A DNA stretch of 64,000 nucleotides from Planctomycetota bacterium (GTDB lineage: Bacteria; Planctomycetota; GCA-002687715; CAIWVZ01): the NCBI GenBank assembly GCA_044222185.1, contig JBGANV010000011.1:1-64000 (forward strand), read 5' to 3'. Each line of letters opens with the position of its first letter. The first letter of the stretch is position 1. Below the pieces are notes generated by a model. It was not told where the DNA came from and did no database searches. It was given only the letters and a program-made list of their open reading frames with translations. This document shows positions 1 through 64,000 of this stretch, piece by piece. A program made the translations under genes and the position numbers.

Positions 1-3000
1 ACGTCCAAGTGACCGTACGGGTGGCCGGGACGGCAGCGTTGCCGCAGCCATCCGACACCGTCCACGTGCGGGTCTGCGACGCGATGCAGCCGGTGAGCGA
101 CACGGTCGAGTCCGTCGACGTCGGCGTGACGGGGCCACAGTTGTCGGTGGCCGTCGCCGTGCCGAGCGCCGCTTCGATCTCAGCCGAGGTCGGGTTGCAG
201 CCGAGCTGCAGCGTGGTGCCCGCGGCCGTGATCACCGGGACCGTCGTATCCGAGGTCCACGTCACCGTACGCGTGGCCGGGATCGCCGCGTTGCCGCAGC
301 CGTCGGAGACCGTCCACGTACGCGTCTGCGACGCGGTGCAACCGGTCAGCGACACCGTCGAGTCCGTCGACGTCGGCGTCACCGGACCACAGTTGTCGGT
401 GGCGGTCGCAGTGCCAAGGGCCGCGTCGATCTCCGCCGAGGTCGGGTTGCAGCCGAGCTGCAACGTGGTGCCCGCGGCCGTGATCACCGGGACGGTCGTG
501 TCCGACGTCCAAGTGACCGTACGGGTGGCCGGGACGGCAGCGTTGCCGCAGCCATCCGACACCGTCCACGTGCGGGTCTGCGACGCGATGCAGCCGGTGA
601 GCGACACGGTCGAGTCCGTCGACGTCGGGGTGACGGGGCCACAGTTGTCGGTGGCCGTCGCCGTGCCGAGGGCGGCTTCGATCCCAGCCGAGGTCGGGTT
701 GCAGCCGAGCTGCAGCGTCGTGCCAACCGCAGTGATCACCGGGACCGTCGTGTCCGAGGTCCACGTCACAGTACGCGTGGCCGGGATCGCCGCGTTGCCG
801 CAGCCATCGGAGACCGTCCACGTGCGGGTCTGAGAGGCCGTGCAGCCAGTGAGCGACACGGTCGAGTCCGTCGACGTCGGCGTGACCGGACCACAGTTGT
901 CCGTGGCGGTCGCCGTGCCGAGCGCGGCTTCGATCTCAGCCGAGGTCGGGTTGCAGCCGAGCTGCAAGGTGGTGCCAACCGCGGTGATGACCGGGACCGT
1001 CGTGTCCGAGGTCCACGTCACAGTACGCGTGGCCGGGATCGCCGCGTTGCCGCAGCCGTCGGAGACCGTCCACGTACGCGTCTGCGACGCGGTGCAACCG
1101 GTCAGCGACACCGTCGAGTCGGTCGCGGCCGGCGTCACCGGACCACAGTTGTCCGTGGCGGTCGCCGTGCCGAGGGCGGCTTCGATTTCAGCCGAGGTCG
1201 GGTTGCAGCCGAGCTGCAGGGTCGTGCCAACCGCGGTGATCACCGGGACCGTCGTGTCCGAGGTCCAAGTGACCGTACGGGTGGCCGGGACGGCCGCGTT
1301 GCCGCAGCCATCGGACACCGTCCACGTGCGGGTCTGAGACGCGATGCAGCCAGTCAGCGACACCGTCGAGTCCGTCGACGTCGGCGTCACCGGACCACAG
1401 TTGTCGGTGGCGGTCGCAGTGCCAAGGGCCGCTTCGATCTCCGCCGAGGTCGGGTTGCAGCCGAGCTGCAACGTGGTGCCCGCGGCCGTGATCACCGGGA
1501 CGGTCGTGTCCGACGTCCAAGTGACCGTACGGGTGGCCGGGACGGCCGCGTTGCCGCAGCCATCGGACACCGTCCACGTGCGCGTCTGCGAAGCCGTGCA
1601 GCCAGTGAGCGACACGGTCGAGTCCGTCGACGTCGGCGTGACCGGGCCACAGTTGTCCGTGGCCGTCGCCGTGCCGAGCGCCGCTTCGATCTCCGCCGAG
1701 GTCGGGTTGCAGCCGAGCTGCAACGTGATGCCAACCGCGGTGATGACCGGAACCGTCGTATCCGACGTCCAAGTGACCGTACGGGTGGCCGGGACGGCCG
1801 CGTTGCCGCAGGCATCCGACACCGTCCACGTGCGGGTCTGGGACGCGGTGCAGCCGGTGAGCGACACGGTCGAGTCCGTCGACGTCGGGGTGACGGGGCC
1901 ACAGTTGTCGGTGGCCGTCGCCGTGCCGAGCGCCGCTTCGATTTCAGCCGAGGTCGGGTTGCAGCCGAGCTGCAGCGTGGTGCCCGCGGCCGTGATCACC
2001 GGGACCGTCGTGTCCGAGGTCCACGTCACCGTGCGGGTCGCCGGAACCGCCGCGTTGCCGCAGCCATCCGACACCGTCCACGTGCGGGTCTGCGAGGCCG
2101 TGCAGCCGGTGAGCGACACCGTCGAGTCGGTCGACGTCGGCGTGACCGGGCCACAGTTGTCGGTGGCGGTCGCCGTGCCGAGGGCCGCTTCGATTTCAGC
2201 CGAGGTCGGGTTGCAGCCGAGCTGCAGGGTCGTGCCAACCGCGGTGATGACCGGGACCGTCGTGTCGGAGGTCCACGTCACCGTGCGCGTCGCCGGAACC
2301 GCCGCGTTGCCGCAGCCATCCGACACCGTCCACGTGCGCGTCTGCGAGGCCGTGCAACCGGTCAGCGACACGGTCGAATCGGTCGACGTCGGGGTGACCG
2401 GGCCACAGTTGTCCGTGGCCGTCGCCGTGCCGAGGGCGGCTTCGATTTCAGCCGAGGTCGGGTTGCAGCCGAGCTGCAGCGTCGTGCCCACCGCGGTGAT
2501 CACGGGGACCGTCGTGTCCGAGGTCCAGGTGACCGTGCGGGTCGCCGGGACGGCCGCGTTGCCGCAAGCATCCGATACCGTCCACGTGCGGGTCTGCGAC
2601 GCGGTGCAGCCGGTGAGCGACACGGTCGAGTCCGTCGACGTCGGCGTGACCGGGCCACAGTTGTCCGTGGCGGTCGCGGTGCCAAGGGCGGCTTCGATCT
2701 CCGCCGAGGTCGGGTTGCAGCCAAGCTGCAACGTGGTGCCAACCGCAGTGATCACCGGGACCGTCGTGTCCGACGTCCAAGTGACCGTGCGGGTCGCCGG
2801 GACGGCAGCGTTGCCGCAGGCATCCGACACCGTCCACGTGCGGGTCTGCGACGCGATGCAGCCAGTCAGCGACACCGTCGAGTCCGTCGACGTCGGGGTG
2901 ACGGGGCCACAGTTGTCGGTGGCCGTCGCCGTGCCGAGCGCCGCTTCGATCTCTGCCGAGGTCGGGTTGCAGCCGAGCTGCAACGTGGTGCCAACCGCGG

Positions 3001-5545
3001 TGATGACCGGAACCGTCGTATCCGACGTCCAAGTGACCGTACGGGTGGCCGGGACGGCCGCGTTGCCGCAGGCATCCGAGACCGTCCACGTACGCGTCTG
3101 CGACGCGGTGCAACCGGTCAGCGACACCGTCGAGTCCGTCGACGTCGGCGTGACCGGGCCACAGTTGTCGGTACCCGTTGCCGTGCCGAGGGCCGCCTCG
3201 ATCTCCGCCGAGGTCGGGTTGCAGCCGAGCTGCAGGGTCGTGCCAACCGCGGTGATGACCGGGACCGTCGTATCCGAGGTCCAAGTCACCGTGCGAGTCG
3301 CCGGGACGGCCGCGTTGCCGCAGGCATCCGACACCGTCCACGTGCGGGTCTGGGAGGCCGTGCAGCCAGTGAGCGACACGGTCGAATCGGTCGACGTCGG
3401 GGTGACCGGGCCACAGTTGTCGGTAGCCGTCGCCGTGCCAAGGGCCGCTTCGATCTCAGCCGAGGTCGGGTTGCAGCCGAGCTGCAGCGTCGTGCCCGTA
3501 GGCGTGATCACAGGGGCGGTGGTGTCCGAGGTCCACGTCACCGTGCGGGTCGCCGGAACCGCCGCGTTGCCGCAGCCATCCGACACCGTCCACGTGCGCG
3601 TCTGCGACGCGGTGCAGCCGGTGAGCGACACGGTCGAGTCCGTCGACGTCGGGGTGACGGGGCCACAGTTGTCGGTGGCCGTCGCCGTGCCGAGCGCCGC
3701 TTCGATCTCTGCCGAGGTCGGGTTGCAGCCGAGCTGCAACGTGGTGCCAACCGCGGTGATCACGGGGACCGTCGTGTCCGAGGTCCACGTCACCGTGCGC
3801 GTGGCCGGGACCGCCGCGTTGCCGCAAGCATCCGACACCGTCCACGTGCGGGTCTGCGACGCCGTGCAGCCAGTGAGCGACACCGTCGAGTCGGTCGACG
3901 TCGGCGTAACGGGGCCACAGTTGTCCGTGGCCGTCGCCGTGCCGAGCGCCGCTTCGATCGCAGCCGTCGTCGGGTTGCAGCCGAGCTGCAGGGTCGTGCC
4001 CACCGCGGTAATGACCGGGACCGTCGTGTCGGAGGTCCAAGTGACCGTGCGGGTCGCCGGGACGGCAGCGTTGCCGCAGCCATCGGACACCGTCCACGTG
4101 CGCGTCTGCGACGCGGTGCAGCCAGTCAGCGACACCGTCGAGTCCGTCGCGGCCGGCGTCACCGGACCACAGTTGTCCGTGGCGGTCGCCGTGCCGAGCG
4201 CCGCTTCGATTTCAGCCGAGGTCGGGTTGCAGCCGAGCTGCAGCGTCGTGCCAACCGCGGTGATCACCGGCACCGTCGTATCCGAGGTCCACGTCACCGT
4301 GCGGGTCGCCGGGATCGCCGCGTTGCCGCAAGCATCCGACACCGTCCACGTGCGGGTCTGCGAACGAGCGCAGCCCGTCGCCGTCACGGTCGAGTCGGTT
4401 GAGGTCGGCGTGACCGCACCACAGTTGTCGGTAGCGGTCGCCGAGCCGAGCGCGGCTTCGATGGCTGCCACCGACGGGTTGCACCCGAGTGTCAACGTCG
4501 TGCCCGTCGCCGTGATCACAGGCGCCGTCGTGTCCGACGTCCAGGTCACCGTGCGCGTGGCCGGCGTCGCCGCGTTGCCGCAGGCATCGGTCGCCGTGAA
4601 GGTGCGGGTCTGGGAGCGCGCGCAGCCATTCGACGTGATCGTCGAATCGGTTGCGCTCGGGGTCACCGACCCGCAGTTATCGGTCGCCGTCGCTGATCCG
4701 AGCGCGGCATCGATCTGCGTTTGAGACGGATTGCACCCGAGAGTGAGCGTGCTGCCCGTCGCCGTGATCACCGGGGCCGTCGTGTCGACAGTCCACGTGA
4801 CCGTGCGAGAGGCCGGCGCCGCAGCGTTGCCGCAGCCGTCCGCCGCCGTCCAGGTGCGCGTCTGTGACCGGCCGCAGCCAGTCGACGTCACGCTGGACGT
4901 GGACGCACTCGGCGTCACCGAGCCACAGTTGTCGGTCGCCGTCGCAGATCCCAGCGCGGCATCGATCTGCGTCTGCGTCGGGTTGCACCCGAGCGTCAAT
5001 GTCGTGCCCGTCGCGGTGATGACCGGGGGCGTGGTATCCGACGTCCAGGTCACGGTGCGCGAAACCGGCGTCGCCGCGTTGCCGCAGGCGTCCGTCACCG
5101 TCCAGGTCCGGGTCTGCGACCGGCCGCAGCCAGTCGACGTCACGCTGGACGTGGACGCGCTCGGCGTCACAGGACCACAGTTGTCGGTCGCCGTCGCCGA
5201 TCCCAGCGCGGCATCGATCTGCGTCTGCGTCGGATTGCAGCCGAGCGCCAGCGTCGTACCCGTCGCCGTGATCACCGGCGCGGTCGTGTCGACCGTCCAC
5301 GTGACCGTTCGGGAGACGGGCGTCGCGGCGTGGCCGCAGGCATCCGTCACGTTGAACGTGCGGGTCTGTGATCGCGAGCAACCGCTCGAGGTCACGGACG
5401 AGTCACTGGACGTCGGCGTCACGGGACCGCAGTTGTCGATGCCCGTCGCCGTGCCCAGGGCCGCGTTGATCTGCGCCGGCGATGGGTTGCAACCGAGCGT
5501 CAGCGTCGTCCCCGTCGCGGTGAGCGTCGGGGCCATGGTGTCGTT
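1..5545 (-). repeat. Intragenic tandem repeat, 252-bp period, about 22 copies in window
   Basis: Anchor GTGAT(C/G)ACCGG-like motif recurs at about 228, 480, 732, 984 ... 5268, 5520; units left of about 4260 near-identical, units 4260-5545 more diverged. Confidence 0.95.
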
Positions 5546-7141
5546 CACGACGATCGTCTGCGTGAAGCTCGACGAGTTGCCGCAGTGATCGGAAACGGTG
5601 TAGACGCGCGTCACGACGCCGCCGCAGATGTTCGTGCAGGCGCCGGGCACTCCCCCGGCCAGAACCTGGGCGAGGATGTACTGGTTCGCGGCTGGAGCCA
5701 GGATCACGCCGACGTACTGGTTGCAGCCCGGCACGAATCCCTCGTGGGACGCCGCTGCCGCGAGGATCTCAGTCACGTGGCACTGTGTCCACGTCCCCAG
5801 ACCCGACGTCGATTGGGTGTCCTCGAGCAGCTCCCAGATCGCGCGTTGAACGTCCCCGTAGGTGTACGTTCCGCCGCACGGCGACGACTGCCCCTGGAAT
5901 CCGTGGTTGATGATCCAGTTGACGAGATCGAGGTTCTCCGGGTGCTCGATGAGGCCCGGCGGAAGCGTCTCGAAGCTCGAGTACACGGTGGCCGTGTAGT
6001 TGGTGTTCGAGGAAATCGAGTGATCCGTATCGACGCACCAGCCGTCGTAGGTCCCATTCAGGATCCCGCCGTTGGTGATGGTGATGTCGAAGTAGCTCGG
6101 CGAGCCGAAGGGAGCGTTCGGCGGGGTGACGACGTTGATCGTCGCCGTGTTGGGCAGGGCCGCGTTGAACCCCGGCACGCTGAGGTAGGGCCCGTTCACC
6201 GGCTGGAATCCGCTGTCGCTCGTCAGCGTCTTGATCAGCGATGAGTCACACGCGTCCGTCGCGCCGATGGCCGACGGATTGGCAGCGGGCACGTTGCCCT
6301 GGCACTCCACCGTCATGTCCGGGAGCGGCGAGGTGATCGTCGGCGCCGTCGTGTCCTGGACCGTGATGACCTGCGTGCAGGTCTGCGTCACGTTCACGGC
6401 GTTGATGATCGTGTACGTGCGCGCGATGGTGTAGTTGCCCGAGCAGTTCCCGGCCGTGATGCTGTCGGAGCTGCCGACGGTGACGGAGCAGGTGCTGTTG
6501 ATCGTGCCGCCTTGTGCGAGGAACGAGGCCTGGTCCGTGGCCGCCGCCGGGACGGAGCTGCAATCGACCGTCACGGCCGGCGGGCACGTCACCGTCGTCG
6601 TGCAACAGGTGATCGACGTGGGACTCGTGCAGCCCGAGCCGAAGGTCGATGCCCGCAGGTGCACCGCGCTCGCGCCGCCGTCGCTTCGGCGCGCACCGAG
6701 GCCCGTGTTCGAATTGCAGTTGGTCGTGCAATAGACGATCGGGTAGGTCTCGCAGGCGTTGGCCGGCATCACCACGGTGAACCGGTAGACGCCCGTCGAT
6801 TGCTTCGTCGCCGTGTAGCAGACGTTGCCGGTCGTCGCGTTCTTCACCATCACCTGGATCGTGCTGCCACTGCCGCAGTCATTCACGTTCGACAACGTGA
6901 CCTGGTACGACTTGCCGGGAACCACATCCCAGTTCTGGATGTTGTTGCCCGTGGGCCCGCTGACACAGCCGCCATTCGTCGGCACGACACTGGTGACTCG
7001 CCCGTTACCGAGCTGGGCGACGGCATTCGTTGCCGTCAGCACCAATAAGAGGGCGCACAGCGCTGATGCTGGCGAAAAGGGGCGTGAACGCGTCGGACGA
7101 TCGACCGACGTGACGAGATCAGCCAGGGGATTGGCTTTCAT
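1..7141 (-). CDS. Giant secreted repeat adhesin (3' end outside window): signal peptide, Cys-rich N-terminal domain, HYR-like units, TED-like insert, then >=22 tandem 84-aa four-Cys HYR-like repeats
   Basis: Not in the ORF track (no stop in window). Manual translation from ATG at 7141: MKANPLADL...ALCALLLVLTATNAVA/QLGNGRVTSVV...; in-frame checks at 6037 (WCVD), 5860 (YGDVQRAIW) and 5683 (NQYIL); repeat unit DTTVPVITAVGTTLQLGCNPTSAEIEAALGTATATDNCGPVTPTSTDSTVSLTGCTASQTRTWTVSDGCGNAAVPATRTVTWTS. Confidence 0.9.
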   Translation of the reverse strand, partial: MKANPLADLVTSVDRPTRSRPFSPASALCALLLVLTATNAVAQLGNGRVTSVVPTNGGCVSGPTGNNIQNWDVVPGKSYQVTLSNVNDCGSGSTIQVMVKNATTGNVCYTATKQSTGVYRFTVVMPANACETYPIVYCTTNCNSNTGLGARRSDGGASAVHLRASTFGSGCTSPTSITCCTTTVTCPPAVTVDCSSVPAAATDQASFLAQGGTINSTCSVTVGSSDSITAGNCSGNYTIARTYTIINAVNVTQTCTQVITVQDTTAPTITSPLPDMTVECQGNVPAANPSAIGATDACDSSLIKTLTSDSGFQPVNGPYLSVPGFNAALPNTATINVVTPPNAPFGSPSYFDITITNGGILNGTYDGWCVDTDHSISSNTNYTATVYSSFETLPPGLIEHPENLDLVNWIINHGFQGQSSPCGGTYTYGDVQRAIWELLEDTQSTSGLGTWTQCHVTEILAAAASHEGFVPGCNQYVGVILAPAANQYILAQVLAGGVPGACTNICGGVVTRVYTVSDHCGNSSSFTQTIVVNDTMAPTLTATGTTLTLGCNPSPAQINAALGTATGIDNCGPVTPTSSDSSVTSSGCSRSQTRTFNVTDACGHAATPVSRTVTWTVDTTAPVITATGTTLALGCNPTQTQIDAALGSATATDNCGPVTPSASTSSVTSTGCGRSQTRTWTVTDACGNAATPVSRTVTWTSDTTPPVITATGTTLTLGCNPTQTQIDAALGSATATDNCGSVTPSASTSSVTSTGCGRSQTRTWTAADGCGNAAAPASRTVTWTVDTTAPVITATGSTLTLGCNPSQTQIDAALGSATATDNCGSVTPSATDSTITSNGCARSQTRTFTATDACGNAATPATRTVTWTSDTTAPVITATGTTLTLGCNPSVAAIEAALGSATATDNCGAVTPTSTDSTVTATGCARSQTRTWTVSDACGNAAIPATRTVTWTSDTTVPVITAVGTTLQLGCNPTSAEIEAALGTATATDNCGPVTPAATDSTVSLTGCTASQTRTWTVSDGCGNAAVPATRTVTWTSDTTVPVITAVGTTLQLGCNPTTAAIEAALGTATATDNCGPVTPTSTDSTVSLTGCTASQTRTWTVSDACGNAAVPATRTVTWTSDTTVPVITAVGTTLQLGCNPTSAEIEAALGTATATDNCGPVTPTSTDSTVSLTGCTASQTRTWTVSDGCGNAAVPATRTVTWTSDTTAPVITPTGTTLQLGCNPTSAEIEAALGTATATDNCGPVTPTSTDSTVSLTGCTASQTRTWTVSDACGNAAVPATRTVTWTSDTTVPVITAVGTTLQLGCNPTSAEIEAALGTATGTDNCGPVTPTSTDSTVSLTGCTASQTRTWTVSDACGNAAVPATRTVTWTSDTTVPVITAVGTTLQLGCNPTSAEIEAALGTATATDNCGPVTPTSTDSTVSLTGCIASQTRTWTVSDACGNAAVPATRTVTWTSDTTVPVITAVGTTLQLGCNPTSAEIEAALGTATATDNCGPVTPTSTDSTVSLTGCTASQTRTWTVSDACGNAAVPATRTVTWTSDTTVPVITAVGTTLQLGCNPTSAEIEAALGTATATDNCGPVTPTSTDSTVSLTGCTASQTRTWTVSDGCGNAAVPATRTVTWTSDTTVPVITAVGTTLQLGCNPTSAEIEAALGTATATDNCGPVTPTSTDSTVSLTGCTASQTRTWTVSDGCGNAAVPATRTVTWTSDTTVPVITAAGTTLQLGCNPTSAEIEAALGTATATDNCGPVTPTSTDSTVSLTGCTASQTRTWTVSDACGNAAVPATRTVTWTSDTTVPVITAVGITLQLGCNPTSAEIEAALGTATATDNCGPVTPTSTDSTVSLTGCTASQTRTWTVSDGCGNAAVPATRTVTWTSDTTVPVITAAGTTLQLGCNPTSAEIEAALGTATATDNCGPVTPTSTDSTVSLTGCIASQTRTWTVSDGCGNAAVPATRTVTWTSDTTVPVITAVGTTLQLGCNPTSAEIEAALGTATATDNCGPVTPAATDSTVSLTGCTASQTRTWTVSDGCGNAAIPATRTVTWTSDTTVPVITAVGTTLQLGCNPTSAEIEAALGTATATDNCGPVTPTSTDSTVSLTGCTASQTRTWTVSDGCGNAAIPATRTVTWTSDTTVPVITAVGTTLQLGCNPTSAGIEAALGTATATDNCGPVTPTSTDSTVSLTGCIASQTRTWTVSDGCGNAAVPATRTVTWTSDTTVPVITAAGTTLQLGCNPTSAEIDAALGTATATDNCGPVTPTSTDSTVSLTGCTASQTRTWTVSDGCGNAAIPATRTVTWTSDTTVPVITAAGTTLQLGCNPTSAEIEAALGTATATDNCGPVTPTSTDSTVSLTGCIASQTRTWTVSDGCGNAAVPATRTVTWT

Positions 7142-7841
7142 GGTCAACGGCTCTCTGATGGTGAGCGACGTGGTCAGTGCAAGGACTTCCACGCACTCAC
7201 GGCCTCGGGCAGATTTCATGAGGGGCGCGGTTGGGTGAGAACGACGATGCGCGCCCGCAAGCGGCGGAGAAGTTAGTCCGATGACCGGGCCATCGACAAG
7301 TCCGTTGGCTTTTTGTGTTTCACCTCACGGACTCGGCCGCCGCTCGCGCACGACGTCACGTCGAAACGGACGCTCGCGCGCACGTTCCCCGCGCGCTCGA
7401 ATCCGTCCCCTGCCGCTGCGGTCTCCGTGCCGGCGTATCCACGGTATTCGCAGTCCGTTGCGTGGACGGGGATGGATGCCAGCCAACCACCTGGGATGCA
7501 TCGCGTGCGCCTGCGCTCGCGAATCACACGCGTGAAGCATTCACCGCGATTCGTCGCACGAGGGGCGAAGCCATCGACCCCGAGGTCGCTCGTCGACTTC
7601 ACGAATCGGAAAATCCTCGGGCGCTCGCGCGATGACGACGCACGACCCGCAACACGCGCCGCCTGCCGGAAGCGGATTCGCGGAGGCGGAAAATGCGCCC
7701 CACAGAAACTCCGCCGACCCGTGTTCCCGACGAACGGCGTCGTTGCGGGTCGGCCGCGCACCGCGACCGCTGCCCGATCGCGCCCCGGCCCCCTCGTCCG
7801 GCCCCCGCCGCCGTGCGACCGGGCGGCGCTGGCTTCGTGGC

Positions 7842-8993
7842 TCAGTACAAAGTGTAGGCCGTATTGCCTGGTGACGTCGGCAGGAAGTTGACCGTTTGGT
7901 TGGCGAGATTGAACGTGGTCGACGGCGGCGTCCAGATCTGATTCATGGACTCCATCACGCCGCCGACGTACGCGTTGCCGTTCAAACGACTGAGGATGTC
8001 GCCCGTCGGTGCACCCGGGCCGAACACCGTTACCGGCGACGCGAGGTTGCCACCCGGCGTGATGCCGCACATCCCGTCCTGCGCCGCAACGGCGCCATAC
8101 GTCATGGTGATCGCGCCGGTCACGAAGTTCAGGTTCATGCTGAACGTGTTCTGGTTCGAAACGGCAAACTCGGGGCAGTTCGTCCAGCTCACCGTCAAGG
8201 AACTGCCGTCATCGAAGCGCGTGAGCGCACTCGGGTTGACGGGATAGAGGTCGTCCCAGAAGAGCGAGATCCGCGGACTTCCGGAGTTGAAACCGGATTG
8301 GTTCTCGCCGAGGTTCGGATCGCCCGCATTGAACGTGATGTAGCCGTTGGAGCCGATGAACAGCTGGTCATGGGCGGTGCCGAAGAACGTGAACGTGTTG
8401 CAATTCGATAGGGCGACCTGTGTGTAGCAATCGTCGCAGTTCGAAACGCCGACCGGCGCCGTGTTGGGAAGCGGAGCCGCGGGGACGACCAGGCTGACAG
8501 CCGCACTCAACACGAACGTGGGAGCCGTGGGCGGAAGGAAGAGCGTCTGCAGGTTTGCGAGCGATTGGCCGGCCAGGCTGCAACCCCCACTCGCGACGAG
8601 CGTCGCCTGAAGGGACCGAAGCCCGGTCGTGCCCGTGGTGGCGATCGCGCCGATGATGTTCCCCTGGTTGTTGATGCCGTCGAGGACGATCGTGATCGGC
8701 GGGAACGCCAACGGCGCGATGTCCACGAAGCCGAACGGCGTGCCGACGCCGGGCGTGGCGATGGCGCCGCCGAGGTTCGGATCGGCGTTGAACAGCGTGA
8801 ACGGCGTATTCGCCCCACCACCGAAGTTGAGAGTGACAGTCTGAGGCGGCGAGACGCCGACGCTGAGCGGACCGGTGCTCGTCGTCGTACCGACACCGTT
8901 TACGGTCATGTACCCGACCGGCGAGTTGGGCTGCTGACCGACGCACGCACAAAGGACGATCCAGAACGAGTACAGAAGCCTCATGAGTTTCAT
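7842..8993 (-). CDS. Secreted protein with C-terminal nidogen (NIDO)-like domain, paralog 1 (383 aa)
   Basis: ATG 8993 with GAGGAG RBS; signal peptide MKLMRLLYSFWIVLCACVG/QQPNS; NIDO-like motifs CDDC..FTFFG..LFIGSNGYITF and ISLFWDDLYP. Confidence 0.8.
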   Translation of the reverse strand: MKLMRLLYSFWIVLCACVGQQPNSPVGYMTVNGVGTTTSTGPLSVGVSPPQTVTLNFGGGANTPFTLFNADPNLGGAIATPGVGTPFGFVDIAPLAFPPITIVLDGINNQGNIIGAIATTGTTGLRSLQATLVASGGCSLAGQSLANLQTLFLPPTAPTFVLSAAVSLVVPAAPLPNTAPVGVSNCDDCYTQVALSNCNTFTFFGTAHDQLFIGSNGYITFNAGDPNLGENQSGFNSGSPRISLFWDDLYPVNPSALTRFDDGSSLTVSWTNCPEFAVSNQNTFSMNLNFVTGAITMTYGAVAAQDGMCGITPGGNLASPVTVFGPGAPTGDILSRLNGNAYVGGVMESMNQIWTPPSTTFNLANQTVNFLPTSPGNTAYTLY

Positions 8994-9034
8994 CGTCTCT
9001 CTCCTCGAAGCGCGGGTCGGTCGTCTCTCCAGCC

Positions 9035-10189
9035 TCAGTACAGCGTGTACGCCGTGAAGGTCGGGTTGTTCGGCGTGAAGTGAACGACCTGGTTGGCGAG
9101 GTTGAACGTCGTCGTCGGCGGCGACCAGAGTTCGTTCATCGATTCGAGCGCTCCGCCGACGTAGGCGTTCGCGCCCAGGTGACTGACGATCGTGCCGAGG
9201 GGACTCGTGGGCGAGAACACGGAAACCGGGCTCGCGAGCGAGCCGCCGCGCGTGATGCCGCACATGCCGTCCTGGGCCGCCACCGCGCCGTAGGTCATCG
9301 TGATCGTCCCCGTCGCGTAGTCGAGGTTGATCGCGAACGTGTTCTGGTTCGCGAAGGCGAACTCGGGGCAGGCGTTCCAGCTGACCGTGAGCGAGGTGCC
9401 GTCGTCATACTTCGTGAGCGTGCCCACGGCGACCGGATAGAGGTCGTCCCAGAACACCGAGATCCGGGGCAAACCCGAGTTGAACGTCGCCTGGTTCTCC
9501 CCCAGGCTCGAGTCGCCGCCGCCGAACGTGATGTACCCGTTCGACCCGACGTAGAGGCTCGTGTACGCGGTGCCGAAGAACGTGAACGAGTTGCAGCCGG
9601 CGAGCGTGACCTGCTGCCAGCAGTCGTCGCAGTGAAGCACGTCGACGGGTGCTGTGTCCGGGAGCGGTGTCGGTGCGAACACGACGGATGTCGCAGCCGA
9701 GAGGACCGGCGAGGGCGACGCAGGTGAGAGGAAGAGTGTCTGGAGGTTGCCGAGGACGCTGGCCGCGGAACCGCACGGCACGCCGTTCTGGCCCACCGTG
9801 ATCGTGAACGTCGTCGACCCCGTCGTTCCGGTCATGGCTAGCGCGCCGAGTATGTTCCCCGGGTTGTTGATCCCGTCCAACACGATCTCGATGGGCGGAA
9901 ACGCGACCGGACCGATGTTCACGGTCCCGAACGGCGTCGCGAGGCCGGGAGCCAGCAGCCCCCCTCCGAACGACGGGTTCGCGTTGAACACCGTGAATGG
10001 TGTCAGCGGGGAACTGCTGAAGACCATGCTCATGTTGGCCTGCACCTGCGTCTGCACGACGAAGGGACCGACGAGCGGGCTCCCCCCCACGCTGTTGATC
10101 ACCATGCTCGCACCCGGTGAGTTCGCTTGCTGCGCCGTGCCGCACGCCACGACCAAGGCCCCGACCACCAACATCCGTAGACCTGACAT
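9035..10189 (-). CDS. Secreted NIDO-like protein, paralog 2 (384 aa)
   Basis: ATG 10189 with GGAGG RBS; MSGLRMLVVGALVVACGTA/QQANS; FTFFGTAYTSLYVGSNGYITF, ISVFWDDLYP; colinear with 7842..8993. Confidence 0.8.
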   Translation of the reverse strand: MSGLRMLVVGALVVACGTAQQANSPGASMVINSVGGSPLVGPFVVQTQVQANMSMVFSSSPLTPFTVFNANPSFGGGLLAPGLATPFGTVNIGPVAFPPIEIVLDGINNPGNILGALAMTGTTGSTTFTITVGQNGVPCGSAASVLGNLQTLFLSPASPSPVLSAATSVVFAPTPLPDTAPVDVLHCDDCWQQVTLAGCNSFTFFGTAYTSLYVGSNGYITFGGGDSSLGENQATFNSGLPRISVFWDDLYPVAVGTLTKYDDGTSLTVSWNACPEFAFANQNTFAINLDYATGTITMTYGAVAAQDGMCGITRGGSLASPVSVFSPTSPLGTIVSHLGANAYVGGALESMNELWSPPTTTFNLANQVVHFTPNNPTFTAYTLY

Positions 10190-10476
10190 GCTGTTCCTCC
10201 GAGCTTGGTTCCTGCTCCGGCCACTGCGACGCGAGACCGCCCGAACGGCCAGCGGGGCGCTCACCTTTCCCGGACCACGAAGATGGAGCGGGAAACGGGA
10301 GGCGCGTCCACCGAGACGGCAACGTCGGGAGTTTAGAGCCCGAACGGGTTCCCAGGCAAGAACTGACGGTCGGATCTCGCGTCGAGCCTCCGTCCGACCG
10401 TGGCGTCGATCGGATGCACCCGGGCGCGCGAACACGGTGACGTTCGGTTGCGACGGCGGGTGTTAGGACGGTCTGC

Positions 10477-11118
10477 ATGATCACCGTCGCCCCGCATCCG
10501 ATTCTCGAACCCGCGGCGTTCGTCACCCGCTTCCCGGGTGCACTCGCAACGATGCCCTCGCCGGACTGGCTGAAGCTGTTGTTGGCGCTCGACGCACCAT
10601 TCCCCATGCGGAGCGACGACGGGGTACGCGCTGCCGTTCGCGATCTCCTCCGCTCAGGTGGATTCAAACCGACGGGCCGATCCAAGCCCGCGTCCGAATA
10701 CCTGCTGCGAGCGGTTGCGGACGGTGCGCTCGGCTCAATCAACGTGGCCGTCGACGCGTGCAACGTCACGTCGCTCCATTCCGGGATGCCGATCAGCGTC
10801 GTCGATCTGAGCCGCGGTCGAAGCCCCTGGTCGATCTCGACGCCGGCGGCGCCAGCGAGCTACGTCTTCAACGCCGCGGGGCAGGAAATCGACATCGCGG
10901 GTCTCTTGTGTCTTTGCGACGCCGACGGCCCGTGCGCCAACGCCGTGAAGGACGCCCAGCGGACGAAGACGACGCCTGAAACGACGGAGACGCTGTCGGT
11001 CGTCTGGGGGACCCGAGCGCTGTCGGGTCGAGCCGACGAGACGGCGCGGCAATATCGCGCGCTCCTCGAGCGCGCCGGGGCGACGACCTTGGACGCGCCG
11101 CTGATCCGGCCGGCATGA
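10477..11118 (+). CDS. Stand-alone B3/B4 (PheRS beta editing-like) domain protein
   Basis: Motifs GFKPTGRSKPASEYLLR, INVAVDACNVTSLHSGMPISVVD, LCDADGPCAN typical of free-standing B3/4 proteins. Confidence 0.8.
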   Translation: MITVAPHPILEPAAFVTRFPGALATMPSPDWLKLLLALDAPFPMRSDDGVRAAVRDLLRSGGFKPTGRSKPASEYLLRAVADGALGSINVAVDACNVTSLHSGMPISVVDLSRGRSPWSISTPAAPASYVFNAAGQEIDIAGLLCLCDADGPCANAVKDAQRTKTTPETTETLSVVWGTRALSGRADETARQYRALLERAGATTLDAPLIRPA

Positions 11119-11125
11119 ATGAAGA

Positions 11126-11154
11126 CGGGGCGCACGGCGAAACCGCGCGCCCCG
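11126..11154. terminator. GC-rich hairpin between convergent genes, possible intrinsic terminator
   Basis: CGGGGCGCACGG-CGAAA-CCGCGCGCCCCG, one mismatch; followed on minus strand by TCTTCATT. Confidence 0.45.
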
Positions 11155-11198
11155 CTCGTTGCGTCCACATGTCGCCGCGACGCGTCGGCCTTCAGGAC

Positions 11199-12349
11199 TC
11201 AGTACACGGTGTAGGACGTGTTGCCGGCGCCCGGATAGAGCGCGAAGCTCGAGTTCGCGAGGTTGAAGTTCGTCGTGCCAGCGCCGGCACCGAAGACCTC
11301 GTTCAGAGATTCCATCGCGCCACCGGCGTAGCTGTTGCCGACGTGCGAGAGCAAGGAGCCGTTGGGAGCGCTCGGCCCGAACACCGTCACCAGCGACGCG
11401 GTGTTGTTGCCCGGCGTCACGCCGACGATCGAGTCGATCGACCCGACAGGGCCGTATTGGAACGAAATGAGGCCCGTCGTCAAGTCGAGCGTCACGCCGG
11501 AGGTGTTCAACGATGCCGGAGCCCCGTACTCCTGGACGCTCGTCCATTGCACGACGACCGTCGAGCCGTTGTCGAACTTCGTGACGCCGCCGGTCACCGG
11601 GAAGAGGTCGTCCCACAGCGGTGCAATTCGCGCCGGGCCGGAATCGAAGGCTGACTGGTACTCGGTGAAGCTCGCGTCCGGTGACCCGAACGTGATGTTG
11701 CCATTCGAGCTCACGAAGGCCGTGTAGTAGGACTGGCCGTAGAACTGGAACGTGTTGCAGTTCGCGAAGCGCAGCTCGAAGGTGCAATCGTCACACTGGG
11801 TGATCGTCTGCGGGCTCGTGTCGGGTGGCGGAGCGCCCGGCAGCTGGAACGACCAGGCTGCGGACAGGACGAACGACGGGGAGGCCGGGGTCAGGAACAA
11901 TGCCTGGATGTTCGCGAGGCTGCTCGTGATCGTCGTGCAAGGGGCCGTCGCGCCGGTCAGGTTCATCGCGAACGACGTGTTGCCGTAGGGGCCCGTGTTG
12001 AGGATCGACCCAAGCAGGGTGCCCTGCGCCGAGATCCCGTCCAACACGAGTTCGATCGGCGGGAAACCGATCGGTCCGATGTCGACGTTGCCGTACGGCG
12101 TCGGGAAGCCGGGCGTCAGGATCGTCCCACCTGCGCCTGGATTCGCGTTGAACAGCGCGAACGGCGAGTTGTTCGACCCCTGGAACGTCAACGTGAAGCT
12201 CTGCGGCAGGCTGACGGTCTGCACGAACGGCCCCGTCCCACCGGATCCGTTGTAGTCGACCATGAGCGTCGCGTTGTTCGAGTTGGCTGCTGGGCAGCCA
12301 CGATGGAGGCCAGGCAGATGGCGAGGCCCGTCAAGCGAATGCTCTTCAT
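11199..12349 (-). pseudogene. Secreted NIDO-like protein, paralog 3, with 1-nt frameshift after signal peptide (pseudogene or sequencing error)
   Basis: Signal peptide MKSIRLTGLAICLASIVAAQQP (ATG 12349) is out of frame with body 11199..12263; minus strand reads CAG CAG CC AAC TCG versus CAG CAG CCC AAC TCG in paralog 1 (missing base at 12285-12286); body has CDDC, FQFYG, SSNGNITF, IAPLWDDLFP. Confidence 0.75.
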
Positions 12350-12576
12350 TCTTGTGAACTCGTCAGTCGTCACGGCGTCATCCGGGCTGCGCCCGACGGG
12401 CACGAGTGTGCTGAACGGCGGTCTGGACTGCATCGGCGGCGCGATCGACGATCGATCTCACGCCGCAATTCGGCACTGCGGTCAGGGGACCGAGCGCAAC
12501 GGATGTCGAACCATGGCGCGACGAGATTAGGTGCAACTGGGGGGACGATGCAACACCGCACTTCCACGAATCACGC

Positions 12577-13743
12577 TCACGTCGCGATCAGCAACAGCCC
12601 GATCACCGTCGTCACGATCGTCGAGATGACTCCGAACCGCAGGTGCGCCCAGAACGGCAGCTCAGCTTGCTCGGCGACGATCAGATTCGCGGCGGACCCG
12701 ACCAGGGTGAGATTCCCTGCCAGGGTGCTGACCAGAGCAAGTTCGAACCAGTCGCCATCGGTCACCATGTGCGGACCGGCGAGAAGCACCAGCGGGACGT
12801 TGGAAAACAGGTTCGAACCGACGAGCAGCGCCGGCACGTACCAGGGAGTTCCGCGGAGATGCTCGACGAGGGTCCGCGACAGTCCCGTGCTGTCGACGCC
12901 CTTCACGACGACGAAAAGTCCGGCGAAGAAGACGAGGAGCTTCCAGTCGACGCGGGCGAACACCGGCGCAGGATCGGCCCGAGACGTGATGATCAACGCC
13001 ACGGCGCCCGCCATGGCGACCCACGACAGGTCGGCCCCGCGAAGAAACGCGATGAAGACTCCGCAAAGGACGACGCAAACGACCGCCACCCGTCGCGGAT
13101 CGATCAGGATCGGGTCGAGTTCGACGGCACCGAATCGCTTGGGCAGGCTCCGCCCGTAGAAGATGACCAGGAGCACGGCATTGACGACCAGCAACGCCAG
13201 CGCGATCGGCCCCATGCGCGCCAGGTAGTTGCTGAACGGAATCTGTGACATGGATCCGATGATCATGATCTGCGGATTCCCGACCAGGGTTCCGATGCTG
13301 CCCACGTTCGACGACGTGGCGACGGCCATGAGGTAGGGCAACAACGGAAGTCGGGCTCGCTGGCACGCCAGCACGACGATCGGTGTCGCGAAGAGGCAGA
13401 TCGTGTCGTTGACGAGGAACGCCGACAGGACTCCCGAGAGCATCGAGACCGCGACCAGGAGGGTCGTGGGCGTGCGCAGGCGCCGAAGGAGAGCGACTCC
13501 GGACCACTCCAGCGCCCGGGCGTCCACCAGGAACACCGTGATCACCATCATCCCGAAGAGGAGCGCGAGCGTCGCAGGGTCGATCGCCAGATAGGCGGCA
13601 CGGGGCACGAGCACGCCGCAAAGCACCATGAGGACAGCACCGAGCATGGCGCCCGCCGCCCGTCCGATGGGAAGCCAACGCAGCTGCCGGTTGGCGATGA
13701 GCACGTAGGTCAGCACGAAGATGGCGATCGGAACCGCGGCCAT
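12577..13743 (-). CDS. ArsB/NhaD/SLC13-type (CitMHS-like) anion permease
   Basis: Highly hydrophobic from MAAVPIAIF; motifs LSAFLVNDT, SSNVGSIGTLVGNPQ, SNLFSNVP, STLAGNLTLVGSAANLIV. Confidence 0.85.
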   Translation of the reverse strand: MAAVPIAIFVLTYVLIANRQLRWLPIGRAAGAMLGAVLMVLCGVLVPRAAYLAIDPATLALLFGMMVITVFLVDARALEWSGVALLRRLRTPTTLLVAVSMLSGVLSAFLVNDTICLFATPIVVLACQRARLPLLPYLMAVATSSNVGSIGTLVGNPQIMIIGSMSQIPFSNYLARMGPIALALLVVNAVLLVIFYGRSLPKRFGAVELDPILIDPRRVAVVCVVLCGVFIAFLRGADLSWVAMAGAVALIITSRADPAPVFARVDWKLLVFFAGLFVVVKGVDSTGLSRTLVEHLRGTPWYVPALLVGSNLFSNVPLVLLAGPHMVTDGDWFELALVSTLAGNLTLVGSAANLIVAEQAELPFWAHLRFGVISTIVTTVIGLLLIAT

Positions 13744-13923
13744 GAGGCGCCGAAGGTACCAACGCACGCGGGTTGACTCGGTGCCGGCGCGCGCGCCGGA
13801 GTCCGGTCCCATGAACGAACGCCTCGCTGATCGGCTCTTGATGCGGCGCCAATCTCCCCCGCCGATCATCCTGGCGAGGTCCACGTGCCCGGGTTCCGAG
13901 CCTTCACCAGAGCGGGAGTCGAC

Positions 13924-14502
13924 ATGAACACGATCACGAACACGCCCGTGCGGAGCGTCTGGGCGCATCTCGCGCGCCACGACGGCCACCTGTTCGACTG
14001 CATCGTCCGCCGCAGGAGCGAGCGGCTGAACCGGGTCATGATCCTGTTGACCCGGAGCGGCGATGCTCGCGTCTACCTCGCTGCCGCTCTCCTCGGCTGG
14101 CTGATCGGCCCGGACGCCGGAGAGGCGCTCATCGGCTGCGCGATTGCAGCCGGTCTCGCCGCGGGGGCGGGGTACATCCCCAAGCGCCTCGTGGCGCGGC
14201 CGCGGCCAGCTCGGATGCAGCCCGGCCTCCACCCCCTCCTGTCGCATCCCGACGCGTGGTCGTTTCCGTCGTCGCACACCGCGTCGGCGTTCGCCGTCGC
14301 CATCGCATGTGCGAGCGGGATGGGACCGATCGCCGGGGTGATCGCAGTCGCGTGGGCCACGTTGGTCGGAATATCCCGCATCTACGTCGGGGCGCATTAC
14401 CCGCTCGACGTGACGATGGGAGCGCTGCTCGGCTCCGCGGTGTCGCTGTCGCTCGGCTTCGTGCGAGATGGACTCGGTCACATCCTCCTTCACCTGCGTT
14501 GA
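13924..14502 (+). CDS. PAP2-family membrane phosphatase
   Basis: C1 KRLVARPRP, C2 SFPSSH, C3 SRIYVGAHYPLDV; ATG 13924 after GGGAG. Confidence 0.9.
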   Translation: MNTITNTPVRSVWAHLARHDGHLFDCIVRRRSERLNRVMILLTRSGDARVYLAAALLGWLIGPDAGEALIGCAIAAGLAAGAGYIPKRLVARPRPARMQPGLHPLLSHPDAWSFPSSHTASAFAVAIACASGMGPIAGVIAVAWATLVGISRIYVGAHYPLDVTMGALLGSAVSLSLGFVRDGLGHILLHLR

Positions 14503-14618
14503 AGCCATCAGGCCTCGGGCTCCAGGTGCACTCGCGACTTCGCATCCCGAGCCTCTACGCGGCGTTGACCGCCCCCGCCGTCGGCGTACACTCGGCGCAC
14601 CACATCGGAGGGGGCCCC

Positions 14619-15344
14619 ATGCAATCAGTCCAACGACTGCCGAACTTCGGCGACATAATCTCGACCTCGTTTCAGGTCTGGACGAAGAATCTCGCGACTT
14701 ACGTGCCGATCACGCTGCTCCTGGCGATACCGCGCATGCTCGCCGTCACGGCGATCCGCCCCCCCATAGGCGAGTCGCTGGGCACGCTCATCGGACTGGT
14801 GACCGATGCCATGGCGGCGGGGTTCCTGACGTTCGCCGTGTTCAGCCACCTCACCGGCAAGCGCCCCGGCCTTCCGGAAATCGTGTCGGTGGGATTGGCC
14901 CGGATGGGCTCGGTCATCGGCGTATCCCTCTGCGTCGCCGCGCCGATGGTCCTCACCGCGCTCGGCACGTTGCTGATCACGCCCCTGCTCGGGCTGCTGA
15001 TCATCCCCGCGTTCATCCTCTTCATCATGTGGTCGGTCGCAGTGTGTGTATGCGTCGTGGAGCGGTCGGCCGTCGGCCTCTGCATCTCACGAAGCGCCAC
15101 GCTGACGGCCGGCTTCCGGTGGCAGACGTTCGCGCTCCTCCTCGTCATCGGCCTGATCGTCGCGGTGCCGGCGTCCATCCCAGCACTGCTTCTGCGTGGG
15201 TCGCCGGTGCTCGGCGCCATCCTCGCGACGACGATCGGCGGAGTCCTCGCCTCGCTTCATGGTGTCGCCGTCGTCGTGCTGTACCGCGAGCTTCGCATCG
15301 CCAAGGAAGGCCTGGACGCGAACACGCTCGCAAACGTGTTCTGA
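14619..15344 (+). CDS. Conserved integral membrane protein (about 6 TM), function unknown
   Basis: ATG 14619 after GGAGG; hydrophobic segments; pattern ERS...ISRSATLTAGFRWQ and LYRELRIAKEG common in this class of membrane proteins. Confidence 0.7.
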   Translation: MQSVQRLPNFGDIISTSFQVWTKNLATYVPITLLLAIPRMLAVTAIRPPIGESLGTLIGLVTDAMAAGFLTFAVFSHLTGKRPGLPEIVSVGLARMGSVIGVSLCVAAPMVLTALGTLLITPLLGLLIIPAFILFIMWSVAVCVCVVERSAVGLCISRSATLTAGFRWQTFALLLVIGLIVAVPASIPALLLRGSPVLGAILATTIGGVLASLHGVAVVVLYRELRIAKEGLDANTLANVF

Positions 15345-15350
15345 TCTGAG

Positions 15351-15396
15351 GGGCGGAGCTCGGGGCGAAGCCTCGCGCAAGGAAAGGGCTCCGCCC
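15351..15396. terminator. Inverted repeat between convergent genes
   Basis: GGGCGGAGC (15351-15359) / GCTCCGCCC (15388-15396) enclosing a small CGGGGC-GAA-GCCTCG hairpin; no U-tract. Confidence 0.35.
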
Positions 15397-15517
15397 AGTC
15401 CGGAGCTCCGAGCCGCGGTTCTCATCGCCCGCCGCGCGTGACGGTCGTCGGTGCTGCCGATCGATCGCGTGACGATTGCCGTGCCGCGACGCCCGGGCGT
15501 CCCGCCGCGCCCCGTCG

Positions 15518-16453
15518 CTAGAGTGTGGCCCGCACGCGCTCGAGGAGCGTCTTCGTCGCGCGCACGCCGGCGTACTCGTCCAAGCGGTTGCCCTCGTACT
15601 CGATCCCCACGTGACCGTGGTAGCCGCCATCGACGACGATCTTCATCATCCGGGCGTAATCGATGGTCGTCTCGTTCCCCTTGTCGTCGAAGTCGTAGCT
15701 CTTCGCCGACACGCCCTTCGCAAAGGGCATCATCTCCGCGGTCCCGAGGTAGCGGTCGTATTGCTCCTTGTCGCTGATGCGGAAGTTGCCGAAGTCCGGC
15801 AGGGTGCCGAGACGCGGGTGGGAGACGGCGCGCATCACGCTCGCGAGCCATGCAGCGTTCGACGACAACCCTCCGTGGTTCTCGACGATGACGTTGATCC
15901 CCATCGTCTCACCGTACTCACACAGCTTCGCGAGCCCCTCGGCTGCAAGCTTCATCTGCTCTTCCGGTGTCCCGGAGCTCTGCGCGTTGACGCGGATGGT
16001 GTGGCAACCGAGGAACCTGGCGGCGCGCACCCATCGGTGGTGGTTCGTGACGGCCTTGTCCCGCTCCTTCGAATCGGCGGCACCCAGCGCGCCTTCGCCG
16101 TCGATCATGATGAGGCCGCTCCGGACTCCCACGTCGTCACACCGCTTCTTCAACTCCCCGAGATACTTCTCGTCGTCGGCCTTGTCCTTGAAGAACTGGT
16201 TCACGTACTCGACGACGTCGATGCCGAGGTCGTGCGCGACCTTGGGAAACTCCAGGTTGTCGAGCTTGGGCTTCACCTCGCCGAAGAGATGCCGATGGAA
16301 GGACCACTCGGCGAGCGAGATCTTGAACGGCAACTCCTTCGCGGCGGGCTTGGAGTCCTGTGGACGGGTCGCGGTGCCCACGACCAGGTGAGCCACCGGA
16401 AACGCAGCCGCTGCGGCGGCGAGGAACTCGCGACGATTCGGGGCACGACACAT
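15518..16453 (-). CDS. Tat-exported sugar phosphate isomerase/epimerase (xylose isomerase-like TIM barrel)
   Basis: Twin-arginine leader [12 protein letters not shown]; motifs [32 protein letters not shown]. Confidence 0.85.
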
Positions 16454-16654
16454 GGTGGATCTCCGGCGTGGCGACACGCGCACGAGCGCAAGCGTACGGC
16501 GCCCCACTGCCAGCCGCCAACCAACGCCGCGCCGGGGCGTCCATTTTGGCGGGCCCGCGGCTGTCGTATGCTCGGCCATCTCCGCCCGAAGCGGCTGCCA
16601 CGTGCGGCACCGCTCGCCCGGGCCCCGCGATCGGACTTTCACGAGGACACTGCC

Positions 16655-17665
16655 GTGCGACGCAAGATTGGCATCAACGGTTTCGGACGAATCGGCCGCC
16701 AGGTCATCAAGGCGATCAACGAGCGCCACAAGAACGAGCTCCAGGTCGTAGCCGTCAACGATCTCCTGGACGCCAACACGAACGCTCACCTGATGAAGTA
16801 CGACTCGACGTACGGACGCTATCCCGGGACCGTCGAGGTGAAGGAAGGCAAGATCGTCGTCGACGGTGAAGCGATCACGGCGACGGCCGAGAAGGACCCG
16901 GGCGCCATCAAGTGGAAGGACATGGGCGTCGACATCGTGATCGAGTCCACGGGATTCTTCACCGATGCGACGAAGGCTCGCGCTCACATCGATTCCGGCG
17001 GTGCGAAGAAGGTCATCATCTCGGCGCCCGCGAAGAACGAGGACATCACGGTCGTCCTGGGCGTCAACGACGAGATGTACGACTCGAAGAAGCACAACGT
17101 CATCAGCAACGCGTCGTGCACGACGAACGGACTCGCGCCCGTCGCCAAGGTCCTGAACGACCACTTCGGGATCGAGAAGGGCCTGCTCACGACCGTTCAC
17201 GCCTACACGAACTCGCAGCGGCTCCTCGACGTCGCGAGCAAGGATCTCCGCGACGCACGCGCAGCGGCCCAGAACATCGTTCCCTCGGAGACGGGTGCGG
17301 CGCGAGCGGTCGGCCTCGTGATCCCCGAGCTGAAAGGGAAGTTCGGCGGGATGGCGTTCCGCGTCCCGACCCCGACGGTCTCCGTCATCGACTTCACGGC
17401 GATCCTGAAGAAGCCGTTCACGAAGGAATCCGTTCGCGAGGCCATGATCGGCGCAGCGAACACGCGCATGAAAGGCGTGCTCCAGGTCACCGACGAGCCG
17501 CTCGTCTCGACGGACCTGCGCGGCAGCCCGTTCTCTTCGATCTTCAGCGCGCTCGACACCCTCGTACTCGAGAACATGATCAAGGTCGTCGCCTGGTACG
17601 ACAACGAGTGGGGTTACTCCTGCCGCGTGTCGGACCTCGCCGCCAAGCTCGCAGGTTCGCTCTGA
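16655..17665 (+). CDS. gap: Type I glyceraldehyde-3-phosphate dehydrogenase
   Basis: GTG 16655 after GAGGA; [34 protein letters not shown]. Confidence 0.97.
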
Positions 17666-17686
17666 TCACCTCCCCCTGAGCCGCTC

Positions 17687-18295
17687 ATGCCGCGCCGGAA
17701 ATCGGCCTACCGGGCCGCACTCGCGACCGTTCCCGATCTCCTGCGCGGCCCGACCAATCCGGTCGTGATCCCAGACGGCATGCCGGCGACGGTCGAAGTG
17801 GGCATGGGCGCGGGCCACTTCCTCGTGGCCTGCGCCGCGCGCGATCCGGGGCGCATGTTCGTCGGCGTCGAGATCAAGGAAGAGCGGGCATTCCAGGCGT
17901 CGCGCGAGGCAAGGCAGATGGGCGTCACGAACGTGATGTTCATCGTCGGCGAGCTGACCCGAATCAAGGACGCACTCCCCCGCGCGCGCTTCGACCAGTT
18001 GTTCGTGTTGTTTCCCGATCCGTGGCCGCGCAAGCGTGACTTCGCGCGCCGCCTGACGTCCGTGCGATACCTGTCGATCATCCGGACGTGGCTTGCGCCG
18101 GGCGCCCGGTGCGAGTTCCGAAGCGACAACGCCGCGCTGTTCTGCGATGCGCTCGGGACGATCCGCGAGGCAGGGTTCACGATCACGTCGAGCTCGAACA
18201 ACACGGAGCCCGACGTCGTCCAGACGCGCTACGAAAAGCGGTTTCGCGCCGAATCCAAGCCGATCCACGGCATCCACTTTCGCTGGCCCGGTTGA
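17687..18295 (+). CDS. trmB: tRNA (guanine-N7)-methyltransferase
   Basis: SAM motif VEVGMGAG, GVEIK, FPDPWPRKR, SDN, TRYEKRF. Confidence 0.88.
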   Translation: MPRRKSAYRAALATVPDLLRGPTNPVVIPDGMPATVEVGMGAGHFLVACAARDPGRMFVGVEIKEERAFQASREARQMGVTNVMFIVGELTRIKDALPRARFDQLFVLFPDPWPRKRDFARRLTSVRYLSIIRTWLAPGARCEFRSDNAALFCDALGTIREAGFTITSSSNNTEPDVVQTRYEKRFRAESKPIHGIHFRWPG

Positions 18296-18334
18296 TGACT
18301 GACTCAGGCGGATAGACTCTCCCTCCGCAACTCC

Positions 18335-19591
18335 ATGGTCATCACCGCAGGCATCTTGTTCGCATGCTGGATCCTCCTGGGCGCCGGCGTCCTGCGCGCA
18401 CTGGCACGGCTCGAGATGCTCCGTGACGTGCTCGATCGGGACGAGTCGCGGCACGGAGCCGGCGCGTCGACGCCGCTGCCTTCGCTCTCGATCGTCATCA
18501 CGGCGCTGAACGAGGAGGCGGACATCGAACGCTGCGTCCGGCGGTTCGCCGGCCAGCAGTACGACGGGCTCCAGCTCATCGCGGTCAACGACCGCTCCAC
18601 CGACCGGACGGGAGAGATCCTCGATCGCGTCGCGCGGGAGGTCGATCCCACCGGCCGCCGGATCGTCCCGGTCCACATCCGCGAGCTGCCGAAGGGCTGG
18701 CTCGGAAAGTGCCATGCGTGCCACGTGGGCGCGAGTCGTGCGGAATCGGACTGGATCCTCTTCGCCGACGGCGACGTGGAACTGCGCGCCGACGACCTTC
18801 TGGCCCGCGTCGTGCGGTTCGCCGAGCGCAATGCCCTGGATCACGTCACGGTCGTGTTCGACTCCAAGCCCATGACGATCCTGAAGGAGGCCGTCCTGTC
18901 GGCCTTCGCCCAGATCTTCCTGCTCGTCGCCCGCCTCCCGGAAATGATGCGCGACGAGCCTCGCGGCGGAGTCGGCGTCGGAGCCTTCAACCTCATCCGC
19001 CGAACCCATTACGAACGTGTCCAGGGCCACCACCGACTGAAGATGGACACGGCCGACGATCTGAAACTCGGCATCCTCCTCCGGCAGAACGGCGCCCGGC
19101 AGAGGATCTACAACGCCGATGGCCTGATCTACTGTGCCTGGCAACCCAGCGTCGTGGGTGTCATCCGCGGGCTGGAGAAGAACTACTTCGGCGCATTCGA
19201 CTACAGCCTCGTGAAGACGATCTTCGCGACGGCGTTCCTCGCGTTCCTCTCCTGGGGCCCCATCGTCCTGCCGATCGTCGCATGGCTGCGCCCAGCCGCA
19301 GAACGAACGCCGGTCTTCTGGGCCGCGGTCTTCGCGCCGCTGGGACTGCAGACCGCGCTGCACGTCTTCGGTCAGTACCGCTATGGACGTCGGACCGGCA
19401 CTCGCCTCATCCCCACGCTGCTGATTCCCTTCGGCTGGCTCGTGATGGTCATCGCCGCATGGAATTCGGCGATCCGGATCCTGGCCCGCGGCGGCGTGCA
19501 GTGGCGCGACACGTTCTATCCCATCAGCGAGCTCAAGGCGGGCCTGCTGCGGCCATCCGATCTGGCGCGGAGAGTTCCTCCGCCCGGGTGA
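18335..19591 (+). CDS. Membrane GT2 glycosyltransferase (HpnB/CrtQ-like lipid glycosyltransferase group)
   Basis: ALNEE, VNDRSTDRT, PKGWLGKCHAC, FADGD, ADDLKLG; N- and C-terminal TM helices; C-terminal VQWRD. Confidence 0.85.
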   Translation: MVITAGILFACWILLGAGVLRALARLEMLRDVLDRDESRHGAGASTPLPSLSIVITALNEEADIERCVRRFAGQQYDGLQLIAVNDRSTDRTGEILDRVAREVDPTGRRIVPVHIRELPKGWLGKCHACHVGASRAESDWILFADGDVELRADDLLARVVRFAERNALDHVTVVFDSKPMTILKEAVLSAFAQIFLLVARLPEMMRDEPRGGVGVGAFNLIRRTHYERVQGHHRLKMDTADDLKLGILLRQNGARQRIYNADGLIYCAWQPSVVGVIRGLEKNYFGAFDYSLVKTIFATAFLAFLSWGPIVLPIVAWLRPAAERTPVFWAAVFAPLGLQTALHVFGQYRYGRRTGTRLIPTLLIPFGWLVMVIAAWNSAIRILARGGVQWRDTFYPISELKAGLLRPSDLARRVPPPG

Positions 19592-19771
19592 GCGGCCATG
19601 GATTCGTGGACGCACGCCGCACCTGCGCCGAGGTGAATCACGCCGTGAATCGACCGCCGTCGTGCGCGCTCCGCACGTCGATCCACCTCCGCACGCCACG
19701 TTCGGCGCCGTACCATCGGGCGACCCGATCCACGCGCGATGTCGCGTCCTACCGTCGAGGAGTCACGTGCC

Positions 19772-20122
19772 ATGCCGAAGATGAAGGCCTATGCCAGCTT
19801 CGACCTCTACCTGGCCGACCAGCCGCCCAAGCAGCAGAAGATCATCAAGGCGTTGCGTGCGTTCGTGAAGCGCGCGGCACCCAAGCTCACGGAATCGGTG
19901 AAATGGGGCAACGGCTGCTGGGTCCAGGGGAAGGTCCCGATCGCCTACGTCTACTCCGACACCGACCACGTCCAATTCGGCTTCATCCGCGGGTCGTCGC
20001 TGGAAGACCCGCGCGGACTGCTCCAGGGGAAGGGCCAATACGTACGCCACACGAAGCTGCGAAGCCCGGCCGAGATCGACGAGAAAGCCCTGCGGGCACT
20101 GCTACGCCAAGCGATCCGATGA
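19772..20122 (+). CDS. DUF1801 (YdhG-like) protein
   Basis: ATG 19772 after GAGGAG; ESVKWG, HVQFGF..GSSLEDPRGLLQGKG..VRHTKL. Confidence 0.8.
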   Translation: MPKMKAYASFDLYLADQPPKQQKIIKALRAFVKRAAPKLTESVKWGNGCWVQGKVPIAYVYSDTDHVQFGFIRGSSLEDPRGLLQGKGQYVRHTKLRSPAEIDEKALRALLRQAIR

Positions 20123-20326
20123 CTGCTCGGTGCAGGCCGTGAGCCCGAGCGATCACGTCGGGCGAATCACTCCTCGACGAACTCGCGCGCGACCTCGGAG
20201 ACGCCCCACGAGGGGGGCGCGCGGTCCCCATCGAGACGGGGCCGTCGCGCCGAGCGTGTTCGTCGGTCGTCCTGCGCCATCCGACCCCGCGGCGAGCGGC
20301 AGCCGCGGGATCATCCGTCGCGGCCC

Positions 20327-23300
20327 TCACTGGATCGTGACGGCGGCGATCGGCGTGAACTGCCCAGGGAGCAGGAGCACCGGATCGTAGGTCCCCGTGA
20401 TCGCCCAGACCGTCGCGCCGCTCAGTCCGGAGAGAGTGCCGGCCGGGAGCACGAACACCGAGACACCATTGGCGTCGAGAGTGCCGACGAACGGCGGGAG
20501 CCCGAGGAGGAACTGATTCACCAGTTCCTCGATGGAGATGTGGAGGCCGTACCAGATCCCCGTGCCCGGGCTCGCCGCGTTCGCCGGATCGGCGCTGAAC
20601 GCCGTGAAGTAGTTCACCCCGGCAGGTCCGAACGCATTCGTCACCTGAAGCGATCCCGGCCCGAGCGGCTGCAGGAACGCCGCCGTGAAAGCGGGCTTCC
20701 AGCGCCCAACCTTTGGAATCGTGATCGAGCCGGACGTGTTGAACGCTCCGCCCGCAAAGAGGTCCGCGCAGCCGTCGCTGACGTGCACCTCGAGCGCCCG
20801 GATCGTGTTGTCGAACCCCGCGTCGAGCGCCGACCACGCGTCGTTCTGCCAGCGTGCGACGCGACTGGCTGCGACGGTCCCCGCCGCGGTGAACGTGCCC
20901 GCGGCGTAGACGCCCTGACCACTCCCGTCGTCGTACGGCGTGATCGCCCGGACCGAGCCGTCGGCCAGCCCGGCACCGAGCACGGACCACGTGGTGCCAC
21001 TCCACCGCGCGACCCGGCGAGCCGCGCCGATGCCCAACCCTCCGGTGAAATCGCCGCCGACGTACAGCGCCGCGCCGGCCGCATCCTGAATCGCCGCCAT
21101 GGTGCGAACGGCTCCGTTCGGCGTCGGCGCGCCGAGCGCAGCGAAACCTCCCGAGCCCCATCGCGTCAGGCGGGCATCGGGGACGTTGCCGCCGGCGTTG
21201 AAATCACCGCCGACGTACATCCACGGTCCGCTCCCGGCGTCGAACACCTCGAGCGCATGGACGGTCCCGTTCACGCCACCGCCGACCGTCGTCCAGGCGC
21301 TGCCGTTCCAACGCGCGAGTCCGGCGTTGCTGCCGGACATCGTGAACGTCCCGCCGACGAACAGCCGCAGTCCCGAACCGGCATCGAACGCCGTCAGTGC
21401 GCGAACGATCCCGTTGTCGATGCCCGTGGAGAAACCATGCCACGCGGTTCCGTTCCACGCGGCCACGCGGCGCGCAGAGACTCCGCCCGCGGTCGTGAAT
21501 TCGCCGGCGGCGTGAAGCTCGGGCCCGTTCCCGAGGTCGAGAACGGCAAGAGCATGGACGTTGCCGTTCACGCCGCCGCCGACCGGTTGCCACGTGCCGT
21601 TCGCCCACTTGGCGAGGTGAGCCACGGCAATCCCGCCGAGGCTCGTGAACGCACCACCGGCGTACAGTGCGGGGCCGCTTCCGTCATCGAAGGTCTCGAG
21701 CGCGTAGACGGCGTCGTTGGGCGCGCTGCCCACCGGCGCCCAGGCACGGTCAGCCGCCACGGTCACCGTGATCGGCACCTGGGCCGAGGCCGTCGAACCG
21801 CAGGCGTTGGTCGCGGTCACGTGGTAGAGGCCCGTGTCGACCGAGCGAGCCGGCGTCAGCGTCAGACTCGGACTGACGGCCCCCACGATCGGCGCACCAT
21901 CCTTGAACCACTGATACGCGATCGTCCCGCCGCCCATCGCCGCGACCGTCATCGTCGTCGTGCCGCCGGGGCAGATGGCGCCGGCGTCCGGCGGATCGAC
22001 GATCACCGGCGCGCCGACCGAGAGGTGAGCTGCCGCCGATACAGCACCACAAGCGTTCGTGACCGTGACGGCGTACGTCCCGGCGCTCGTTGGTGCGACC
22101 GCCGTGATCGAGAGTGTCGGACCGGTTGCGCCGGGGATCGGGGCCCCGTCGTGGAACCAGCCATACGTCACCGGGAGGGCACTCGTCGCCGTCACCGTGA
22201 ACGCGACGGAGCCGCCCGCGCAGGAGAACTGGTCCTGCGGCGGCGCCGTGATCTGCGGACGATCGCCCACCGACAGAGTCGCGATGTCGCTCGTGACCGT
22301 CCCACAGACGTTGGTGACGACCACGTGGTAGGTGCCCGAATCGGTCAGCGTCACGGACGTGATCCCGTAGCTGCTCGAAGTCGCGCCCGGAATCGGGACG
22401 GCGTCGTGAGCCCATTGGTACGAGATCGGCTCCGACCCGGTGGCCGCAACCGAGAACGTGACGGAGCCCTGGACGCAGCCGAGCTGGCTCGCCGGCTGCG
22501 CCGTGATGACGGGCGGCGTGAGGACCGTGAGGCTCCCGGACGCGGTTGCCGTCCCCGGGCACCACTCGTTCTTCACGCGAACGAGGATCGGCCCGGCGTC
22601 GGTGGCCGCGACGTTGGTCAGTGTCAGCGAATTGGAGTTCGTGTTGACCCACGCGCCGCTGCGAGGCGTCCACCAGTCGATGGTGTACGGGCCGCTCCCC
22701 TCGATCTGGATCGCAAACGTGGCGTCCTCGCCCAGGCACCTGGTCCCGTCGCCGGGCCCCGAGGTGATGAGGGGCGCCTCCACGACGGCCAGGTTGCAGG
22801 ACGCCATCGCCGTCCCCGTGCACCACGAGTTGTTGACGCGCACGGAGATGCCACCGGCGTCCGCCAGCGTCAGGTCGTTCAGCGTGATCGACGCCGCGTT
22901 GGGCGGACCGAATTGGCCCCCGCTGCGGGGCGTCGCCCACTCGATCGTGAACGGTCCGCTCCCTGCGACGACGATGGTGAACGTGACGTCCTGTCCCACG
23001 CAGCGCGTGGCGTCGGCGGGCCCTGCGGTGATCGCGGGTGGCGTCTTGACCGCGAGCGTTCCGAACGCCTCCGCCGTTCCGATGCAGGCGTTGTTCACGC
23101 GGACCGCGATCGCCCCGGCGTCCGCGAGCGTGAGGTCGTCGAGGGTGAGCGACATGGAGTTCGGTGGCCCGTACACTCCCCCACTGCGCGGGGTCGCCCA
23201 CTGGACCGTGTAGGGGCCGCCTCCCGTCGCTGTGATCGAGAACGTCACCGAGTCACCGACGCAGCGAGTCTGATTGCCTGGCCCCGACGTGATGACGGGC

Positions 23301-25534
23301 ACCTGGTCGACCGCCAGATCGCACCCCGCCGTCGCGGTCCCCGTACACCACGAGTTGTTGACGCGCACGGCGATCGCACCGGCATCCGCGAGCGTCAGGG
23401 CGTTCAACGTGATCGACGTGGCGTCCGGCGGACCAAAGACGCCTCCACTCCGCGGGGTCGCCCATGCGATCGTGAACGGGCCGCTGCCCGACACGGCGAT
23501 GCTGAACGTGACGGAGTCGCCCACGCAGCGGACGGCGCCGACGGGGCCCGACGTGATCACGGGCGGCGTCTTGACGACGAGGCTGCCGAACGCTTCGGCG
23601 GTCCCGATGCAGGCGTTGTTCACCCGCACGGCGATCTGGCCCGCGTCGGCAACCGCGAGGGCGTCCAGGGTGATCGACGTTGCGTTCGGGGGTCCGTAGA
23701 CGCCCCCGCTCCGCGGCGTCGCCCACTGGATCGTGTACGGCCCGCCGCCCGCGACGCTGATGCTGAACGTGACCGAATCACCGACGCAACGCGTCTCGAT
23801 CCCCGGACCGGACGTGACGGTCGGCGAAACGTTGACGGCCAGTGTTCCCGAGGCCTCGACGGGGCCACCGCAAGGGCCCGTCACGCGCACGCGGATCGGG
23901 CCGACGTCGAGCGCCGTCAGCATCGTCAGCGTCAGCGACGGTGCGTTGGGCGGGCCGAACACCCCGAAGAATCGAGGCGCGGCCCATTCATAGATGAAGG
24001 GCCCCGTTCCGGCCACGGAGACGCTGAACGTCACCGAATCGCCGGCGCATCGCACGGCATCGCCCGGTCCGGACACGATCACGGGCGGCGCCATGATCGT
24101 GAGCGTGGCGCTTGCTTCGGCCGTTCCCGTGCAAGCGTTGTTGACGCGTACCGCGATCGTCCCGGCATCCGCGGGTCCGAGGTCGTCGAGCATGATCGCC
24201 GTGGCGTTCGGAGGTCCGAAGACCCCTCCGCTCCGCGGCGTCGCCCATTGGATCGAGTAGGGTCCGCCACCGCTGACCGAGATGCTGAACGTCGCCGAGT
24301 CGCCGGCGCAGGCTGCGGCGTTCGCCGGTCCAACGGTGATGACCGGCGGCGTGTTGATCGACAGCGTGCCGAACGCCTCCGCCGTTCCGGTGCACGCGTT
24401 GTTGACGCGCACGGCGATCGAGCCGGCATCCGCGAGCGTCAGGTCATTCAGGGTGAGTGAGGTCGCGTTGGGCCCGCCGTAGACACCGCCGCTGCGCGGC
24501 GTCGCCCACTGGATCGAGTAGGGGCCGCCGCCGGCGACCGAGATGGTGAACGTCACCGACGATCCGACGCAACGCGTCGCATCGCCCGGTCCTGCCGTGA
24601 TCGACGCGCCCGTCGACAGATCGAACGTCGCCGGATTGCTGGTGACGGACCCGGTCGGGTTGCAGACGACGACGTCATAGGTGCCGACCTGCGACGATTG
24701 GGCCTGGAACTGAAGGGTGGGTGAAGTGGCGCCCGGGATCGCGGTCCCGTCCTTGCGCCATTGGTAACCGAGGTAGGAGCCCGTGGCCGCCGCGTTGAAC
24801 GTGACCGTGGATCCGGCCGTGCAGGTGGTGACGCTCTGTGGGTGCGCCGTGATCACCGGCGCGGCGACCGGCGCATCGAGTTGGAGCGAGATCAGTTCGA
24901 AACACGCATCGGGCAGACAATTCGCGCCCGGCTCCCCGGCATACGTGTTCACGGTCGCGACGAGCCGCGAGATTCCAACGGGGGATCGGACTCCGAATGC
25001 GCATTCCGGCGCGTGGCTGTAACCCCCAGGGTGGCTGTCGTACGGACCCGCCGAGAACGTCGTGTCGTCAGCGCGGGTCACCTCCATCGTGAGGCTCTGC
25101 GCGCACTGGTAGCAGTCGTCCCAGAACTGGGTCATGAACCCATACACGGGCGGGTAGAAGACGAACTCGAGCTTCCGCGCGAGAGGCGTCCCGTTGAGGA
25201 TTCCCTGGAAGTAGTTCCCGCCGTCTTCGAGCCAGACGACAGCGGCCGTGCTCGAGATCGTGGCACCGCTCGCGTCGAGGAGATTCACGTCGACCGTCGT
25301 GTTGCCGACCTGGAACGACCCGACCGTGCCGGGCGGATTGAGGAACGGCCACGAATTCGGGTAGGGCGCGTTCATCGAGCTCACGGCCTGCGTCCATGCC
25401 GTCATGGTCGCGGACTGCGCCGCGGAGTCGCCGCCACTCGCATACAGTTGCTCGGCGAACGGCGGACAGGGTGCCTGGGAACGAAGAAGGCTCGAGACGA
25501 CAACCGCCAGGAGGACTGAAGCATGTCGCGACAT
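20327..25534 (-). CDS. Large secreted protein: N-terminal domain, about 12 Ig-like domains, beta-propeller, C-terminal domain (1735 aa)
   Basis: Signal peptide MSRHASVLLAVVVSSLLRS/Q; Ig motifs YQWRKDGTAIPGATS..GTYDVVV; eight WATPRSGG-type Ig repeats; blades LYAGGAFT...AKW.G..W..VGGG. Confidence 0.88.
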   Translation of the reverse strand: MSRHASVLLAVVVSSLLRSQAPCPPFAEQLYASGGDSAAQSATMTAWTQAVSSMNAPYPNSWPFLNPPGTVGSFQVGNTTVDVNLLDASGATISSTAAVVWLEDGGNYFQGILNGTPLARKLEFVFYPPVYGFMTQFWDDCYQCAQSLTMEVTRADDTTFSAGPYDSHPGGYSHAPECAFGVRSPVGISRLVATVNTYAGEPGANCLPDACFELISLQLDAPVAAPVITAHPQSVTTCTAGSTVTFNAAATGSYLGYQWRKDGTAIPGATSPTLQFQAQSSQVGTYDVVVCNPTGSVTSNPATFDLSTGASITAGPGDATRCVGSSVTFTISVAGGGPYSIQWATPRSGGVYGGPNATSLTLNDLTLADAGSIAVRVNNACTGTAEAFGTLSINTPPVITVGPANAAACAGDSATFSISVSGGGPYSIQWATPRSGGVFGPPNATAIMLDDLGPADAGTIAVRVNNACTGTAEASATLTIMAPPVIVSGPGDAVRCAGDSVTFSVSVAGTGPFIYEWAAPRFFGVFGPPNAPSLTLTMLTALDVGPIRVRVTGPCGGPVEASGTLAVNVSPTVTSGPGIETRCVGDSVTFSISVAGGGPYTIQWATPRSGGVYGPPNATSITLDALAVADAGQIAVRVNNACIGTAEAFGSLVVKTPPVITSGPVGAVRCVGDSVTFSIAVSGSGPFTIAWATPRSGGVFGPPDATSITLNALTLADAGAIAVRVNNSWCTGTATAGCDLAVDQVPVITSGPGNQTRCVGDSVTFSITATGGGPYTVQWATPRSGGVYGPPNSMSLTLDDLTLADAGAIAVRVNNACIGTAEAFGTLAVKTPPAITAGPADATRCVGQDVTFTIVVAGSGPFTIEWATPRSGGQFGPPNAASITLNDLTLADAGGISVRVNNSWCTGTAMASCNLAVVEAPLITSGPGDGTRCLGEDATFAIQIEGSGPYTIDWWTPRSGAWVNTNSNSLTLTNVAATDAGPILVRVKNEWCPGTATASGSLTVLTPPVITAQPASQLGCVQGSVTFSVAATGSEPISYQWAHDAVPIPGATSSSYGITSVTLTDSGTYHVVVTNVCGTVTSDIATLSVGDRPQITAPPQDQFSCAGGSVAFTVTATSALPVTYGWFHDGAPIPGATGPTLSITAVAPTSAGTYAVTVTNACGAVSAAAHLSVGAPVIVDPPDAGAICPGGTTTMTVAAMGGGTIAYQWFKDGAPIVGAVSPSLTLTPARSVDTGLYHVTATNACGSTASAQVPITVTVAADRAWAPVGSAPNDAVYALETFDDGSGPALYAGGAFTSLGGIAVAHLAKWANGTWQPVGGGVNGNVHALAVLDLGNGPELHAAGEFTTAGGVSARRVAAWNGTAWHGFSTGIDNGIVRALTAFDAGSGLRLFVGGTFTMSGSNAGLARWNGSAWTTVGGGVNGTVHALEVFDAGSGPWMYVGGDFNAGGNVPDARLTRWGSGGFAALGAPTPNGAVRTMAAIQDAAGAALYVGGDFTGGLGIGAARRVARWSGTTWSVLGAGLADGSVRAITPYDDGSGQGVYAAGTFTAAGTVAASRVARWQNDAWSALDAGFDNTIRALEVHVSDGCADLFAGGAFNTSGSITIPKVGRWKPAFTAAFLQPLGPGSLQVTNAFGPAGVNYFTAFSADPANAASPGTGIWYGLHISIEELVNQFLLGLPPFVGTLDANGVSVFVLPAGTLSGLSGATVWAITGTYDPVLLLPGQFTPIAAVTIQ

Positions 25535-25786
25535 GGCATCACTTCTTTCCCCGGCCGGAACAGCCCGAACTGATCTGCCAGCCGGACTCGACGCACGACG
25601 CCCGCCCCTCGCGCCCGAAGGGCTCGCTTGGCTTTCGACTGAAGGCTAGGTCTCTCGGTCCGCCCGCGCAGCTGTCGTTGTGCGTACCTGCGAAATGCCC
25701 GCGATCGCGTCATTGCGAGCCTGAGACCCGCGATCGGGGCGACGCGCAACGCGCGTCGGATGACGACCCCAGGCCGGGGAGTTGCG

Positions 25787-28441
25787 TCAAGGCTGAACGG
25801 TAACGGAGAGCGCCGCCGAGGCGGAGACTCCACCGGGGGCGCACGGGTCGGCCCAGGCGAACTGGCCGTAGGCGAATGCACCAACGGGGACACTCGGTGG
25901 GATCGGAAGCCCAACCTCGCACACTCCCAGCGCATTCGACGTCACAGGGACGGCCAGAAACACCGACGCCTGCGGGTCGATCCAGATTGAAGCCCCGAAC
26001 GCCATCAGTGGTGTGGGTCGGACGGCTGCGCTGATGCCGAGCACGCCACCGCTGCTGAGGGCGGGCAGACCGCTGCACGTCAACGAGAACCCCGCGTTGC
26101 CGGGTTGAGGCATGGAGGAGACCCCGCCGACGGGAAGGCCGAGACATCCGGCGGTGGGAGCTCCGTATCGGGTGACGCCAGTCGGAAGGCCATCGAGTTT
26201 GAAGAGAAACCCGTCGAGGGCGCCTGGCGGAGATGGCAGCAGACTTCCCGCAGTGGCGGCGAAGCCGAACCCAGCGGACGTGGAGCCGACACCGACGATC
26301 GCGCCGCTGGGGTCGATGGCGCATCCGCCGAGCCCGGTGCCGAGGGTGGCTCCAAGAGTCAGGCGGTCACCTTCAGCCGAGAGGCGGTACAGGAATCCCG
26401 CGACCTGAGTCGCCGTTGCCGTCGCCGCGTAGTACCCACCCGCCGGCGTTGGCAGATCCGTCGATCCGGACTGCCCAGCGATGAGGATCTCGCCGGCCTG
26501 CGTGAGTGCGATTCCGGCGTCCGCAGGATAGTCGTTGCCACTGCCCCCGAGGTAGGTCGAAAACCCGAGCGATGTCACCGCGTTGTCGAGTCGCAACGCA
26601 AAGACGTCCAAATAACCATTCCACGTCGTGTCAAAGGCACCGGCGGTCGTCGGGAAGTCCGATGACGAAGTGCGGCCGATGACGACGGTCCGGCCGAGGG
26701 AATCGACGGCAAGTCCGCTGGCTTCATCGTTCGCTGAGCCGCCAAGGAAGGTCCCGTAGACCACCGTCGAGAGCGTTGGGTCGAGGGCGAGGAGGACGCC
26801 GTCGCTGCCGCCGTTGAACGTCGGATCGAAGGACCCAGGAGCGACGGGCCACTGCGCGGAACTCGTCCAGCCGGCGACCCAAACCTGGCCTTGCGAATCG
26901 ACGACTACATCCTTGAGCGAATCAGTGCCATTCGTTCCGAGGAAGGTCGAGTGGAGGAGCGTCGAGCCGTTTGCGCTCAGCTCCGAAACGAACGCGTCGT
27001 GCGTCGGATTGCTGCCATTGACGAACCCGCCGACGAAGGTCGTGGAGTAGGCGCCAGGAGTGACCGGAAACGTTGGATTGCGCGTCGTCCCCACCACGAT
27101 CACCGTCCCGGTCGCCGTCACGGCGATTGCGCTGGCTTGATCTTGAAGAGGCGCACCGAGGAACGTCGACCAGATGAGGGCGTTCCCTGCCGCCGCCAGC
27201 CGCAGAACAAACAAGTCAGCGAAGTTCGCGTTGCACGAACCACAACATGTGGTTTGGAATGCACCCGGGGTCACAGGGAAGTCGAATGAAGGCGTGTTCC
27301 CGCAAACCACCACGTCGCCGCTCACCAGTGCAAGATCCGACGTCCCGAGGCCATCGTCGCACATGCCTCCGATGAAGGTCGACCAGACGAAGCTGGCGCC
27401 ATTCTGCGTCGTGCGTGAGATGACCATGTCTCTGTTCGCGCCGGTCGGCGAAATCGCGTGCGACGGCTGGAATGCCCCGACGGTCGCAGGATAGTCCACA
27501 GAACTCGAGGATCCCAGCAGCGTCAGGTCGCCGTTCCCCGAGGCTTCCACTCTGCCGATATCGTCGTCGCCAGTTCCCCCCAACCACGTCCCCCAAGTGA
27601 GCCCAGGGTCGATCACGAGGGGCAGGCTCGGATCGGCTCCGTCGACTCGGAACGCGAAACGAACGTCGTCGATGACCTGGAAACGACACGGCCTGCTGAC
27701 CGTCGTGCCGTCCAGCATCACCTGATGCGCCTTCGGGGCACTCTGCCGTAGGTCTCCGGCCGGCGTCGGCATGATCAATGAGCCGTCGCCCTCCAGAGAG
27801 AGTCGGCTGATCCCGTCGCATCTCACGATCACGGCGCCGGGGTCGACGCCCGCCGCCACGACCAGGTCGTATTCCATGAATCCCAGCCCCTGGCGCGCGA
27901 CGACATCGACCCCCGGTCGCATCTCCCTCCAACGAACGCGTGCGAATCCAGGAACGTCCGTTCGCCATCCGGCCGGATCGTTCCCGATGAAGTAGTTGAA
28001 GCGCGACGCAGCCAGGTCCTCGCCAGCGGTTCCGGCTGCTGCGCTGCCCTCGAACCGCATGGCCACGGAGATTGCCGCCGAACGGGTCATGGATGGATGC
28101 GACTCATCATCGTCGAGCCGATTCGCACGACGCGGTGCGTTTGGCTGAGACACGGCTCGGCTCAGGATCCACCCATCACGCTCGACCCAGGTCGTGACGC
28201 CGCAAGCTCGGAGCTGATACAGGACCGGCGCCGGCCACTGGCCGCAGTTCTTGACGAAGAGCGGCGCCGACACGGGCATCGTAGTCACGGCTGGCGCGAC
28301 TGTCGGTGACGTGCCCGCGGGGACGACCGCCTGTCGATGCTGCGCCGCCGCGACGGTCCACAGCGCCATGACGAGCAGGACGAGTCGCAAGATCGAGTGC
28401 ACGCGGGCGCAGCGCATTCCACATCCCAGTCCGACAACCAT
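25787..28441 (-). CDS. Secreted SBBP-repeat beta-propeller protein
   Basis: ATG 28441 after GGAGG (start uncertain); FVKNCGQW, NYFIGNDPAGWRTDVP, LVIDP..WGTWLGG; repeats STFLGG..D...G.T.S.DFP.T.GAF. Confidence 0.85.
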   Translation of the reverse strand: MVVGLGCGMRCARVHSILRLVLLVMALWTVAAAQHRQAVVPAGTSPTVAPAVTTMPVSAPLFVKNCGQWPAPVLYQLRACGVTTWVERDGWILSRAVSQPNAPRRANRLDDDESHPSMTRSAAISVAMRFEGSAAAGTAGEDLAASRFNYFIGNDPAGWRTDVPGFARVRWREMRPGVDVVARQGLGFMEYDLVVAAGVDPGAVIVRCDGISRLSLEGDGSLIMPTPAGDLRQSAPKAHQVMLDGTTVSRPCRFQVIDDVRFAFRVDGADPSLPLVIDPGLTWGTWLGGTGDDDIGRVEASGNGDLTLLGSSSSVDYPATVGAFQPSHAISPTGANRDMVISRTTQNGASFVWSTFIGGMCDDGLGTSDLALVSGDVVVCGNTPSFDFPVTPGAFQTTCCGSCNANFADLFVLRLAAAGNALIWSTFLGAPLQDQASAIAVTATGTVIVVGTTRNPTFPVTPGAYSTTFVGGFVNGSNPTHDAFVSELSANGSTLLHSTFLGTNGTDSLKDVVVDSQGQVWVAGWTSSAQWPVAPGSFDPTFNGGSDGVLLALDPTLSTVVYGTFLGGSANDEASGLAVDSLGRTVVIGRTSSSDFPTTAGAFDTTWNGYLDVFALRLDNAVTSLGFSTYLGGSGNDYPADAGIALTQAGEILIAGQSGSTDLPTPAGGYYAATATATQVAGFLYRLSAEGDRLTLGATLGTGLGGCAIDPSGAIVGVGSTSAGFGFAATAGSLLPSPPGALDGFLFKLDGLPTGVTRYGAPTAGCLGLPVGGVSSMPQPGNAGFSLTCSGLPALSSGGVLGISAAVRPTPLMAFGASIWIDPQASVFLAVPVTSNALGVCEVGLPIPPSVPVGAFAYGQFAWADPCAPGGVSASAALSVTVQP

Positions 28442-28619
28442 GATCCCATTCCTCCATCGCCGGAATTCCGACGACCAGCAGACTGACCTCGAGCGCTCTT
28501 GGCGCCGGCGATCAGCCGGCGCGCTGGCCCTTCCGCCGGCGCCAACCGTCACGAGCTGCGATCCCGTGTAGCCGTGCCAGGCCCGCGTGCGGCTGGATGG
28601 CCGGCCCCACCGTCCTCGC

Positions 28620-29075
28620 TCATGGCCTGACCATCAGGAATCGGATGTTCGAACTCTTGAGGATCAGGCTGGCCTGACCACTTTGCGATGGGATGACGTC
28701 GCCGTTGGCATCGACGACGAAGAGCACGGCCCACGCTCGGTTGCCACGTGTGTCTGAGGACCAACGGCTGCCCGTCCCGTTGTTCGTGTGAGGAATGGTG
28801 CCGTTCTGGATGGCAGCTTGAAGTTCCGCCTGTGTTGGCAGTCGCCAGTCGGTGAACCCGCCCTCGGTCGAGCTCGCGGCGTAGTTGGTGGCCCATTGCC
28901 AATTCGCGTTGCCGAGGACCGGCTCGCTCCATGTGAGTACGGTCGCGGCCGCGGCTACCGGCGAGGCAACTCCTCCCGGAACAGAAGAGGTCGAAGGCGC
29001 AGAACTCGCCGCGACCGACGAGAGAATCCACAAAGACAGGCTGAGCACGGAACCAAGGCTGAGCATTGCGGACAT
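28620..29075 (-). CDS. Small secreted DUF1566 (Lcl-like, C-type-lectin fold) protein
   Basis: ATG 29075 after GGAG; hydrophobic leader; LTW, NWQWA, GFTDWRLPTQAEL, WSS..AWAVLF, C-terminal VR. Confidence 0.8.
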   Translation of the reverse strand: MSAMLSLGSVLSLSLWILSSVAASSAPSTSSVPGGVASPVAAAATVLTWSEPVLGNANWQWATNYAASSTEGGFTDWRLPTQAELQAAIQNGTIPHTNNGTGSRWSSDTRGNRAWAVLFVVDANGDVIPSQSGQASLILKSSNIRFLMVRP

Positions 29076-29153
29076 GGGGTTCACTCTCCGAATGTCGGAC
29101 CGATCGACGGGCGCCGGGGTTCGTCCAGACGCCAAGCCACTTGCCTCCACTCC

Positions 29154-29190
29154 AACGGCGCGGCGGTTTTCGCGGGTCACTTTTTGAAAA
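29154..29190 (-). promoter_or_regulatory. Candidate ECF-type promoter upstream of the DUF1566 gene
   Basis: Minus strand TTTTCAAAAA-GTGACC-N17-CGTT; AT-rich tract stands out in GC-rich DNA. Confidence 0.35.
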
Positions 29191-29501
29191 TCCGGGCATT
29201 CGCGCGGGCGCAGGGGCGCCACCGGGACCAGGGTCGCGACCTGACCGCATCGGATCGACCGGCCGGGGCAGTCGCGAATGACGTCCGGCCCGGAGATCGC
29301 GTTGATCCAGCGCGTGCCGATCCCGAGTCGGGCACGAGAGGCCATGAGCGCGGCTTCGAAAACCTGCGACGCCACCAGAGACCAAGCGCACCGTAGTCGA
29401 GGCTGCGTGCGATTGCAGGCGAGAGAGTCCGTCTTTCCCCACCGACGTGAGTCCGTAGCCGACCGTCGTACCGGGCCGCCTTGGCGTTCCCGATGGGCGA
29501 T

Positions 29502-32500
29502 TCACGGCCCGGGCGCATGCTTTCGAACGTCCTCCCAGAGCGCGCTCCACGCCCGCGCCTCGGTCGGAGGGACCGATTCCAAGCCCGGCGGCACGGTCCC
29601 GCGATAAGGAGCGAGGTCCTCGGCTTCGATCCAACCCCTGAGCGCCTGGCGAATCGCGTCGGCGTCAATCGCGCCGGACTCACGCGCGGCGACGAGCGCC
29701 ATCAGTTCCGCACGGAGCCAACTCAATCCCTGCGCTCGCCACTCTGCACGGGACTCCGCCGTCAGCCCGGCCGCATCCGCAGCCCGTCCCGCGCCGAGGC
29801 GCGCCGCGGCGCAGGCGGCATCGAAGCGGCAACCGAACGGGGGAAGTTCCGCGGTCAACTCCGGGCGCGCGAACACCTCCTTCCAGATCCGAGCGCGTGC
29901 GAGGTCGAGCTTCTTCGCATGGCACACGGTGATGATCGCTTGAACCTCGGACCCGGTTTCGGGACGACTTACGCCAGCGAGCAACTCGGCGTTGTTCAGC
30001 CAATCCTCGGTCGGCCAGTTTGCGGTCGGGTCGGCAGCAGCCAGCTCCTTCACCTTGCGGTACGCAACCAGAGCATCGGCATAGCGCCCGGAGGCTTGCA
30101 GGCATGCGGCCAGGTTGATCCAACACCCGAGGTGATGCGGATCGATGTGCGTCGCCTCGCGATAGGTGTCGATGGCTTCGGTGCTCTCCCCCACCCGGTC
30201 CAAGGCGATTCCCAGGTTGAACCGGTAGGTGGCGTTCCGCGGATCGAGCGACACAGCCCGCTTGAACTCGAGGATCCCCGGCTTCGGCTCGCCGCGTTCG
30301 CAGAGAACGATCGCCTTCTCGAAATGCGCGTCGGCGAATCCCTCGTCGAGTTCGAGGGCGCGACCAACGGAGACCAGAGCCCCGTCCAGGTCGTGCTGGG
30401 ACCTGAGGAAGCTCGCGAGCGCGACGTGTGGCCGGGGCAACTCTGGTCGGGCGGCCACCGCGCGCCGGTGTAGATCGAGCGCGTCGTCCATTTCGCCTCG
30501 ATCGCGATGGATGACGGCCATGTTGATGAGGCTCGATGCATCACGCGGGTCGAGTCGAATGGCGTCGGCATAGCTTCGGAGGGCGTGGTCGTGATCGCCG
30601 TGCTCCTGCAACTCGCGCCCGAGTCGGAACCGGAGCGCTGCGTTTTCCGGTGAAAGCTCGATGGCCCTCTCGAACGCCGCAACCGCCGCAGCCGTGTCGC
30701 CGCACTCCGAACGGTTCAGGGCGACGTTCGTCCATGCATTGACGTCCTGTGGAGTGAGCCGGACGATTTCCTCGAAATGGTCGCGCGCGCCCCGGATGTC
30801 GCCGCCTTCGCGCAGACTCATCGCGAGTCGGTTCCGCGCCAACACGCTCTGCGGACGTACGGCGAGCGCAGCCCGGTAGTACCCGATCCCCTCCGTGCCG
30901 CCGAGCGCGGCCCCGAGGGCCACGTTCAGCCAGAAGTCCGCCGGATGCGCAAGCACGGCCGCACGACGGACGGCCAGCGATCGCTCACGCTCGCCGACGG
31001 CCTCGAGGGCCGCGATCAACAACTCGAACGCGGATGGCGGCAGCCTCGAGAGGTCATTCGATGCCGCGAGCGCCAGAAGCGTCGCCCGGTCCCGCTCCCG
31101 CGCGGCCCGCCGGATGCGCGCGCGGAGCGCGTCTCCATCGGCACCGTCCGCGATTCGCGAGACGCGGTCCCACGTCGGCGCCTGCTCGGGCTTGAACGTT
31201 CTTCCCGTCTGGGCCCACTCATCGAGCGCGGCGATCAACTCCGGCGCAAGCCGGCTGGCGCGGATCTTGTCGGTCGCGAGGGCCTCAGGCAGGGCGTCGA
31301 GGTCGATCCCGTAGTCCCCAATCGCCTTCCCGTAGCTCGCGATCAAGGTACGGCCCGATGCGTGAACACCGTGATCGCCTCGGATCTGCTCGAGTCTCTC
31401 GCGCATCCTCGAATCGACGTCGAACTGCCGTGCCGCGATCTCGGCGCGAGCCAGCTCGACCTCCAGCTCACGCAGGAGCCTCTCGGCGCGCGAGCGGGTC
31501 TCGTCGAAAGCCGATCCTTCCGTCGACAGATTCACGCACCTACGCGCGGCATCGACCGCGGCACGCCAATGCGAAGGATCCGGATTCGGAGATGCCTGCG
31601 CCCGCTGTCGATGGAGCGCAGCCTCGGCCATGGTGTCACCCATTTGCCGTCTGAGGCGCTCCGCGCGTTCCTGGCGAGCTTGCTGGGCCGTCATCCAGGT
31701 GGCGGCTCCGCCCACGACGCAGATCAGCACGAGGACGGCCGTCGTCGTGACGAACCTGCGCGCGCGCCGCTCAGCATGAGCCGTACGAACCGCCTCCTCC
31801 GTGCGAGCCGACGCGGCTGCTGCGTCCAACGCCGCGACGCGAGCCCGCTCCTCGCCCGCCGAGAGGTGTACGGCAAACGATGCGGCGACCTCGGACGCAT
31901 CAGCGGGACGAAGCTCCGGGGTCGCATCGAGACAGCGCCGCACGAGTTCTCGCAATTCCTGGTCGGCGTCACAGGCGTCCAACCGCCGCCAGGCATCGGA
32001 CAGATGCGCTGCGGCGGCGCAGTCGCGTACCTCCCGGTCGGTCGCGCCGGGCCACGGCGGCTCTCCGGTCAGAATCTCGCACAGGATCGCCCCCAGTTGG
32101 AAAACGTCCGTCCGCCGATCGATGCGCGCAACCTCACCGCGCGCCTGTTCCGGAGCCATGTACGCCGGAGTCCCCATCACGGACCCAGGCAGAGAGTGCG
32201 CCCGATGCGGGTGAGGCGGTCGGCTTGACGTCGGTTCGGTTTGAGGATGGTCGGGGACCGCGGCGGATTCGAACCCGCCAACCACCTTGGCCAGCCCCCA
32301 ATCCATCACCTGAACCTCGCCGAATTCCCCCACCATCACATTCGCGGGTTTGAGATCGCGGTGGACGATCCCTCTCGAATGGGCGTAGGCGACGGCCTGG
32401 CAGATCCGGTCGAAGATGGACATGTGCCGCCGCCGATCCTCCGTCGGCATCGAGCGGCGCCGCAGGAGTCTCGAGAACGTCTGTCCTTCCACGAGTTTCA

Positions 32501-32918
32501 TCGCGATAAACGCGCGCCCATCGCGGAGTGTGCCGCAATCATGGATTGGCACGCAGGCGGGATGCTGCAAGCGACCCGCGATGCGCGCCTCATACAGGAA
32601 CCGCTGCACGCGCTCCGGCTCGGCATCGGGTCGCGGGGCGAGCACCTTCAATGCAACCACCCGATCGAGGAGGTCGTCATGCGCACGCCAGACTTCTCCC
32701 ATTCCACCGCGTCCCAGTTGCTCGACGATCCGGTACCGCTCGTTTCGGTCAGCCTGATCGAATGGTCTGGACAGGCGATCGAGGACGCGCCGTACGAGCC
32801 CATCCTCGCTGGGTGCGGCGCGCAAAGCCTGGTTGCGAAGTGCGTTCGACAGCAAAGCGTCAAGAACAGGATCGTCGCCTCGCCCGTCTTCCATGCCTCC
32901 AAGAACCTCGTCGCTCAT
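29502..32918 (-). CDS. Hanks-type Ser/Thr kinase with TM segment and TPR repeats
   Basis: LGRGGMGEV, VALK, HRDLKPAN, DWGLAK, GTPAYMAPE, DVFQLG; TM TTAVLVLICVVGGAATW; multiple TPRs. Confidence 0.95.
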   Translation of the reverse strand: MSDEVLGGMEDGRGDDPVLDALLSNALRNQALRAAPSEDGLVRRVLDRLSRPFDQADRNERYRIVEQLGRGGMGEVWRAHDDLLDRVVALKVLAPRPDAEPERVQRFLYEARIAGRLQHPACVPIHDCGTLRDGRAFIAMKLVEGQTFSRLLRRRSMPTEDRRRHMSIFDRICQAVAYAHSRGIVHRDLKPANVMVGEFGEVQVMDWGLAKVVGGFESAAVPDHPQTEPTSSRPPHPHRAHSLPGSVMGTPAYMAPEQARGEVARIDRRTDVFQLGAILCEILTGEPPWPGATDREVRDCAAAAHLSDAWRRLDACDADQELRELVRRCLDATPELRPADASEVAASFAVHLSAGEERARVAALDAAAASARTEEAVRTAHAERRARRFVTTTAVLVLICVVGGAATWMTAQQARQERAERLRRQMGDTMAEAALHRQRAQASPNPDPSHWRAAVDAARRCVNLSTEGSAFDETRSRAERLLRELEVELARAEIAARQFDVDSRMRERLEQIRGDHGVHASGRTLIASYGKAIGDYGIDLDALPEALATDKIRASRLAPELIAALDEWAQTGRTFKPEQAPTWDRVSRIADGADGDALRARIRRAARERDRATLLALAASNDLSRLPPSAFELLIAALEAVGERERSLAVRRAAVLAHPADFWLNVALGAALGGTEGIGYYRAALAVRPQSVLARNRLAMSLREGGDIRGARDHFEEIVRLTPQDVNAWTNVALNRSECGDTAAAVAAFERAIELSPENAALRFRLGRELQEHGDHDHALRSYADAIRLDPRDASSLINMAVIHRDRGEMDDALDLHRRAVAARPELPRPHVALASFLRSQHDLDGALVSVGRALELDEGFADAHFEKAIVLCERGEPKPGILEFKRAVSLDPRNATYRFNLGIALDRVGESTEAIDTYREATHIDPHHLGCWINLAACLQASGRYADALVAYRKVKELAAADPTANWPTEDWLNNAELLAGVSRPETGSEVQAIITVCHAKKLDLARARIWKEVFARPELTAELPPFGCRFDAACAAARLGAGRAADAAGLTAESRAEWRAQGLSWLRAELMALVAARESGAIDADAIRQALRGWIEAEDLAPYRGTVPPGLESVPPTEARAWSALWEDVRKHAPGP

Positions 32919-33010
32919 CGAACGCTCGCCTCCAGTGACCGTCCTCTCTCTATCCAGCGTCGATCTCGTTTTCGCCCTGCATCACGCGTGCGCTCGACAG
33001 CGGACAGCGC

Positions 33011-33706
33011 TCACACCGGGTCCCCCCGGACCAGTCGGAGGAGTTCTTCGAACACCTTGCTTGGTTCAGTCCGAGGTTCGGTCCCGTGCCGGGCGAGTAC
33101 CCGCAGCAGCACGTCCTTGAATTCCTTGCGGGCCCGGGCGTACTCGTGATGAATAAGCGCGGCATCGGCCGACCACCGAGCCGCGATCGCGCGAATCGGC
33201 TGTTCGTCGTAGAAGCGCAATCGCAGGATTTCGACCCGCCGCTCGGCGGTGGAACCCTTGGCCGTGGCTTCCCGGTTGAATTCGTCGAGCGCCGTCTGAA
33301 GGATCATCGTCGCCCATGCACGATCGAACACGGCTGAGACACGGTCGTCGCTCCGGTTCAGGTCGTCGGCGTCGAGCGCGGCCGGGAACTGACCCTCCCG
33401 CGGGGCGCGAAGCCGGCTCTCGTAGCGCAGCGCCACGATCCGTGACACTCCGTAGATGAAGGACTTGAACGTGGTGGCGCGGGCCCGCTCGGCGCACGCC
33501 AGTGCGCCGCCGTCGCGAAGGCAGTCGAGCAAGACGTCCTGCACCGCATCCTCGACGTGCTGCGAGTACCGCGGACTACTCCATCGAGATCGGAAGACGG
33601 ATCGGATCACGGGTGCATAGCGTCGAACGAACTCCTCGCGTTCCTGCGCTCTCCCAGCAGCCGCGCCCTCGATCATGGTCCAACATGTGGTCTCCAGAGG
33701 AATCAC
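33011..33706 (-). CDS. ECF sigma factor, kinase-associated planctomycete type
   Basis: N-terminal TCWTMI, region 2 FVRRY..VEDAVQD..FKSFI, FDRAWA linker, region 4 HTH; directly upstream of the kinase gene. Confidence 0.85.
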   Translation of the reverse strand: MIPLETTCWTMIEGAAAGRAQEREEFVRRYAPVIRSVFRSRWSSPRYSQHVEDAVQDVLLDCLRDGGALACAERARATTFKSFIYGVSRIVALRYESRLRAPREGQFPAALDADDLNRSDDRVSAVFDRAWATMILQTALDEFNREATAKGSTAERRVEILRLRFYDEQPIRAIAARWSADAALIHHEYARARKEFKDVLLRVLARHGTEPRTEPSKVFEELLRLVRGDPV

Positions 33707-33919
33707 GCGGGCATCCTATTGCCGGTCGCGGCGGTCGTGGTCGTCCGGCCGGAAATTGCACGCAGCGCCTCACCGAGCGTGTGCCCCCTACCAACGGAAA
33801 GGGAACCCTCAGCCCAAGAGATGCCACATCGGACCCAGACGTTCCCATCGACTGCAACCCCGCTCGCCTGTACGATCCCGGCTCCGCCCGGCCGGATACC
33901 GGGTGGGAGGGAGCTCCGC

Positions 33920-35983
33920 ATGAGACAGGCACGCAGCGTCGCCGCGTGGGTCGCGCTTCTGGCGGCCGGCGTCGTAGCCCAGGCACCTTCCGCCAAGGAT
34001 CTGCGATCCCTGCTTTGCGCCGACGTGAAGACGTGGGAGGCATCGGGCCGGCTGGTCGCAAGCTGGCCCATGACCGCGCGCGGCGAGTTGGCATCGTTCG
34101 AGACCTACCCGGAGGGTGAGCCCAAGGTCGCCGAAACGGGCACCGTGATCCGCAACGGCAAGGAGAACGTCGGCTTCATCCGCTTCAAGGAGCTTCACTT
34201 CACCGAGCCGTGCAGGATCAGCGCCGACATGCAGGTCGAGACCGAGTCGACCGGCTTCCTCGTCGAAGTCGCGGACTCCAACGATCAGCTGAAGCGCATC
34301 ATGGCGGGCGCGAACGTCCACATCTTCTCCGATTCGGCGCGCCGGGCCGACTTCCTCGGCATCTCGGAGAACGGCAAGCCCGTGGGCAAGCCGTCCTATC
34401 AGAACACTTCCGTCATCGCGAAGCGCGTCGTGCCGGTGAGTCTGGACGTGCGCAACCAGACGCTCACGTTCTCGGTCGGCAGCACGAAGGTCGGACCGTT
34501 CACCACGCTCGTGCCCAAGTCGTTCTCGATCCACTTCGTCGCGCAAGGGGGAACGGCGACGATCAAGAACGTGGCCATCGACGGCCGGGTCGTCCCCGAG
34601 ACGATGCGCAAGCTGGTCGGGTCGCTCGCCGCGCACGAGAAGGCGGGCGCTGCGATCGTCGCCGAAAAGACCGGCGAGCTCGCGTCGATCGCCGTCGAGC
34701 GCGAGATGGCGAAGGCGCCGCCGTGCCCTGCCCTGGGGGAAGAATTCGACAAGCTCGCCTCGTCGCTCCAGGAACAGGCGAGGCGCGGCATGGACGCGCT
34801 GGACCACGGGCGACTCGCCGAAGGACTCGACGTCCTGAAGCAGTGCGCGTTCTCCGCCGACAAGAACGCTGCGATCGAGTTCCTGTATGGCCAGGCGCTC
34901 GTCGTCGCGGGCATCGCCGACGAGGCTCGAACGCACCTGGAAACGGCGACCGCGGCGCGATGGGACTTGAGCGACGCATGGATCACGCTCGCCGGAGTTC
35001 ACGCACGGGACGGGAACACGGATCAGGCGTTGGCGAGCCTGGACAAGGCCGCGAAGGCCGCGCCGAAGAATCCGTGGGTGTTCGTCGTGCGCGCCCGAAC
35101 GCTCCTCGACGATGGCCGCGCGGCGGAGGCGGCCGCCGCGCTCAAGATCGCAGCCGAGCTCAACCCCGAGTCCAAGGGCATCGCGTTGTTCGCCAAGGAC
35201 GTGGCGCGCCTGCAGAGCCGACCCCAGTGGAAGACGCCGTTCTCGAGCCCTCGCAAGAACTACGTCGTCGAGTGCGGAATCTCGCCCAAGTACGCCGCCG
35301 ACCTGGCGTCGAAGCTCACGGTCTATCGCGGGTTCCTCGAGAAGGCGTTCCCCCTCGGCATCGAGCAGAAGACGCCGTCGCGCGTCTGGGTGTTCGACTC
35401 GCAGGAGGAGTACATGCTGTTCAGCAGCACGCTCTCCCATCGCATGGAACACACGGCAGGTCTCTATCACCCGTCGATCAAGACGCTCCTCCTCATCGCC
35501 AACGTGGACGCGGAGGCCACGCGGCAGACGCTCTTCCACGAGGCGTTCCACCAATACCTGGACGTCGCCGTGAACCGTCCGCCGATCTGGTTCAACGAAG
35601 GGCTGGCCGAGTACTTCGGATCGACGTCGTTCGACGTCTCGAATCGGCCCACGGAGGCCCAGATCCTCCGCGAGCGGTTGTTCTCGCTGAAGGGCCGCGA
35701 GATGTTCCCGTTCTCGCGACTCATGACGCTGACGCCCGGTGCGTTCATGAACGAGAAGATCGTCTCCCAGTGCTACGCCCAGTCGTGGGCCATGGTCCAC
35801 TTCTTCAAGCGCGGGCCGAGCACGGATGCCGCCGCCCTGTTCTCCGAGTACACGCGTGCGATCCTCTCGAAGAAGTCCGGCGCCGATGCGTACGCCGAGA
35901 CTTTCGGAGCCAAACCGGCCCAACTGAGCCTCATCGAGGCGGCGTTCGCCGAGTACGTGAAGAACCTCATCGACCACATGTGA
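33920..35983 (+). CDS. Secreted TPR + DUF1570 (HExxH gluzincin-like) protein
   Basis: ATG 33920 after GGAGG; signal ..AAGVVA/Q; TPRs; TLFHEAFHQY..PIWFNEGLAEYF; YAQSWAMVHF. Confidence 0.85.
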   Translation: MRQARSVAAWVALLAAGVVAQAPSAKDLRSLLCADVKTWEASGRLVASWPMTARGELASFETYPEGEPKVAETGTVIRNGKENVGFIRFKELHFTEPCRISADMQVETESTGFLVEVADSNDQLKRIMAGANVHIFSDSARRADFLGISENGKPVGKPSYQNTSVIAKRVVPVSLDVRNQTLTFSVGSTKVGPFTTLVPKSFSIHFVAQGGTATIKNVAIDGRVVPETMRKLVGSLAAHEKAGAAIVAEKTGELASIAVEREMAKAPPCPALGEEFDKLASSLQEQARRGMDALDHGRLAEGLDVLKQCAFSADKNAAIEFLYGQALVVAGIADEARTHLETATAARWDLSDAWITLAGVHARDGNTDQALASLDKAAKAAPKNPWVFVVRARTLLDDGRAAEAAAALKIAAELNPESKGIALFAKDVARLQSRPQWKTPFSSPRKNYVVECGISPKYAADLASKLTVYRGFLEKAFPLGIEQKTPSRVWVFDSQEEYMLFSSTLSHRMEHTAGLYHPSIKTLLLIANVDAEATRQTLFHEAFHQYLDVAVNRPPIWFNEGLAEYFGSTSFDVSNRPTEAQILRERLFSLKGREMFPFSRLMTLTPGAFMNEKIVSQCYAQSWAMVHFFKRGPSTDAAALFSEYTRAILSKKSGADAYAETFGAKPAQLSLIEAAFAEYVKNLIDHM

Positions 35984-36053
35984 CGGGTCCGAGGTGGATT
36001 CGTATCGGCCGCCCGTGCGGCCCGCGCCGAATCCTCAGTAGAGTGCCCGCTCC

Positions 36054-37982
36054 ATGGCGCTCCTCACCGTCTCGAACGTTCATCTCGCCTACGAGGATCG
36101 TCACCTCCTTCGCGGGGTCGCGCTGTCGATCGACGAGGGCGAACGCGTGGGACTCCTCGGCCAGAACGGCTCGGGAAAGTCGTCGCTGCTGTCGATCCTC
36201 GCTGGGATCAAGCAGCCCGACGAAGGCGAGCGCACGACGCGCCGCAACCTCCGCATCGGGTTTCTCCAGCAGGAGCCGCCGCTCGATCCGTCGCTGAAGA
36301 TCCGTGACGCCGTGCGACTCGGCATCGAGGGTCGTGAGGAAGTGCTGGAGGCGCTCGAGAAACTCCACGCGGCCTTCGAAGATCCCACGCTCTCCCCCGA
36401 TCGGCTCGAATCCCTCCTCGCCAAGCAGGCCCAGCTGGAAGACCGGCTCGAACATCTGGGCGGACACGACATCGAGCATCGGGTCGAGACCATGGTCCAC
36501 CACCTGGGATTGCGCGACGCCGACGCGCCGTGTGCGAACCTCTCCGGCGGCGAGCGGCGCCGCGTGGCTCTCGCCCGGCTGCTCTTGAGCGAGCCGGACC
36601 TCCTCCTCCTCGACGAGCCCACCAACCATCTCGACGCCGTCGTCACGGACTGGCTGGAGGATTGGCTCCTCGACACCCAAGTGCCGCTCTTGATGGTCAC
36701 CCACGATCGTTACTTCCTCGATCGCATCGCCGATCGGATCGTCGAGCTCGACCGCGGCAAGCTCTACTCCTACGACGGCAACTACTCGGACTACCTGGTC
36801 TCGCGCGCCGAACGCGACGACGTCGAGCGCCACATGGATCAGGTCCGCAAGAACACCCTGCGCCGCGAGACGGCGTGGATTCGCCGCGGTCCACCCGCGC
36901 AGCGCAAGAAGTCGAAGGCGCGCCTCGCCCATTATTCGAATCTCGTCGAGTCGAAGCCCGAGGGCCCGAACGCGACGTTGGAATTCGAGATCCCGCCCGG
37001 CCCGCGCCTGGGTACGCGCGTCATCCGACTGAAAGGCGTCAGCAAGTCGTTTGGCGATCGGGTGATCGTCCCCCCGACGGATCTGGAGATAGGCCCCGGC
37101 GAGTGCATCGGCGTCGTGGGTCCCAACGGCGCCGGCAAGAGCACGTTCTTGAAGCTCTGTACGGGTGTGCTCGCGCCGGACACGGGCGAAGTGCTGATCG
37201 CGGATTCGGTCCGCATCGCCGCCATCGATCAACAGCGCAGCGAGCTCGATCCCGAGCGCACCGTGCTCGAGGAAGTGGCCGGCAAGAGCAGCTACGTGCA
37301 GGTCGGCGATCGCCAGGTGCGCGTCGAGACCTTCCTCGAGCAGTTCCTCTTCCCCGGCGATCGCAAGCACCAGCGAATTTCCAAGCTCTCCGGTGGCGAG
37401 CGCAACCGCATCCTTCTCGCCAAGCTCCTGGGCAAGGGCGGCAACGTGCTCGTCCTCGACGAGCCGACGAACGATCTGGACGTGTCCACCCTGCGCGTGC
37501 TCGAAGAGGCCGTCGCCGGTTTCGTCGGCACGACGCTCGTCGTCAGCCACGATCGCTGGTTCCTCGACCGCGTCGCGAAGCGCATCGTGTTCTTCGACGG
37601 CGAGGGCGGCATGCGGATCCACGAAGGATCGCTGACGCTCCTGCTCGAACGCGTCGCCGCGGAGCGCCTCGCGGCGGAGGCCGAGGAGAAGGAACGGGAG
37701 CGGGCCCGGCAGAAGCGGGGCACGGCCAAACCGGCAGCACCGCCGGTCCCCAAGCTCAGTCACAACGAGCGCAAGGAGCTCGATGGACTGCCGGATCGCA
37801 TCACGGCCGCCGAGGGCCGCGTCGCCAGCCTCGACGCCAGGCTCTCCGATCCGGGCTTCTACTCGTCGCCGCGCGCGGATCAGGACCGCGTCATCGCCGA
37901 CCGCAAGGCCGCGGCCGACGCAGTCCAAGCGCTCTACGCGCGATGGGAAGAGCTGGACGCCCTGTCGCGCACGACGGCGTAG
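36054..37982 (+). CDS. uup: ABC-F family ATPase, Uup-like
   Basis: Two ABC domains (GQNGSGKS, LSGGE, LDEPTNHLD; GPNGAGKS, LSGGERNR, LDEPTNDLD), no TM, C-terminal KLS..E.KEL...YARWEEL coiled coil. Confidence 0.88.
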   Translation: MALLTVSNVHLAYEDRHLLRGVALSIDEGERVGLLGQNGSGKSSLLSILAGIKQPDEGERTTRRNLRIGFLQQEPPLDPSLKIRDAVRLGIEGREEVLEALEKLHAAFEDPTLSPDRLESLLAKQAQLEDRLEHLGGHDIEHRVETMVHHLGLRDADAPCANLSGGERRRVALARLLLSEPDLLLLDEPTNHLDAVVTDWLEDWLLDTQVPLLMVTHDRYFLDRIADRIVELDRGKLYSYDGNYSDYLVSRAERDDVERHMDQVRKNTLRRETAWIRRGPPAQRKKSKARLAHYSNLVESKPEGPNATLEFEIPPGPRLGTRVIRLKGVSKSFGDRVIVPPTDLEIGPGECIGVVGPNGAGKSTFLKLCTGVLAPDTGEVLIADSVRIAAIDQQRSELDPERTVLEEVAGKSSYVQVGDRQVRVETFLEQFLFPGDRKHQRISKLSGGERNRILLAKLLGKGGNVLVLDEPTNDLDVSTLRVLEEAVAGFVGTTLVVSHDRWFLDRVAKRIVFFDGEGGMRIHEGSLTLLLERVAAERLAAEAEEKERERARQKRGTAKPAAPPVPKLSHNERKELDGLPDRITAAEGRVASLDARLSDPGFYSSPRADQDRVIADRKAAADAVQALYARWEELDALSRTTA

Positions 37983-38001
37983 TCGCACGCGACGCGCGAC
38001 G

Positions 38002-40467
38002 TCACCGCGGCTCGCTCGGACGCGACGTCGCCGCCTGACGCGTCGCGATCATGCGCCCGCCGATGCGCTCGAGCGCGTCCGAGGCCGCGGCACTCACCGA
38101 CGGGTCCTGGTCCTGGACCAGCTCGAGCAACGAGCCGACGGCCGTTGCATCTCCGAGCGCGCCGAAGGCGAACGCCGCGGCGCGACGCTCGATGGGCTTC
38201 TCGCTCTTCAGCAGCTTCTGGGCCGCATCGAGCGCGGCGCCACGCGCGTCGCCGCCGTCCGCGCCGAATTCGTCCTTCAAGCGGCGCCGCTCGCGGAGCT
38301 TCGTCAGCGCATCTTGAGCCGTCGCCTGGATGCCCGGGTCCTGATCATCGAGCAACGCCACGAGGCGAGGGGCCGCGGCGAAGACACACCGTTCTCCAGC
38401 GAACCGCGCGATGGCTGACAACATCCGGCGATCGGCCGCTTCGAGCGCCACGACGGTGGCGGCGGCCGCATCGGCAGGGCTCACCTCGTAGAACCGCTCC
38501 AGGAAGCGCGCATCGATGAGCCGCTTCGGCACGCGCGCAACGAACGCGCGCATCACGCTGCCATCCAGCTTCTGGTCTGCGCCGGCCCGTCCCCCAACCA
38601 TCGCCCACGGCACCGACGCGGCGCCCGCGCTCTCGGCCATGCGCACGAGATCCTCCACGGCTCCATCTCCGATACGAGTGACCATCGCGGCCGCGATGAC
38701 CGCGAAGGGCGGATCTCCCTTCTTCGCTCGCGACTTCGCGACGAACGCTCGGACGTCCGGCAACACCGTCGCACCGGCGATCTCGACCATGAGCGCCAGG
38801 TCGTGCGCACGGTCGCCGTCGTCTTGCGGTTTACGCGCGCGCAGCGCCGGAATGAGCGCCGGGTCCCGAACGTGGTCCGCGAACTCGTGCGCCCGACTCG
38901 CCAGCTCCAGATCCAACGACGCCAGGTCCTCCAAGAGAAACCGCGGAAGCGGCTGAGGTGTCGTCAATCCTGCCCCCCGATTGGCGGCGCCGTACGCCGC
39001 CATGCGAACCTTCGGATCGGACTCCTCGAGAAGCCGCACGCGGATCGCATCGCTCGCGCGGTCCTGGCCGAGCACCGCATGGGCCAGGGCGGCGCGGCAC
39101 TGCCCTGGAGCCAGACTGGGGAGAAGCTCGAGCACCCACCGCTCGAACTCTTCGGGTTTGAGATTCCGCGCGACGATCTGCGTCATGGACTGCACCATCG
39201 AACCGATCCCCCCGCGGACCCGTTCCTCGGTGGACGGCGCGATTGCGCTCGCTGTGGCCTTCAGCCATCCGGCCATCTGCTCCGGCGAGAGCGTGCGAGT
39301 CGCCCGGGTGTTCCACGCGACGCGATATTCCGTTTCGCCGCGCAGCCAGGTATCCACGCCGTCCTTCAACGACCGAAGCCCGCCCTGATGAACGAGGTCC
39401 GCCACGTCCTGCGGCCAGGATCGCGGGTATTGCCCGAACACACCGGCGGCCTCCATGCGCACCGACCGGTCATCGTTGTCGAGGAGGACGGCCGCGTGGC
39501 GAAGCGCTGAGTCCTCGATCGTCGGCGTGACGTCCGGCCCTCCCATCGCGGCGCGCGCCGCGTGGAGCGCCAGCGTGCGCTCGGCGATCTCCGCGGAGTT
39601 CAACGCGGCGAGGATCGAGGTCTCGACCGTCGACGTGGGGATGCGAAAGCTCCGATCGCCAATCCATGCGAGCGCGCGCTGCCGAACGGATCCGGTGCGA
39701 TGCGTCAGAGCCATCGCTGCGAGCTCCGCGACCCGGGACTCGAGGGACTTCCGCTGCGTCGTCCTGCTCTCCGCGAGCACATCGCACGCCATGCCGTTGA
39801 TCCGCGGATCGACGTGCCGCAATCCTGCCTCGATGATGGCGAATCGCGCGTCCGTTTCCGTCGTCAGCCGCCGTGCGGAGATCAGCGCAGCCTCGGCGAC
39901 GCCCAGGCGCGGGTCGGAGGCCATCGCGACCAATTCCGCCAGCGAAGCCGGCGTCTGCTGTTCGGCGTAGACGGAGGCGATCTTGCGTGCCAGCTCGGCC
40001 GTCGCGTGCTCGATCAACGGTTTCAGGTGCGGCAGGGCGCGGTCCTGGAGCGCCACGAGCTCGAGCTTGGCGGATGGCTCGGGCATGCGGTTGAGTAGTG
40101 CAGTGATCAGCATCGCGGTCGCGTCTGCCGGCCGTGACTCGAGCTCGGCCATCGTCGATCGCACGCTCGGGTCGTCGGGAAATCTATTCCCGAGGTCCTT
40201 CACGGCGTCGCGCGCCTCCGCCTCGCGGCCCAGTGCCATCAAGCAGTGGATGCGGCCCACGCCCGCCTTCGCCGCGATGTCCCCCTTCTGCTCCTTCTCC
40301 GCCTCCGCCGCCGCTTCGGCGTACAGTTTCTCCGCCTTGGCGAAGTCGCGCGTGCTCTTCTCTTCGAAGAAGCCGCGCACGTATGCGTCCTCCGCTTTCG
40401 ACTGCGCGAGGAGCGGAGCCGTCAGAACGAGCACGAGGGCCAATGACGTCGAGATGGTGCGATGCAT
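38002..40467 (-). CDS. Secreted alpha-solenoid (TPR-like N-terminus, HEAT repeats) protein
   Basis: Signal MHRTISTSLALVLVLTAPLLA/Q; HEAT-like LVALLDDQDPGIQATAQDAL, LLELVQDQDPSVSAAASDAL. Confidence 0.75.
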   Translation of the reverse strand: MHRTISTSLALVLVLTAPLLAQSKAEDAYVRGFFEEKSTRDFAKAEKLYAEAAAEAEKEQKGDIAAKAGVGRIHCLMALGREAEARDAVKDLGNRFPDDPSVRSTMAELESRPADATAMLITALLNRMPEPSAKLELVALQDRALPHLKPLIEHATAELARKIASVYAEQQTPASLAELVAMASDPRLGVAEAALISARRLTTETDARFAIIEAGLRHVDPRINGMACDVLAESRTTQRKSLESRVAELAAMALTHRTGSVRQRALAWIGDRSFRIPTSTVETSILAALNSAEIAERTLALHAARAAMGGPDVTPTIEDSALRHAAVLLDNDDRSVRMEAAGVFGQYPRSWPQDVADLVHQGGLRSLKDGVDTWLRGETEYRVAWNTRATRTLSPEQMAGWLKATASAIAPSTEERVRGGIGSMVQSMTQIVARNLKPEEFERWVLELLPSLAPGQCRAALAHAVLGQDRASDAIRVRLLEESDPKVRMAAYGAANRGAGLTTPQPLPRFLLEDLASLDLELASRAHEFADHVRDPALIPALRARKPQDDGDRAHDLALMVEIAGATVLPDVRAFVAKSRAKKGDPPFAVIAAAMVTRIGDGAVEDLVRMAESAGAASVPWAMVGGRAGADQKLDGSVMRAFVARVPKRLIDARFLERFYEVSPADAAAATVVALEAADRRMLSAIARFAGERCVFAAAPRLVALLDDQDPGIQATAQDALTKLRERRRLKDEFGADGGDARGAALDAAQKLLKSEKPIERRAAAFAFGALGDATAVGSLLELVQDQDPSVSAAASDALERIGGRMIATRQAATSRPSEPR

Positions 40468-40530
40468 GGTGTGTCTCCCGTGACGTCCTCATTCGACCAT
40501 CGCGGGACCCAAAACCCCGTCCCGGAGTTG

Positions 40531-41226
40531 TCACGAACCTCTGGCGTCGAGGTCCAGCCGGTAGCCGTGGCCGTGCACGGTGACGAGGAAGCGGGGTGCG
40601 GCCGGATCGGCCTCGATCTTTCGGCGCAACCGCGCGATGTGGTTGTCGAGCGTGCGGGTCTCCGCGGCGCGGGATACGCCCCACAAATCGCGGAGGATCT
40701 GCGCCCGGTCGACGGCATGGCCGGGCCTGGCGGCGAGATAACGCAGAAGATCCGTTTCGATCCCCGTCAGCTCCTCCGTGCGGTCGCCGTGATTCGCCGT
40801 TCGGGCACCAAGGTCGACGTGCACCCGACCCAACGTGAGGACGTCCCGCGGCACGGCCGTGCCGGTGCGCCGAAGCACGGCCTGGATGCGGGCGACCAGT
40901 TCGGCGATGCCAAACGGCTTCGTGACGTAATCGTCGGCGCCGAGCTGGAGCCCCATGACCTTGTCGGTCTCGGAGCCGCGAGCGGTCAGGCAGATGACGG
41001 CCGTGGTGGCACCGCGCGCCCGAAGCGTCGTCAACACCTCCGTGCCGTCCACGTCTGGAAGCGACAGGTCGAGGATCACGAGATCGAACGCGGATGCGGA
41101 TGCCCCATCCATCGCCGCGCGCCCCTGATCGACCCACGTGACGGTGAAGCCCTCACGTTCCAGGTTGAACTGGAGGCCGCGCGCCAGATTGGCGTCATCC
41201 TCCACGAGCAGGATGCGGGCCTTCAC
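40531..41226 (-). CDS. OmpR/PhoB-family response regulator
   Basis: ILLVEDD, ILDLSLPDVDG, GADDYVTKPF, RTLDNHIARLRRKIE, TVHGHGYR. Confidence 0.95.
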   Translation of the reverse strand: MKARILLVEDDANLARGLQFNLEREGFTVTWVDQGRAAMDGASASAFDLVILDLSLPDVDGTEVLTTLRARGATTAVICLTARGSETDKVMGLQLGADDYVTKPFGIAELVARIQAVLRRTGTAVPRDVLTLGRVHVDLGARTANHGDRTEELTGIETDLLRYLAARPGHAVDRAQILRDLWGVSRAAETRTLDNHIARLRRKIEADPAAPRFLVTVHGHGYRLDLDARGS

Positions 41227-43034
41227 GTCGCGCCTCCTCGATCCTCGGGCCCGAGCGGCAACGTGACGACGACCTGCGCTCCGCCGCCGGGACGAGCCTC
41301 GGCACGGACCTCGCCGCCATGCGCCACGACCACCTCGCGAACGAGTGCGAGCCCGAGCCCCGCGCCGCGCGTGCGCACGCCGGGTCCGCGAACGAAGCGC
41401 TGGAAGATGGCGTCGCCGAGTGCCGCAGGGAGTCCGGGGCCGCGGTCGCCGACGGTCACCGTGACGAGTGGAGCCTCCGCCACCACGCTCACGTCGAGCG
41501 TGCGGCCCGTCGCCGCGTGGTTGATGACGTTCTCCACCAGATTCATGAAGACGCCGCGCAGGGCATCGGGATTCCCGCGGACGGTGGCGGCGTGCGTCAT
41601 CGCGTTCGCGTTCACGGCGATGCCGTGCTCCATGAGCAGGGGCCGGCTGCTCGCGAGCACGTCGTCGAGGAGCGTGCGGACGTCGATGGGTTGTCGCCGC
41701 GCGGCGACCTCGCCCGAATCCAATCGGCCGAGGTCGAGGACGGAGTCGACGAGTCCGGAGAGCCTCACTGCTTCCTGTTCGATGGTCGTCGCGAACTCGG
41801 TGGTTTCGGCGGCCGTACGCGTGCGACCGCGGGCGATGGTCTCCGCGTACATGCGGATCACCGTCAACGGGGTGCGCAGATCGTGCCCCACCTTGGAGAC
41901 GAATGCGGACCGCGCCCGCGCCGCCGCGTCCGTCGCGCGCGCCGCACTCCAGGTCAAGACGACGGCCGCGCCGCCGCCGAGCAGCAGCAGCACGAGCGCG
42001 CCGAACACCACGAGGACGTTGCGGCGCCCCTCGGAGACGACGGCGGAGCGATCCGCGTCCGCCACGATGCGCACGCCCGGGAGGCGGGCCGAGATCGCTC
42101 GCGACTCGCGGATCCAGGCGTCCGTCGCGGCGTCGAGCAGGCTGGTTTCATCCGCGATGCGTGTCCCGCTCGGCAGATCCCCGATTTCGCCTTCCAGGAG
42201 GCCCACGTCGCCGGTCTCCAATCGACGCCACGCGCGCAGGCGATCGCCATCGATCTCCGCGCCGGCGTCCGGAGCAAAGCCTCGGGCCACGCGCGGTGCG
42301 AGGCGTGCGATGGTTGCGACCTCCGCGCGCCGGTTCGCGAGCGTCGGCGGATCGTCGCCGAGGCGTCGCAAGAGTTCCGTGGCGATGCCGTCGTCGGGTC
42401 CGCCCACGCAGGCAAGGATGTCGGATCGCAGGTCCGCGTCGGGTCGTCCGAGTTCCAGTCGTCCCTGGAGGCCCTCGAACGTGCGCCGCTCGGCTCCGCC
42501 CAGTTCAGCGACGAATTCGGCGAGGCGCGAGCCTGCGGGCGCGCGGCCCGCACGGCGGTCGATCGCGAGGAGGTGCCAGCGCGCCAGCGCACGACAGCGC
42601 GGATCCCGCTCCGAAGCCGCAGCGGCGCGATAGAGGATCTGGGCCCGCTCGATGCCGTTCGCCGACGCGTCGCCCGAGGCGGCTTCCGCCGCGGCTCCTT
42701 CACGGAGGTAGAAGTGCCCCTGGGGATCCGCGCTCTCAGACAGCGTCAGGACCGCGAGCGCCTCAGGCTGTTTGGGGCTGAGGAAGGTTCCGTCCGCCGC
42801 GACCACCATTCGCCGACCTCGATCGCCGAGTCCCGCCTCCAACTCCGCCAGACGCGACGCGACGACGGCCGCCCCCTCGCCGATCCTCGCCGCCAGTCGC
42901 GCCCGCGCCTCGTTCTCCGCGAGCACCGGTCCCGCCGCCGCCGTCCGGAGCCCGTGAACCAAGAGCCCGACCGCCGCGAGCCCCAGCAGGGTCGCCGGCA
43001 GCCACGGTCGAAGGGCTCGTTCCGGTCTCGACAT
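41223..43034 (-). CDS. Membrane sensor histidine kinase
   Basis: Two TM segments flanking an extracytoplasmic region; H-box GHDLRTPL, N-box NLVEN, DRGPG, GAGLGLA; 4-nt overlap with response regulator. Confidence 0.92.
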   Translation of the reverse strand: MSRPERALRPWLPATLLGLAAVGLLVHGLRTAAAGPVLAENEARARLAARIGEGAAVVASRLAELEAGLGDRGRRMVVAADGTFLSPKQPEALAVLTLSESADPQGHFYLREGAAAEAASGDASANGIERAQILYRAAAASERDPRCRALARWHLLAIDRRAGRAPAGSRLAEFVAELGGAERRTFEGLQGRLELGRPDADLRSDILACVGGPDDGIATELLRRLGDDPPTLANRRAEVATIARLAPRVARGFAPDAGAEIDGDRLRAWRRLETGDVGLLEGEIGDLPSGTRIADETSLLDAATDAWIRESRAISARLPGVRIVADADRSAVVSEGRRNVLVVFGALVLLLLGGGAAVVLTWSAARATDAAARARSAFVSKVGHDLRTPLTVIRMYAETIARGRTRTAAETTEFATTIEQEAVRLSGLVDSVLDLGRLDSGEVAARRQPIDVRTLLDDVLASSRPLLMEHGIAVNANAMTHAATVRGNPDALRGVFMNLVENVINHAATGRTLDVSVVAEAPLVTVTVGDRGPGLPAALGDAIFQRFVRGPGVRTRGAGLGLALVREVVVAHGGEVRAEARPGGGAQVVVTLPLGPEDRGGAT

Positions 43035-43248
43035 CGGCGCCGATTGTAGGTCGCCGCGCGTCACTCAGTTCTCCCGAACTTGTAACGGGGGTGGCGGAGC
43101 CGGAAGGGGCACGACAACAGCCCCAGTTCCCGCCGGCACGTGCCAGGCTCATAGGCGCCCGGCGCGGAACGCACTCCTATTGCGCCGGGATCGCCGCCGC
43201 GCGAGTAGAATCCCCGCCTGCTCATGATCGATGCCGCCGAGGGAGTCC

Positions 43249-46200
43249 ATGGCCGAGAGTGATTCGAACAAGCCGGTCATCGCCCGGCCGCGAAGTCTGT
43301 TCATCGCGTATGACACGACCGTCGACTATTTGAAGGACTGTCTGGGCGTCCTCGTCGACTCGGGCGAGCGGATCCGCGACATGCAACCGGTCGTGCTCGC
43401 CCGCACACCGGGTCAGGGCAGCATTCCGGAGAGAGTGCTCACGGGGATCCGTGAAGCGGATGCGTTCCTCGGAGTTCTCGACCGACCGAATGCGAACGTC
43501 GGCTTCGAACTCGGATACGCGTTGGGCAACGACAAGCCGTCGTGGTTGATGCGATTCGAGGACCGCGCGCACGGATGGCTCAAGGCGCCGCCGCTCGCTG
43601 AACTCGGCGTGCCCTCGTTCACCAACACGGAGGAGCTGCGCAATCAGGTCGGCCAGACGGAGGCGCTACGGCCGCCCGGCGCACCTGCGACCGGCGGATC
43701 GGAGGTCCTGTTCCTTTGCCCCACGAGCGGGCGCGGAGCGACTCTGCGCGAGAAGGTCAAAACCAGTGCGAAGGGTTGGACGGCATTCGATCACGCAGCC
43801 TGGAGCCTGACCGACCTTCCGAAACGTCTCGATCGCGTCGGCACTGTGGTCTGGGCGTACGTTCCGCCGGACCCAAACAAGGAATCAGCTGAACGCGACG
43901 GCATCGAGAACGCGATCCTCGCGATCCTCGCCGGCTACGCGCGCGGCAGCGGTCGCAGCCTCAAGTTCTGGCACTACGGCGACCTCACGAAGACCCGGAC
44001 GCTGGTCGACGTCTCCGACTCGTGGCGCGAGATCAAGAACTTCGATGCGATCCCGGCTGCGATCCTGGATGTGGAGCACGACCGCGCGGCGAACGAATAC
44101 CGCGCTGCCGTCGAGGACTATCGAACGCGTGCAGCCGATGCATTCCGCACGTTCCGACCGCTGGGGTTCGAGGGGCGCTTCCGGATCGACGTGCGACTCG
44201 ACGAGTTGTTCTTCGAAATGGCGTGCCGTCATCGGATATCCCGTGCGAGCGGTCGCGATGGGCTCGGTGAAATGGAACGCCACGGCGGCATTCCGCTCAC
44301 GAAGTCGTTCGACCCGATCGGAACTGACGACGCGCCGGACGGAGTCCTACTCCTCGGTGAACCCGGAGCGGGCAAGACGACGCAACTGCGCCGGCTCCTC
44401 CGCTGGGTTGCGCCAGCCAGGTCTGCGGACGCGCGGGGCGCACTCGACGGCGCCGTCCCGTTCCTCGTCAGCCTGCGCGACATCAACCCGGCCCAGCCGG
44501 AGGCAGAACTGACGCCGGAGGCCATCGCAAAGCGAGCGATCCGCGCGGCCGGAGCGCAAGCCGCGGCAGGGCGCGTGCGCGACATCCTCGAACGCGAGAA
44601 GCCACTCTTTCTCCTCGACGGGCTCGACGAGATCCGCGACTCGAATCAACGGGCAGCCGTCGCCAAGGCGGTCGTCAAGCTCTCCAAGACTGCGCGCGTC
44701 ATCGCGACGTGCCGGTTCGCGGGCTACGACGCGGTCAAGAGCACGTTCGAAAACCGTTTCCTCCTGCTCGAGGTTCCGTCACTGACGAAAGACCAGGCCG
44801 AGGCGTTCGTCCTCCGCTGGTATCAGGCGGTCGAGACGGCAGGAGACATCGACGATCGCGAGAAGCGCCTCGCCGACGCCGCCCAAAAGGCCGCCGAGCT
44901 CAACGCAAGCATCGCCGCCGAGAACATCATCACGTCGAAGCGCCTCCAAGACCTGTCCGGCAATCCGCTGCTTCTCACAGCCGTCTGCCTCGTGCATCGG
45001 GACCTGCAGCGCCTGCCCATTGGCCGCGGCGAGCTCTACGAGCTTTGCGTCAAGGCGCTCATCGAGCTTTGGACGCGTAACAAGGAAGTGAAGCTCGACC
45101 TCGACGCGGCGAAGGCGCAGCTTGCGTTGCAGCGCATGGCGTTGTGGCTTCACCAGGAGACGGATCGGCAGTCGGCCACAGTCGATCAGCTCCGGGCGGA
45201 GATCGAGCCGACGCTGCGCCGCCACGGTTGGCGGACTGGGCTCGCCAACTTCCTCGCACACATCCGCGACGAGACGGGTCTCTTGACGGATGCTGTCGGT
45301 GGCGGGTTCAAGTTTCTGCATCTCTGCTTCCAGGAGTACCTCGCGGCATGTGAGATCCAGCGACGCGCCATCGACGAGCCGGAACGCATCGACAGCCTCG
45401 CGTCGCACTTCGGCGAGAGCTGGTGGCAGGAGGTCGCCGGCATCCTCGTGGCGCTGAAGGGGTCCGACTGTTTCCATCGCTATTTCCGCTCGGTCGTCCG
45501 GAACCCGAGCTTCGGCGACACGGCGCACACGGAGGTGGCTCGCTCCTGCGTTCGCGATGCACGCGATCCGACGCCCGAGCCCTTCGTGGACTGCCTGCTC
45601 GGTGAGGAACCGACGAACGACGGCGCCATGCGGTGCCACATCGCCGCCGCCACGATCGTCGTGGATCGATTCCCCGACGAAGTGCCCGTGATTCGCGAGC
45701 GCTTCGTGGAGACACCGCACAAGAGCGACTACGTGCTGGAGCTCTTCGGCGTCGCGGCTCGGACACCGCTCGTAACGGTCTCGGCGCCCGAGGTTTTCAT
45801 CACCCCCAACGGTGGCTGCGAACTCGTTCGCATCCCCGCCGGCACTTTCCTCATGGGCTCACCCGAATCGGAGGCAAATCGCCAGGGAAACGAAGGCCCG
45901 CAACACCGAGTCACGTTGACACGAGACTTCTACATAGGACGCTTCCCCGTCACGAACGCGCAATACGCCCTGTTTCTCCGGTCGCATGAGAAGCCGGACG
46001 TGGTGGAGGAACCGAGCCATTGGCGAAGTCAGCGGTTCAACGAACCTGATCAGCCCGTCGTTGGCGTCAGCTGGGACGACGCGACCGCGTTCTGCGTCTG
46101 GGCGGGAACGAACACGCTCGCACCGCTCGAAGGTCGGCTGCCGACGGAGGCGCAGTGGGAGTACGCGTGTCGGGCTGGGACAGAGACGCCATACTGGTCC

Positions 46201-46584
46201 GGAAACGACGTCGGCGCGCTAGACCAGGTCGGGTGGTTCGACAAGAACACGCTCGGCAGGACCAAGCCCGTGGGTCTAAAGCCCGCGAACCGGTTCGGTC
46301 TCCATGACACGCATGGGAGCGTGTGGGAGTGGTGTGCCGACCCATTCGGGCCATACGGTGAAGAAGAAGTAGTTGACCCATCGTGCGGCGACAGCGTCGC
46401 GGCGGCCCACTACGCCCAAGTCGAGGCGCTGTGGGTCGACGGGGCCGCGCGCGTGCTCCGCGGCGGATCGTGGGGGGTTGGTGCTGCGAGGTGCCGTTCC
46501 GCCGCCCGGTTTTGGAGCCGCCCCGACTTCAGGTTCGACGTGTTCGGCTTCCGCCTGGCTCTGTCCGTCATTCAACCTCGGTAA
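43249..46584 (+). CDS. NLR-like protein A: NDT/TIR-like domain + degenerate copy + NACHT NTPase + FGE-sulfatase (CLec-fold) domain
   Basis: ATG 43249 after GAGGGAG; NANVGFELGYA; Walker A GEPGAGKTT; Walker B LLDGLDE; TCR; NPLLL; FLHLCFQEYLAA; FLMGS, RLPTEAQWEYACRAG, RVLRGGSW, GFR. Confidence 0.9.
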   Translation: MAESDSNKPVIARPRSLFIAYDTTVDYLKDCLGVLVDSGERIRDMQPVVLARTPGQGSIPERVLTGIREADAFLGVLDRPNANVGFELGYALGNDKPSWLMRFEDRAHGWLKAPPLAELGVPSFTNTEELRNQVGQTEALRPPGAPATGGSEVLFLCPTSGRGATLREKVKTSAKGWTAFDHAAWSLTDLPKRLDRVGTVVWAYVPPDPNKESAERDGIENAILAILAGYARGSGRSLKFWHYGDLTKTRTLVDVSDSWREIKNFDAIPAAILDVEHDRAANEYRAAVEDYRTRAADAFRTFRPLGFEGRFRIDVRLDELFFEMACRHRISRASGRDGLGEMERHGGIPLTKSFDPIGTDDAPDGVLLLGEPGAGKTTQLRRLLRWVAPARSADARGALDGAVPFLVSLRDINPAQPEAELTPEAIAKRAIRAAGAQAAAGRVRDILEREKPLFLLDGLDEIRDSNQRAAVAKAVVKLSKTARVIATCRFAGYDAVKSTFENRFLLLEVPSLTKDQAEAFVLRWYQAVETAGDIDDREKRLADAAQKAAELNASIAAENIITSKRLQDLSGNPLLLTAVCLVHRDLQRLPIGRGELYELCVKALIELWTRNKEVKLDLDAAKAQLALQRMALWLHQETDRQSATVDQLRAEIEPTLRRHGWRTGLANFLAHIRDETGLLTDAVGGGFKFLHLCFQEYLAACEIQRRAIDEPERIDSLASHFGESWWQEVAGILVALKGSDCFHRYFRSVVRNPSFGDTAHTEVARSCVRDARDPTPEPFVDCLLGEEPTNDGAMRCHIAAATIVVDRFPDEVPVIRERFVETPHKSDYVLELFGVAARTPLVTVSAPEVFITPNGGCELVRIPAGTFLMGSPESEANRQGNEGPQHRVTLTRDFYIGRFPVTNAQYALFLRSHEKPDVVEEPSHWRSQRFNEPDQPVVGVSWDDATAFCVWAGTNTLAPLEGRLPTEAQWEYACRAGTETPYWSGNDVGALDQVGWFDKNTLGRTKPVGLKPANRFGLHDTHGSVWEWCADPFGPYGEEEVVDPSCGDSVAAAHYAQVEALWVDGAARVLRGGSWGVGAARCRSAARFWSRPDFRFDVFGFRLALSVIQPR

Positions 46585-46938
46585 AGCCTCGACGTTCGAT
46601 CGTCGGGTTGCGTCGAGCTCGAGCGACAGCGTCGGTAGGAAGTGGACTCCGTCGTGCCCGACCGAGGGACGCCCGTGCCACCGGCATCTCACCGAATGAT
46701 GCGCTGCTGCCCCCTGGGCGCCCGGAACGGCGGCTCGTAGCCCCGTTGCGGCCCGTCGCGGATCACCGGGGGTCAGGTAGCGGGTCGGCTTCCCGGAGAA
46801 TGCGTCAGGCTGGCGATGTCGCCGGAGCGACCGCCATGTCACGTCAGCGGCAAAGCACCTCGGGTAGCCGGCGGAATCCGCGGGTCGGAGGTGCCACCGC
46901 CGGATTCAACCACACACCAAAGATCGAACATCGAACAT

Positions 46939-49900
46939 CTATCGAGCTCGGGGGAGGGACAGGACGAAGCGGAAGCCGATGAAGACGAGCCGGCCGTCCG
47001 GGAGGCTCCCGAACCGCGCGGCGGAGCGGCACCTCGCGGCGCCGCTCCCCCACGAGCCGCCGCGCAGCACGCGGGCGGCGGACCGGTCGTTGCCTTTCGG
47101 GTCTTGTTGTGGGTCGGCTGAATAGGCGCTGAACCCGTCGGCACACCACTCCCACACGTTGCCGTGCATGTCGTACAGGCCGAAGCCGTTCGGCCGTTTC
47201 TCACGAACCTCAGGCGGGCGCCCGCCTGAGGTTCCGGAGAACCACCCCACCGCGCTGAGAGCCGCGGGGTCGTCGCCAGACCAATACGCCGAAGACGTCC
47301 CGGCTCGACACGCGTACTCCCACTGTGCTTCGGTCGGCAATGCGCCGATGAAACCCGTTGGTGCCGCCCTTCCGGCCCAATCGCAGAACGCCTTGGCATC
47401 GTGCCAGGACACGCCGACGACGGGTTGCAGGGAGCTGTTGAATCGCTTGTCGCGCCAATATGCGGGCTCACTCACCGACGTGGGCTTGTCGGTGGACTTC
47501 AGAAACTCGGCGTACTGCTCATTCGTGACGGGAGACCGTCCAATGTAAAACTCGCGCGTCAGTGTCACGGAATGCTGGGGGCCCTCGGAGTCCCTGCGGC
47601 CAGGCTCCCCCTCGCGCGACCCCATCATGAACGTGCCGCAAGGGATCAGCGCCAACTCCAAGCGGGCTCTTCCGAGCACGAGAGTCAGGGGTTCTGCCGG
47701 AGTGGTTCGGACCGCTGGCGTCTCCGCCACTAACAAGCGCTGGCTCTTCGCGGCTCCGCGTGCGACCCGCTTGGTGAGCGTCTTCTGTATAGGGAGCTCA
47801 AGCGCCTCCTGAATCGCGCGATACGGGTGAGGCTTCTTCGCGAACCGCTCTTTCAACCCGCGAAGTTCTTCGGGCCATCTCCATTTGAGGAGTTCGAGAG
47901 CGGCCAGTTGTCGAGGCCATTCGCTCCGACGCGTCGATGGCCGCGCCTGGAGAGTCTTGAGGAAAGGATCCGGCGACGGCTTCGTTGCGTCCTGAACGGC
48001 ATCCTTCAGGAACGTCAGGTTCGCCGCGTCACCAAACGCCGGCAATTTCGCTGCGGCCTCGAAGTACGACCGAAATGGCGTCGATTGTTTCTGGGCCAGG
48101 AGAAGCGCCGTCACTTCCTGCCACCAGCTCTCGTGGAGCCGTGCGGCCAGGTTCGGAATGGCCTTCCGGTCATCGAACGCTTGCTGATGCAGCTCGCACG
48201 CCGCGAGGAACTCCTGAAAGCACAGGTGGAGGAACTTGAACCCACCCCCGATGGCGTCGGTGACGAGCCCCGTCTCGTCGCGGATGTGTTCGAGGAACGG
48301 TGCTACGCCCTTGTCCCATCGCAGGCGCCGCAGAGGCTGATCGAGAACCGGCTCGAGATCCTCGGTCGTCGCCGACTGCCGCCCCTGCTCCTGGTGAAGC
48401 CAGAGCGCCAGTTGCTGGAGAATCGACTGAGCATCGGCCGTCGACATGTCGAGGCCGGACTTCTTGTCGCGCGTCCACTGCTCGAGAAGGATCCGAACGC
48501 AGAGCTCGTAGAGCTCGGCGCGACCATTCGGCAGGCGCTTGACGTCGCGGTGCACGAGACACACGGCCGTGAGCAGGAGCGGATTGCCCGTGAGGTCACG
48601 AAGCCCCTTCGCGCGGTTACCAGCGGCGATCTCGGCGTTCAGGCGCGCGGCGGTGTCGCGAGCGCCGGTCACGGCCTTCGCACGGTCAGGCACCTCCCCC
48701 GCCGTCTCCACGGCCTCGTACCAGCGCACGACGAACGCGTCGGCCTGTTCGGCGTTGAGAGCCGGGACTTCGAGCACGAGGAATCCGTCTTCGAAGCTCG
48801 ACTTCACGGCTTCGTAGCCGGCGTAGCGGCACGTCGCCGCCACTCGATGCTTCTCAGCCAGCGCGACGACGGCCTTCGCGGCGGAGACGCGCTGCTTGGG
48901 ATCGCGGATTTCGTCGAGACCATCGAGCAGCAGGAGGAGGTTCTCCGACCGCACGATCTCGTCCACATCCTTCGAGGACGGCTGAATGCCCACAGCCTTG
49001 ATGGCGCGTGTGACGAGCGCCTTCGCGGTCAGCTGATCGCCTGCGTGCTTCGGATCGATGTCTCTCAGGCTGACGAAGATCGGAAGCAGCCCGTCGAGGG
49101 CGCTGCCACTTTCGGTCCTCTGCCTCGAAGCCACCCAGCGAAGCAGGCGACGAAGTTGCGTCGTCTTGCCCGCGCCGGGCTCGCCGAGCAGGATGACCCC
49201 GCGGCACGCCGCCAGCTTCCCGATCCGGTCGAAGGCCTTCGCCAGGGGAATACCGCGGCCGTCGAGATCGCGATCGCCGACGGCGCGATGCCGGCAGTTC
49301 ATATCGAAGAACAGCTCGTCGAACCCGATCTCGACACGGAAGCGCCCCTCGAATCCGAGCGGGCGGAACGTTCGAAACGCCTCCGCCGCCCGCTTGCGGT
49401 AATCCTCGACGGCGGCGGTGTACTCGTCCTTGCCCCGCATCGCCTCGACGGTGGCGACCTCCTTTTTCACGGCCTTGAAGTCGGGAAGCAGGCGGCGGAT
49501 TCCGGACAGATCGGCGAGCAGACGATCCTCGCCCAGCACGCCGTAGTGCCAGAACTTCAATCCAAGCCCCCGGCCATGGGCGTAACCGGCGAGGACGGCG
49601 AGCGCAGCATTCTCGTCGCCGTCGCGGACGTCCGCCGGGGTCGGCGGGACGTAGGCCCACACGACCGTGCCCACGCCGTCGAGCAGCCGCGGCATGTCTG
49701 ACAGCGACCATTCGTCCTCATCGAACGGAACCCACCGGGGGGCATCCCCGCGAAGGCGCTCGCGGAGGTCTTGACCGGCGCCGGTCGTCGGACAGAGCAG
49801 CAGGAGCTTCGGTCCGCGCGGCGGCGGCGACGCGAGCTTTGGAAGCGGGTCCTGCGCCTCGACGATCTCCCGCAACTCACTCGCACTCGTGAACGGCGGA

Positions 49901-50262
49901 ATGAGTTGCGTCCTCAACGGGACCTTCTCGAGAAACGGTTCACGCCCTTTCGCGAAGGAGGCGAGCCAGGTGGGCTTGTCGAAGGCGAGCGCATAGCCGA
50001 GTTCGAACCCGACGTTGGCATTGGGCCGATCGAGGACGGCGACGAACCCGTCAGCCTCGCGGATCGGTCCGAGCACGTGCTCATCCGGTATGTTCCCTTG
50101 GGCGCCCGCCAAGCCCGGGACGATCGCGCGCATGTCCCGCACGCGCTTCTCAGGATCGGCCACATTGCTGAGGAGGTCTTTGATGCGCCTGACCGACATG
50201 TCGTAGGCGATGAACAGCCGCGGACCGGTCACGACGGCCGGCGCGGGGTCAGGTGCGGGCAT
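46939..50262 (-). CDS. NLR-like protein B, paralog of 43249..46584, same architecture
   Basis: ATG 50262 after GGAG; NANVGFELGYA; GEPGAGKTT; LLDGLDE; NPLLL; FLHLCFQEFLAA; GLYDMHGNVWEW, RVLRGGSW, GFR. Confidence 0.9.
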   Translation of the reverse strand: MPAPDPAPAVVTGPRLFIAYDMSVRRIKDLLSNVADPEKRVRDMRAIVPGLAGAQGNIPDEHVLGPIREADGFVAVLDRPNANVGFELGYALAFDKPTWLASFAKGREPFLEKVPLRTQLIPPFTSASELREIVEAQDPLPKLASPPPRGPKLLLLCPTTGAGQDLRERLRGDAPRWVPFDEDEWSLSDMPRLLDGVGTVVWAYVPPTPADVRDGDENAALAVLAGYAHGRGLGLKFWHYGVLGEDRLLADLSGIRRLLPDFKAVKKEVATVEAMRGKDEYTAAVEDYRKRAAEAFRTFRPLGFEGRFRVEIGFDELFFDMNCRHRAVGDRDLDGRGIPLAKAFDRIGKLAACRGVILLGEPGAGKTTQLRRLLRWVASRQRTESGSALDGLLPIFVSLRDIDPKHAGDQLTAKALVTRAIKAVGIQPSSKDVDEIVRSENLLLLLDGLDEIRDPKQRVSAAKAVVALAEKHRVAATCRYAGYEAVKSSFEDGFLVLEVPALNAEQADAFVVRWYEAVETAGEVPDRAKAVTGARDTAARLNAEIAAGNRAKGLRDLTGNPLLLTAVCLVHRDVKRLPNGRAELYELCVRILLEQWTRDKKSGLDMSTADAQSILQQLALWLHQEQGRQSATTEDLEPVLDQPLRRLRWDKGVAPFLEHIRDETGLVTDAIGGGFKFLHLCFQEFLAACELHQQAFDDRKAIPNLAARLHESWWQEVTALLLAQKQSTPFRSYFEAAAKLPAFGDAANLTFLKDAVQDATKPSPDPFLKTLQARPSTRRSEWPRQLAALELLKWRWPEELRGLKERFAKKPHPYRAIQEALELPIQKTLTKRVARGAAKSQRLLVAETPAVRTTPAEPLTLVLGRARLELALIPCGTFMMGSREGEPGRRDSEGPQHSVTLTREFYIGRSPVTNEQYAEFLKSTDKPTSVSEPAYWRDKRFNSSLQPVVGVSWHDAKAFCDWAGRAAPTGFIGALPTEAQWEYACRAGTSSAYWSGDDPAALSAVGWFSGTSGGRPPEVREKRPNGFGLYDMHGNVWEWCADGFSAYSADPQQDPKGNDRSAARVLRGGSWGSGAARCRSAARFGSLPDGRLVFIGFRFVLSLPRAR

Positions 50263-50565
50263 GAAATCTCTCCACGTCCATGGGATGTGGGCGGGATTGT
50301 ACTCAGGGTCGCCGGCTCGCCCGGCGAGCGCGCCGCACGGACGCCTGACGCTGCGCACGAGGTGCCGCGCCGTCGTACATGCGCCCGGACTGGCCTCCGG
50401 AACAGACCGCGAGAACGCTGAGAGGCGGGTCCCTCTCTCCGTAGCCGAAGCTACTGCCGACGAACCGAGCAGGCTACGAACTCGAGCTAATGTCGCCGAA
50501 GGACGTAGATCGGGATAAGTGCGCTCCGGCGTTCGAATCCGTCCCACTTCACCAAGCGAGATGCC

Positions 50566-51513
50566 ATGCGGCCGAAGCCCACTCGTTTCCTGTTGCCACT
50601 TGCCGCGCTTTCCGTGCTGATCGCGGCCAGCGTCGTCCCACGCAGCGCGAATGAAAATCAACCGAATGCACCCACCGCCCGACCCGCGAAAGATGGCGTG
50701 ACCATCGCGCTGGCCGACTGGCCGGCGTCACAGGCCGCTCGCCGCGGCCGGGTGGTTTACGAGGAGAACTGCATCGGGTGCCACGGTCAGGAAGGCAAGG
50801 GCGACGGCCCCGCATCCCTCAACCTGAATCCCGTGCCGCGCAACTTCCAGAAGGCCAAGTTCAAGTTCCGCTCGTCCGAGTCGGGACAGCTGCCCTTCGA
50901 AGAGGACCTGCTGCGAACCGTCGAATGCGGCCTGCCGGGCTCGTCGATGCCGGGCTTCCCGCTGCTGCCTCAGCAACAGCGCAAGGATGTGGTCGCCTAC
51001 GTCCTCGACGTGGCCGTCTTCGGACGAGCCAAGGTCCTGGCGGAGGCACAGGCTCAGGATGAAGGCCTCACCCGCGAGCAACTCGTGGCGAAGATGCCCG
51101 AGCTCGCTGAGAAGACCCGCGCGAGTCAGCTCGGCGGGCGCAAGAAGGTGATCGTTCCGCCGGCCGTGCCGGCGACGCCCGAGCTCATCGAGCGCGGTCG
51201 CCAGCTGTATGCGAAGCAGTGCGCATCCTGCCACGGAGACACGGGTCGCGGCGACGGCACGTCAGCCTTCGCACTCCGCGACTGGTCGGACGCGGAGATC
51301 CGCCCGCGTGACTTCACGACCGGCGTGTTCCGCGCGGGCAGCACCGCACAGGACCTGTTCCTGCGCATGCGCACCGGGCTCAACGGAACACCCATGCCCG
51401 CGTCCAACGAGAACGACGAGACCGTGTGGTCCATCGTTCATTACATCCTCAGCCTCAAGACCCCAGGCACCATCCCGAACACGCGACGGATGGGCTGCGA
51501 CCGCGGGAACTGA
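50566..51513 (+). CDS. Exported diheme cytochrome c, first gene of the cbb3 operon
   Basis: N-terminal hydrophobic segment; CIGCH and CASCH; distal Met motifs GSSMP and GTPMP. Confidence 0.9.
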   Translation: MRPKPTRFLLPLAALSVLIAASVVPRSANENQPNAPTARPAKDGVTIALADWPASQAARRGRVVYEENCIGCHGQEGKGDGPASLNLNPVPRNFQKAKFKFRSSESGQLPFEEDLLRTVECGLPGSSMPGFPLLPQQQRKDVVAYVLDVAVFGRAKVLAEAQAQDEGLTREQLVAKMPELAEKTRASQLGGRKKVIVPPAVPATPELIERGRQLYAKQCASCHGDTGRGDGTSAFALRDWSDAEIRPRDFTTGVFRAGSTAQDLFLRMRTGLNGTPMPASNENDETVWSIVHYILSLKTPGTIPNTRRMGCDRGN

Positions 51514-51515
51514 CC

Positions 51516-52967
51516 ATGACATCCATAGCTGCAACACTCGAATCTGCTGGGGCCGTGGATCAGCCCCTCGTTCACAAGAAACTGGTCCAGTGGCACCTCA
51601 TCTGCGGCTTGTTCTTCTTCCTCACGTCCGTCGTGTGGGGAGCGCTGTTCTCGCTGCAGTTCCTCGACCTCTACCCGCTCCAGGGCATCTCGTTCTTCAG
51701 CCCGGGCCGCGTGCGCCTCTTGCACACGAACGAAGTGGCCTACGGGTTCCTCGTGAACGGCTTCCTCGGAATCCTCTACTACGTGATTCCCCGCCTGACG
51801 GGCCGCCCGGTCCTGAGCGAAAAGCTCGGGTGGCTCATCCTCGTCGTCTGGCAGACCGTGACGCTGCTGACCTCCATCGGCCAGTTGCTCGGGTTCACCC
51901 AGGCCATCGAGTGGGGTGAGACGCCGACGGGATTCCGCCCGGGCTCGTGGGACCTGAACTACGTCCCGGTGGACTTCCTCATCGAGCTGGGAGCGATCCT
52001 GGTCGCGCTCCAGTTCCTCACTCCGATCTTCAAGTCCGTCCACCAGCGCATGTACGTGTCGCTCTGGTACTACTCGTCGGGAATCGTGTGGCTCATCCTC
52101 ACCTACGTGATGGGCAACACGCTCGGCGAGTGGGTCTTCGCCGGCAGCTCGGGCGCGGCGACGGGAGGACTGTTCATTCACGACCTCGTCGGGCTGTTCG
52201 TGACGCCGATGGGTTGGGGATCGATGTACTTCTTCGTGCCGATCATCCTGCGCAAGCCCATCTGGAGCCATGCGCTGTCGGTCATCGGATTCTGGGCGCT
52301 CGCGTTCTTCTATCCGTTGAACGGCGTGCACCACTTCCTCCTGTCATCGATCCCCATGTCGGTGCAGTACGGCGCGGTCATCTCCACGATGGCCGTCGAG
52401 ATCGTCGTCACCACCGTGATCGTCAACTTCTTCGGCACCATGTGGGGAAGCGGCCACGCGCTGCGCAGCAACCTCCCCATCCGCTGGTTCTACACGGGCA
52501 TGGTCCTCTACTTCATCACGTGTCTGCAGTGCGCCTTCCAGACGACGCTGACGTTGCAGGAGATCATCCACTTCACGGACTGGGTCCCGGGACACGCGCA
52601 CCTCGTCATGCTCGGCGTGTTCGCGTTCTGGATCATCGGCGTGACGACGTGGCTGTGGCCGCGCCTCACCGGCAACGAGTGGTACAGCCGGCACCTGAAC
52701 GGTTGGCACTACTGGCTGTCGACGATCGGGCTCTTGATCATGTTCCTCGATCTGCTCTCGGCAGGTCTCGTGGCGGGCTACATGCAGAAGAACCTCTCGC
52801 CGTGGCTGCAGATCCTGTCCGCGCTCAAGCCGTTCTGGTGGATCCGCGGATTCGCGGGCGCCATGATCGTCGCGGGCCAGTTCATCTTCGCCTGGAACCT
52901 CTACAAGACTGCGCGGACGCCGAAGCCGTACGACTACCGCGTCGACCTCGTGTCGGGAGCTGCGTGA
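51516..52967 (+). CDS. ccoN: cbb3-type (family C) heme-copper oxidase catalytic subunit
   Basis: GRVRLLHTN, HDLVGLF, FYPLNGVHH, HFTDWVPGHAHL; about 12 TM. Confidence 0.9.
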   Translation: MTSIAATLESAGAVDQPLVHKKLVQWHLICGLFFFLTSVVWGALFSLQFLDLYPLQGISFFSPGRVRLLHTNEVAYGFLVNGFLGILYYVIPRLTGRPVLSEKLGWLILVVWQTVTLLTSIGQLLGFTQAIEWGETPTGFRPGSWDLNYVPVDFLIELGAILVALQFLTPIFKSVHQRMYVSLWYYSSGIVWLILTYVMGNTLGEWVFAGSSGAATGGLFIHDLVGLFVTPMGWGSMYFFVPIILRKPIWSHALSVIGFWALAFFYPLNGVHHFLLSSIPMSVQYGAVISTMAVEIVVTTVIVNFFGTMWGSGHALRSNLPIRWFYTGMVLYFITCLQCAFQTTLTLQEIIHFTDWVPGHAHLVMLGVFAFWIIGVTTWLWPRLTGNEWYSRHLNGWHYWLSTIGLLIMFLDLLSAGLVAGYMQKNLSPWLQILSALKPFWWIRGFAGAMIVAGQFIFAWNLYKTARTPKPYDYRVDLVSGAA

Positions 52968-52968
52968 T

Positions 52969-53835
52969 ATGGACCGCCTCAACCAGATCCTTCTCGTAGC
53001 CGGTCTCGGCTGTTTCGTCTTCGCCTTCCTGCTGTCGGGGCTCTACCCCTACATGATCACGGACGGCAAGACTCCGGAGGCGACGTACGCGCAGGTCGCG
53101 CAGGTCGTCTCGCCTGACTTCAAGGACCTGAAGGACGCCTTCCCGAACGATTTCACGAAGGCGTTCCAGGGTGCGGAAGCAGCGATGACGCCCCGCGAAC
53201 TCGCCACGATCCCCGCCAACGACCCGCGCCGCGCAGGCAGCGAGGACGCGTGGCGCAAGATCTACGCGACGGCGCTCCGTGACGGCCGCGACCTCTACAT
53301 CGCCGAAGCCTGCTGGCACTGCCACAGCCAGTACGTCCGTGCCGTCTCCAACGAGGACGTGCGCTGGGGTCCGCCCAGCACGAGCGAGCAGGACAACAAC
53401 GCCCTGCAGCGCCCCGTGCTGTGGGGCACTCGTCGCGTCGGTCCGGACCTCACCTATGAAGGCGGCGTCCGGTCGAACGACTGGCACATCGCCCACTTCC
53501 TCGATCCGAAGAGCACGTCGCCCGGTTCGGTCATGCCGGCCTACACGTGGTATTTCGCCTCGGGTTTCGAGGTCCGCCGCAAGGTGGCACCCGACATCGC
53601 CGAACGCGAAGGCATCGCACCGGACAAGAGCTACAGCTACCCCGGCATCTACGACACCAGGCAGGAGGCCGAGCGAGCGATGGAGCAGATCCGCACCTCG
53701 CTGCCGAACACGCTTGCCGGCGAGCGAGATCGCCTGTTCGTCGCGGAGGCCCAGCGGCCGACCGCCAAGCTCCTCTCCCTGATCGCGTACCTCCAGTGGC
53801 TGGGCACGTGGCAGCCGCAGAAGGCGGAGCGCTGA
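52969..53835 (+). CDS. ccoO: cbb3-type oxidase subunit II (monoheme)
   Basis: GRDLYIAEACWHCHSQYVR, LWGTRRVGPDL, WHIAHFLDP..PGSVMPAY. Confidence 0.92.
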   Translation: MDRLNQILLVAGLGCFVFAFLLSGLYPYMITDGKTPEATYAQVAQVVSPDFKDLKDAFPNDFTKAFQGAEAAMTPRELATIPANDPRRAGSEDAWRKIYATALRDGRDLYIAEACWHCHSQYVRAVSNEDVRWGPPSTSEQDNNALQRPVLWGTRRVGPDLTYEGGVRSNDWHIAHFLDPKSTSPGSVMPAYTWYFASGFEVRRKVAPDIAEREGIAPDKSYSYPGIYDTRQEAERAMEQIRTSLPNTLAGERDRLFVAEAQRPTAKLLSLIAYLQWLGTWQPQKAER

Positions 53836-53837
53836 AC

Positions 53838-54152
53838 ATGGACCGACCCATCGAGACCTCCCGTCAGAGTGTTCGCCGTCGATGGATCCTCAGGGTCTTC
53901 CTCGTCGGAGCGATCCTCTCCGGCGTCGGATTCGCGGTGAAGATCTTCGAGTTCCTGCAGGACCTGCTGAACTCGAACGGCCTTCACTTCGCCGGCGCCC
54001 ACCTCGCCGTCTACGCCTTCGTCGCGGGCGGCTTCCTTCTGCTCTTGACCTACGGGTTCCTGAAGGGCCACTTCTCCGACATTGAAAAACCGAAGTTCGA
54101 CATGCTCGAACGGGAGATCACCAATGACCGACAAGAGTTCGGGCGATCTTGA
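53838..54152 (+). CDS. Small 2-TM protein with CcoS-like C-terminal motif
   Basis: ATG 53838; two hydrophobic helices; GHFSDIEKPKFDML resembles CcoS GQFDD-type motif. Confidence 0.6.
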   Translation: MDRPIETSRQSVRRRWILRVFLVGAILSGVGFAVKIFEFLQDLLNSNGLHFAGAHLAVYAFVAGGFLLLLTYGFLKGHFSDIEKPKFDMLEREITNDRQEFGRS

Positions 54153-54312
54153 GGCCGCGGCCGGCAGCGATCAGAAGGAGTACCCGTTCGGGTACGGCCA
54201 CGGACGCATGCCGTTCTTCATGAAGGTCGTGTGGGTTGCCTTCCTGGCCTTCTGCACCTGGTACATCGTTCAATACCTGTTGACCGCCGTTGGCAAGGAA
54301 CTCGCGAAGTGA
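54124..54312 (+). CDS. 62-aa single-TM protein, CcoP-N-terminus/CcoQ-like
   Basis: ATG 54124 after GGGAG; EYPFGYGHGRMPFFMKVVWVAFLAFCTWY. Confidence 0.55.
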   Translation: MTDKSSGDLEAAAGSDQKEYPFGYGHGRMPFFMKVVWVAFLAFCTWYIVQYLLTAVGKELAK

Positions 54313-56476
54313 ACCGCACGACGAACGATTCCACTCGCAAGCGGAGTCGTTCGTCTGCACGCACTGCGGACTGGAGATACCGGTCCGCAGTCGCAGCGTG
54401 GCGCCCACGCCCGGGCAGCCGCTTTTTTGCTGCGTAGGCTGTCGCCTCGCCGCGGCCGTCGGCGGTCGCACGGACGGTGTCCGCAAGTTCCTCGAGGCGC
54501 GCCTCCTCCTTTCCGCGTTCCTCTCCATGGGCGTCATGGAGTTCACGCTCGTTCTTTACGGCGAGGGGTTCTACGACGTGGCCTCGGATCCGTCGGCGGC
54601 ACTCTTCCGGCGCCTGGGGCAGTTCGGCATCGCCGCCTTCGCGTTCCCTGTGATGCTGCTGCTCGGCGTGCCGCTCATGCGCGGCGCGTGGGCCGATCTG
54701 CGCCAAGGCCTGGTGCGCATGGACGGACTCATCGTCATCGGCACCGTTGCCGCGTTCGCGCTCTCGGTCTACCACACGATCATCGGCGTCGGCCAGGTGT
54801 ACTACGAGACGGCGACCATGGTCCTCGTGCTCGTGATGTTCGGGCGGCGGCTCGAGGCGCACGCTCGGTCGCAAGGGCGCGAGGCCGCGAAGGCCCTTCG
54901 ACTCGCGCTTCCCGAACGCGCACACCGCGTGACGTCCGCCTCCGAGACGGCTGACGTGGATGCGGATGCACTCGTCGCGGGCGACCGGATCCGGATCCTT
55001 CCCGGGGAGAACATCCCGGCCGACGTGCGGATCGACGCAGGGTCGAGCGCCGTCGTCGCCAGCCACCTGACGGGCGAGGAACGGCCCGTCGACGTGACCA
55101 CCGGAGCGGACGTCCCCGCTGGCGCGATCAACGGATTCGGTGCGCTCGATGCCACCGTCGTGCGACCGTGGCGCGACGGGGGTCTCGGGCGGATCCTCGC
55201 GCACCTGGACTCCCCTCTCCCGCCGACGCGACTGAGCCGGCTCGTGGATCGCATCGCGACGCACCTCGTGTGGATCTCGTTGGCGCTGGCGATCGTCGGC
55301 GGAATCCGCTCCGGCTTGCTCGGCGGCGCGGGCGCCGGACTGCGAACGGCCCTCTCCGTGCTCGTGGTCGCCTGCCCATGCGCCCTCGGGCTCGCGACGC
55401 CGCTGGCGTTTCGGGCCACGCGCGCCTCACTCGCGCGGCGGGGCGTACTCGTTCGCGATCCGGTGGCGATGGAGGTTGCGCCATCCATCGGCGCCGTCCT
55501 CCTCGACAAGACCGGCACGCTGACGTCGCCCGCGCCCAAGTTGCGCGCGACCGCCGCCAGTGATCCGGCCGCGTTCGCATGTCTGCGGACGCTCGTCAGC
55601 CACTCGGGACACGCGCTCGGCGCCGGACTCGACCGCTCCGGTGCGGCACCGGCGCAGCTTCGAGTCGTTCCGGGGTGCGGCGTCGAAGGCGTCGTCGACG
55701 GAGTGTTCGGCCGTGCCGGCAGTCCGCGCTGGCTCCAATCCCTCGGGGCGACGGCGTCCGCGGCGTTGGGGGCCGAACTCGCGGAGATCCAGGCGAGTGG
55801 CGACTCGGCGATCGCGTTCGCCTCCGACGGCACCGTCCGCGCCGTCGCGGCCGTCGCACACGAGATCCGCCCCGGCGCGCGGGAGATGGTCAACGCGTTC
55901 CGCCAGCGCGGGATCCAAGTGGAGATCGCATCCGGCGATCGCAAATCCGCCGTCGCGGACGTCGCCGCCAGTCTCGGGATCGGCTTTCTCGCCGAGCTCG
56001 CTCCGGATCAGAAGCTCGCGCGGCTCGAAGCGATTCGGGCGAGCGGGTTGCGCGTCATGTCGGTGGGTGACGGCGTCAACGACGCCCCCATTCTTCGCGC
56101 GGCCGACGTGGGCGTGGCGGTGGCGACCGGGACGGCGGTTGCGCGCTCGCAGGCCCAGGTCGAGATCGTTGGCGACGACCTGCGAGGTCTGTGGCGGTTC
56201 CACCAGTCATCCGTCACGTTGAAGCGGACGGTCTACGGCAACATCGCGTGGTCGCTCATCTACAACGGCGCGGCGCTGGCGTTCGCGACCATGGGCCGCC
56301 TCCATCCGGCGGTCGCCGCGGCGGCCATGGTGATCTCGAGCGTCGTCGTGAGCGTACGCTCCTACCGGTTGATGGAGCCCGCGCCGGCACCGGTGAATCC
56401 AGCGCCGGCATCGGAGCACGGCCGCCAGTCTGTACCGCCGCAGCCATCCGCCCTGGCGACGGGGGCGACACCATGA
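54290..56476 (+). CDS. ccoI: Cu(I)-type P1B ATPase for cbb3 assembly (start uncertain)
   Basis: N-terminal CTHC..FCCVGC, TGE, ACPCALGLATP, DKTGT, GDGVND, YN and MxxSS. Confidence 0.88.
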   Translation: MARNSRSEPHDERFHSQAESFVCTHCGLEIPVRSRSVAPTPGQPLFCCVGCRLAAAVGGRTDGVRKFLEARLLLSAFLSMGVMEFTLVLYGEGFYDVASDPSAALFRRLGQFGIAAFAFPVMLLLGVPLMRGAWADLRQGLVRMDGLIVIGTVAAFALSVYHTIIGVGQVYYETATMVLVLVMFGRRLEAHARSQGREAAKALRLALPERAHRVTSASETADVDADALVAGDRIRILPGENIPADVRIDAGSSAVVASHLTGEERPVDVTTGADVPAGAINGFGALDATVVRPWRDGGLGRILAHLDSPLPPTRLSRLVDRIATHLVWISLALAIVGGIRSGLLGGAGAGLRTALSVLVVACPCALGLATPLAFRATRASLARRGVLVRDPVAMEVAPSIGAVLLDKTGTLTSPAPKLRATAASDPAAFACLRTLVSHSGHALGAGLDRSGAAPAQLRVVPGCGVEGVVDGVFGRAGSPRWLQSLGATASAALGAELAEIQASGDSAIAFASDGTVRAVAAVAHEIRPGAREMVNAFRQRGIQVEIASGDRKSAVADVAASLGIGFLAELAPDQKLARLEAIRASGLRVMSVGDGVNDAPILRAADVGVAVATGTAVARSQAQVEIVGDDLRGLWRFHQSSVTLKRTVYGNIAWSLIYNGAALAFATMGRLHPAVAAAAMVISSVVVSVRSYRLMEPAPAPVNPAPASEHGRQSVPPQPSALATGATP

Positions 56477-57147
56477 CCGTCGCTGCCGCACTCGTCACGG
56501 GGTTCCTCTTCGCGCTCGTGAACGCGGCGCACTGTGCCGGCATGTGTGGCGCGTTCGCGCTGCGGACCACGGCGTCGCCGCCGGCGTTCGCGCGGTTCTC
56601 GCTCTATGGCGCGGGCAAGCTCTTCACGTACATGTTCCTCGGATCGCTCGCGGGATTCCTCGGCGCCTCCGTCCTCAAATTCGGGGGACGCGCGCAGGTC
56701 GTGCTCGGGGTGGCCGTCGGCGCATGGCTCGCGCTCGCGGGAATCCGACTCCTCCGCAATCGGGCCGGCGCAACGGCCGGAGGTGCGGCGCTCGGTCAGT
56801 TTCTGCAACCGATCCTCGGAGGCATCAGGGAGGGCGAACTCCCCGGCGGCACGTTCGCCCTCGGTGCACTGACGAGCCTCCTCCCATGCGGTGTCGTGTA
56901 CGCGGCCGCGCTGCAAGCGGCGGCCACCGGAAATGTGCTGAGTGCCGTCGCGCTCATGTTCGGCTTCGGCGCGGGAACGTTGCCCGCCCTGGCTGGTGTC
57001 GCGTGGGTGGGTCGGGGATTCTCACGCCGGATCCCGGCCGCGGCATTTCGCCTGTTCGCCGGATCGATCATCCTTCTCATGGCTGCCGTGACGATCACTC
57101 GAGCGGTCATGCCACTTTTCACGAAGACAGGGTCATGCTGCCACTGA
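56473..57147 (+). CDS. DsbD_2 / TauE-SafE-like membrane protein of cbb3 assembly clusters
   Basis: ATGA overlap with ccoI; HCAGMCG, LLPCGVVY, MFGFGAGTLP. Confidence 0.85.
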   Translation: MTVAAALVTGFLFALVNAAHCAGMCGAFALRTTASPPAFARFSLYGAGKLFTYMFLGSLAGFLGASVLKFGGRAQVVLGVAVGAWLALAGIRLLRNRAGATAGGAALGQFLQPILGGIREGELPGGTFALGALTSLLPCGVVYAAALQAAATGNVLSAVALMFGFGAGTLPALAGVAWVGRGFSRRIPAAAFRLFAGSIILLMAAVTITRAVMPLFTKTGSCCH

Positions 57148-58127
57148 AGGACGTGGACCGCGTTCGCGTGCTCTCCGCCGTCGCCAAGCGTGGGGCCGTG
57201 TTTCAGGTCGTGCGGATCGCCGTCATCACGGCGTCCCTCGCGATCCTGCTCGCGATCCCCCTCTGCGAGCTGGTACGCATCGATCTCTGGCGCGGCCACC
57301 ACATCCTCCTCGGCCGCCAGGTCGACATCATCGCGGGGCTCAAGGGGTTCTGCGTCGCCATGGCGGTGCTCTACGGCCTGACGTTCCTGACGAACATGGT
57401 CGTCGGTCGGTTCTTCTGCGGATGGGGGTGCCCCGTCGGATACGTGAGCCGGCTCGGTGAGGACGTGGACCTGAAGAAGGGCAAGCGCCGCCGAGTGCTC
57501 AAGCATCTCGCCGGCGCGGGATTCGTCGCGACGTTCGTGGCGGCGGTCATGCTGTGGTGGGTCGATCCGCGCGTCATGGTCGACGGCTCGATGACGGCGC
57601 GGCTCGTCACAGCGGGCGTGTTCGTCGCTCTGTGGGCTGGTGGGTTCCTCCACGCGTTCGTCTGGCGGTTCGGGTTCTGCCGCAGTGTCTGCCCCATCGG
57701 GATCTACTACCAGTACGTCACCTCGAAGGCGCCCATCGGCATCGTGTTCGAGGAGGTGCCCAATCCCTGCATCCACTGCGGCGCGTGTGAGAAGGTCTGC
57801 CCCGTCGACCTGGATCCAAAGGCGCTCGGACATGAGATCCCCGACTCGGTGATCGAGACCGTCGACTCGGAGCCCGTCCGCTACGGCGACGCCGAGTGCC
57901 TGCGCTGCGGCGACTGCATCGAGGCCTGCAAGATGGTGTTTGCGAAGGACGAGACGGCCATCCCGCCGCTGCGGTTCGGGAAACTTCACGACGAGATCGG
58001 CAAGCCGCCCGAGGGTGGTGCCTGCCCGACGTCGAGCGCGCCGCGCAAGGCGATCGGAACGAGGCCGAAGACCGCGGAACGGCATCCGACCGCGCCGGTG
58101 AGCGACGAGATCAGCAGGCCTCGCTGA
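57135..58127 (+). CDS. ccoG: CcoG/FixG-like membrane ferredoxin
   Basis: GRFFCGWGCP, FCRSVCPIG, CIHCGACEKVCP, CLRCGDCIEAC; short, C-terminal Ig-like domain apparently absent. Confidence 0.8.
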   Translation: MLPLKDVDRVRVLSAVAKRGAVFQVVRIAVITASLAILLAIPLCELVRIDLWRGHHILLGRQVDIIAGLKGFCVAMAVLYGLTFLTNMVVGRFFCGWGCPVGYVSRLGEDVDLKKGKRRRVLKHLAGAGFVATFVAAVMLWWVDPRVMVDGSMTARLVTAGVFVALWAGGFLHAFVWRFGFCRSVCPIGIYYQYVTSKAPIGIVFEEVPNPCIHCGACEKVCPVDLDPKALGHEIPDSVIETVDSEPVRYGDAECLRCGDCIEACKMVFAKDETAIPPLRFGKLHDEIGKPPEGGACPTSSAPRKAIGTRPKTAERHPTAPVSDEISRPR

Positions 58128-58722
58128 ACGCCCCACCGGCCCGGCGCGGCGGGACACCAGGCCGCCGACCGGGACTGCAACACGCCCGGGTTTCGTGGCG
58201 AGCGAATGGGCAGCCTCGCCACGGACCGCGGCGACCTCGAAACGAAGGGCCGGAGACACGATCGCCGCCCGAGCTGCGACGCCGACGACCCGACCCGGCA
58301 TCCCGGACGGCTGCGGCCGCCACCCGACGGCGCCGCTCCGTCCGTGCGGATCGCTTCGGGCACCGGGGCCATTCTGCGCCGCGATCTCACCCTCGTGGCG
58401 CTCGTCCCGATCGTCTCAGGCTTGAGCGACGCCGGGCCCCTGGCCGGCCCAACGGACCTGCCGCCGATGCCCGCGGTTCAACCCGGGCGCGTGCGAGCCC
58501 GGGAGTGCGGGCAGCGGAGGCTCGGTCGCGCCCGATCGTCCAGATCGTTGCAACTCTGGCGCGGCCGGCGGCAACCCCAGAGGGCAACCCGTCGTCGTGC
58601 GCCCTCTCACCGGAACGGAAACGGGGAGTCCTGGTTGATGCGACGGGCACCCACCCTGACGATGCCCGCCGACCCGACGGCGCAGCGGGCGCGTCAGTTC
58701 AACGTCCAACGGAGTCCCGACC

Positions 58723-61392
58723 ATGCGAAACGACCGTGTCCACGACGGCGCCCGGCGGCGGATCCTGACACTGGGAGTGCTCATCGTCGCTGCCTGGAGT
58801 GCGGCGCCGGCATGCAATGCGCAAGTCAACCAGGGAATCATCGAAGCCGCCGTCGTCGTCGGTGGCGTCGACACGGACTTCCGTGCGCTCTCGGACCTCG
58901 ACGGCGATGGACTGAAGGAGGCGGTCAGCGTCGCCTTCCCTGGAACGAACCTCGTGGTGCAGGCCTGGCGCTTCGGCGTGACGCAGCCCACGATCGCGTG
59001 GCAAGTGACGTACCCGAACGTCGCGAACCCGGCCCCGTCGCGCGTGGCCGCGGGCGACTTCGACGGCGACGGACGCGAGGATTTCGCGCTCTCGATCGAC
59101 GGCACCGTGGGATGGTGGCTGTCGAACGGCACCGCCGCGCCCCCGTCGATTCCGTGGATCGTCGTGGCCGGGGGAAGCGTCGTCGGCCTCATCGCCGCCG
59201 ACTTCAACGACGATGGACGCGCCGATCTTGCCGTGCAGACGTCATCCTCGGTCTCGATCTACACCACGCAGGCCGTGGGACCGCCGATCCTCACCGGGAC
59301 GACGGGCGTGCCCGTCATCATCGGGGCGACGCACATGTTCCTGGCGGAGGCGAACACCGATCGGACTCCGGACCTCGCGCTCACGCTCGCGTCCGGCGGC
59401 GTGCAGGTGCGATTGCACGCGGTGACGAATGGCGTGATCGGAAACCCGCAGGTCCTCGGCCCCGTCATCGTGACGAGCCAGGCTCCCACGGGCGCCAGCG
59501 GGGACATCGACGGAGATGGCGATTCGGACATCGTCGTCTTCGCGAACAACTCCCGATCCGTGCTACGCCGAGTCGGACCGACGACCTACTCGATCGAAGC
59601 GTCGCAACCGGCCGGCGCTGCGAGCCTGCTCGCCGACATCGATGGCGACGGAACTCTCGATGGCGTCGGTTACGCGACGACGGCCCCCGCCGGTGCGGCG
59701 ACGACGACGACCGGCGCGCGCTTCGCGCTCCAGCTCAACGCGGGTGGCGGCGCGCTCGGGTTCCCGTTCTCCATCGCAGCGGTCGGTGGAAACACGCTCG
59801 CGGGCGCCACCGACCTGGATGGCGACGGCGACATCGATCTCGTGGGCGGTCGCTGTGTCGACTGGACCGCGCCCGGGTTCCCACAGCCGCCGCACGCGAT
59901 CGGGCTCACCGTCGAGCCGGGAACGATTCCGTTCGACTTCGATCGGGACGGCGACCCGGATCTCGGGTTCGGGTTCACGAACGTCGTGCGGAACGAGGGT
60001 GACAGCACGTTCGTGACGCTCTCCCCGACCATCGCACCGTTGACGCTTCCATCCGGAGGCGCCCTCGCTGGGACCGGCCTCGCCGGAGATTTCGACGGTG
60101 ACGGCGCCGCCGACATCCTCGTCCGGCGCCTGATCACCGGTCCGCCTCCCCGCCTGCTGCGCAATTCGGGCGGCGGCGGACTCGTCGATGGTGGCGATGC
60201 ATCGGCTCCCGGCACGTCTCCGTTCGAACTCGTTCTGCCCACGTCGCTCACGATCCAGATCCAGGCGACACCGCAAAACGGTCTCGTCGCCGACGTGGAC
60301 GGAGATGGCGACCAGGACATCGTGGTCCGATTCCTCCCGACGACGTCGGTGCCGTCGACCGTCTGCCGTGTGTGGCTGAACGACGGCAACGGGTTCTTCG
60401 CGCCCGGGGTCCAACTCAACGGCGAGTACCCGCTCGCAGCGGCCGACCTGGACGGGGATTCGATCATCGACCTGGTCGTCGCGTCCCAGACGACGGGAAC
60501 GATCTCGGGAGCGCTCCGCTTCCTCCACGGACTCGGCGGAGGCGCATTCGGCGGCGCGACGACGATCGAGCCTGCGTTCGATCTGCGCTCGACGATCGCC
60601 GTCGGCGACGTGGATGGCGACGGCGATCTGGACCTCGGCGTCTCGGCCGCGACGACACTCTCCGTGCGCCTGAACGGCGGCAGCGGAAACTTCACGACGG
60701 CGCTCCTCGGCACCGCCGAGGCACCTTCGGGTACGCCGTTCGGGTCGCCGACGGAGCCGATCCACCGCGCGTTCTTCGCCGACATGAACGGCGATGGGTC
60801 GTTGGATTTCGTCGGCGGCCCGGTCGCTTCGGCCGGCGCGGCGTACGCCTTCGTTCCGGCGACGGCGCCCGGCGTGTTCGGGACGCCCATCGTCCAACCG
60901 CTCGACGTCCGGATCGTCGCGGACTTCGATGGTGACGGCGACGTCGACGTCGCAACCGGAGACCAGGTCGGTCTCAATGCGCGATACGTCCACGGATTGG
61001 GTGGCGTGCGGTCGCAGCATGGTTCCGCCCTCGCGGGAAGCGCTGGATTCGTGCCCGTTCTCGGGGACGTGGGCCCGTTCCGCGTCGGGACGTCCGGCGC
61101 GATCCGAATCACGAACGGATTGGGTGGCGCCCAGGGCTGGCTCGTGCTCGGACTCGCCGAGGTCTCCGTCCCCATTGCCGGTGGAATCCTCCAGGTCTCG
61201 CCCGACATTCTGCTCCCGATCCAACTCGACCATGCAGCTGGCGGCGCGGGTCGAGGGAGTCTGTCGATCCCCTGGACGCTGCCGGCATCGATCGCGGGAT
61301 GGACGCTCCATCACCAGGTGGCGTTGAGTGACGCGGCCGCCCCGTTCGGCGTCTCGTTCACGCGCGTGTTGTCCGTCAACGTGGGGCTCTGA
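58723..61392 (+). CDS. Secreted FG-GAP/VCBS-repeat protein, paralog 1
   Basis: Signal ..AAPACNA/Q; more than 10 D[FLIV]DGDGxxD loops; about 125-aa C-terminal domain. Confidence 0.88.
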   Translation: MRNDRVHDGARRRILTLGVLIVAAWSAAPACNAQVNQGIIEAAVVVGGVDTDFRALSDLDGDGLKEAVSVAFPGTNLVVQAWRFGVTQPTIAWQVTYPNVANPAPSRVAAGDFDGDGREDFALSIDGTVGWWLSNGTAAPPSIPWIVVAGGSVVGLIAADFNDDGRADLAVQTSSSVSIYTTQAVGPPILTGTTGVPVIIGATHMFLAEANTDRTPDLALTLASGGVQVRLHAVTNGVIGNPQVLGPVIVTSQAPTGASGDIDGDGDSDIVVFANNSRSVLRRVGPTTYSIEASQPAGAASLLADIDGDGTLDGVGYATTAPAGAATTTTGARFALQLNAGGGALGFPFSIAAVGGNTLAGATDLDGDGDIDLVGGRCVDWTAPGFPQPPHAIGLTVEPGTIPFDFDRDGDPDLGFGFTNVVRNEGDSTFVTLSPTIAPLTLPSGGALAGTGLAGDFDGDGAADILVRRLITGPPPRLLRNSGGGGLVDGGDASAPGTSPFELVLPTSLTIQIQATPQNGLVADVDGDGDQDIVVRFLPTTSVPSTVCRVWLNDGNGFFAPGVQLNGEYPLAAADLDGDSIIDLVVASQTTGTISGALRFLHGLGGGAFGGATTIEPAFDLRSTIAVGDVDGDGDLDLGVSAATTLSVRLNGGSGNFTTALLGTAEAPSGTPFGSPTEPIHRAFFADMNGDGSLDFVGGPVASAGAAYAFVPATAPGVFGTPIVQPLDVRIVADFDGDGDVDVATGDQVGLNARYVHGLGGVRSQHGSALAGSAGFVPVLGDVGPFRVGTSGAIRITNGLGGAQGWLVLGLAEVSVPIAGGILQVSPDILLPIQLDHAAGGAGRGSLSIPWTLPASIAGWTLHHQVALSDAAAPFGVSFTRVLSVNVGL

Positions 61393-61475
61393 GGCCGGAG
61401 TTTCGATCGCACGAAAAGCGCGCGCCGCATCGCCGGCCGCGCACGGATGCGTTGCTTCGAAGGAAGGACCGAATC

Positions 61476-64000
61476 ATGAAGAACCTGATCCGCGCAAGCG
61501 TCCCGAAGGGCACCCGCTCGAGGGCCGGCGTCGCGTTCCTGTTCGCGGGCCTCGTCGTCGTTGGCGCCACCGCCCAGGAGTCCAGAGCGATCTTCGACCT
61601 GCCCATCGCCGTCGCGCCCCCGTCGACCGATTTCCGCGCGCTGGCGGACTGCGACGGTGATGGACGGAAGGAAGCCATCAGCGTCAACTTCCCCAACGCG
61701 TCGACGATCGTCGTGCAGGCTTGGCGCTTTGGAACGGCGGCACCGAGCCTCGGCTGGCAGGCGACGTACTCGGGTTTCACACCGGGCAGTGCGCTCGCGA
61801 CGACGATCGCCGTGGGAGACTTCAACGCGGACGGCCGCGACGACTTCGCGCTATCCGTCGACAACGCCATCGGTTGGTGGTTCTCGAACGGCGCAACGAC
61901 TTCGCCCACCGTTTCGTGGGTGCTGACGCGTCCCTCGAGCATCCGCAGCATGGTCGCTGCCGACTTCGATGGCGACGGACGGGACGACCTCGTGACGCTC
62001 GACGCGACGGACATCGAGTTGTTCGTCACGCCGTCGATCGGGATACCGACCGTGACGACCTCCACGCTGGGCCCGCCCAGCCCGAGCGTCAGCGCGACGC
62101 TGTTCCGCGTCGACGCGAACGGCGACGCGAGTCCCGACTTTGGAATCAGCTACGTCGCGCCCTTCACCAGCACCGTGACCGTGAAGCTCTACCCGGTCAC
62201 CGGCGGCATCATCGGTGCACCGGCGACGATCGCCTCGATCGCGATCCTGGGCTCGGTGCCGGTCCCGGTCCCGGGTGACCTCGATGGCGATGGCGACGAG
62301 GACATCACGATCTTCTCCGTGACGTCGCACGCGACGCTCCGCCGGACGAGTCCGACGTCGTTCACCGTCGAGCCGACCGTCCCAGGCAAGACGGCGTCGG
62401 CCCTGGCAGATGTCGACGGTGACGGACACCGGGACGCCGTCGGGTATCTGGGCACGAACCTCGGTCTGCCTGGTTCCGTGAACGGCGGCACACCGGGGTC
62501 CATCTTCATCCACCGGAACGATGGGGCCGGCAACCTCCTGCCGCCCGAGACCATCGAAGCCATCGGGTGGGCGACGCTCGCGGGAGTCGCCGATCTGGAT
62601 GGCGACGGCGATCAGGACATCGTGGCCGGGCGTTGCGTCCGGTGGACGACGGGCGGTCGCCCGACCCGATCGGACATCAGCGCGTCCGTCACGCAGTATC
62701 CCTGGGTCGTCGACGACGTCGATCGCGACGGCGATCCGGACCTGGGGGTCCGCGTCGAGTTCGGCGGGACCCCAGCCGTCACGACGACGTCGATCGTCCG
62801 CAACGAAGGCGACGGCACCTTCGTCACGGCGGCGGTCACCGCCATCGGAACGACGTCCGGCGTCTACAACGGGCCGGGAATCCAAGGTGACTTCGACGGC
62901 GATGGCGCGGTCGACGTGCTCATCGCCAACGCGGCATCGATCACGGCACCGACCTCGGTCGCGCACCTGCTGCGAAACCTCGGCGGAGGATCGTTCGTCG
63001 ACGTGGGACCTGCAGCGCCTGGGCCCCAGTACCCCTGGCAGGCATTCCAAGTCAACCACTACTACTACGCCCACCGCCTGACGGCCGTCGTCGCGGACGT
63101 CGACCTGGACGGCGACTTGGACGTCGTGCATCGCACCTGGGTCGGCGCGGGCGGGTTCACCGATCCCGAGAGCGTCGTCTGGCTCAACTCCGGCACCGGG
63201 TTCTTCACCACGCTCTCGCCGATCGCAGGTGTCGAGGTGTTGGAGATCGCCGACTTCGACGGCGACCACGTGCCGGATGCGCTCGCCGCCCGCGGCCTCG
63301 GCGGCACGGCGGCGCAGTTGGCGATTCTCCACGGCTACGGGAACGGCACGTTTGCGGCGCCAACGCCATTGCCCATCGGATTCGACACGCGTTTTCGCGT
63401 GGGTGTGGCGGACGTCGACGGCGACGGGGACATGGACGTCGGGGTCGCCAACCCGCTGATGCTCCTTCGCAACCAGGGCAACGGCACGTTCCAGCAGACG
63501 ACGCTCGCGGCGACGCTGGCCGTCCCGCCGTCGAGCACGAACTACTCGCTTCCGCCGGTGACGCTGAACCAGGCGTTCTTCATCGACGCGAACGGTGACG
63601 GAATGCTCGACCTCGTCGGAGGTCCGCTGGCCGAAGCGCCCGGCGCCATGGGGATCTGCCTCGCGACGGCGCCGGGCAACTTCGCACCGCCGATCATTCA
63701 GCCCGTCATCGCCACGTCCTTCGCCGACATCGACGGCGACGGAGACCTCGATGCGATCACCGTCAACGGCGCCATCATGGGGAACGCCTTCCGTGGACCG
63801 GCTGCGGGACGACGGACTCAGCACGGCGTCGGTCTGGCAGGAACCGCGGGCATCGAGCCCGTGATCGGCGACGAAGGGCCATTCCGGACTGGAATCAACG
63901 GGGCCGTTCGGATCACGAACGGGCTCGGCGGCGCCGCGGGCTGGTTCATCCTCTCGACGGCGACTGCATCCGTGCCCGTTCTCGGCGGACTCTTGCAGGT
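61476..64000 (+). CDS. Secreted FG-GAP/VCBS-repeat protein, paralog 2 (3' end outside window)
   Basis: Not in ORF track; ATG 61476 after AGGAAGGA; MKNLIRAS..LVVVGATA/QES..TDFRALADCDGDGRKEAISV..VVQAWRFG colinear with paralog 1; frame consistent at window end (GGLLQ). Confidence 0.88.
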   Translation, partial: MKNLIRASVPKGTRSRAGVAFLFAGLVVVGATAQESRAIFDLPIAVAPPSTDFRALADCDGDGRKEAISVNFPNASTIVVQAWRFGTAAPSLGWQATYSGFTPGSALATTIAVGDFNADGRDDFALSVDNAIGWWFSNGATTSPTVSWVLTRPSSIRSMVAADFDGDGRDDLVTLDATDIELFVTPSIGIPTVTTSTLGPPSPSVSATLFRVDANGDASPDFGISYVAPFTSTVTVKLYPVTGGIIGAPATIASIAILGSVPVPVPGDLDGDGDEDITIFSVTSHATLRRTSPTSFTVEPTVPGKTASALADVDGDGHRDAVGYLGTNLGLPGSVNGGTPGSIFIHRNDGAGNLLPPETIEAIGWATLAGVADLDGDGDQDIVAGRCVRWTTGGRPTRSDISASVTQYPWVVDDVDRDGDPDLGVRVEFGGTPAVTTTSIVRNEGDGTFVTAAVTAIGTTSGVYNGPGIQGDFDGDGAVDVLIANAASITAPTSVAHLLRNLGGGSFVDVGPAAPGPQYPWQAFQVNHYYYAHRLTAVVADVDLDGDLDVVHRTWVGAGGFTDPESVVWLNSGTGFFTTLSPIAGVEVLEIADFDGDHVPDALAARGLGGTAAQLAILHGYGNGTFAAPTPLPIGFDTRFRVGVADVDGDGDMDVGVANPLMLLRNQGNGTFQQTTLAATLAVPPSSTNYSLPPVTLNQAFFIDANGDGMLDLVGGPLAEAPGAMGICLATAPGNFAPPIIQPVIATSFADIDGDGDLDAITVNGAIMGNAFRGPAAGRRTQHGVGLAGTAGIEPVIGDEGPFRTGINGAVRITNGLGGAAGWFILSTATASVPVLGGLLQ

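Follow-up and report, generated by a model that had tools for sequence, protein, structure and literature searches.

Two convergent NLR-like NACHT proteins with TIR/NDT-like heads and FGE-type lectin-fold domains lack the DGR cassette that typically accompanies their relatives

Bacterial NACHT proteins with FGS sensors of the "antigen receptor type" were described by Kibby et al. (bioRxiv 10.1101/2022.07.19.500537), who present DrHyd and TIR as NAD+-targeting N-terminal effectors and report several cases in which DGR reverse transcriptases (RTs) diversify the FGS sensors. DGRs with two STAND-CLec targets each are described for "clade 5D" loci by Dore et al. (PMC10907252), exemplified by DGR 3 of Thiohalocapsa PB-PSB1, and STANDs with FGE-sulfatase sensors are placed among the defence-associated STAND sensor types by PMC13581612 (Nature 2026), in the available text of which this type figures only in structural models and the listing of sensor types. 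On the effector side, the TIR-DrHyd-SLOG clade is presented as NADases (PMC9503650), and retron Ec86 has an NDT-like effector that requires dimerisation and depletes adenine derivatives, showing that an NDT-like domain can serve as a dimerisation-dependent anti-phage effector (bioRxiv 10.1101/2023.08.16.553469). No functional test of any FGS-type bNACHT appears in the available text of Kibby et al., Dore et al. or PMC13581612.

Within the window, i.e., the whole stretch of 64,000 nucleotides of planctomycete DNA that was analysed, genes A and B encode proteins with the tripartite order of the FGS-type bNACHTs, an effector, a NACHT and a C-terminal FGS/FGE domain (Table 1), and with the combination of STAND NTPase and formylglycine-generating-enzyme-like sensor of PMC13581612. 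The original observation of two full-length convergent paralogs 354 bp apart held, both ORFs being intact and BLASTP aligning the products over their full length with 591/1136 identities (52%), and the tree places A and B as sister sequences with 100/100 support. The product of gene A has 1117 aa, or 1111 aa if started at Met7 (43249), the start in database record P0005, from which E87, K376 and the domains of A are numbered. The four motif blocks proposed as conserved (FRTFRPLGFEGRFR, GEPGAGKTTQLRRLLRWVA, IRDETGL, and GGGFKFLHLCFQE) are all common to A and B, and the highest Kyte-Doolittle mean over a 19-residue window is 1.21 in each, so that neither contains a TM-like segment. As first noted, the pair lies between a two-component system and the cbb3 oxidase operon, with a HEAT/TPR protein also among the neighbours. 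On the other hand, the architecture and pairing, initially taken as unnamed, belong to a class already in print as bNACHT-FGS with DrHyd/TIR and as DGRs with two STAND-CLec targets (Kibby et al., Dore et al., PMC13581612), although no tandem DrHyd-like plus TIR-like head was found in the text of Kibby et al., whose Figure 2 and Table S1 may list one. What is new here is the N-terminal module (N-module) as a recurrent, unnamed family, the DGR link of the relatives, and a pair devoid of a DGR.

Table 1. Coordinates in the window of genes A and B, their domains and their flanks
Feature	Position	Strand	Description and evidence
OmpR-type response regulator	40531-41226	-	Upstream flank
Histidine kinase	41223-43064	-	Upstream flank
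Gene A	43231..46584 or from 43249	+	NLR-like receptor; ORF and translation, Pfam, full-length AF2 model
A N-module domain 1, DNPH1/NDT (DrHyd)-like alpha/beta	43285..43689	+	aa 13-147; PNANVGFELG, E87
A N-module domain 2, TIR/NDT-like alpha/beta	43696..44097	+	aa 150-283; RDGxEN motif
A NACHT NTPase core	44344..44826	+	Pfam NACHT 46.6 bits, motifs, Foldseek
A helical/winged-helix region, NACHT to sensor	44857..45744	+	aa 537-832; secondary structure of full-length model
A FGE-sulfatase/C-type-lectin-fold sensor	45820..46560	+	Pfam FGE-sulfatase 191.6 bits, PDB and fold matches
A stretch homologous to DGR variable repeat (VR)	46450..46569	+	RVLRGGSWGVGAARCRSAARFWSRPDFRFDVFGFR...; alignment to Engelhardtia TR and VRs
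Spacer separating A and B stop codons	46585..46938	.	354 bp
Gene B	46939..50262	-	NLR-like receptor paralogous to A, 1107 aa; ORF and translation, Pfam, BLASTP
B VR-homologous stretch	46954..47073	-	RVLRGGSWGSGAARCRSAARFGSLPDGRLVFIGFR...; alignment to Engelhardtia TR and VRs
B FGE/CLec sensor	46963..47652	-	aa 871-1100; Pfam FGE-sulfatase 186.6 bits
B NACHT core	48715..49197	-	aa 356-516; Pfam NACHT 44.4 bits, motifs
B N-terminal two-domain TIR/NDT-like module	49438..50223	-	aa 14-275; profile match E 3e-104
Dihaem cytochrome c	50566-51513		Downstream flank, with CcoN/CcoO also downstream

The N-module, modelled by AF2 with a pLDDT of 93.1, comprises two TIR/NDT-like alpha/beta domains, the first resembling DNPH1/NDT; the N-terminal extension, compared with clade 5D, is resolved in A and B as a TIR/DrHyd-type double domain. 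The sequence likeness of domain 1 to DNPH1/Rcl and the nucleoside 2-deoxyribosyltransferases (NDTs) is marginal, Pfam Nuc_deoxyrib_tr scoring 23.7 bits in A (E 1.2e-5) and 21.5 bits in B, both below the gathering cut-off of 28.8, and the profile comparison with the PDB reaching Rcl/DNPH1 at E 8.8e-4 with the catalytic Glu aligned. By fold, domain 1 matches 7o62_C (Foldseek probability 1.00, TMt 0.67; VIA-align Z 8.0 for 7o62) and MilB (Z 8.6), and domain 2 matches the RPS4 TIR (Z 10.1), the NDT 6evs (Z 9.4), and the MAL TIR (Z 9.4). Domain 1 has in common with DNPH1/Rcl, NDTs, and the Ec86 effector both the fold and the ...VG(F/Y)ELG... Glu motif; in A, this is E87 within PNANVGFELG, invariant together with N81 and N83 in 37/37 aligned module sequences, and B carries PNANVGFELG and RDGDEN. 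In contrast to DNPH1/Rcl and NDTs, domain 1 of A and B forms a tandem with a TIR-like domain, and the two are fused to a NACHT switch. Domain 2, which is followed in A by a long helix (aa 265-298), is probably non-catalytic. Three points count against the receptor reading proposed below: the Nuc_deoxyrib_tr score falls short of gathering, Z-scores of 8 to 10 are common among flavodoxin-like folds, and E220, the conserved acid in domain 2, occurs in only 24/37 aligned sequences.

The Walker motifs, announced as intact, are indeed GEPGAGKT in both proteins (lysine K376 in A) and LFLLDGLDE/LLLLDGLDE, and both NACHT cores score above the Pfam cut-off of 26.7 bits. Foldseek aligned the NACHT part of A with NLRC4 (4kxf_B, E 2.7e-13 across 581 columns) and also matched NOD2 and NLRP3, the NLRC4/NOD2 alignment covering the helical/winged-helix region; the full-length AF2 model of A reached a pLDDT of 85.8 and a pTM of 0.66. 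The sensors exceed the FGE-sulfatase cut-off of 23.3 bits, with PDB matches by sequence of the A sensor to PvdO (1.3e-24), FGEs (~1e-20), and Treponema denticola TvpA (2y3c, 9e-15). TvpA, a DGR variable protein of the FGE-type CLec fold, matches the A sensor by fold as well (E 1.3e-13, TMt 0.69). TvpA is a lipoprotein and not a cytoplasmic NACHT fusion. Where FGE has its first catalytic Cys, the sensor aligns a non-Cys residue, and the domain is not a catalytic FGE. The order NDT/TIR-like, NACHT, FGE/CLec was borne out by Pfam, the two AlphaFold2 models, and the fold searches.

An exhaustive profile search found the N-module in 538 cluster representatives at a threshold of E<=1e-3 and in 160 at E<=1e-30, mostly N-terminal in proteins of 1000 to 1800 aa. 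An FGE domain was present in 49 of the 152 N-module proteins examined, and the 37 scanned members comprised 18 with TPRs and 11 with FGE, the fusions including NACHT-FGE, STAND-TPR, and kinase-FGE. The distribution is patchy (2/40 relatives' genomes, 0/4 in the same family), and the module behaves like a mobile effector head.

We propose, at a probability of roughly 60%, that A and B are paralogous cytoplasmic NLR-like NACHT-class STAND receptors of fixed specificity, with an N-glycosidase effector and an immune role. The ligand sensing, oligomerisation, effector chemistry, and immune function that we infer would proceed as follows: (i) a foreign or danger-associated ligand would bind the lectin pocket of the non-catalytic FGE/CLec sensor and release autoinhibition, (ii) the NACHT NTPase would act as a switch, its NTP-dependent oligomerisation gathering the N-modules, and (iii) the gathered DrHyd-like domain, which keeps the invariant Glu, of the nucleophile type found in DNPH1/NDT enzymes, could become an active N-glycosidase cleaving NAD+ or (deoxy)nucleotides, with the cell being arrested or killed. 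Such an NLR-like mechanism is a reasonable proposal, in agreement with published predictions.

Alternatively, though in our view rather unlikely, A and B could be non-immune signal-transduction STAND switches, whose lectin fold would sense a small molecule or glycan from within the cell or from its surroundings and whose N-module would bind or process a nucleotide as regulatory output, as part of the large FGE-domain signalling repertoire of the organism and not for cell suicide. The genome contains 46 FGE-domain matches, many within frames of 800 to 1250 aa, and an Engelhardtia relative joins the N-module to a Ser/Thr kinase and FGE, which fits general signalling as well as immune use; cyanobacterial DGR targets were also once speculated to act in signal transduction (PMC10907252). 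Moreover, the neighbours of A and B are housekeeping and regulatory genes and not a recognisable defence island, which counts against the immune reading. The same holds for the PADLOC check suggested at the outset, in which no model matched A, B, or their direct neighbours, the sole match nearby being that of a Ser/Thr kinase ~10 kb upstream to kinase-type models. Nevertheless, an N-module both patchy and shuffled across sensors, like the effector heads of conflict systems, together with an invariant catalytic-type Glu, argues for the immune receptor, and the DGR hypermutation of the relatives is easier to reconcile with ligands that change than with one fixed metabolite.

Plant NLRs include genetically paired sensors and helpers. 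An obligate hetero-oligomeric pair of this kind, sensor plus helper, appears improbable for A and B. Pairs, convergent or tandem, do recur across the loci of the relatives (L023/L039, L026, L028, L030/L034, L032, L035, L037, L043, and L011) as at the A/B locus, and both genes are intact; however, A and B are sisters, and as each has every domain of the other and no broken motif, neither resembles a degenerate helper. In addition, partners elsewhere may bear other heads, e.g., DUF4062 or kinase, and the pairing in relatives is explained by two VRs served by one TR.

Two receptors of fixed specificity are what the DGR comparison points to. In Engelhardtia mirabilis (L030), an HTH-TR-RT cassette is flanked by relatives of A and B, in which the C-terminal stretch homologous to that of A and B is the VR; the TR has 22 A, and the mismatches are adenine-specific, falling at TR adenines in 18/18 (VR1), 14/14 (VR3), and 12/16 (VR2) cases. 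A survey of 30 stretches showed an RT adjoining such genes at 8 distinct places, and the genome of A and B has a second pair, on C6, flanking an RT and an HTH_17 gene. Both L030 and C6 match the clade 5D layout around the RT, and members of the A/B lineage are typically the two targets of one DGR sited between them. The suggestion that such sensors are DGR targets applies to the relatives and not to A and B, whose contig has no RT and for which the genome has no TR, so that the "variable pocket" is fixed here. No RT, TR, HTH gene, or Rfam match was found in the spacer, in contrast to clade 5D and to the DGR-diversified FGS-type bNACHTs; with the HTH-TR-RT cassette absent, the two sensors are fixed, germline-like specificities, unlike TvpA and other DGR variable proteins, as no diversification is ongoing.

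The divergence of A and B is ordinary, including at their 3' ends when set against clade 5D, and the conserved 3' flank is reduced to remnants, GTTCGATC lying immediately 3' of each stop (46594-46601, +; 46922-46929, -). Diversification by a DGR in trans, with the TR unassembled or the C6 RT supplying it, is very improbable: such flanks resemble those of DGR-linked relatives, C6 bears a DGR-type RT and assembly completeness is 93.8%, but the C6 cassette has no detectable TR, the 7.08-Mb assembly has no second copy of the A or B 3' end except the paralog (76% nucleotide identity), 12/26 A/B differences in the VR-homologous stretch are at third codon positions, and a contig of an independent study, although contigs may hide rare variants, is identical across 46380-46617, covering that stretch of A. 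At the residue level, 8 of the 11 A/B differences in the VR-homologous stretch hit those 15/40 codons whose first or second base is an A in the Engelhardtia TR.

Genes A and B lie tail to tail in the window, their stop codons 354 bp apart, and we have little doubt that they encode paralogous NLR-like receptors in which an N-terminal head is followed by a NACHT core and an FGE-type sensor (FGS). The original prediction of two full-length open reading frames was borne out by the ORF coordinates and by an end-to-end BLASTP alignment (591/1136 identities, 52%), and all the conserved motif blocks that it listed were found in both proteins. The Walker motifs that it described as intact were recovered as GEPGAGKT (aa 370 in A, 360 in B) and as LFLLDGLDE (453, A) or LLLLDGLDE (443, B), the patterns required being GxxxxGK[ST] and hhhhDGxDE, respectively. 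The Pfam NACHT model (PF05729) scored 46.6 bits in A and 44.4 bits in B for a gathering score of 26.7, and G373, G375, and D460 were invariant in 35 aligned homologs. In the AlphaFold2 model of full-length A (35 homologs, pLDDT 85.8, pTM 0.66), which consists of three blocks, the central one presents the nucleotide-binding, helical, and winged-helix fold of NLRs, with Foldseek matches to NLRC4 (4kxf_B, E 2.7e-13 over 581 columns), NOD2 (5irm_A, E 5.7e-11), and NLRP3. A sequence search of the NACHT-helical region (aa 301 to 860) against the PDB gave nothing at E<=0.01. The most hydrophobic 19-residue stretch of A and B reaches only 1.21 (Kyte-Doolittle).

The pair is preceded by an OmpR-type response regulator and a histidine kinase and followed by a dihaem cytochrome c, CcoN, CcoO, a P-type ATPase, and a CcoG-like ferredoxin. 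Between positions 42500 and 51000, Rfam gave no match at E<=0.1; a promoter scan returned no site, and the five terminator-like sites found equal the shuffle mean of 4.7.

Coordinates of the receptor genes of the window and of the DGR-associated loci of contig C6 (same genome, stretch L011) and Engelhardtia mirabilis (stretch L030)
Feature	Location	Strand	Remarks
Gene A	window 43231-46584	+	1117 aa; 1111 aa from Met7 at 43249 (start in P0005, the protein record of A)
Gene B	window 46939-50262	-	1107 aa
P0004, DUF4062-NACHT-FGE	L011 (C6:195000-211000) 4257-7415	+	
N-module-STAND-FGE gene	L011 about 9212-12790	-	in-frame TAG inside FGE domain
RVT_1 reverse transcriptase	L011 7539-8546	-	
HTH_17 ORF	L011 within 8598-9317	-	
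Engelhardtia DGR	L030 9758-20774		TR 13968-14096 (-), 22 A in TR

The N-terminal head (N-module, ~290 residues) was modeled from 37 sequences as two tandem alpha/beta domains and then a long helix (pLDDT 93.1, pTM 0.91). Over the first ~110 residues, the Pfam model Nuc_deoxyrib_tr (PF05014) scored 25.8, 23.7, and 21.5 bits, under its cut-off of 28.8. Domain 1 (aa 13 to 147, numbered from Met7 of A) resembles nucleoside deoxyribosyltransferases (NDT) and DNPH1 in Foldseek (7o62_C, prob 1.00, TMt 0.67; 9ia6_A, DNPH1, TMt 0.62) and MilB in structural alignment (Z 8.6). A profile of the module matched Rcl/DNPH1 in the PDB at E 8.8e-4, aligning the Glu of VGFELG with that of VGYELG in Rcl. N81, N83, and E87 are present in all 37 aligned modules, and domain 1 has the DNPH1/NDT fold together with a conserved Glu that opens the helix following the central strand. 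In DNPH1 and NDT enzymes, the Glu equivalent to E87 is the catalytic nucleophile. The nearest ESM Atlas clusters to the module, at a score of 0.94, are named NDT or TIR.

Domain 2 (aa 150 to 283) has its best structural matches in the RPS4 TIR (Z 10.1), MAL (Z 9.4), an NDT (Z 9.4), and AtTIR (Z 9.3), with GTPases and receiver domains scoring nearly as high, and the Pfam TIR models gave no match to A or B at E<=0.1. Its sole candidate acid, E220, is found in 24 of 37 rows and is less well kept than R216 (34/37) and D217 (32/37). Domain 2 is probably a noncatalytic scaffold of the TIR/DrHyd type. Foldseek matches of the whole module to the tandem GTPase EngA, at TM ~0.2 to 0.3 and rmsd 15 to 17 Å, were set aside as generic similarity between pairs of Rossmannoid domains.

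The C-terminal sensor matches Pfam FGE-sulfatase (PF03781) at 191.6 bits in A and 186.6 bits in B (gathering score 23.3) and resembles PvdO, FGE, and the DGR variable protein TvpA both by sequence and by fold. The active-site cysteines of FGE form a copper-binding pair. In the HMMER alignment to Streptomyces coelicolor FGE (6muj), only the second Cys position was matched, the first ('...ylchdsyc...') falling on a Val in 'swgvgaarc', so that both active-site cysteines were not found together. The sensor is hence a lectin-fold binder and catalytically not an FGE. A tblastn-type search of the whole genome with gene A returned 46 matches, nearly all to the FGE domain and many of them in open frames of 800 to 1250 aa, indicating a very large repertoire of FGE-domain proteins in this organism. 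At window positions 47130 to 47200, contigs from all four metagenome runs accumulate and are interrupted in the region of gene B that encodes the conserved FGE motif. Of the two long contigs of the run that is probably the source, one ends at 47179 and the other starts at 47150; these breaks are due to a short repeat common to many FGE genes.

The original prediction knew of no named system with this architecture, yet both the class and its link to diversity-generating retroelements (DGRs) are already in print. Kibby et al. (bioRxiv 10.1101/2022.07.19.500537) define FGS 'antigen receptor-type' C termini on bacterial NACHT proteins, consider several of them likely to be DGR diversified, and include DrHyd and TIR among the N-terminal effectors. 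DGRs that have two STAND-CLec targets are described by Dore et al. (PMC10907252). Kaur et al. (PMC7159879) connect FGS domains, DGRs, and NTPase-based conflict systems, planctomycetes included, and STANDs with FGE-sulfatase sensors are shown in PMC13581612. Receptors of the A/B kind are therefore known, and our finding would hardly surprise specialists. Our analysis adds that the N-terminal extension resolves into a recurrent TIR/DrHyd double head, that named relatives carrying this head demonstrably have DGRs, that the window pair has seemingly lost its DGR cassette, and that another cassette of this genome is half decayed. Neither the tandem head nor fixed pairs lacking a DGR turned up in our literature searches, but supplementary material may describe them.

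A word-indexed search with the N-module returned only 5 proteins. When 1.84 billion cluster representatives were searched exhaustively with a profile, 538 were found at E<=1e-3, including 160 at E<=1e-30, most of them proteins of 1000 to 1800 aa with the module at the N terminus. An FGE domain related to that of A is also present in 49 of the 152 module proteins examined (P0006 to P0157), and a Pfam scan of 37 of the module proteins found TPRs in 18, FGE-sulfatase in 11, and NACHT in 8; one copy in Engelhardtia mirabilis heads a Ser/Thr kinase-FGE protein. The module was confirmed at 33 loci of named genomes, 18 of them in Planctomycetota lineages according to record titles, and among relatives, it was found in just 2 of 40 genomes and in none of the 4 within the same family. 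From a mobile head swapped among sensors and patchily distributed, we infer the pattern of a conflict-system effector domain. In a tree midpoint rooted for drawing only, and thus giving no direction, A and B are sisters (support 100/100) and fall in a clade of 8 with P0054, P0143, and DUF4062-type partners (P0004 and those of L026, L028, and L032), distinct from a 26-row clade that holds most of the N-module-linked genes of other genomes. These separate clades indicate that the head has been shuffled between NACHT lineages and that the window pair is a lineage-specific duplication.

DGR targeting of such genes is unambiguous in Engelhardtia mirabilis Pla133 (NZ_CP036287.1), where the complete layout is a target gene, an HTH_17 gene, a template repeat (TR), a reverse transcriptase (RT), and a convergent target, plus a third target. 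Mismatches between TR and variable repeats (VRs) fall on TR adenines in 18/18, 14/14, and 12/16 cases for the three VRs, which sit in one N-module-Pkinase-FGE gene and two N-module-NACHT-FGE genes; homologs of A and B are thus proven DGR targets. Among 30 stretches surveyed, an RT adjoins such genes at 8 distinct places; convergent pairs without a nearby RT were found at L026, L032, and L037 as well as in the window, and a tandem pair at L035.

The only further N-module gene of the genome, on contig C6, is convergent with the gene for P0004, with an HTH_17 gene and an RT between the two, the pair spanning positions 4257 to 12790 of L011. The last ~184 nt of both genes, including ~40 nt beyond the stop, are 91% identical, and a segment of 72 nt holds 13 of the 16 mismatches. 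Over the 120 nt alignable to the Engelhardtia TR, 9 of 12 differences occupy positions homologous to TR adenines. No TR for this pair was found in the genome assembly, and between the HTH gene and the RT, local alignment scored 26, less than the shuffle maximum of 32. A role as TR was rejected for the 3' end of C6 gene 2, only 8 of the 16 mismatches being at its own adenines. The lack of a detectable TR and the in-frame TAG in one target indicate a DGR system that appears to be decaying in this genome.

The original prediction had also remarked that such sensor domains are common DGR targets, which holds for the relatives, with the adenine mismatches of Engelhardtia, and fails for the window pair, which is not a current DGR target. 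Contig C11, which carries the window, has no RVT_1 match, the only DGR-type RT of the genome being that of C6; no RT, TR, or HTH gene was found in the 354-bp spacer, and a blastn search (word size 7) of the whole assembly for a TR of the 3' ends of A and B returned only the paralog, at 76% identity. The 120-nt VR-homologous stretches of A and B (46450 to 46569, +, and 46954 to 47073, -) differ at 26 positions, 12 of them third codon positions, which is ordinary divergence. Over 46380 to 46617, the window is matched without any difference by a contig of an independent sludge study, weak evidence that A is no current target, as contigs drop rare variants. An invertible, shufflon-type switch between the convergent 3' ends was dropped, since a repeat search at the locus gave only paralogy-level inverted repeats (73 to 82%) and no exact long repeats.

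Two features suggest traces of DGR ancestry in the window pair. The sequence GTTCGATC, considered as a candidate conserved IMH-like cis element 3' of the VR, lies at most 20 nt after both stop codons; with both strands counted, the 64 kb hold just 7 matches to it. The post-stop flank of B is closely like that of L040, where an HTH17 match follows the gene, and is likewise similar to the ATCGATCTTCGATC-type flanks of L017, L023, L026, and L043. Moreover, 15 of the 40 codons have an adenine at position 1 or 2 in the Engelhardtia TR, and these 15 account for 8 of the 11 residue differences between A and B (hypergeometric P = 0.007), a bias that selection on pocket residues would produce equally. 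The pair may be a 'fossilized' hypermutation product, in which two DGR-made specificities would have been fixed after loss of the HTH-TR-RT cassette, and C6 would be caught midway through the same decay with its RT and HTH kept, no TR detected, and a stop in one target. To this reading, we give a probability of about 0.45, slightly short of even odds. If it is true, the window and C6 form a natural series in which adaptive-like receptors decay to innate NLRs of fixed specificity, and the two loci would show which pocket residues were selected. Throughout L016 to L043, the noncoding flanks 3' of the stop codons of N-module/NACHT-FGE genes are nearly identical inside each locus, belong to a few types common to distant genomes (ATCGATCTTCGATCCTTGA-like, CTTGTTCTTGATGTGTCC-like, and CTTCACCACTTCAC-like), and are better conserved than the proteins; they may be DGR homing elements.

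A conflict or immune role of A and B is somewhat favored over other roles, and we are less confident of their exact effector chemistry. If A and B behave like characterized NLRs and Avs proteins and as predicted in print for their class, a ligand would bind the lectin pocket, leading to NTP-dependent oligomerization of the NACHT core and to clustering of the N-modules, whereupon the DrHyd-like domain would be switched on as an N-glycosidase that cleaves NAD+ or (deoxy)nucleotides. The NDT-like effector of retron Ec86 needs dimerization and depletes adenine derivatives (bioRxiv 10.1101/2023.08.16.553469), and Iyer et al. (PMC9503650) group TIR, DrHyd, and SLOG in a single clade that includes NADases. 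Against a defense role stand the position of the locus outside any defense island, the silence of PADLOC, and the 46 genomic matches that make FGE domains very common. The search for a named system suggested by the original prediction yielded, in PADLOC-DB 2.0, only P-loop-level mad8 matches at E 0.009 and 0.058 and nothing meaningful for A, B, or P0004; NCBIfam EruA scored 23.6 and 28.8 bits with A and B for a cut-off of 1000.

No functional test of FGS/CLec-type bacterial NLRs, the predicted 'antigen receptors,' is described in the literature passages covered. A DGR-free pair with two frozen pockets offers a simple experimental start, as no hypermutation would confound the constructs. It could be used to ask for the ligand of such a lectin-fold sensor and to tell whether the TIR/DrHyd double head, which is widespread but unnamed, acts as a NADase or as a nucleotide N-glycosidase. 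Compared with its DGR-linked relatives and the decaying C6 cassette, the pair bears on the question of how hypervariable receptors turn into innate ones that are fixed.

Elsewhere in the window, positions 29502 to 32918 (-) encode a 1138-aa Ser/Thr protein kinase with C-terminal TPRs, whose kinase domain is hit by numerous kinase models of PADLOC (PD-T4-6, mad6, and MkoA; best E 2.7e-69), hits that may reflect the kinase fold only. Two putative ORFs without Pfam or PADLOC match, at 33809 to 35977 (-, 722 aa) and 35967 to 37988 (-, 673 aa), sit upstream of an 821-aa HEAT/TPR protein (38002 to 40467, -), high G+C making spurious long ORFs common. Finally, two adjacent large proteins with FG-GAP/VCBS-type repeats are encoded at 58723 to 61392 (+) and 61452 to 63998 (+), the latter continuing past the window.
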